A DNA stretch of 40,838 nt from Macrostomum lignano (Eukaryota), in NCBI GenBank assembly GCA_002269645.1, contig NIVC01002105.1:1-40838 (forward strand), in the 5' to 3' direction. The position numbers and the translations under genes were made by a program. The notes under the pieces are model-generated. The model searched no databases, had not been told where the DNA came from, and was given only the letters and a program-made list of their open reading frames with translations. Positions 1 through 40,838 of this stretch are shown piece after piece (position 1 is the stretch's first letter; the number at the start of each line of letters is the position of its first letter).

Positions 1-222
1 TCTTTCCCCAGTGGCGCACTCCACCCCTCCTCGTCTTATCTAATTACACTCAAACCCCTAAATATTTAATCTGTTTTCTCTCCCTCTCTGTCTAGTTCAA
101 TCATGTTATTTGTTATCTCTCTCTCCCTCGCTGACTTCTGATTGGCTCTCCGTTCTCGCCTCTTTCCTCAGTCGCGCATTTCACCCCTCCTCGTCTTATC
201 TAATCACACTGAAACCCCTAAA
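1..222. repeat. Imperfect direct repeat, ~62 bp, two copies 160 bp apart (1-62 and 161-222)
   Basis: tctttccccagtggcgcactccacccctcctcgtcttatctaattacactcaaacccctaaa vs tctttcctcagtcgcgcatttcacccctcctcgtcttatctaatcacactgaaacccctaaa. May be the end of a longer array cut by the window edge. Confidence 0.75.
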
Positions 223-1958
223 CAAATGCCTTAAATACACAGATTTAGGCCTACCTGTCTGACTCCTGGTTATTTAGTTCAGTTTGTTTCAACATAAATT
301 AAATACTATGAGTAAATAGTTCACTTGTTTTCTATATTCCTGTTTTTGGGAAAGTTTGTACACTTCTGATTAAATATGCCTGACTGACTATCGGCATCGC
401 ATGATGCAGTGGAATTGTCAGACAGACGGGCTTCAGTCAGCCCAGAAGGTGATTGACGCATTGACCAGCTATGGATGATTGTGATCCAGCATTAATTGCA
501 AATTTAATGATCCCTCTGGCGTTTTTTATTGCACCTGCTGCGTGTTATTTTTAGGGAATCTGTTTTCTTGCGTTGGCGCTCATGATCGACTCGTTGTATT
601 GAATCGAATTGATTTGAATTTCTCTTAATTTGCACTTTAACAGCGGCTCACTTCCATTGGGGTCCTTTGCTATCCGGCTCTTGACTGTCCTTTCTGAGTT
701 CCTTTCCGCACAGATTGCGTAGATCGATGCCAGATTTAGCATTCCATGCCATGCTCTTTGAAGCCCCTCATTTCTAATCCGCATCGCATGCCTGTGTAGG
801 GTAGTGACAGCGTTTGCGGCCAAGTTAATCGAATAAAGCTCCTTTCGGAGTTCACTTAGTTGCATATAGTAATGCACAGAAGCAGCTTCCTGTGATCTCT
901 TTAATTCGCCCGAACCCGCTTCATTACTTCCTGGCTGTAGCGCCAGCTGTTTTGTCATCCTCCGCTTAACTGGCTAACAATGAATATTCTGTCCCAGCTG
1001 CTCCGCCGAACGGCAAAGAGAGAGACACTGCCCACCTCAGGGTTGGGCGCACAGGGGCTGGAAGTCGAGTTCTAGGAAAGCTGCTCTGTCGGCGGGTTAT
1101 TGGCTTGCAGGGTGCGGCCACTCTCCATCTCCCGTTCCGAGTTTAATTTCTGAGCCAAGCCCGTAGCTTAGTCCCGCCCTGAGCTCACATGCAGTGATCT
1201 GCCTATGCATCAGACTAGTGCTCAGCCCGGTGCCCCAGCGCCTATCGACTTTCAACTAGCGTGAGTTTCAAGCCTCCTTATTTGTTCCGTTTCTGTTCCT
1301 CCTGACATCGCATGCAGACGGTCTGTGTTTGCTTTGGGGACAGGCGAGAGCGCGTATCCTGCCATGCTTGATAGATAGATTACTGGCATCAGATTGAAGG
1401 CATCCAGGGTTTTCAGTACAGATGTTATGATTACCTGTCATGCAAAGTTCTACGCTCGTATAAACATCATGTTGGTGCAATTATCAACGTCAATTGAAAC
1501 GTCAATTTCGCTGACCCTGAGCACGCACCGCGGCCCTGACTTTCTCGTGGCCAGATCTGTACCCGCTCTGTGCCATTGGGTTTGGCTCTAGTGGGCGTAA
1601 ATCGCCCAACAAACACCGGGCCAGTTTTTGCGCACGAATCCCAAACTATACACTCGTATTGATGCAGGCCGCCCCTTGCAGTGCATGTCTCCGTGCAACT
1701 TCTAGAACTTTCAGAAACGGCAAACAAGTCTAGAATGGCAGAGTTTGACTCAACTAGGTTCCTAGATGCTGCCTTTCTTTATACTCATGACTCATCATGA
1801 GCTTTACTCATGCAGTTGATAACTCATGAGGCTGGTCAGTAATTAAAAAATCAATGCGATACGTACTGTGGCGTCTTATCAGTTATTGCAACAGCGAAGC
1901 AGCCTGGATTGCTAGTTAACCTGAAGCCTCTTTCCAACCTCAGGGCCCAGACGCAGCC

Positions 1959-4929
1959 ATGGCGGACATGCAGGCCACGCCGTACGAGTTGCAGATGCGG
2001 CGATTCAGCTTCGCTGTGCTCGGCGTCACCGGAACCTCTGTGAGCTGCGCCGGCATTCTGGCCAATCTGACCGCTCTCACCGTTCTTGTGCAGCGCTCCA
2101 GGATCCGCTACAACACCCGCTTGTACCTGTGCGCCCTGGCCATCGCGGACAGTCTCGTGCTGCTCTCCTCTCTGGTCATCTTCATCAAGGACACGTCGAC
2201 GCAGTTCCACGTGGCCGAGCCCTTCGTCTGGCTGGGCTGGTCGGCCCTGCCTCACGCGTACATCTATATCCATGCGCTTAGTCAGGTGTTTCAGGTAAAG
2301 GCATACTACTCGTAAGTGTCTCAGCATAGTTCAATCATAGTCGTCTGCGTCAGTCTAGCAGCTGCACTCGTCCCACTCTTTCGCTTCTGAGTTTTTTGTC
2401 TCTCGCTTGCATAACATGTACTTGTACATATGCCTATTCGAATTCCAGACTCAGGCACGCTGTTTGCGCTAAAATCCCTCATCAAAAATCATCCGCGCAT
2501 CGCCCTGGGGGCTGAGACGTGAGCTCTCTTCGGGAACTTATGCCAAGGATAAGCATCAGTTCTTAGTGTCTAGGCGGGCCGGGCTATCACACCCATCGCC
2601 TCTTCCCTGCTCCCCTGATCCTTCGCCCCAGCGCCCTCATCGCGGATGTCACAGCAATTTAGCGGACTGGCCCGCTGACGACGTCACGTGTGACTTGGCA
2701 CGAGCTGGCGAGATTCTTCCCGGGGGAATTCCTCCGGAACGGGAACTGTAGCAGAGCTACTGTGTATATGCAGGCTCGGTTCCGGAAAGGCATGATCCAT
2801 TCATTCGCTAAGCAAACCCGGCCCGAAGCCATTCACTTCCCGTTGAGTTGGGGGCAGGGAGACGGACGCTCTGTGGTGCTTTCTCGAAATATAACGACTG
2901 GCTGGTTCCATTTGAGATAGAAGAATATTGATGCGAATTGGCCATACTGAGGCTGAGTAAATTTTAGTTAAGCAAACTTTTTTCTAGCTTTCAATGCACC
3001 TCGGAAGTAAAATATTCGTAAAAAAACTCTTCCGACTAGCACAGATTAAAAAGCATGTACCTTTTACCCGTCTAGCTTTGGCATTGGCTTTGATTTTGAA
3101 ATGTTGAAAAAATTGGAAGCATTTGAAAAATTAGCATTTGGCTGTTTTTTTGAACTGCCTGCAAATTTCTCGCGCAAGTTTCCGTGGCTAAAATTTTCAC
3201 AGGGAAGCCCGGTAGTCCGAAGCCCTTCACGAATCCCGAGCAGTACTTGCTCACTCATTCTTAGAAACATTCCTACAATTTGCTCAACATTTCTTTGTTA
3301 TTTGGTTTATTTACGAGGGGGGGGGGTTCAAAATTTTTTGTCGTGCACATAATCGTTCGCATTTGAACTCAACTTTAAATTTTCACCATGGTCCTCCTGG
3401 CAATCAATGCACATCTGCCGTCGGTCGCGCAGCACCCGGATGCCGCTGGTTGGCGAGGGTGATTGACTGTCCATTTCGCTGAAAATCCGATGGGGGGTTC
3501 TTGGAATTCATGTAAAAAGATACACTTAAAAAGACATAAAAACGCTGTATCCTATATATTCCATTCTAAAGTTATTTTACTATGCCTAAAAATTATCAAA
3601 GAAGCTTTTTAACTGGCCGAACGACAAAAACCTTTTGAACCCCCCCCTTCGAGGCAGCATTGCCACACTGACCAAGGTAGCCACCAAATTGGATCTGCCA
3701 AGCGATTAAAATAGATCAATTCCAGAAAGAACTCTTAAACTTCTGAGAAATAAAAAAGAATTTAGTGTGAATCCAAATTCTTTGCGCATTGCTTCATCAC
3801 ACGTCTTGAGTGTCTTAGGTCTTGGCCGCCATGGATGCTGAACCCCAAGTCAAGTCCAGGGACACCATCCTAGATCTTACATCTTACTAAGGATGCCCAT
3901 CTCCGCCGTCTGGTTGCTCAGGTTATGTCAAACTGGCTGACCGTGGCGCTGACGGCAGACCGCTACGTGATGATCTGCCACCGCCTTGCTGGCGACCGAC
4001 ACTGCACCCGACGCACCACCCACGTGGCCGTGGTGCTGATTGTGGTCTGCGCCTTTCTAATCGGCCTGCCTCGCTTTTTTGAGTATACTCTCTTCACCAA
4101 CGATATGAAGCTTTTCTACCTGAACAGCACGCATCAGGACAACAGCAGCAAGCTGCTCGGGCAGGTGATGGAGCCGCTGTCAGTCTCCAAGCTGCAGTGG
4201 TACATTATCTCACCTGTCGGATCGTCTGGAGCCTTCCGCATTGGCTACCACCTGATAGTATGGCTGCTGCTGGTGGTTCTCGGTCCGCTGCTCTGCATTG
4301 GCATCATGAACGCGCTGCTTATGTGTGAGATGCGGCGCGCCGGCGCCATCCGAGGCGCCGGAGCCGTGCGCATCGATCGGCGTGACAGAGGTAGCGGCGG
4401 CGGCCGTGACGGCGGTCGCGGCGTCTCTTCTGGTCGTCGCGACACGAACCGGATGCTGGTGGCGGTGGTTTTTTTCTTCATATTCTGCCAGACGCCGGCT
4501 GCCGTGCACCACATTCTGTGGCCCTTCGCCAACCTGTCGGAGCCGGACTCGCCCACTGCCGTGCCGCATCTGGCGTGGCCGCTCGCCAATCTGTCCAGCA
4601 CTCAAGAGTCGCAATCCGGGGTGCACCACATCCTGTGGCCCTTCGCCAACATGACCGGCATGGAGACGCCCGCTCCGGTTCGGTCCAAGCTCAGCCCCGG
4701 CTTCGTCTGCTTTGGCGACGTAGCCAACCTGCTCGTGATCCTCAACTCCGCCTGCAACATCCTACTCTACTACTCGTTCAGTAGGCAGTTCCGCGCCGCG
4801 CTCTACCGCCTCTGCTGTCCAGCCGTGGCCAGAAAACTCCTACCCGCCGGCCGGAGGCAGCGCCGTCACCGGCGTCGCCGAATGTCATCGGCAGCGGCGG
4901 GAGGGGAAGCCGCCACCCGCCGGCTATGA
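1959..4929 (+). CDS. Class A GPCR, FMRFamide/sex-peptide/myosuppressin-receptor-like; join(1959..2294,3922..4929), ~447 aa
   Basis: Exon 1 encodes TM1-TM2 (GILANLTAL, YLCALAIADSLVL) and ends FQ/gtaaag. Exon 2 starts ctcag/GTT ATG (phase 0), giving TM3 HALSQVFQVMSNWLTVALTADRYVMICH. Also TM4 LPRFFEY, TM6 FFFIFCQTPAA and TM7 NSACNILLY. The CQxP and Nx(L)LY variants are typical of this invertebrate peptide-receptor family. Confidence 0.9.
3314..3651. mobile_element. Mariner/Tc1-like MITE in the GPCR intron
   Basis: Left end TA+CGAGGGGGGGGGGTTCAAAATTTTTTGTCG; right end CGACAAAAACCTTTTGAACCCCCCCCTTCG (~28-bp imperfect TIR). Non-coding interior. Right-hand TA not retained. Confidence 0.6.
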
Positions 4930-5752
4930 TGCTGATGGTGCAGCCGCCCGAGTGGCGAGTGCGGCAACCGTGGCGCCACCATCGAGCCATTCCACTGGCC
5001 GGTGGCAGTCCGAACGACTGAGGAAACGAGCTGGGCAGTTTGACGCGTGAAACGCATTGAAACCGGATAAATAGCGAGTTCGCTTCTTTTAAAACTGAAT
5101 TTTTCTGACGGAGAACCCGACACAACCGTTGAATTATCTCATCGTTCATAAATGTTGTTGACGCGAATATGCGGAGCTAAATTTATCTTTGTGAAAATTC
5201 CTTTATGGCTGGGTATTCTTAGCTCATAAAAACATTGGACAGAGTGCGACCTTTTTGTCCCGGGGATAAGATGCGATAGCCGTATTGCTTGGAGTGTTTT
5301 TGTCGTGGTACTTGTTGTATGAGTGCAATCGAAATTGAGCAGCTGACCAAACAAGCCACGTTTCAACCTGCGTCATAATCAACTTTTTTGTCTTTTTTAC
5401 GCCCATTGTGTTCACCTCATTGGACAACAGTTCAAGTCTTGTTCGTATTAATTCGAAGGTTTATCGCAGCTCTTGGCACCAAACCCGTCCCGTTGTTTCG
5501 CTGCTTGTGTTTGCACCTGTTTAGTGTTAGCGTTGCTAGTGTTTAGTGTTACTGCTAGCACAACTATAGTGTTAAGCGTAAACAATATTAGAAACAGTCG
5601 ATGTTTTACACGCAGCTGCGTCTCACGCACTTATTTTCAACATAGGCTTTTAGCAGTCATTGTTCCAATAATGCGTTTCTTTGATGTTTACTATTAGTAC
5701 AAAAAGCGCTACTCTGTTTGATTAATTTTCAGCACTCCTTCGTGTTGACTGA

Positions 5753-6105
5753 CTTGCTATTGACCATTAGCTTGCTAGTGACCATTAGCTTGCTAGTGAC
5801 CATTAGCTTGCTAGTGACCATTAGCTTGCTAGTGACCATTAGCTTGCTAGTGACCATTAGCTTGCTAGTGACCATTAGCTTGCTAGTGACCATTAGCTTG
5901 CTAGTGACCATTAGCTTGCTAGTGACCATTAGCTTGCTACTGACCATTAGCTTGCTACTGACCATTAGCTTGCTAGTGACCTTTAGCTTGCTAGTGACCA
6001 TTAGCTTGCTAGTGACCATTAGATTGCTAGTGACCATTAGCTTGCTACTGACCATTAGCTTGCTAGTGACCATTAGCTTGCTACTGACCATTAGCTTGCT
6101 ATTGA
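5753..6105. repeat. 18-bp minisatellite (TGACCATTAGCTTGCTAG), ~19.5 copies
   Basis: Direct inspection. It explains the LLVTIS and MVTSKL repeat ORFs on both strands. Confidence 0.97.
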
Positions 6106-6698
6106 ACGTCAAATTGTTATTAAAGCTTAGGAATGATTTTGTTATTAGCTTGGTTTCTGGCTTTTGTGCAGTATTTCAAAATTTTCAAAATAAATTACTG
6201 ATAATAGAGTAGCATTTCGTGATTTTATCTTATTTCTTTTGATCTACGAGAAGTCATGGCCTGAAGAAATTCAAACTTCGAGTAGCTTTCAACTTAGCTT
6301 CTGGTTTCAATGTCTTCCATCGGTCACATTGCAAATGAAATGAGTGAAGCATCTTTTTTGTTCCATTTGCCACACAGTTCGATTCGATGCTGGGCAAAGG
6401 TATCAATACTACTCATCCCTAGTAGTAAGAGTTTGACAGAAGTTTTAAAAATATTTTTTAGATAATAGTTTCAATAATCCAGTGGTGTAAGTTCGGTGAA
6501 AATCGGTGGAGATGTTTTTTCTGAAAACCGATCATACAGCCGGCCGTATGCATGTGCAGCTTCAGGTGCTCAACTGTCTGTAGATGAAACATAATGACAA
6601 TGTGCTGATGCAATGCCTTACATTCGGGTTCGATACCTCTAGTTAGTAATTTTAACCATGGCGACAGCTCACCCGTAGCCAGTGAACGGGAAATTAGC

Positions 6699-6913
6699 CA
6701 TGCCCAAGGATGATCAACGATAGCTTCCAAGGATGTGTACATCACCCTTAGTCATGCCCAAGGATGATCAACAATGGCTTCCAAGGATGTGTACATCACC
6801 CTTAGTCATGCCCAAGGATGATCAACAATAGCTTCCAAGGATGTGTACATCACCCTTAGTCATGCCCAAGGATGATCAACAATAGCTTCCAAGGATGTGT
6901 ATATCATCCTTAG
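6699..6913. repeat. 54-bp tandem repeat, 4 copies; a further partial copy lies at 7762-7792
   Basis: Unit CATGCCCAAGGATGATCAACAATAGCTTCCAAGGATGTGTACATCACCCTTAGT starts at 6699, 6753, 6807 and 6861. Each unit has two CCAAGGATG halves. Confidence 0.95.
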
Positions 6914-6925
6914 ATCAACAATAGC

Positions 6926-7759
6926 ATACTTGCTGTTCCAGGCGGTGATCGAGACCGTCCTGCTGTACAACGCCGAGACCTGGACGCTGACGGAGTCGCT
7001 CGAACAGCAGGTTGATGCGGCGCACGCTGGCCTGCTACGCGCCGCCTTCAAGATCAGCTACGAGCGAGTCACCAATGCGGCACTCTATCTCCGCACCGGC
7101 CTGTTCCACCCCCAGTGAAGTGTTGCGCCGTCGGCGAATGCAGCTGCCAGGCCATATTATCCGAGCTGAGTCGTACTGTCCACAGCCGGTGCAGGAGGTG
7201 CTGCTGCTGACGCTGCAGGCACCCTACCGGCGGGGGCAGGCGCGCACTCGGCGTTTCGTCGACTCCCTGCTGCTGGCCCCGGCGGTGCGGCCTACATTCG
7301 CGCCCAGGCCCTTAAACGCGCCTGGTGACATTGTCCCACACTTGATTTTTTTTTTTTTACAGGCAGGGGGGTTGTGTGCACCCTGGCGCAATTTAAGCGA
7401 CATTGTCACACAACCGGCGAGAGGCATTACTGCCCATTCCGCCGACTCCCCTGAGCAGGCATACAAGCGCGCGGATACGTTACGCAGGCACACACTCACA
7501 CAGGAGTGTACAGCGGCCCTAACTTTATCAATTGTTAGGCATGTACACTTCACTGCGCCTTGGGGGGGGGGGGTTGGCTCTCAAGGCCGTTAATTGCACA
7601 AGCGAACCAAGCCAAGATTCCAATCCAGCCCCAAATTAATGTGGCTGCACTTGGAATCGAGCCTGGGTTGCGGCACACCAGAGCAGCTGCGCTACCGCTG
7701 GGCTACGGCCCCCGCCCACACTTGATTGGCTGACAATGTTTTTTGTTGTTGTTGTTGTT
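6926..7759 (+). mobile_element. 5'-truncated RTE-clade-like non-LTR retrotransposon (post-RT C-terminal region, 3' UTR, (TGT)n tail), interrupted by a SINE
   Basis: Translation LLFQAVIETVLLYNAETWTLT...LLRAAFKIS..VTNAALY, a frameshift near 7110, then LRRRRMQLPGHIIR...RRGQARTRRFVDSL. This matches the VLLYG.ETW / RRR...GH / RGRP..RW motif series of RTE-type LINEs. The element ends in tgttgttgttgtt. Confidence 0.75.
7348..7714 (-). mobile_element. tRNA-derived SINE with poly(A) tail and 13-bp target-site duplication
   Basis: Minus-strand head GGGGCCGTAGCCCAGCGG (A box) ... GGCTCGATTCC (B-box-like). Poly(T) on + at ~7346-7358. TSD CCCACACTTGATT at 7335-7347 and 7715-7727. Confidence 0.85.
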
Positions 7760-9616
7760 CGAAGGATGTGCACGTCATCCTTAGTCATGCCCCTCTCGCT
7801 GACCTCTCAGTACGCACACGCACACCGATACGTACGCAGGCACACGCTCACACAGACTGTACAGCGGCCTTGACTTTTAATCATCGGCCATGTACACTCT
7901 CTGCTCCTTGAGGGTTGACCTTCCTGGACGAGGGTCGCACAAGCCCCAGGGCCAATGTTTTGTACCGAGCCTTGGTACTTTGGCCTGGGGAGAGCTAGAC
8001 GGACGCCGCTAGAGCTTCTCTGCCCAGCGTACAAGTGCATAATAAATAGCAAAATGCATAAATCGCCCAGCCACAAAAATAAAGATACATGTACATGAGC
8101 GTCAAAGTCCACACTGTTGTTTTCTGTGGGCTTTAAAACAAAAAAATACAAGCTAGTAGCGAAGTTCTTGCACATAGATATATTTCAGTGGCGCCACGGT
8201 GAGCGAGAAGTCTCATTATGCAATAAAGCGGTGCTATCAGCGTGGGGGCCGAAGGTCACCATCAACTCTATCGCTAAGCAAGAAATCAACACTGGCAAGG
8301 TCAGTTGCAACAAAATCTTGGGTCGGAGCTACGAGTATTTTTAGACTAAATTAGTATGTGCATGACAGGATTATGTACACTGGGAACTTCAGACACTCTG
8401 CATGCTCATAACGTGTAAAACAAGCAGCTGGGATATTCATTGACGGATTCGAGCTCAATTCAATGGAAACTGTAAGAAATTCGAGTATAAGGAAAGGAAA
8501 CAAACACAACAGCAAATGGGTTGAGAATGTAAAAAAAGCAAGAAGATAAACATCGTTATGTATGCTTAAGAATTCTGGTCAGTTCGACCTCTGCTTTTAG
8601 CTTGACTGCTTGGATTTCTTAATACCATGTTGCCGGATGCGATCCCACAGCCTAGTGAGCGCAGTGCAAACAGGCGCAGATGGGACACGGGGATCCTTTG
8701 ACGGGTCTGGGCTAATTAATACCCGTCTGAATATTCTTATTTCACATCCGCTGTGTGGGCAACGAACTGCTAAAAGTACCACTTGACGAAGCGAAGGTGA
8801 TTGGAGAGTGCTAGCAGGGCCACAGAGAAACCGCGGCTGTCAATCAAGCGGTCCTGAGCACGTTCTATTCTCTAGCCTCGAACTCTGGTTCACCCTCTCC
8901 TCCTGCCCTCTATCTGCCTCAGGAGCGCGCAGGAAATTAGCTTGGCTGGATATCCTCGCATTGGTGACTAATAGGGCCCGGCTGTCTGTGTGAGCGATGC
9001 GCAACTCGCTCTCCGGCCAGGGCCAACTCTCCGCATTTGCTCTCCCTCTCTCTCCGGCTTTGCCCGCATTTCGTCGCCGCAAATCCCGGGAATTTCCGAA
9101 CTGCCGCGCGCTCGCTCCGAAATGGCGCGCAAAGCCGTCCCAATTATCCGCGCCTCTCCGGCTGCCGCCTCACCGTCTGGCATTTGAGGATCCTTCGACC
9201 AGAACAGAACTTTGGTGGGAAGCCGGCAGACGGGGATCTGGAGGCGCGTGATAGCTGATCGCCGCTTAGCCGCCGAGATCAAGGCGAAATGTCTGCCGCT
9301 TCCCAGCTGCCTAAGCCCCCTGCCTGACTTGACGCCTACTTTACTAGGCTTTATGGCCCGTCTGAGCTGATGCTAGAGCAAATCTGCAGACTGAGCAAAG
9401 GAGGCCGTCTAAATCGAAGAAGGGAGGATAACACAAAGCGGAGAGATGGAAGATAGATAGGGGCGGGACGAATGAAAACAGAGTCATGCGGTTCTACAAT
9501 CTGACTCGCAGTGCGGACTTTTATTGTCAACTGTGAAATCAACATCGACAACTCCGACTCCTCAATTTCTCTGCAGGAGCCCGCTATGCCAGAAGTCTTT
9601 GCGGCCACCGATTGAT

Positions 9617-12600
9617 TCAGCGGAAGCCTCGCCTTCGGTACCGACCAAATAGAATTTTGCTGAAGGCGTTCCTAAAGTCTGGAGAGAAGATCGTGTAGAT
9701 GATGGGATTGAGCAGGCTGTTCATGTAGCCCAGCCACAGGATCAGCGAGTGTCCATAGCCCGGGATGAGGCTGCGGCACTGGACACTGCGGAAAGGACAG
9801 ATCACCGCCCTCAGGAAGAAGGGGAACCAGCACACCAGAAAGCAGCCGGTGATGATTGCCAGGGTTCTCGCCGCCTTCCGCTCTCGTTTCTGCTCAAGCC
9901 GCTCCCTTCTCTGAGCGGCCCGGGACTGTGGAGTCTGCGGCGTCATCAGCAACGCCTGGCGACCATTGTGACTCCTGTCGCATTTGCCTCTGCCGCTGTT
10001 GCCTCGGTTGTTGCCGCCTCCACCGCTGCTTCCGCCACCGCCGCCGTTGCCGCCGCCGCCGCCTGAGTCGCCAGCGGGATCGCCATCAATGTCGTCATCG
10101 GCGTCAGGAGCGTCAGTATCTTCTCCGGCTGCTGAGTGACCGCCGCGACAGCCGCTGACAGACATAGGGATGGCGGTGGCGGTGGCGGACGTGGCCTGCG
10201 GGTGCTTGAAGGCCTTCTTCCGAATGCGCTTTCGAGCCGCTTGGTAGATGCGGATGTAGATGGCGATCATGAACAGCATGGGTAGGTAGAAGGCGCCCAC
10301 AGTGCTGAAAATGGTGTACAACCAGCCGTCGTTGATGTTGCACTCGCCTTTGCGGATCGCCCCTCGTCGCTTCTCCTCGTTCATGTACCTGGCCGGGATG
10401 CTGATGGCCATGCTGATCGCCCACATGGCGCCGATCATGAGGCCGATGCGCTTGCCGCTACGCACCCGAACGTAGTTGACATTGGTGACAGCCCAGTAGC
10501 GGTCAACCGCAATGCCTACGAGGTGCAGGATGGACGCCGTGCAGCACAGAATGTCGAAGCAGATCCACAGGTCGCACAGGTGGATACCTGCGCCGGGTGG
10601 GGAGGGGACTTCGAAAGCTTTAAATGTACTCTTAATTTGATACTTAAAAATAACTTAAACATGTTTGGGTGGGGCAAGACTCTAAAGTAATGGTTCAAGA
10701 ACGGACGAACATCCATGGTGGGATTTATTATTGGAGGGATCGAGGTCAAAAGTCAAAGTCCTCCCAAAGTCAAAGTGATTTAAAGTAACTATATTATAAC
10801 TATCCAGCCTCCCCGATGCAGTGGCAATCTTAGATCCGAGCGTCTAGCAGTGCTACGACTTTTTTGTATTTTTAGCACTTATTCAAAGCGCCACGGTTGC
10901 TGGCACAGCTGCTCCGAGAAAGTTCTTAGAAATATTAGTCCTTTCTAACAAGCTGGTCCGTAACGAATGCAAAATTCAGTGGGGTCTTTGCTTGATTCCG
11001 GATTAAGAAATCCTTTAGGCAACCATCTTGGCCACGGGATCGGAGACAGATTATCAATCCTTTAGCGTTTTGACTGTTCTCATGAATAAAACTGGCTAAT
11101 GTCCTTTTTCATAATCCACGCTTTGATGGAGTCATTGTTACTGATTTGATGGAGTCATTGTTACTGATTTGATGGAGTCGTTGTTACTGATTTGATTTAG
11201 TTATTGTTACTGATTTGATTTAGTCATTGTTACTGGTTTGATTGAGTCATTGTTACTGATTTGATTGAGTCGTTGTTACTGATTTGATGGAGTCGTTGTT
11301 ACTGATTTGATTTAGTCATTGTTACTGATTTGATTTAGTCATTGTTACTGATTTGATTGAGTCAGTGTTACTGATTTGATTTAGTCATTGTTACTGATTT
11401 GATTTAGTCATTGTTACTGATTTGATTGAGTCATTGTTACTGATTTGATTGAGTCGTTGTTACTGATTTGATTTAGTTATTGTTACTGATTTTATTTAGT
11501 CATTGTTACTGGTTTGATTGAGTCATTGTTACTGATTTGATTGAGTCATTGTTACTGATTTGATTGAGTCATTGTTACTGATTTGATTGAGTCATTGTTA
11601 CTGATTTGATTGAGTCATTGTTATTGGTTTTATAGAGCCATTTTTAATGCTTCGATGTAGTCATTTTTACCATTTAAAAAGATAATTGTATGCATTTCTT
11701 GCCAAAAGTTTTGAGCTAAAAAACCTGAGAGTTTCATCCCAAATCACGAAGCATAGAGTTGGGCGCACTAATATTTAGAAAAATGCTGTTGCTCAAGAAC
11801 ACAAACAATTTTCTTTGGGATTTGCTGGTGGTTGCGGGAGAAAAAAATCTGTAAACTCAAAAATCCCATATCAACAAGGCCGACTGGCTTCTTAATTCTG
11901 CCCTACTGCGCCACCAGCTGACAAATTCAGACAGCCGCTGCCAGCCCCCAGACAGTGTCACCGCGCATTAGCTCGCATGAGGGCCTCCCTGATAAGTGAT
12001 CTTCTTTTCCCATTCCGGCTGTCCCCATGCCCGCTTCCCTATTCCGTGAATGACTTCGATCCGCCTCTCTGCCTGCTGCTCAGAGTCTCCAAAGCGGGTT
12101 GGGCACGCGCGCGCGACAAAACAACTGATCGAAGCCTCCCCTGCTTGACTGCCTCCAGCCAGTCATTTCCCGCCAACCAGTGAGGAAGCAAATTTCTGGT
12201 AAAAATCCCCAAACTCAAAGTTGCGTAGGTCTGTCTTTTTGCAGAAATTTCCCCCATATCTAAAAGTGAGGGTGGCAGTTGCTGCGGGCCTTTCGTCTCC
12301 CGCTTAGCTGCCAGTTCAGAGGGAGGGCTCTTTCGATCAAGAAAGACTTTGGCTCCAGGCTTCCAATTTTCAAATGGGGCCCCGCCAGTTCGCGGTTTTC
12401 TCCCCTTTCCTGCTCTCACTCCCCTGCTCTCCCTCGGCAGGGCGGCAACTTTTCTGTCTGCTAATCTCCCTAGCATGCGAGAGGGTCTTACTGTTGTCAG
12501 GACCGAGAGAGAGGGAGAGGGGAAGGGGCAGAGCCGAGAGAAGCAACGGGAAGCTTCAGCTGTCATAAGCGGCCACGACGGTTGAAGACGAGCGCAGAGC

Positions 12601-15600
12601 AAATGTGGGAGAGTGAGAGGGGGAGAAATCCAGCAGCTTGGCATGCATGCGAGCAAGTGCAGCGCGGGACCAACTGGCTGATCCCATTGGGACTTCGCAA
12701 CGATAGCCCGAGGGAGAAAGAGAATGGGGGAGGACTAGTTGATGTCGAGTGCAGCGTCCCGACTGCACTGGGCTTAGCGATAGGGAGAAATTTTTCAAGC
12801 GTCATCAAAAGTCAGGCCACAGTCACCACCACATCATCGAGGCCTTCCAGAAGGCCTGGCACAGGGCTTGAAGTGGCGGCGGGCACAACTAAGCCTTACC
12901 AAGCCACCAGTACTTCGACAGCTCGTTCAGCGCGCTGATGGGCATGACGAGGGTGGCCACCATGAGGTCGGCCACGGCCAGGCTCACGATCAGGTAGTTG
13001 GACACGCTCTGGAAAAGCGAGTTTCGGGTGAAACGAATGTTCTCAAATAATGAGAGTATTTGAATGTTCTCAAATCCATAACACTTTGGAAAGTGTAGTT
13101 GTGGACTGCACGCTAAACCCTGGTTATGAGAATAGTCTGGATTGGATCTCAATGCCTCAATTTCCAAACCTGCTTGGGAATAGAAATCAATAAAGCAAAG
13201 CCTTGTGAATTATCAGACTTTGTTTGTTTCCATCTTTTCAACACATATTTTCCCCAGCTGCATCAAGCCCCTCCCCCATGGGCAGAGTGGTAAGTTTCCC
13301 AGGCTCATGTGAGAACAGGTGAGGGAGAGGAGAGCCGTTCGCGAGTTTGACAATGGGCTGCTGAGAGGCCAGTCCTCATCATTTCACACAAGCAGGTGGC
13401 TGACAGAAGTTCAAGGGGCTGAAGTGAGACAGAGAAGATTGAGGCATGGGAACAGACTGAAATAGTCGGAACTGCAGTGCATTTTCACAAAAATTGCATC
13501 TAACCCAACGTCTTCATAGGCATGAGGAACCCTTTTAACATAGGCTGCAATTTCTGCTGAGGCGTTGGTTGGTTCAGAAATGATTTGCTTGTACTTCGCA
13601 AAACTATAGGCTAAGATCCAAGTATGGCTGCACTTCGGGGACTAAGGAGCTGCTGGTCAGGGAGGCGGGGAGGGACTTGAGGAGCTGCACGAGTTTGTTT
13701 TGCAATCAGAAAGATAACAAGGCCACGCCTACGGAGCGGACTGTTTTCCTTTATTCTCCCTTTTGTAGAATCGCTTTTTCCTTATTATCTGCGCAGACTT
13801 CTTGCGGCATTCAAGTGTGTTTCTTCCTGTGGAAAGAGATGGACAGAGAGGAGGAGAGGGAGGGGAGAAATGCCGCATGTTGCGACTGGGACGGCAGGTG
13901 CGTCAGCCGGTGAGCTGCTCCTGGCCGTCATTATTTACAGTCGCTTAATAATTAATTCAGCCAAACTGATTGATTCCCGCTTGCTTCTAGAATAATGGAA
14001 GAAGCAGAGCTTGGTTGGCTTCTCCGCCCAGTTTTCTTTTCGCTTTCACTTTTCAGCACCCTCGTGATGCAAGCCATTCCTTCCTTTCTGCCTGTTTCAG
14101 TGTGGTCCACACCTTGCTTTCAGTGTGGACTGTTTTTCCTGCTTTGTGCATTCCATAAGTTTTTAGGGTTTCCCCTTTAGAGCTTGTTGAATTGCTGTGT
14201 TGAGGAGAAAGTTGCCGCTGGCATGAAAGTTGCGCTCCAGATAAATGGGAGAGAAAGTGAATTGACTAATATGACCTCAACTGAAATTCACTATAAACCG
14301 AGTCACAAACACAGACACAACGGGAGAAGTGCATCTCTGCATCAGCTTGAATTTTAAAACTCCCCCCCCGCGTTCCAGCCAAGGCCTCCTCTTCGAGTTG
14401 CAGGTCGGGCAGTCGAGACGTGAATGCAAATTTTAACCCCACTCAAAAACCGGTTCCAGCTCTCGCGGAGGAGAAGACGTGGACTGGGAATGAGCCGAGT
14501 CTCTCCGGCTGCTAGTTTATACCCGCAGACCCCTGCTCCCATGGCGGGTTTCTGAGCAAAATAGTAAAAGAAATTTAAAGATAAATGACCCGAATCTCAG
14601 CAATTTCCACTTTCTTGCTACACTCAGTAAGCTCAGCTCAGTGAACTTTTTGCCTCTTCATAACAGTAATAAAAAAATAATATTAATAGTAATTGATTAC
14701 ACCTGCCCCAATTGGCAGATGTGCAACCGACAGCTCAGCCGCAGCTATTGCGCGGCGCATCTGAAGGCTGCGTACTGCTGTTCAGTCCAAGGACTGGGGG
14801 GGGGTCGCCACACACCCTCAATTACCTCAGCTAATGCTGGCACCCATTTTATAGCTGGGTGAACTGAAGCAATGCAGATTTAAGTGTCCTGCTCAAAGAC
14901 ACAAATTGTGTCTAGTGGGATCGGGAATCGAACCCCCGACCTTTCAGTTGCGAGTCTGACGCTCTGACTACTGGGCTACAATTGGGATTGTCTAGGCTAC
15001 AATCCCCTATATTTTTAGGGTAGCTAATACTCGTAGTTGCATCTTAGAAACTACGTCATATGTCAGGAGGCAATGTTTATAGTGACAAATTGACTGACAA
15101 CCGACACTATTCAGATACGTTCTTTACTGAGGGCCTGTATGCTTCTACTTCTGTATTAACTGCGATTCCAGTCTTGAGAGACTTCCATGAGCTGGCCGTA
15201 ATGTTTTGGGCAAAGCGAATTATTTTAAATTTTATTCAGCGGCCTCGACTTGAACTGCTTGTTTCTACTTTAGTCGCAGCTTGTCAAGAGCATAGAGCTG
15301 GGCGCTGTAGTGTATAATGTATAAATTTAATGTGTAATGCAGCTCATATACTCGTACACTCCCACTTTTCTCAATAAAAAAGTGGCATTGCCAGTAATCC
15401 AAATTTATCAACTGTATTGCGAACGATGCGGTTTGCTCAACTTGGTTCTATCCCCCAAGGTCCTCGCGTTCATGCTTCTTGACCAGGATCAGCGTCATCC
15501 TTGCCATCAGTGTGAGCCTTGTCATCCTTGCCTGGGTCTCTTCTTGGCTTGACGTCATTTGAGTTGATTTGTTGAGTTGCCGCTCTCGCTCTGAGTTAGT

Positions 15601-15737
15601 TTAGTTGCTCTGAGTCCTTCAGACTGGGCGGTGGCTGGACAATGCTCTGATGATTTGATCGATGTGTCGCTTCCCGACTTGCCTGTTGACCAGAAGTCCA
15701 TAGAATACTGGACCACAGCTTCAGCAGAAATCCATCT

Positions 15738-15803
<66 letters not shown>

Positions 15804-18800
15804 AAAGTCTAGAGCAGGAGTGCTCAGGGTTCGGGTTAGGTCGGGCTTCGGGATCGGGATCCCGATGAATTTTCGGAATTGGGGTTCTGCAAATTTTCTC
15901 AGTTTCTTATATAATTACGAAAAAGTCCTTAGAAATGTCCTTAGAGTGTTTAAGCGTTTTATTGACAATAATTATACTGGAAAAAACAATAAACATAACG
16001 TGCTCAAGTGAATTTGACATTGATTATAAATTGAGCTGAAACAAGCCAATTGTCGAAAGTATAGTCGTCAATACCATTTCTCTTTCATGGCTATTGCAAA
16101 TTCCTTTGCAGCTGACAGCCTTCAAAACTACGGAATAGGGCTTCTATGGCCTTGTCGATTCCTGGGAGCCATGCATGCAGTCTAGCAATGGATTTCTTTG
16201 CAAAGATTCTTGGATGTCTACCATGAAGCAGTTCTAACACGATCTGTTGTACGCTCCTTGGAATAATGACTCGTACTCCCCAAAGTATGCTCAATGCACA
16301 ACTCGTTCCGCTTCCTGAAGTACTGTTCCAACTCTTGCTCACAGGTTTCTGGCCAACCATTTTGATAGTATCGAACAACTATCTGAAGCTGTGAATCTTC
16401 GTTTCGATTTGCATCTTTTCTGTATTCACTGGTAGCAGTTCTAGCCTGACCTCCAAGACACAAGGCACTGATAGACGCGAAAGTGCGTCAGCATTTGAAT
16501 GATCCTTTGTTCTTTTGAATTTGATGATATACTGATGGGGCGGAGTCCATCTTGGATGCGGCTCCTTTTCCCATGTTGCACTGAAGTAGATTATTTGTTA
16601 GTTTCTTTCGAGAAATTGACACCATGACCGACAAGTTTCTGGAGGAGGCGATAGTCACGACATCTCGCTCTGCTGCTTCCATCGCAGTCGCTAACGTTAG
16701 TGCGCATGCCAGGGTCAGCTTCTCTTCCTGTAGCCAACGCCGCTTGATGAGCCTGTTCCTGAGGCCAACGACGAACCCGTCTTTCAGAAAGTTTTCGTGG
16801 TCGCAAGTGGCTGTCAAACTCCGCAGACTTGCAACAAAGTCACTCACTGTTTCTCATTCATGTCGGATCTGACGAAAATCTTCGGCTTCGAGCGAAAGCA
16901 GGGGTCGGCAAACTTTTCTTTTTTCACGGGCCAGATAGGGAACCTAGTGTATGACTGCTGACCAGGGGAGGGCAGAGAGGAGAGGGAATTGAGAAGAGAG
17001 AATAGAGTAGAGAGATAGGAGAAAGGAGATGCGAGGGAATAAAGGAGAGGAGAGGGGAGGAGAGGAGAAAAAATGGAGGAAATCTGAGAAGAGACAAAAA
17101 CCTCGAGCGGGCCGGGGTTTGGCCGACCCCTTGGCTAAAGTGTTCCCTCAGCATCTTTACTTGATCTTCGTAAGCCACATCCATAGCAAGCAGGCGATAG
17201 CAAGCTGCGTTGCAATTGATATCAGTCATTGGCTATCACAGTGATCAGGCTCGCTCGCTTCAGTCACTTTATTCACGACGAGGAATTGCTTAAGTCGCTC
17301 TTCGTAGGCTTCCTATTATTAATCCGGTTTGGCCACACCAAACTCGCCAATTTTTGTACTCGCTGCCATTTTTTCCTCTTCTGCTTCAGTAACTACAATT
17401 CCAGTCTCAATAGATTGAAATGCAGATGGTAGCCATGTCCTTTACGGATGCTGCCACCAAAGAAGATTTTCGAATTACTGAGTAGTTTTAGCTGAACAGT
17501 TCTCTGCCAGAACTGCGGATTCCGCCGCCAAGTCAAAAAAGCAAATGGACAGGCAGGGTTAAATCGGCTTTCTTTTTCATCTCCTTACACACAAACGGGG
17601 GATCGTTTTGTTCGGCTGCGAAGGCCGCCGGGCCGATGGAAGCATCGCAACCATCTGGACCGTAGGTTCTTTGCACCAGTCCCAATTTAAAGCTAACGGT
17701 TGATTTTATGACCACTTTTATGCCTTTCTTTTCTTTTTATATGACTTTTACTAAGTCTAAACGTGTACGAGCGTAGTAGAGGCTTGGAAGTGCATCTGAA
17801 GGCATGGCGTAAAAGTGCCGCGTCTTGTCTCCAAGCTGCACAGCAAGAAGTAAACCGGCTAAATTTTGCAGTTTCTTGCGCAAAAATATTGCAGGTTGGG
17901 TACAATGCAATGGCATCTTGCTGAGAAGGAAAAACTGCAATCCGGCGGAGTGTTCCTCCCTCGCGAAGCCTCTTCAGCCAACTGCGGGCCTGTTAAATCT
18001 ACTGCTTCCTGTTTGCAGCGAGTCACAGCTCAAGAAATGACGTTTTGTGACTCGTAGAAGTCGATTGATTTTTACGAGCGCGTGATTTTATTGTGTATAA
18101 TCCGTCAAAGTCTGGTCCAGTTACCGTCGCAAGGAGGCATACTCGTAAAGATCAACAGCGAGCCAGTCGCGATCGCAAGCAAGGTTGCTAGGTAGGAAGG
18201 ACCAAGTTGAAGTTAAAACCGAAGCACAGATGGGCAGAAGAATGGGTGAAGCAGGCTGGATACCGATTAGATTCTCAATTATTCATCAAGCATCAGCCAA
18301 TTTACTGCCGCATCGGAATACTCTCCATCTCTTCTCTTGCTCTCCACCTTTCCTTTCTTCCTCCTTCTCACAGCATTGCATGCTGGACTGGCAGAACTCT
18401 GAGTTCAGGTGGGAACGGAGGCTGTTTTGAGTAGCAGTTGACGAAAAAGTGAAACGGTACTCCGATCACCAGAGGGAGGCTGAAAATGCCTTCTCTCGGT
18501 GAGAAATTGCACAATTCTGAGCTGAGGCCAGAGGTTCACCACCGGGTTTCCCCATTTACACAAGTGCTCATGAGCCAGGTGAGACAAGCAAAGATTAGAC
18601 AAGTGGTCATGAGCTAGGTGAGACAAGCAAAGATTAGACAAGTGGTCATGAGCCAGGTGAGACAAGCAAAGATTAGACAAGTGGTCATGAGCCAGGTGAG
18701 ACAAGCAAAGATTAGACAAGTGGTCATGAGCCAGGTGAGACAAGCAAAGATTAGACAAGTTCTCATGAGCCAGGTGAGACAAGCAAAGATTAGACAAGTG

Positions 18801-20337
18801 GTCATGAGACAGTGAGACAAGCAAAGATTAGACAAGTGGTCATGAGCCAGGTGAGACAAGCAAAGATTAGACAAGTGGTCAAGAGCCAGGTGAGACAAGC
18901 AAAGATTAGACAAGTGCTCATGAGCCGGTGAGACAAGCAAAGATTAGACAAGTGCTCATGAGCCGATGAGGCAAGCAAAGATTAGACAAGTGCTCATGAG
19001 CCAGGTGAGCCAAGCAAAGATTAGACAAGTGCTCATGAGCCGGTGAGACAAGCAAAGGCTGGGCAGCGAAGAAGGATGCGAAATTGGCGTGAAAACATTT
19101 TTATACTGCAAGTGACGCCCCGTTGCTTGATTGTCATGCTTTTCGGATCTCAAGAGGGCCATCATTTATGATGCCATGCTTTCCCATCGTTAGAGTTCAA
19201 GCTATATCAATGAAGACTTCCGCGTGCAGTCCATTGCTCGCTTCAAGTGCTCACATGAGCAATGGAGTAGTGAACCGAAAAGCACAAAGGAGTCGAGTTG
19301 CTCAGATAGAGCAAATTTATTTTTGGAGCAGAAATTGTACTCCTCACGCGATCACAAAGAAACTCGTGGCTTATGTTTCTTTAATAATTTTATCGTAAAT
19401 AAATGAAAGCTCAAGTCTTGCAATATTCTCTACACAAGGTTAAATCCTCTGAACTGATGCAAACTGGCTATCGCAAGAATAAGCACAACGCGATTTGGAA
19501 AACTCTAAAGAAGTTCGAGAAGCTTTCACAACCCGGGCAATTTTGGACCACTTTTCAAGAGTTTTTCTCCAATTTTCACCAAAAATGCCTTCTCATTATG
19601 CATTTGAAACCGAGGATGTAGCAGTAGCAAGGGTTTCTGACTGACTGTCATTTCAGGGCTGTTTTCAGACCTACTGATGAGAGCATATTTTTGCTATTTG
19701 TTGTATTTTGTAGTTGTAGTTGTACGTGTATGGGAGAAACTTTCTATACACCATGTTTGACGAATTACAGGGGAGAAATTCGCTTTTTCTACCGCATTAT
19801 AAGTAAAATAGGAGTATATTTTGAATATTTGACGTAGTCTATTTGCTGTAGAGCTCAAAGCTTTAACAGTTTTTCAACACACCCTGAGACGTCCATACCC
19901 TGTAAAGAGTTTCAACAGACCAGAAGTACTTAAAAGAATCAGTGTCAGAAAAATCAATACAATGCCAGTCAAGCAGTTCCACCCTTGAAAATGAATGGCT
20001 ACGTACAACTTAGCGCTTATAAACTTTGGAATACCCTGTCTTCAAAATATCGATGCATTGAACAAGTCGGGGAGTCAGACCTTACCTGCAAGTTCTTCTC
20101 CAGGATAATAGCCGCCACTACAAACACGTTGCCAATTATGGTGCACAGAATGATGACTCCCAGGATGCAGCTGGTCAGAACGATGTGCAAATACCCGTAG
20201 CGGGCTTGAAATGCCAGCGCAGTTACGTTGTCACCCGCCGGTAACGCAACCGTTCCTGTCGACACGTTGCTGTCGTTTCGCTGCATCGGTAGCGTCATAC
20301 CCTGACCAGGGGTTGCCATGGCAACGGAAGACCACAT
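9617..20337 (-). CDS. 5-HT1: 5-HT1-type serotonin receptor; complement(join(9617..10587,12900..13008,20086..20337)), ~443 aa
   Basis: Spliced sequence IGNVFVVAAIILEKNLQ/SVSNYLIVSLAVADLMVA...YWWL-G/[34 protein letters not shown], with TM3 Asp. Also [37 protein letters not shown] and [26 protein letters not shown]. All junctions are GT-AG and in phase (252+109+971 nt). The start Met (20337 or a slightly downstream ATG) is less certain. Confidence 0.93.
11122..11630. repeat. 23-bp minisatellite (GAGTCATTGTTACTGATTTGATT), ~22 copies, in the 5-HT1 intron
   Basis: Direct inspection; period 23 (e.g. gtcatt at 11131 and 11154). Confidence 0.97.
11785..11920 (-). mobile_element. Possible degenerate SINE remnant
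   Basis: Minus strand carries A-box-like TGGCGCAGTAGG and, downstream, GTGTTCTTGAGCAA, resembling the central domain of the SINEs at 14690 and 23646. No clear B box. Confidence 0.3.
14690..14985 (-). mobile_element. tRNA-derived CORE-like SINE, copy 1
   Basis: Minus strand TGTAGCCCAGTAGTCAGAGCG...GGTTCGATTCCC, then GTGTCTTTGAGCAGGACACTTAA...CATTGCTTCAGTTCACCCAGCTATAAAATGGG. Alignable end to end with 23646-23946. Confidence 0.85.
15741..15800. repeat. (CT)30 microsatellite
   Basis: Direct inspection. Confidence 0.99.
16899..17133. mobile_element. hAT-like MITE inserted into the Gypsy gag
   Basis: CAGGGGTCGGCAAAC ... GTTTGGCCGACCCCTTG termini and a GA-rich interior. Degenerate flanks (agcgaaag / ggctaaag). 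The gag reading (..REHFS / ..KPKIF) resumes on both sides. Confidence 0.7.
18560..19057. repeat. 39-bp minisatellite (GAGCCAGGTGAGACAAGCAAAGATTAGACAAGTGGTCAT), ~13 copies
   Basis: Direct inspection. It explains the LAHDHLSNLCLSH repeat ORFs. Confidence 0.96.
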
Positions 20338-21506
20338 CGTGCAGGTGCTGAAGATGCCGAGGACCAAGAAGCTTTTCCGATTCAATACTTACGCGGTCTA
20401 TCAGTAGCCTGCGAGAGACGGGCGAGAAATAAAGCTAACCGGAGGCAGGCAAGCAGCTGTCGAGCAAAGGCGCTGGTTTCCCTACTGCAGGCGCTACCAA
20501 GCATGGGAAACGGCGATTGGACAGCTCTGCTGACTGCCAATGAAAGGGGCGGGGTCCGGGCCTCCTGTCTTGTTCTTGTTTCTTTCTAGCATTCCTGTCC
20601 TTTCCTTGTTTTACAGAGCACAGGCAGCATGCATGAATGACGTGCTCCACTCGCATGCGGCCTTAAATCCTTCCCTATATTTTTCCTTGCTTGTTCTCCC
20701 TTTCTTCTTCGTCTGTTTGTCCCATTTTCGCACTTATCTTGGCTTGCTACTATCTTCTCGATTGATATATTTCTCTCTGTGTGTCTCTCGCTCCCCTTTT
20801 CACTTGCAACCGTAGCCTCTCATTCAGTAAGTACACGTAAAGTATTGCTGTTCAACATTGAAATCTACTTTCTAAAGCAACCAAGCAGAGCTGCCAACCT
20901 GCTGTCATTCAGAAAACACCTCGCATGCCTTGCTTTCATGCTGGCTCCCCCCAACATCTTTTGTTACAAAAGAAGTTTGCCAGACGCTGACGCTGACGCC
21001 CACAGAGTCAGAGGATCGCGAGGCTGCTTCCAAGATTTCCAGTCCAGCTAGACGCAATTCAGAGGCTCTCGGCAAAATCATTTCAGCTAAAGAGTTAAGT
21101 CAGAGCGTAGGCCCAACAATTGACTTTAGAGGTGGGGTGGGGGACATAATTGCAGGAGCGACGCAAAGTGAAGTGGGGTCGACACGGGGCTTGTTTCACT
21201 ACATGGCAGCTGCTGTCTCTGCCGCATGCTTCTACTGCTCCCAGTGTCTGGGCGTGTCAGCCTTAAGTCTGCACGGAGACTCCGCCTCTGCAGTGACTGT
21301 TTCGATTTTACGAGAAGCAAGGGTGGCAGTATAAGGAAACATGGTTGAAACATACCTTATGTAAATACCTAAGCCTGTGAAAACTTTGCAGCGAAGGTTT
21401 TCGTTGGGAAGCATTGGGCCGATTTTCGAATGCAACGTAAACTTTCGATGCAAGATCTTTTGTCATTCAATCGTAGGAAAGATTAACTTGTGCGGAGTCG
21501 AAGAGA

Positions 21507-22757
21507 CAGTGTTGGGCAAGTTACTCAAAAAAGTAACTTGCGTTACTGTAACTTAAGTTACCACTTTTTAAAAAGTAACTTACGTTAGCCTAGTAACTTT
21601 ATACAAAAACCCGGTAACTTTTAAGTTACTTCCGTTACTTACTTCCGTTACCTATGTTATTAACAAAATTTTCTGCTTTTTTAACATTGCAAATGCGCTG
21701 GAACAGCACAAATGATCGCGAAAGCCAGGAGGAAGAATAAAACAACATTAATTTCAGTAACTGTATTAAATTTTAATCACTTTAGGCCCTTTCCGTAAAA
21801 GAAGAGAAGCTGAAGGTCAGAAACGTTAAAGGCAAAACGCAATTTAATTTTTAATAACATTATAAGTTATAATACACAAGGACAACTTAACGTAACTTCA
21901 GTTGTCCTTGATAATACATCGCTCGTAATAAGTACCTGGCTTTACTCCACTCTATAGTCTGCTTTACTAGTCTTTTTATTTATTTTCAATTTATCATAAT
22001 ATTAAATTATTGTGCAGTGCAGTGCAGTGCCAGTGGACTTTAGTGGTGTAGCCAGGGAGGCCGCCTTAACAATCGTTGGGGCGGCAACTTCACCCCACCT
22101 GCAAGACACCCCACCTGGGGGGGTGGGGTTGGGCGTGGCGGGTACCAAAAACCATGAGGCGATTGAGTGCCTGCGGCGCTTAAATGAGTGCCTGCGGCGC
22201 TTAAATGAGTGCTTGCGGCGCTTAAATGAGTGCCTGCGGCGCTAAAAGTGGCAATGGCATGAGGCATGGCCAGCCAGGCCAACCCGCCCCCCCCCCCAAT
22301 TAAAATTCCTGGCTACGTCGATCACTGAGTGGATTTGTGGAGACTACAGATGAATTTCTTTCTTTGGTTGTTTGTTTCTAAGAACTAAACAAAATATTTT
22401 TATTAACTTAAAAACGAAAAGCAAAAATATTTTACCGAAAATAACAAAGTAAAAACATGTTTCAAGTATTTCTTTATTAATTACAGCGTAATACCGTATG
22501 ATATTATTCACTTAGTTTTGAATTTAGGAATGAAAAATGCTAAAAATGTGACAACTGGAGTAATAGCTAAGCATATCAGTTTTAAATTTAAATATTGCGA
22601 TTGTTGCAAAGTAACTGTAACGGACTTCCGAAATTTGAGTAACTTACCGTTACTCCGTTACCAAAATAGGAAAGTAACTTGCGTAAGGAACGCTTTACGA
22701 AAAAGTAACTTGCGTTACCATTTACAAGTTACTCGGTAACGGAAGTGCCCAACACTG
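21507..22757. mobile_element. Non-autonomous hAT-type DNA transposon, 1251 bp
   Basis: 12-bp perfect TIR CAGTGTTGGGCA / TGCCCAACACTG. Perfect 8-bp TSD CGAAGAGA (21499-21506 and 22758-22765). Dense subterminal GTAAC/GTTAC motifs at both ends. Confidence 0.92.
22041..22327. mobile_element. MITE nested inside the hAT element, carrying a 21-bp tandem repeat (22164-22247, 4 copies)
   Basis: Termini TAGTGGTGTAGCCAGGGA / TTCCTGGCTACG..CACTG. Flanks AGTGGACTT and AGTGGATTT (9 bp, 1 mismatch). Internal unit TGAGTGCCTGCGGCGCTTAAA. Confidence 0.65.
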
Positions 22758-23214
22758 CGAAGAGAGCTTTAAAGGCAAAATACGAGCCGTACGAAGTATT
22801 TCGGGGCCGTTGGCATATGCTCATAGCTTTAAGTACGGCATCCACTAACCGTTCGACTTGAATCTAGTGCAGTGAACGCTCTGTTTATACAACTCAAATT
22901 CATTTGTGCATACTCTATCCGGCATAGCGGATTCACCGCATGGAAAGTTCATACGAACAGCCTGTTTTTATAATATATTGGCATAGTAGCATGATATATA
23001 GTGAAGAATATTTTATTGACCAGTTTTGCATTAATATGAGCGTTAATAAATACTTGTTACCGATAGTACCTCTTAATCATCAGTAAATATTGGTAACAAA
23101 GGTATCAAAGATGATACTTTTGCTGAATAAATACTACATTTGAGATCATATGAGTTTTAAAAGTGCACCTCAATTCAGTCCTCAACGTCAACAACCGTTT
23201 GCAATAGCAGCAAC

Positions 23215-23220
23215 TTTATT
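23215..23220 (-). promoter_or_regulatory. Candidate polyadenylation signal AATAAA for the iGluR-S1 gene
   Basis: TTTATT on +, 15 nt downstream of the TGA at 23236-23238. Confidence 0.5.
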
Positions 23221-23235
23221 CAGCGCCCGAGTGTC

Positions 23236-23571
23236 TCAGCCACGCCTGTGGAAGATTCGGTAGCCTTCGGCGGGATCGTTGCCCAGGTAGGTGATCTCGA
23301 TCATAGAGCCGCATGAAATCTGCAGATCCGAGGCTGTCATGCCCTGCAATTGTGTGATTGTTTAAAGAGTTGGTAAGCAGTCTGCAAATTTTGGATTCAA
23401 GCCCAAATATAGCATGCGAGCATAAGGCCTCACCTTGGACGCATCTGGGGACAGCATCTGATTCGGTATGAACTCCTTCTCGCCGTGCAGCTTCACGTAG
23501 ACTCCGGTCGGGGTGATGCTGGTGACGAGGGCGCGGTAGGCCTTGTTGAATTCCAAGTCCGGGTCGGCTCT
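23236..23571 (-). other. Two exons encoding an S1/OB-fold RNA-binding-like domain (PNPase C-terminal type)
   Basis: RADPDLEFNKAYRALVTSITPTGVYVKLHGEKEFIPNQMLSPDASK / GMTASDLQISCGSMIEITYLGNDPAEGYRIFHRRG*, split by a 90-bp phase-0 intron (23344-23433). The pattern resembles the animal PNPT1 S1 domain as recalled from memory. Confidence 0.7.
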
Positions 23572-26500
23572 CTGCCAGAGTAAAACGTTGCTGTGACATC
23601 ATACTATTTACACAATATGCTACTTACAAAGTAGCATGGGTAGTGACATAACAATAATTGATTACACCTGCACCAATCAGCAGATGTGCAACCGATAGCT
23701 CAGCCGCAGCTATTGCGCGGCGCATCTGAAGGCTGCGTACGGCTGTTCAGTACAAGGACTGGGGTGTCGCCACACACCCTCAGTTACCCTAGCTAATGCT
23801 GGCACCCATTTTACAGCTGGGTGAACTGAAGCAATGAAGAGTTAAAGTCTTGCTCAAGGACACAAATTATTCCAAGTGGGATCGAGAATCGAACCCCAGA
23901 CCTTTCAGTCGCGAGTCCGACGCTCTAACCACTAGGCTACAGCCCCTGGGTAGTGTGGGTAGTAAGACTATCCGAGGGAAGCAATCAGAAATGTAATTGC
24001 CATGAAGCAATAAAAAAGCATTCAGTAATGGCAGCTTACAGTTCGCTGAACCTGAAGCCCGATTATGTAGCCAATGTACTCCATTGCTACTACGAGGAAT
24101 GACAGGACAAAAGCGCCCGCAAGCACCATGAAGATGCCCGCAACTTGGTCGATTGTCACCTCTGTTAGCTCGGAATAGGTGATCAGGTTCTCACTAGCTG
24201 AGCAGAGCAGCACGGACCAGTAACTGAAAAGGAGCGATTGAATTCGTGTCGGTTCGAAAGCTTCTCCATTTATCAACATCAATGGGTTCAAAATTTTGTA
24301 GCTCAGGTCACAAAAGTGCCGGTAGGCCGGTAGTAACTTAGCACAATTACGAAGGTCGGGAGCGACACGCTATCAGCTTTGATTGTAACTATCCATCAAT
24401 TTACTTACTTATTTTTTATCTGCTCTAGCTCGCCTCGGTCGCTGAGCTCCTGGATGCGGTTATTGATGTTACTAATGAGATTCTTGTCCAAAGAGCTGCT
24501 GAGCACGATGTGCATACTCCGGGAGAGCTCCCCCTTGCCGGCGGATTTTAATTCGCAGACGCCAGCCGCGTAATAATTCACCGAGAGCTCATCGCCGATG
24601 TAGATCGGCTTCTTCCGACCTGGCAGGGTCGAGTTCTTTACTATGTTGGCAGCCGCTTCGATGCTGGGGACGAAAGTTGGCGGGGACGCGGCCAATTTCC
24701 AGTACACAGAGCTGGAGTTCTGCGCTCGCATCAAAGCGTACTCCGTGCTGTTCTGAACCATCAGCAGTTCGTAGTTGTCTCTCTCATCGTACAGGCCTTG
24801 CATGTTCGTGAACGGTAGGTTCGGGTTGGTGCGAATCAGAAGGAAAAAGTAATTAGTGCCGTACGTTGTGCAGTACATCAGGGAGGCGAACCACAGAATT
24901 AGAATGAAAATCCGAGAGCTTGGCTTCACTGCCGAGGACTTCAGCTTCGACATTACGAATGAGGAATAAACAAAAAAGGCCGCCTTGGCAACGCTGAATT
25001 TCGGTCGCTTGTAGTCGTTCGGGCTGATCTTGTCCGTCAGGTATAGCGTGGCCGACAAGATAATGAAGGCTGCGATAATGGCGAACCAAACGTTCCATGT
25101 GAGCGGGTACAAGGGGCTGAGGAAGTCCACTTCTTTAATGGCCGATCTTCCCATGGCGGCGACACCGCTGCTCATCAATGGGACCTCACTAAATGAGACG
25201 CGCGTGTCGTTGATATGGGCTATTGTCAGCTCCACCAGGTTAACTGTCATGTCTGCTTCCTAAGGTTTACGGAGCGAATGAGCTGAGTGTTGTGCTTATG
25301 GAAACCACAGATACTAGAATAACTGGGTATGTCACTCCCGAAAAATGCGTTCATCTGATACTCGGCAACATTGAAAACCGCCACTTCTGCCAATTCTCTA
25401 GGGTGGCTTTTTCAATGCCGATTATGTTTTTCAGTCTAAAAAAGATGTAGTCGCTTTTTTAACCATAAAAGGGAAATAAATGGTTTTAATTTTGGAATAT
25501 TCAAAGCTTTTGAAGCTCCCACAACCCCCAGTAGGGGGGTACTGCCGAAACGCATTTCGCCGAAAAGGTCAATAGTTTCTAACCACGAGCGTATCAGACC
25601 GATACTGTAGATAGATGGAAGATATACACTCAGCTCGTATAATAGCTGCTTGAGCCATGGTGCTCTCAGTGTTATTACGAGTTTATCTTCTACTCTAAAA
25701 GCGAGCACAGCAGGATTTTCTGCTCTTATGTGCGAATTCGCTTTTAGATCATAGACATCTCTCGACTGTCTTAGCTGCGTCCCACCCATAGAGCAATAAT
25801 TTTCCGTCGCGGGTTGTGAAATGACCTTTCCGGCAAAACGCGTTTCGGCGGAATGAGAGGTAACCCCCAGTAGGGCGGGGCTGACGATATGTTTCTCAAA
25901 AACTTCCAGTCACTCGTCGCCCAATTGAAGGATAGAGTAGGAGGCTCATGATGATGGGCACCCAGTTTTTTTACACTACATTTATTGCGAATGACATATC
26001 TAGTTATTCTATTGGCTCTGACAAAATATTAAAGAAATGAATGCGAAAAACTTTGCTGCAGCATCTCACCCCTTTCTGGACCAACTCAAAGTAGTTGGGT
26101 CCAAGCTTCAAGCTGGTTAGGTCGTAAGTGAACAAGTCTTTACTGATCTTCTCCAGCACACTAATGCTGTAGCCAGAATATCCACCAGACACTCCCATCA
26201 GGTAAGGCTTTACCTAACGGGGAGGAACAAGTTGCATCACTTGATTAGAATTTACGGCACACGATGTCGAAGTCGCATATTAGCTAATGTGCTCATAGCA
26301 TACTAAAAGATGAAAGTGCCCTGAGAAAAAAAGGCTGACGTTACGGCATTGAGTGTACCTGAGCAAATAACCAATAAATCAGCTGATTTAAACTCAATTG
26401 TTGCAGCAATGCGAAATTCACTTACCAAATCTCCGGCGAGGCGCAGCACCGGCAACTTCAGAGTTTCCTTCGTTCTCGAGGACTGGAGGCTGTTTGACAC

Positions 26501-29500
26501 CGACTCGTTCCACGTGGCGTACTGCAGAGCAGAACAAGTTGATTCAGTTTCAGCTCAAATATAGAACAGAAGTAATCGGTAAAGGGAATGTTAACTCTGG
26601 CAACTAAAGACTACCGGTAGAAACAACGAGACACCCCATTCAAATTGCTTCCTTTGGATTTCAGTCGAACTTCAGGCTCTAGAATGCAGTACAAAGTAAA
26701 GCTCGAGACCAAACCGACTGCAATCAATAACTCAATTCCCAGCGAGCCTGTGCACTGGTCGGGCACGTTAGGTCCGGTCATTGCAGTCGGTTTGGTCCAG
26801 AGCTAAACTTCTGGCTCCATTCCAACTGCAGTTGACATCCCACTTTCCAGTGCTTGGCCGAATCAGACACTCACATATGCATAGCATTATTGTGATTTAA
26901 AGTTTGAAAATGCAGCCGGCAAATTAAGTGTCCGAATTACCAGCGTCAGATTTGTCGCCGAGCCAGAATCCACGCTCATCAGATCAGCAGCGAACATGTC
27001 CAGACGTCTGTCCACCGAGTTAAAGTGCATTATCGACACTGATCCGACGGTGGTTGTCTGCGGAGCAACAAGCGAAACGGTGAGTATATTTTGACATCTG
27101 AGGCCTGCAGGACTTTCATTTATGGCTAGATGGGTAGAAGTGTCTTAGAAGCAGCTGGCAACCAACAGGAAGACAAAGTCACTGCGATTTCAGTCTCCCA
27201 GATTCTCCCTCAGAGTGATGGGATGCTTCAATAGTCTGAATCGTGGTACTGACAGGGACTAGTCAAGTAGAAGGACAGGAAACTACGGTCCTTGGAAACT
27301 TTTAGGAGGCCGGTTTTACTGAAAAATACAGTACGGAGAATGGAAGTTCTCATTTTGTAAGCAAAATTTTGTAATTGCTTTTAGTCGAAGGCAGACCCAA
27401 TTTTAAACTTTTGATATACCTTAATTTATTTCCATTTAATTTTATGGTAGGACATAAACATCAAATTAACATAGAATTCAAATTTTTCAAACAAAAAGCT
27501 CTACAAATGTCAATTGAGTTATTAGAAAGTTAAGTCGTATCAAAATATGAAAATTTTGTCTGCTATCAAAAGAAATTTACATTTTTTGCTTACAAAAAAA
27601 GAAGCTCCATTCTCCGTAATGTATTTTTTTCGGTAAACCTGCCTCCTAAAAATTTCCAAAGACCGTAGCTTCGTGTTTTTCTAATTGATTGGTCCTTGGG
27701 TACTAACTCGTTATCAAAATAGATCACAAGAGATTCTGGGTTTTCTTTGCATCGCGCATTTAAAAAAATGATGAGCGTACCATGAAAATTTTTTCCATAA
27801 TAGTGGCGTTAGTGACATTCTTCTCATAGCTGGCGATGAAGTGAGAGATGACGTCACTAGCCAGGGACATGTTGAGCTGGGCATCATTAGTGATTGCAGG
27901 GTTCGGCAGCCGGAAGGTGATGATGCTCGCTCCCGTGGCATAGAAGGGGAGAATCTCGCTTTGATCAAGAAACTGTAGCATAGAGGCAGTGGAGCACATT
28001 AAAAAGTATATATACACGAAACATGTCTGAGTAAAAATTAATACAATTGAGCAGTTTTACCAGTTCCGGAACGATCCAGATGGCAGAGCTCTTCAACATG
28101 CTGAGGTATACAGCCTGCATGAAGATGCAAAGGTTGTTTTTCAATAAAACTTTGATTCCATCGAAACACATTCGTTTCGTCACACAGGATTCCTATGCAA
28201 ATAGCTCGTATACAAGTTAAAACGAGTTTTGGACCTTATTTTGACGCAACCAAAGTTTTTTAATGACTCGAGGATATAAAAATAGGTGCGTTTTTAGAAG
28301 CCATTATTCATGCAGCAGAACACCGATGCAAAAGTCTCAACATTATGTCCCCCCAAAAGCAGACAAAACAGACCTTTATTGGCTAATATCCGCCAATAAC
28401 TCCCAAAAAGGATAGGGAAAAACTCGCGATTTTAGCTTGTATTCACATTTGATCCTAACTTTTTGGCCAAAAACAAAAACATTTTATTGCTTTATGGCTA
28501 AAGATGTTTATTTTAATACCCCTTTCTATGAGAGAAAAGGATGTCTGTGAAAAAGTGGTTCTGTGTTTTATGCACATTTAAATTGCCTATTTTCTAACTT
28601 AGATTATATCATACTTCTTTTAGGATGCTCGACGCGAACCCGGGCTGCTTTGAGACAATCATGTAGACAGTGGAATCTACAGGTGAATACAGAGTTGTTT
28701 CATACAGCTGCTGTCGAATCTCCGGGCTATTGCTGGAGTTCACCACAGATATGCGAAACTCCAGCGTGATGTTCCTCTCAAACAGGATGTTGAGCCCTGC
28801 GGGTAAGATTGAGAGCAGTGAAGCAAATGGTACTTAGCTTGAGGTACAATGCTTTGATTTTTAGTTGTGAGTAGAAAAGATCCTGCACTTAGCTTGAAGT
28901 ACAATGCTTTGATTTTTAGTTGTGAGTAGAAAAGGCCCTGTACTTAGCTTGAGGTACAATGATTTGATTTTTAGTTGTGAGTAGAAAAGACCCTGCACTT
29001 AGCTTGAGGTACAATGCTTTGATTTTTAGTTGTGAGTAGAAAAGACCCTGCACTTAGCTTGAGGTACAATGATTTGATTTTTAGTTGTGAGTAGAAAAGA
29101 CCCTGCACTTAGCTTGAGGTACAATGCTTTGATTTTTAGTTGTGAGTAGAAAAGACCCTGCACTTAGCTTGAGGTACAATGCTTTGGTTCTTAGTTGTCG
29201 CGGAAGCTCAACATAGCTACGAGTATTTGTTCGGACCCGGGAAACTCACTTGCTCCAACATCGTCAACGAGCATGACGATGGTTTCTCGCTTTCCGACTT
29301 GAGTCGTGAGGTTAACAGAAGCTAGCATCAGCTCATCCAGCAGAGCATTTGCCAGCAGAGTCGTGCTGTCGCTCAGGTAGCTAGAAGAAGTTAGCGCCGG
29401 GTCCAGCGTCTTCTCGCTCAGCGAATAGAATGGGATTGTCAGAAAAGAGCAGGCAGACGCGAGCAACTCGTTGAAGGTGCCGATTACTAGGCTGAATGAC

Positions 29501-30084
29501 TCGCTTCGGATGGAGTTTACAACTGAAAGAGGGTCGGTTTTGTCAGTACTGCACCACAAAGACCAGCTACGGCCACTGTGGCTATGGCTACTGATTTATA
29601 TTTTTATCAAAGAAGAGGAATGTGCGACCTTTATTGAAGTAAGCAAAGTCTTTAGCTCGTACTTTCACTTGTGTCACGAATGCACGAACTACCCCAAAAC
29701 AACAAAGGTAAATTGCGAGGGAAGATGACGAGTAAAATGAGCAACCTTAATTATTTTTGGTTAGAGCTCTCACAAGTGGTAATATCTGCGCTAGTCCTTC
29801 CCGAAGGCACGTTGATTGGGTTAAAGGTCACGGTATTGTTTCCAAATAGGCTGCTCAACTGACTGCTGTTCATAGCCGCAAATTCGTCTAGCACGCTCTG
29901 CTGATCGCTAACACCTGAAGTTGGAGTCACTAGTTCCAGTGAATTCCATTGAATTTAGTGTGAAAATGAATCCCTGTGAAAGCTTGTGAAGAAGAGGAAG
30001 CTTACCAACGTGAATCGAAGCCGCAGAGCAGGCCCCCCACAAGGAGGCCACGATGAGGAAAAGCGCGCTGGCGCGGCCTGGCAT
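23236..30084 (-). CDS. Divergent ionotropic glutamate receptor-family subunit with C-terminal S1 (OB-fold) domain; 13 exons, ~852 aa
   Basis: Exons on minus: 30006-30084 (signal peptide MPGRASALFLIVASLWGACSA), 29774-29914, 29250-29522, 28615-28796, 28061-28114, 27781-27972, 26941-27057, 26426-26521, 26070-26213, 24409-25259, 24040-24223, 23434-23571, 23236-23343. All GT-AG, phases chain without a stop, total 2559 nt. iGluR landmarks: ADMTVNLVELTI..VSFSEVPLM, FLSPLYPLTWNVW (pre-M1/M1), SSRIFILILW (M3), CELK, GELEQIKNNYW..C, and IDQVAGIFMVLAG (M4). The ATD exons are less certain than the LBD/TM exons. Confidence 0.82.
23646..23946 (-). mobile_element. tRNA-derived CORE-like SINE, copy 2, with 9-bp TSD, in the intron between the M4 exon and the S1 exons
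   Basis: Head GGGGCTGTAGCCTAGTGGTTAGAGCG...GGTTCGATTCTC. Central GTGTCCTTGAGCAAGACTTTAAC...CAGTTCACCCAGCTGTAAAATGGG. TSD TGGGTAGTG at 23637-23645 and 23947-23955. Confidence 0.9.
25544..25849. mobile_element. MITE-like element with ~28-bp inverted repeats
   Basis: GCCGAAACGCATTTCGCCGAAAAGGTCA vs TGACCTTTCCGGCAAAACGCGTTTCGGC. Flanked further out by a 14-bp direct repeat AACCCCCAGTAGGG (25523-25536 and 25862-25875). Confidence 0.55.
26694..26810. repeat. Short inverted repeat/hairpin element in an iGluR intron
   Basis: Perfect 18-bp IR GACCAAACCGACTGCAAT (26707-26724) / ATTGCAGTCGGTTTGGTC (26780-26797), extendable imperfectly to ~31 bp. Confidence 0.75.
27256..27695. mobile_element. Fold-back MITE with ~160-bp imperfect inverted arms in an iGluR intron
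   Basis: 27256-27416 is the imperfect reverse complement of 27538-27695 (e.g. CTACGGTCCTTGGAAACTTTTAGGAGGC vs GCCTCCTAAAAATTTCCAAAGACCGTAG). Confidence 0.8.
28831..29186. repeat. 55-bp tandem repeat, ~6.5 copies, in iGluR intron 3
   Basis: Unit CACTTAGCTTGAGGTACAATGCTTTGATTTTTAGTTGTGAGTAGAAAAGACCCTG at 28831, 28886, 28941, 28996, 29051, 29106 and 29161. Confidence 0.96.
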
Positions 30085-31239
30085 CGAACTCGGTTTCTTC
30101 TGAGCGCTGCTATGCGCTAACGAAAGAGTGAAAGAAGCGCAGTGAGACTTGCACAAACCGAAAGAAGTGTTGCCTCTGTCTTTTTGCCTTGCCCTCGTGT
30201 CACGCGCTTTTCTGCTCGGCTCTGACAAGCCTCCACCCCTCATGTTGACGCCCCCTTCTCTGTGTCCCTCTGCACCCTCTGTACACACAAGACTTCGCAT
30301 TTTTACATCGTTTTTTGTCCGAAGCACAAACTCAGCCGCACAACCAGGGAGTATTAATAGAGTGAATCTGGAGCTTCATCATTCTTTCTATTACTCTCGG
30401 CACCGGAATTTCGCCCATTTGTATTGCAAGAAATTCACTAAAATATAATAGTGAGCACCTTACTAAGTTCTGCATTGACTTGGCAGCTCTGCATCTGATA
30501 TTTAGAATTTCTGACTCATTTAAATGCTCAATAAACTGCTCGCAATCAGTGATAATATGAATCTGGATGCTCTGTAAATGTAATTATTAATTCCTATAGT
30601 TGTACTACAATGACCAAATCGCAGATTCGCCGCCTATCCAGATGTCTAACTTAAAACGTCCCTGGTCCAAGCATACGCTGGACTGCCTTGGCACACAGTG
30701 CACTCTGAGAAAACTCTGTGCTGCAGCCCGGTGCAAACAGCTACAGTAAGTGAATTATACTGCAGTAAGGCAGACTCAGACCAACCAACGCAAGCCTGAG
30801 TTCTCAACAACTCACTCACGATTTGGGGCGAGGAACGGGCTAATAATTCATCCTTGTGTAGCACATGCATGACTCAGTTTCGATCGTTTCACAGGAGTTT
30901 GATGACGACCTACATGATATCAACTAGTTTCAAAATATTGAATTTTTATAGCAAAATCAAAATATTTCCAGTATGAAACGGGTTTAGAGCCAGCTAATTT
31001 TACTGGCGTTGTAATGCCCGACTGCGAGCTATCAGGCTCCGAGGGGTTTCAAATTGCGGCCGCACTGTTAAGTCAAAAAATCTTTTTGCGTTCAAACAAT
31101 TCGAAGCAATAACCGGAACCAGTAATGTAATAGACGGTTGTATTGTATTTAATGTATTTATCTCTAGTGATTTTAGTTGCTCAAGTCTTTTGTACCATCA
31201 CCTAAACGTTTGAGTTGACAAGTCTAAATTGAATCTTAA

Positions 31240-34200
31240 TTAGTCAACCTTGTAGACGCTATTGGTCGCGGTGCCGCCGCATTTGTCTTTGGAATTTCCA
31301 GAGCAGCGTTTGTTGCACTTGGACTCTTTTGCACCGCCACTGTTTCCGTAGTTGTCACCGCAGCTGCACTTCGAGCCGTTCTTTAGACCGAAATACGAGA
31401 ACTTCTTAGCTTTGCACAGGTTGTTGCACTTCCACACTGTCATCTTGCCCCGGCCAGCAACAACCGAGAAGTCTGGGTACTTGGGATCGTCCAGGAAGCA
31501 CCCAAGCGAAGCTAAAAATGAACAAAAATCATACTGTTAAAGTAAAAGGAAAGTAATCTAATTACCACTGACGCTAAAGCCGCAAAATAAATTAACCCGT
31601 GAGCATAGAATCTCAACATGCACAACCCGAATAAAGACTATTACAGACTCTCACCTGAATGTGGCATCGCGCAGATATGACGCGTCACAGTTCGGCACGG
31701 GCATTCTGAAAATAATTTTGGAAACATTAAGCAGCGTCAGCCGCAACAAAATATAAGAAATAGCTCGTAGAAGCAATAAACCCGGATTAAAAACTTACTT
31801 CCTCTCAGAGCATTAGCAAGATCGCGAGTATTCTTCGGGAAAGCACTGAAGCTCATTTTCCCTTTAGCTGCTAGTTCAATTAGTTTCATCACCTAAAAAT
31901 TAAAAAATCCGAATACGTTATAATGTAAAATGAAAGGAAAAGTACAGTCACAGAGATACCATTTCAACTGTCACCTTATCGGAAACTCGACGGTTCAACT
32001 TGGCTACCAGTCCACCAGTATTTTTCGCGAGAACATCATACTCAGCACCGCGGCCACAAAGACGACCGCTGCCGATTGCGATGAAACGAATTCGTTTCGA
32101 CTTCAACAACTTTGCTGCACTAGACGTCAAACTGCGGTCCTTAGCCGATGCATCAGTAAACAGAAGCAAAACAGAATCTTTATCAGCCAATTTCGCCGCG
32201 TCAATCACGGCAGACATTGAATACTCAGGACAATCGCCACCACCTCTAATTTTAAGCCCGTTGAGAAATCGCTGAACCCTCGAAATGGATTTTGTTCGAA
32301 TGACGTGCCGCTTATAAGGATCCCCGTAGCTTGAAACAACAAAATTCTGGAACCGCCTGTTTGACGACAAAATCCTTGAAATGCTACGGCGGACAGATTT
32401 ATAAACACTGCTCATGCTGCCCGTTGTGTCGACAACAATCACCAAAGAACCAAGCCTCTGAGATCCCGAAGCGGGGGCACAGCCACATACAAGGCGCTTC
32501 ACAGTCGTTGCCTTCGATCCCGATGGGCAGGTTTTCACTGAAATATAAGCAATATTCGCACATTTGAAACTACTTTATATTCCTGAATAATTCTGTACAA
32601 CCGACCCACCTGAGGCTTTCGGATTATATCCAGTTGTAAACACGTTGTTTCTCCATGCGCCTCCGCAGTAGGTCGACTTGTCTCCTCTGCACTGTACTCT
32701 GCACTCCAAGTTTGATCGGATTCTGTACCTGCCATAGTGGTTGCCGCACCAGCACTGGTAGCCATTTTGCACACCGAAGAAGCGATATTTCCTGGCTTTG
32801 CACGCCTTGTAGCACTTTGGCACAGTAACTGATCCGGAGAGAACCAGCTTTCTAAGATCTCTGGAGCTCTTGTCCAGATAGCAGCCGAGATGCTTCAATC
32901 CGGGCACTGAAAGCGGTAGCGACAGACTACTACTGTACACATTATTTGCTGTCGTTTATGTAAACAACTTATGAGAAAGGCTCAACTCTTGGACGCCCAC
33001 GCTTTCGCTGATGATATTTAATGCATTTAAAGTTTCAAGATGTCAGACTAATTTGCGCACAATTTCAAATAGCCACCTTATATTGCTTGAAACTACTCGT
33101 ATTTATGGAAGGAAGAGAAACGGCGCGCGCAATTAGTGAGGCATCGCATAGTTCTCAACTGAGAGCTGCAAACTAATATAAACACGAGCTAGGTGGACAA
33201 AAAAGCAATCAATTGCGAATCTGTACTGTTGTACTCACGACGAACAGGCTTGCTGCCGATTCCAGTCGAGTAGACAGAGTTTCTCCAAGAGCCGCCGCAG
33301 GTTCGTCTTTTGTCGCCTCTACAGCGCGTTCTGCACTGCTTTGCATTGACTCGGCCAAAGCTGCCATATTTGTTGCCGCAGGTGCACGCAGATCCAGCCT
33401 GGAGGCCAAAGTACCTGTAGCCGCGAGACTTGCAGTACTTCAGACAGTACGCCTTTGTGGTCCGGTGACCGGCGCCGTGTACAAGGGGCAAGTCGCGCTT
33501 CGAATTGTCGCGGAAGCAGCCAAGTAGGGTAACTCCGGAGGCGTGCTCTTCGAGTCCGGTAGCGTACACGTCGTTTCTCCAGGAGCCGCCACAGTAGGTC
33601 GTCTTGTCTCCTCTGCACTGGTAGCGGCACTCGCGTTTGTCGCGTCGGCCGTAGCGACCGTAGTGGTTGCCGCACCAGCACTGTTTTCCTATCTGAACGC
33701 CAAAGAATCGGAATCCCTTTTTCTTGCATAGTCCGTAGCACCTTCCAACAGTCATGCTGCCTTTTCCTCCCAGAGTTGGAAGATCGCGTCTCCGGCCGTC
33801 AACAAAGCAGCCAATGTGAGACATTCCAGGTGCTTAAAAGAGAAATAGTGGGCACATGCAGGTCAGCAAAACCCCATCCAAACCGTACAGAGCAATCTCG
33901 TTTTACATTCAAAAATATCTAATATACCGTACGAGCCTACGAGCGAGCGTGGAAAGCGAATTTTCTGCTTGACTGCACACTTACTCTTGAAGCTCTTGGG
34001 CTTCAGTCCGGTTGTGAAGACGCTGTTCCTCCATGGTCCACCACATTTGGACCTCTTGTCGCCCTTACAGGTGGACCTGGCGCAATCCTTGCTCTTCGCT
34101 TTTCCATACCGACCGACGGTGTTTCCGCAGGTGCACGCATTGCCGTTTTGCAGACCAAAGTACCTGTAGCCCTTGGCTCGACAATAGCGGAAGCAGTAAG

Positions 34201-37200
34201 CCTTTGTCGTCTTGTAGTTGGCAGTGTAAACTACCGGCAAATCCCTGTAGCGATTGTCCTTAAAGCAGCCGACGTACTTCACTCCGGCCGCTGGAAGATC
34301 AGAAGGGCATCATTTTAGTTACGACTACGAATATTAAACGCTCCAACTAGATTCAATCGGCTGGCATCGCCCACCTCTCTTGGATTAGTCTAGTCTATAA
34401 ACCATTGTTCATTGAGACATCTATTAGTAGTGCTGCTGGCTAAATGGCTAGATGGCGCAACGAAAAACAGCAGTACACTAGGATTGCTTGGATCTCCAGA
34501 AAGCTACAAGCGTAAACCTGTTGACAGACTCGGTTACCTTTGCTGGCGACGACAACACCCGTCGCGTAGACATTGTTTCTCCACGCGCCTCCGCAGTAGG
34601 TCGACTTGTCTCCTCTGCACTGTACTCTGCACTCCAAGTTTGATCGGATTCTGTACCTGCCATAGTGGTTGCCGCACCAGCACTGGTAGCCATTTTGCAC
34701 ACCGAAGAAGCGATATTTCCTGGCTTTGCACGCCTTGTAGCACTTTGGCACAGTAACTGATCCGGAGAGAACCAGCTTTCTAAGATCTCTGGAGCTCTTG
34801 TCCAGATAGCAGCCGAGATGCTTCAATCCGGGCACTGAAAGCGGTAGCGACAGACTACTACTGTACACATTATTTGCTGTCGTTTATGTAAACAACTTAT
34901 GAGAAAGGCTCAACTCTTGGACGCCCACGCTTTCGCTGATGATATTTAATGCATTTAAAGTTTCAAGATGTCAGACTAATTTGCGCACAATTTCAAATTA
35001 GCCACCTTATATTGCTTGAAACTACTCGTATTTATGGAAGGAAGAGAAACGGCGCGCGCAATTAGTGAGGCATCGCATAGTTCTCAACTGAGAGCTGCAA
35101 ACTAATATAAACACGAGCTAGGTGGACAAAAAAGCAATCAATTGCGAATCTGTACTGTTGTACTCACGACGAACAGGCTTGCTGCCGATTCCAGTCGAGT
35201 AGACAGAGTTTCTCCAAGAGCCGCCGCAGGTTCGTCTTTTGTCGCCTCTACAGCGCGTTCTGCACTGCTTTGCATTGACTCGGCCAAAGCTGCCATATTT
35301 GTTGCCGCAGGTGCACGCAGATCCAGCCTGGAGGCCAAAGTACCTGTAGCCGCGAGACTTGCAGTACTTCAGACAGTACGCCTTTGTGGTCCGGTGACCG
35401 GCGCCGTGTACAAGGGGCAAGTCGCGCTTCGAATTGTCGCGGAAGCAGCCAAGTAGGGTAACTCCGGAGGCGTGCTCTTCGAGTCCGGTAGCGTACACGT
35501 CGTTTCTCCAGGAGCCGCCACAGTAGGTCGTCTTGTCTCTCTGCACTGGTAGCGGCACTCGCGTTTGTCGCGTCGGCCGTAGCGACCGTAGTGGTTGCCG
35601 CACCAGCACTGTTTTCCTATCTGAACGCCAAAGAATCGGAATCCTTTTTCTTGCACAGTCCGTAGCACCTTCCAACAGTTATGCTGCCTTTTCCTCCCAC
35701 AGTTGGAAGATCGCGCCTCCGGCCGTCAACAAAGCAGCCAATGTGAGACATTCCAGGTGCTTAAAAAAGAAATAGTGGGCACACGCAGGTCAGTAAAACC
35801 CCAGCTGGTTGGCTCCTAATCCAAGACACGGACAGAGCCAGCCCGTTGAAATTTTTTATATATGTCTATAACTTGGGTGTCTTTGGTCTTCTGATCTCTC
35901 ACTACTAAGCTCAATAATAACTTCAATTACCAATGTGAGAGCCATATAACTAAGGCGGCGGATTCGACTAACTTTTCCTGATGATGCAATCAATTGATGT
36001 TAACTTACTGACCGTTGTATTGTATTTGGTGTTCGCAATCTCGAGATTAACTCAAGTCTATGGTAGGTTCTAATTGTTCGGGGGAACCGAAGGTTCAGTC
36101 TGTTGTAGGGAAAGGATGTCTACTTTTCATTAGCTAAGACTGGGATCATGTGCTCAGCTTTTGCTTGCTGGAGCGCGTTCATTGGTTGGAAATACATTCA
36201 AACTGGATTGAAACTTTCAGGGCCAAAATGTCTCACTTCACCGTTTTACTTTACAAAATGTCTTATGTACCCTACGAGCCTACGAGCGAGCGTGGAAAGC
36301 GAATTTTCTGCTTGACTGCACACTTACTCTTGAAGCTCTTGGGCTTCAGTCCGGTTGTGAAGACGCTGTTCCTCCATGGTCCACCACATTTGGACCTCTT
36401 GTCGCCCTTACAGGTGGACCTGGCGCAATCCTTGCTCGACGCTCTTCCATACCGACGACGGTGTTTCCGCAGGTGCACGCATTGCCGTTTTGCAGACCAA
36501 AGTACCTGTAGCCCTTGGCTCGACAATAGCGGAAGCAGTAAGCCTTTGTCGTCTTGTAGTTGGCAGTGTAAACTACCGGCAAATCCCTGTTGCGATTGTC
36601 CTTGAAGCAGCCGACGTACTTCACTCCGGCCGCTGGAAGATCAGAAGGGCATCATTTTAGTTACGACTACGAATATTAAACTCCAACTAGATTTAATCGG
36701 CTGGCATCGCCCACCTCTCTTGGATTAGTCTAGTCTATAAACCATTGTTCATTGAGACATCTATTAGTAGTGCTGCTGGCTAAATGGCTAGATGGCGCAA
36801 CGAAAAACAGCAGTACACTAGGATTGCTTGGATCTCCAGAAAGCTACAAGCGTAAACCTGTTGACAGACTCGGTTACCTTTGCTGGCGACGACAACACCC
36901 GTTGCGTACACGTCGTTTCTCCAGGAGCCGCCACAGTAGGTCGTCTTGTCTCCTCTGCACTGGTAGCGGCACTCGCGTTTGTCGCGTCGGCCGTAGCGAC
37001 CGTAGTGGTTGCCGCACCAGCACTGTTTTCCTATCTGAACGCCAAAGAATCGGAATCCCTTTTTCTTGCATAGTCCGTAGCACCTTCCAACAGTCATGCT
37101 GCCTTTTCCTCCCAGAGTTGGAAGATCGCGTCTCCGGCCGTCAAAAGCAGCCAATGTGAGACATTCCAGGTGCTTAAAAGAGAAATAGTGGGCACATGCA

Positions 37201-40200
37201 GGTCAGCAAAACCCCATCCAAACCGTACAGAGCAATCTCGTTTTACATTCAAAAATATCTAATATACCGTACGAGCCTACGAGCGAGCGTGGAAAGCGAA
37301 TTTTCTGCTTGACTGCACACTTACTCTTGAAGCTCTTGGGCTTCAGTCCGGTTGTGAAGACGCTGTTCCTCCATGGTCCACCACATTTGGACCTCTTGTC
37401 GCCCTTACAGGTGGACCTGGCGCAATCCTTGCTCTTCGCTTTTCCATACCGACCGACGGTGTTTCCGCAGGTGCACGCATTGCCGTTTTGCAGACCAAAG
37501 TACCTGTAGCCCTTGGCTCGACAATAGCGGAAGCAGTAAGCCTTTGTCGTCTTGTAGTTGGCAGTGTAAACTACCGGCAAATCCCTGTAGCGATTGTCCT
37601 TGAAGCAGCCGACGTACTTCACTCCGGCCGCTGGAAGATCAGAAGGGCATCATTTTAGTTACGACTACGAATATTAAAGGCTCCAACTAGATTCAATCGG
37701 CTGGCATCGCCCACCTCTCTTGGATTAGTCTAGTCTATAAACCATTGTTCATTGAGACATCTATTAGTAGTGCTGCTGGCTAAATGGCTAGATGGCGCAA
37801 CGAAAAACAGCAGTACACTAGGATTGCTTGGATCTCCAGAAAGCTACAAGCGTAAACCTGTTGACAGACTCGGTTACCTTTGCTGGCGACGACAACACCC
37901 GTCGCGTAGACATTGTTTCTCCACGCGCCTCCGCAGTAGGTCGACTTGTCTCCTCTGCACTGTACTCTGCACTCCAAGTTTGATCGGATTCTGTACCTGC
38001 CATAGTGGTTGCCGCACCAGCACTGGTAGCCATTTTGCACACCGAAGAAGCGATATTTCCTGGCTTTGCACGCCTTGTAGCACTTTGGCACAGTAACTGA
38101 TCCGGAGAGAACCAGCTTTCTAAGATCTCTGGAGCTCTTGTCCAGATAGCAGCCGAGATGCTTCAATCCGGGCACTGAAAGCGGTAGCGACAGACTACTA
38201 CTGTACACATTATTTGCTGTCGTTTATGTAAACAACTTATGAGAAAGGCTCAACTCTTGGACGCCCACGCTTTCGCTGATGATATTTAATGCATTTAAAG
38301 TTTCAAGATGTCAGACTAATTTGCGCACAATTTCAAATTAGCCACCTTATATTGCTTGAAACTACTCGTATTTATGGAAGGAAGAGAAACGGCGCGCGCA
38401 ATTAGTGAGGCATCGCATAGTTCTCAACTGAGAGCTGCAAACTAATATAAACACGAGCTAGGTGGACAAAAAAGCAATCAATTGCGAATCTGTACTGTTG
38501 TACTCACGACGAACAGGCTTGCTGCCGATTCCAGTCGAGTAGACAGAGTTTCTCCAAGAGCCGCCGCAGGTTCGTCTTTTGTCGCCTCTACAGCGCGTTC
38601 TGCACTGCTTTGCATTGACTCGGCCAAAGCTGCCATATTTGTTGCCGCAGGTGCACGCAGATCCAGCCTGGAGGCCAAAGTACCTGTAGCCGCGAGACTT
38701 GCAGTACTTCAGACAGTACGCCTTTGTGGTCCGGTGACCGGCGCCGTGTACAAGGGGCAAGTCGCGCTTCGAATTGTCGCGGAAGCAGCCAAGTAGGGTA
38801 ACTCCGGAGGCGTGCTCTTCGAGTCCGGTAGCGTACACGTCGTTTCTCCAGGAGCCGCCACAGTAGGTCGTCTTGTCTCCTCTGCACTGGTAGCGGCACT
38901 CGCGTTTGTCGCGTCGGCCGTAGCGACCGTAGTGGTTGCCGCACCAGCACTGTTTTCCTATCTGAACGCCAAAGAATCGGAATCCCTTTTTCTTGCACAG
39001 TCCGTAGCACCTTCCAACAGTTATGCTGCCTTTTCCTCCCACAGTTGGAAGATCGCGCCTCCGGCCGTCAACAAAGCAGCCAATGTGAGACATTCCAGGT
39101 GCTTAAAAGAGAAATAGTGGGCACATGCAGGTCAGCAAAACCCCATCCAAACCGTACAGAGCAATCTCGTTTTACATTCAAAAATATCTAATATACCGTA
39201 CGAGCCTACGAGCGAGCGTGGAAAGCGAATTTTCTGCTTGACTGCACACTTACTCTTGAAGCTCTTGGCTTCAGTCCGGTTGTGAAGACGCTGTTCCTCC
39301 ATGGTCCACCACATTTGGACCTCTTGTCGCCCTTACAGGTGGACCTGGCGCAATCCTTGCTCTTCGCTTTTCCATACGACCGACGGTGTTTCCGCAGGTG
39401 CACGCATTGCCGTTTTGCAGACCAAAGTACCTGTAGCCCTTGGCTCGACAATAGCGGAAGCAGTAAGCCTTTGTCGTCTTGTAGTTGGCAGTGTAAACTA
39501 CCGGCAAATCCCTGTAGCGATTGTCCTTGAAGCAGCCGACGTACTTCACTCCGGCCGCTGGAAGATCAGAAGGGCATCATTTTAGTTACGACTACGAATA
39601 TTAAACGCTCCAACTAGATTCAATCGGCTGGCATCGCCCACCTCTCTTGGATTAGTCTAGTCTATAAACCATTGTTCATTGAGACATCTATTAGTAGTGC
39701 TGCTGGCTAAATGGCTAGATGGCGCAACGAAAAACAGCAGTACACTAGGATTGCTTGGATCTCCAGAAAGCTACAAGCGTAAACCTGTTGACAGACTCGG
39801 TTACCTTTGCTGGCGACGACAACACCCGTCGCGTAGACATTGTTTCTCCACGCGCCTCCGCAGTAGGTCGACTTGTCTCCTCTGCACTGTACTCTGCACT
39901 CCAAGTTTGATCGGATTCTGTACCTGCCATAGTGGTTGCCGCACCAGCACTGGTAGCCATTTTGCACACCGAAGAAGCGATATTTCCTGGCTTTGCACGC
40001 CTTGTAGCACTTTGGCACAGTAACTGATCCGCGGAGAGAACCAGCTTTCTAAGATCTCTGGAGCTCTTGTCCAGATAGCAGCCGAGATGCTTCAATCCGG
40101 GCACTGAAAGCGGTAGCGACAGACTACTACTGTACACATTATTTGCTGTCGTTTATGTAAACAACTTATGAGAAAGGCTCAACTCTTGGACGCCCACGCT

Positions 40201-40838
40201 TTCGCTGATGATATTTAATGCATTTAAAGTTTCAAGATGTCAGACTAATTTGCGCACAATTTCAAATTAGCCACCTTATATTGCTTGAAACTACTCGTAT
40301 TTATGGAAGGAAGAGAAACGGCGCGCGCAATTAGTGAGGCATCGCATAGTTCTCAACTGAGAGCTGCAAACTAATATAAACACGAGCTAGGTGGACAAAA
40401 AGCAATCAATTGCGAATCTGTACTGTTGTACTCACGACGAACAGGCTTGCTGCCGATTCCAGTCGAGTAGACAGAGTTTCTCAAGAGCCGCCGCAGGTTC
40501 GTCTTTTGTCGCCTCTACAGCGCGTTCTGCACTGCTTTGCATTGACTCGGCCAAAGCTGCCATATTTGTTGCCGCAGGTGCACGCAGATCCAGCCTGGAG
40601 GCCAAAGTACCTGTAGCCGCGAGACTTGCAGTACTTCAGACAGTACGCCTTGTTGGTCCGGTGACCGGCGCCGTGTACAAGGGGCAAGTCGCGCTTCGAA
40701 TTGTCGCGGAAGCAGCCAAGTAGGGTAACTCCGGAGGCGTGCTCTTCGAGTCCGGTAGCGTACACGTCGTTTCTCCAGGAGCCGCCACAGTAGGTCGTCT
40801 TGTCTCCTCTGCACTGGTAGCGGCACTCGCGTTTGTCG
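31240..40838 (-). CDS. Large multi-WSC plus hemicentin-type vWA protein, probably extracellular; 5' end lies beyond the window
   Basis: Exons in transcription order (minus): A 40436->40838 (partial), B 39805-40103, C 39254-39557, A 38508-39101, B 37878-38174, C 37325-37630, A/B hybrid 36878-37172, C 36328-36632, A 35168-35759, B 34538-34834, C 33985-34290, A 33239-33832, B' 32610-32906, vWA 31975-32537, 31799-31892, 31655-31705, terminal WSC 31240-31511. WSC consensus GCF.D...R.L...TV..C...C..KGYRYFG.Q.G..C.CG...C...C.GD....CGG.WRN.VY. vWA has MIDAS-like VVDTTGSM, GGGDCPE and LFTDAS. Several upstream copies carry 1-2-bp indels. Confidence 0.85.
32610..40838. repeat. Tandem segmental array, ~1.93-kb unit (exons A-B-C plus introns), with a 3340-bp higher-order repeat
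   Basis: Exons and introns are near-identical between copies. ORFs at 33863, 34440 and 35142 recur at 37203, 37780 and 38482 (each +3340). Confidence 0.95.

Follow-up and report, generated by a model that had tools for sequence, protein, structure and literature searches.

The gene Mlig012789.g2 of the flatworm Macrostomum lignano encodes a subunit of the ionotropic glutamate receptor (iGluR) family in which the last transmembrane helix, M4, is followed by an S1 domain, and the evidence described below confirms that this iGluR-S1 fusion is transcribed and conserved. By sequence comparison the domain is related to that of the animal mitochondrial polynucleotide phosphorylase (PNPase), PNPT1. 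The best explanation that we can offer for the whole is a transcribed fusion that would have arisen by exon shuffling from PNPT1, and that would serve as a docking module, most likely for structured RNA or for a ribonucleoprotein (RNP); we give this complete account an even chance of being right. What is new here is the recognition of the S1 domain. The join between M4 and S1 is not itself new, because public databases already contain the protein. Neither the fusion nor these genes are described in the literature searched.

The gene lies on the minus strand of the window, by which we mean the whole stretch of 40,838 nucleotides that was analysed (contig NIVC01002105.1, here C2105). Its features are as follows.

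23236-30084, minus strand: coding region of Mlig012789.g2 (PAA60834.1), 13 exons, 852 residues, with the ATG at 30084 and the TGA at 23238-23236.
30084-30006, 29914-29774, 29522-29250 and 28796-28615, minus strand: exons 1-4 of the 13-exon model.
28114-28061, 27972-27781, 27057-26941, 26521-26426 and 26213-26070, minus strand: exons 5-9 of the 13-exon model.
24409-25259, minus strand: exon 10, with the end of ligand-binding lobe 1, M1, the pore loop M2, M3 and ligand-binding lobe 2 (Pfam Lig_chan PF00060, E = 4e-16; GluA2 LBD-TMD, E = 7e-19).
24040-24223, minus strand: exon 11, with the pre-M4 linker and the M4 helix (about 24144-24061, from the GluA2 M4 alignment), ending ...GLQVQRT/gtaagc in phase 0.
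23572-24039, minus strand: intron 11, 468 bp, gtaagc...tggcag, containing a SINE-like repeat of about 300 bp in high copy number.
23434-23571, minus strand: exon 12 (S1a), acceptor ctctggcag/, RADPDLEF...SPDASK, strands β1-β3 and the short helix of the S1 fold.
23344-23433, minus strand: intron 12, 90 bp, phase 0, inside the S1 domain.
23236-23343, minus strand: exon 13 (S1b), GMTASDLQ...YLGNDPAEGYRIFHRRG (ending FHRRG) and the TGA, strands β4-β5 of the S1 fold.
23215-23220, minus strand: polyadenylation signal AATAAA, 15 nt 3' of the stop, read off the sequence.

The 13-exon model reproduces exactly the 852-residue open reading frame, starting MPGRAS, of PAA60834.1, a public M. lignano protein (882 residues, partial) that is the product of the window's own gene. 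All 12 introns are GT-AG, and the M4 exon, exon 12 and exon 13, read on the minus strand, are joined in phase. When the sequence was re-read, the end of the M4 exon, the 468-bp and 90-bp introns, the acceptor, the peptides and the position of the AATAAA were all as first described. The position of intron 12 within the S1 domain is common to all three Macrostomum paralogue groups. Intron 11 had been described as mostly one SINE. It does consist mostly of one interspersed repeat of about 300 bp (at about 23948-23648), dispersed genome copies of which, 90-92% identical, are among the 40 scored of more than 3,000 first-look candidates; ARAGORN and Rfam call no tRNA at its tRNA-like head. The word SINE is a description from size and copy number.

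The channel half belongs to the iGluR family, as the earlier note had proposed. Pfam Lig_chan matches with 59.5 bits against a cutoff of 30.8, and the alignment with the LBD-TMD region of GluA2 extends across residues 425-759 (335 residues), covering both ligand-binding lobes. The match to SBP_bac_3 is weak (19.3 bits against a threshold of 26.4), and in UniProt the window protein carries the label 'PBPe domain-containing'. The protein has a signal peptide and extracellular domains, then M1-M2-M3, and then M4; it thereby resembles iGluRs and variant IRs (GluA2, GluD1, GluN2B and the invertebrate IRs), which likewise have Lig_chan, a bilobed LBD, the order M1-M2-M3-M4 and a signal peptide. It is a very divergent member of the family: a word-indexed search with the channel half as query found only Macrostomum paralogues at E < 1e-5, and the M3 gate motif reads TTYGTNYFF as against SYTANLAAF, with only Y, T/G and N kept. 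Arg485 of GluA2, which binds the α-carboxylate of the ligand, is Asn in the window channel (TLVREEV aligned with AHINDTR), and because of this replacement the extracellular ligand is probably not glutamate or another α-amino acid. The same Arg is likewise absent from many IRs. Channel activity and assembly as a tetramer are assumed from family membership.

It is generally held that the C-terminal tails of iGluRs are disordered strings of short protein-binding motifs. In the window channel, the disordered tail that binds PDZ domains and kinases is replaced by a folded S1 domain of 81 residues, beginning about 12-15 residues past M4. The AlphaFold2 model of the tail (pLDDT 83.2, pTM 0.71) has the order β1-β2-β3-helix-β4-β5, and the C-terminus is accordingly predicted to be a five-stranded S1/OB barrel. 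All 27 of the Foldseek matches listed with E below 1e-3 are S1 domains; the top PDB matches have query-normalised TM-scores of up to 0.67, and the highest sequence identity among the matches listed is to human PNPase (32%). With the Pfam S1 family (PF00575), whose gathering threshold is 22 bits, the window tail alone scores below it (16.6 bits) and a paralogue tail above it (24.7 bits), and five of the seven aligned family tails are matched at E ≤ 0.1.

The PDB profile searches also point to the source of the domain. Using profiles built from the tails, HMMER gave significant matches only to residues 629-708 of human PNPT1 (chains 9kjt and 9njb), with E = 1e-6 for a two-tail profile and 1.2e-14 for a six-tail profile; in the six-tail search the next S1 protein was Rrp5, at E = 0.099. 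These searches reproduce the alignment with the human PNPT1 S1 domain that the earlier note had put forward, with a similarity far beyond chance, and they show homology of the tail specifically with the S1 domain of animal mitochondrial PNPase. A profile that included a spider PNPT1 sequence gave E = 2e-22, and was dropped as proof of PNPT1 affinity because it is circular for that purpose; only tails-only profiles were used. The PNPT1 domain (human residues about 629-708; PDB 9kjt, 9kjr, 9njb) has the same fold, length and C-terminal place as the window tail, and the two share the motifs LEF, Y.A.(V/I)T.I, GV.VKL and Y(L/F)G.DP..G. They differ in their surroundings. The PNPT1 domain adjoins a KH domain and the RNase PH ring and is found in mitochondria, three per trimer, whereas the window domain adjoins the M4 helix of an ion channel and would be cytoplasmic, beneath the plasma membrane, four per tetramer.

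In agreement with the earlier note, there are no other PNPase exons nearby: the window gene has no RNase PH, alpha or KH domains, no RNase PH or KH match was found on the window contig, and TIGR03591 and PF03726 gave no match on C2105. From its domain content, the product of Mlig012789.g2 is judged not to be a PNPase, only its S1 domain being PNPT1-derived. An intact PNPT1 locus elsewhere in the M. lignano genome was not found with queries that have poor sensitivity across introns; PF03726 and the spider KH+S1 query each gave zero matches, and the TIGR03591 matches at E ≤ 10 were only generic ones, namely a DHX8-like gene (through its S1 domain), KH domains, and RNase PH exons resembling an exosome subunit. 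Intron positions agree in part. In a spider PNPT1-like gene, the introns before and inside the S1 domain are both phase 0, as in the flatworm, and their positions are displaced from the flatworm sites by 1 and 2 codons. We propose that exon shuffling attached the last exons of PNPT1, which encode its S1 domain, to the 3' end of an iGluR gene; this may have taken place early in the flatworms or in an ancestor that preceded them.

Four observations place the S1 exons in the channel transcript: the GenBank model is transcript-based, in a related species the TM, M4 and S1a exons are joined in a spliced contig, paralogues have the same layout, and M4 and S1a can share a single exon. The second paralogue (C67/C995/C1699/C1700; about 50% identity) matches the window gene in the order and phases of its exons, with identities of 53-56% for the S1 exons, 53% for the TM exon and 32-33% for the N-terminal exons. 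In the third paralogue group, M1 to M4 and S1a are all found within a single exon of 386 residues. Outside M. lignano and its relative, the architecture is found in the tapeworm Schistocephalus solidus, whose protein A0A0X3NVQ4 (949 residues) consists of Lig_chan and an S1 tail, and in a contig from a Tara Pacific coral-sample HiFi metagenome (sample SAMEA6034818), where lobe 2, M4 and the complete S1 domain lie in a single unbroken ORF, apparently one exon. The genomic contig from the tapeworm spans only residues 472-756, short of the tail. The coral-sample contig comes from an animal. The tail has been kept from Macrostomorpha to Cestoda, at least since the split between macrostomids and tapeworms. 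Word-indexed searches with the tail only, from either the window protein or the tapeworm protein, returned only self-matches, and a metagenome scan with a two-tail alignment returned zero matches. Compared with the related species, dN/dS is 0.09 in the TM exon, 0.04 in the M4 exon and 0.05 in S1a, values which indicate that the fusion is under strong purifying selection. In the representative search, matches to WD40, LRR and Tc3-transposase (P0015, P0018-P0020, P0022, P0025, P0026) were discarded as repeat-driven and confined to short segments.

It could be argued that the S1 exons belong to a separate gene further downstream, or are a fragment of PNPT1, and that their join to M4 is an artefact of read-through, polycistronic transcription or annotation. 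The M. lignano GenBank annotation was built on a genome-guided RNA-seq transcriptome, and polycistronic precursor transcripts are abundant in this animal (PMC5730564); moreover, an older prediction merges the second paralogue with a downstream GPCR, and retention of intron 11 gives a protein ending ...QRTVSCHY before a stop. We nevertheless regard an artefact as very improbable: M4 and S1a share one exon in the third paralogue group, M4 and the entire S1 domain lie in the unbroken ORF of the coral-sample contig, the phase-0 junctions are kept between paralogues that are 50% identical, two other species also have spliced contigs, S1a lacks both a start codon and a 5' exon of its own, and the whole contig is free of RNase PH and KH exon matches. 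Of the scenarios that the earlier note had set against its own reading, a transcript only with the retained intron, splicing to distant PNPase exons, and failure of the S1 profiles to match are each excluded or unsupported. Each part of the note's interpretation that could be tested held up. It is no more credible that the tail was captured as exons in the past and is now a decaying relic without function. Among the four nearly identical copies in the genome, two (C941, C2172) do have 1-bp indels in the S1 exons, and the sub-threshold Pfam score of the window tail would fit with decay; but the copies are 99.6-99.9% identical, introns included, for which reason the indels are either recent or errors of long-read assembly. 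A relic is also at odds with a dN/dS in S1a as low as in the channel core, with the identity of the S1 exons between old paralogues, which exceeds that of the N-terminal half of the protein, and with the retention of the tail from Macrostomorpha to Cestoda.

What the tail binds is a more evenly balanced question. By standard iGluR topology the tail would be cytoplasmic, and a tetramer would therefore hang four S1 domains just beneath the pore, where they may act as a docking module in place of the disordered tail that iGluRs usually have. RNA binding by the tail is something that we infer. The likeliest ligand would be a structured RNA or RNP, which is favoured because the S1 domain of human PNPT1 captures stem-loop RNA; docking of this kind could anchor the receptor to RNA granules, or RNA at the membrane. 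In human PNPase the S1 domain is required for the binding of structured RNA, and it also contacts the Suv3 helicase, while in the closed form of the enzyme the S1 domains touch one another (PMC11851098). These last contacts support a different reading, in which the fusion is real but the S1 domain has been repurposed for protein-protein or self-association, as a scaffold-binding module or as a cytoplasmic ring that stabilises or gates the tetramer, with no physiological RNA ligand.

The residues of the tail bear on both readings. The classical RNA-site residues of S1 domains, reportedly defined by Bycroft et al. in 1997, are F19, F22, H34, D64 and R68 in E. coli PNPase. Of these five residues, the window tail keeps only the aromatic at the F22 position and the Asp, with Pro for His34 and Tyr, next to an Arg, for Arg68. 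Across the family, Tyr or Trp stands at the F22 position in most tails and D64 is retained; Thr occupies the F19 position, as it does in human PNPT1, Pro replaces H34, and in place of R68 there is Tyr or Glu beside an Arg. The loss of the His34 and Arg68 equivalents favours a protein-binding role, as does the fact that iGluR tails normally act via protein contacts. The best-conserved part of the tails is a derived motif, F[IL]PNxxLxPD (F(I/L)PNxxLxPD), where PNPT1 has LLHNTQL, a difference which suggests that the ligand has changed. With a pI of 6.1 the window tail is slightly acidic, which again fits protein binding; against it, the other family tails are basic, with pI 8.3-9.8, most tails keep the F22-position aromatic, the Asp and the nearby Arg, the model keeps the S1 fold together with its canonical OB binding face, and a protein partner would be one that is not yet known. 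We consider the protein module a reasonable possibility, though short of an even chance. The stronger form of the RNA-docking reading, that the tail binds specific structured RNAs or RNPs and that these proteins would be the first family of ligand-gated ion channels with a built-in RNA-binding domain, we hold only tentatively and think rather unlikely.

Under either reading, a lineage of channels appears to have exchanged its tail for a compact OB-fold from an RNA-degrading enzyme. We know of no other channel with an S1 domain. One is reminded of the chanzymes (the TRPM7 kinase and the NUDT9-H domain of TRPM2), which likewise carry a cytoplasmic C-terminal globular domain from an unrelated soluble enzyme; they belong to another channel superfamily, however, and their domain is catalytic or nucleotide-binding, whereas that of the window channel is of a nucleic-acid-binding type. 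To our knowledge, links between ligand-gated channels and RNA have so far been supported only via adaptor proteins. If the tail still binds RNA, it would form a direct physical link between channel and RNA: mRNAs or granules could be held under the pore, which would couple activation, chemosensory or synaptic, to the local handling of RNA, and conversely cytoplasmic RNA could control gating or clustering. If it binds protein instead, it would be a clean natural case of an S1 fold recruited for scaffolding. The question can be tested in M. lignano, where transgenesis and RNAi are available. The fusion also adds a probable case of exon shuffling in which intron phases are nearly preserved and intron positions approach, but do not exactly match, those of PNPT1.

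It is worth adding that public entries of the same family include PAA60834.1, PAA70474.1, A0A1I8JDP0, PAA64932.1 and A0A1I8HFD1 from M. lignano, and A0A0X3NVQ4/A0A0X3PEC1 from Schistocephalus solidus. They are named 'hypothetical protein', 'PBPe domain-containing protein' or, wrongly, 'Polyribonucleotide nucleotidyltransferase 1', and their precomputed Pfam annotation gives PF00060 only, missing the S1 tail. The UniProt name of A0A0X3NVQ4 is wrong because the proteins of this family are not PNPases, only their S1 domain being derived from PNPT1, and the present analysis corrects the labelling of a tapeworm channel as PNPT1.

Read on the minus strand of the window, the 3' end of the channel gene Mlig012789.g2 has exactly the exon and intron layout that the earlier note had claimed, with an S1 domain (the OB fold of PNPase, not the iGluR ligand-binding segment of that name) encoded after the last transmembrane helix, M4:

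24223-24040, minus: M4 exon, after ttttcag, ending ...GGGCTTCAGGTTCAGCGAACT/gtaagc, in-phase translation YWSVLL...VAGIFMVLAGAFVLSFLVVAMEYIGYIIGLQVQRT
468 bp, minus: intron between the M4 exon and S1a, gtaagc ... ctctggcag
23571-23434, minus: S1a, first S1 exon, acceptor ctctggcag/, encoding RADPDLEFNKAYRALVTSITPTGVYVKLHGEKEFIPNQMLSPDASK
90 bp, minus: intron between S1a and S1b
23343-23236, minus: S1b, last exon, encoding GMTASDLQISCGSMIEITYLGNDPAEGYRIFHRRG and the stop
15 nt downstream of the last exon, minus: AATAAA

The proposed splice from M4 to S1 is identical to the C-terminus (...GLQVQRTRADPDLEF...SPDASKGMTASDLQ...FHRRG) of the public protein PAA60834.1, which the protein cluster listing places on the window's own contig. 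The rebuilt gene has 13 exons and 12 introns, all GT-AG, and its translation is the 852-aa ORF of PAA60834.1, letter for letter; a search of the protein collection with the tail also returned BOX15_Mlig012789g4 from Macrostomum lignano. The GenBank annotation of the 764 Mb Mlig_3_7 assembly consists of a filtered genome-guided RNA-seq transcriptome (StringTie, TACO) and a de novo transcriptome (PMC5730564), and the channel-S1 junctions are therefore supported by reads, rather than being ab initio guesses. Intron 3 of the gene (window 28832-29198) contains a 55-bp tandem repeat, with 6.7 copies at 95% match.

The 468-bp intron had been described as mostly one SINE. This is a fair description, given that a genome search with its ~300-bp element raised over 3,000 initial candidates, with dispersed copies at 90-92% identity among the 40 scored, but the tRNA-like head was not recognised (no ARAGORN call and no Rfam match). 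The locus itself is present in four copies (contigs C2105, which is the window, C1234, C941 and C2172) that are 99.6-99.9% identical, introns included, because of the duplicated blocks at ≥95% identity that total 180 Mb in the assembly (PMC5730564). Two of the copies, C941 and C2172, have 1-bp indels in their S1 exons that disrupt the frame:

C941 ~26,590 and C2172 ~54,040-54,250: frame-breaking indels, equivalent to window 23304, 23473-23475 and 23274

The GenBank proteins of these two copies (P0004 and P0005) are truncated or frameshifted at the indels, which may be long-read assembly errors or very recent lesions (young pseudogenes).

Five independent lines tie the S1 exons to the channel: two further paralogue groups, a spliced contig, selection, and other organisms. 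The second paralogue group, Mlig026429 (contigs C67, C995, C1699 and C1700), is 39% identical overall to the window channel, and has the same exon order (TM, M4, S1a, S1b), its phase-0 junctions being in matching positions; its GenBank models (P0016 and P0032) likewise splice M4 to S1. Identity between the paralogues is 53-56% in the S1 exons, on a par with the pore exon (53%); it is lower in M4 (45%) and in the N-terminal exons (32-33%). At the C67 paralogue (~543,900; locus L014, 7400-7420), the GenBank M4/S1a junction uses a GC-AG intron (CGAATG/gcaagt); in an earlier prediction the donor is a GT lying 12 nt further downstream, which adds ASSS. In the third group (UniProt A0A1I8HFD1, at least five genomic copies) M1, M2, M3, lobe 2, M4 and S1a all lie within a single 386-codon exon, so that here the link between channel and S1 needs no splicing; the sole intron, after ...SDPTK, is at the same phase-0 position within the S1 domain. 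A Logan contig from run SRR28338165, spliced from the TM exon through M4 to S1a, comes from a related species, since its nucleotide identity is 77-83%. The comparison with this contig gives dN/dS values of 0.09 (TM exon), 0.04 (M4) and 0.05 (S1a) at a dS of ~1.1-1.5.

A representative search found two carriers outside Macrostomum. One, from the tapeworm Schistocephalus solidus, is 949 aa long and has Lig_chan and the same tail; its channel exons were found on a genomic contig. UniProt automatically names this channel (A0A0X3NVQ4/A0A0X3PEC1; P0023, P0031) 'Polyribonucleotide nucleotidyltransferase 1', a mis-annotation, as the protein lacks RNase PH and KH domains; the name evidently arose from the S1 tail. 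The other is a eukaryotic PacBio HiFi metagenome contig from a Tara Pacific coral sample (locus L024, 477-1296; Logan ERR14224705; SAMEA6034818), where one uninterrupted ORF, apparently a single exon, runs from lobe 2 through M4 and the full S1 to the stop. Were its source something other than a flatworm, the fusion would be older or more widespread than Platyhelminthes.

The channel part of the window protein matches Pfam Lig_chan at 59.5 bits (cutoff 30.8). In a phmmer search of the PDB, the GluA2 ligand-binding and transmembrane core aligns to residues 425-759 (E = 7e-19), with GluD1 and GluN2B close behind, and all the iGluR alignments end at M4. The protein is very divergent: the M3 gate motif is TTYGTNYFF in place of SYTANLAAF, and an Asn aligns to the carboxylate-binding Arg of GluA2 (TLVREEV). 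Because of this Asn, the protein is classed as an IR-like orphan subunit of the iGluR superfamily rather than as a glutamate receptor proper. The standard iGluR topology has a signal peptide, an extracellular N-terminus, a re-entrant M2 and a cytoplasmic post-M4 part, and by analogy the S1 tail would be cytoplasmic.

The 81-aa window tail alone scores below threshold against Pfam S1 (16.6 bits, E = 0.011), whereas the paralogue tail passes the 22-bit threshold (24.7 bits); of the seven aligned tails, five match this family at E ≤ 0.1. A profile of the two Macrostomum tails run against all of PDB had human mitochondrial PNPase (residues 630-707, E ~1e-6) as its sole significant match, reproducing the alignment to PNPT1, the animal mitochondrial PNPase, that the earlier note had given. 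With a six-tail profile, built from channel tails only with PNPase sequences excluded, human PNPase matches at E = 1.2e-14 and the next S1 protein, Rrp5, at 0.099, a difference indicating that the tail is specifically related to animal PNPT1, beyond generic membership of the S1 family. The AlphaFold2 model of the tail (seven-row alignment; pLDDT 83.2, pTM 0.71) predicts eight disordered residues, forming the post-M4 linker, followed by β1-β2-β3, a short helix and β4-β5. The top Foldseek matches in PDB are all S1 domains (ribosomal protein S1, eIF2-alpha, a PNPase KH-S1 construct, RNase II and Tex); human PNPase shares the most sequence identity with the tail, 32%.

Intronic recombination could have captured the terminal S1 exons of PNPT1, with a minor shift or loss of introns afterwards. 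The one PNPT1 exon map used for comparison, the spider PNPT1-like gene P0027, has a phase-0 intron directly before S1 (...LLNKE/EDPELEY) and another inside it (...LDYGI/VHRRK). The flatworm introns (T/RADPDLEF and SPDASK/GMTAS) are also phase 0; when segments of equal length are aligned without gaps, they lie 1 and 2 codons from the spider introns, close to these positions but not identical with them. This fits capture of the PNPT1 S1 exons, short of proof. The alternative, that the iGluR is nested in a PNPT1 intron, is unsupported, because RNase PH, PNPase-alpha and KH have no match on the window's contig, in line with the original reading that no other PNPase exons are visible in the 17 kb upstream. 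In the M. lignano assembly, PF03726, TIGR03591 and spider KH+S1 probes found no PNPT1 gene in an exon-by-exon search, which is insensitive; the sole matches were the S1 domain of a DHX8-like gene, KH domains of a generic kind and exosome-subunit-like RNase PH exons. Either the gene may have been lost or the limit of the search was reached.

In every subunit of this channel family, a conserved, predicted S1 barrel is tethered ~12-15 residues after M4. Four S1 domains would lie directly under the tetramer pore and would form the cytoplasmic docking site of the receptor. The best-conserved part of the tails is the OB binding face. Of the five residues reported for the classical S1 RNA site (Bycroft et al. 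1997), which include F22, His34, Arg68 and an Asp, only the F22 aromatic and the Asp are retained; the His34 position is Pro, part of the motif F(I/L)PNxxLxPD that is new in this family, and Arg68 is replaced, with an Arg adjacent. The window tail has a pI of 6.1, the other family tails 8.3-9.8. Structured RNA or RNPs are favoured as candidate ligands, since human PNPase depends on its S1 domain to bind structured RNA (PMC11851098), but the case is weak, given the lost site residues, the pI of the window tail and the alternative of protein binding. Protein docking or self-association is nearly as likely, since the S1 domain of human PNPase also binds a protein, the helicase Suv3, and its copies pack together when the enzyme is in the closed state (PMC11851098).

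The sequences and the right splice are already public, labelled hypothetical or 'PBPe domain' with PF00060 alone recorded, and full-text literature searches turned up no paper that mentions these genes, nor one on an iGluR carrying an S1 or PNPase domain. What is new is the recognition of a lineage of iGluR-type channels with a predicted S1 OB-fold tail, well supported by structural modelling and evolutionary comparison, and readily testable in M. lignano, a transgenic model.

Upstream of the channel gene (window 31240-40838, minus) is a long gene of tandem WSC domains (Pfam WSC E = 1e-36), the repeat units of which hardly differ across several kb; after them comes an exon for a VWA domain (31948-32574). 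Directly downstream (20017-20388 and 9617-10654, minus) is a rhodopsin-type, aminergic-looking GPCR (7tm_1 E = 4e-47), which also follows the ~50%-identical channel paralogue, a conserved microsynteny; an older prediction (UPI0007A2BE68, P0028; 974 aa) joined the channel, S1 and GPCR as a single protein. On the plus strand, 1920-2315 and 3874-4929 hold another GPCR of the rhodopsin family, distinct from the first (7tm_1 E = 6e-18).
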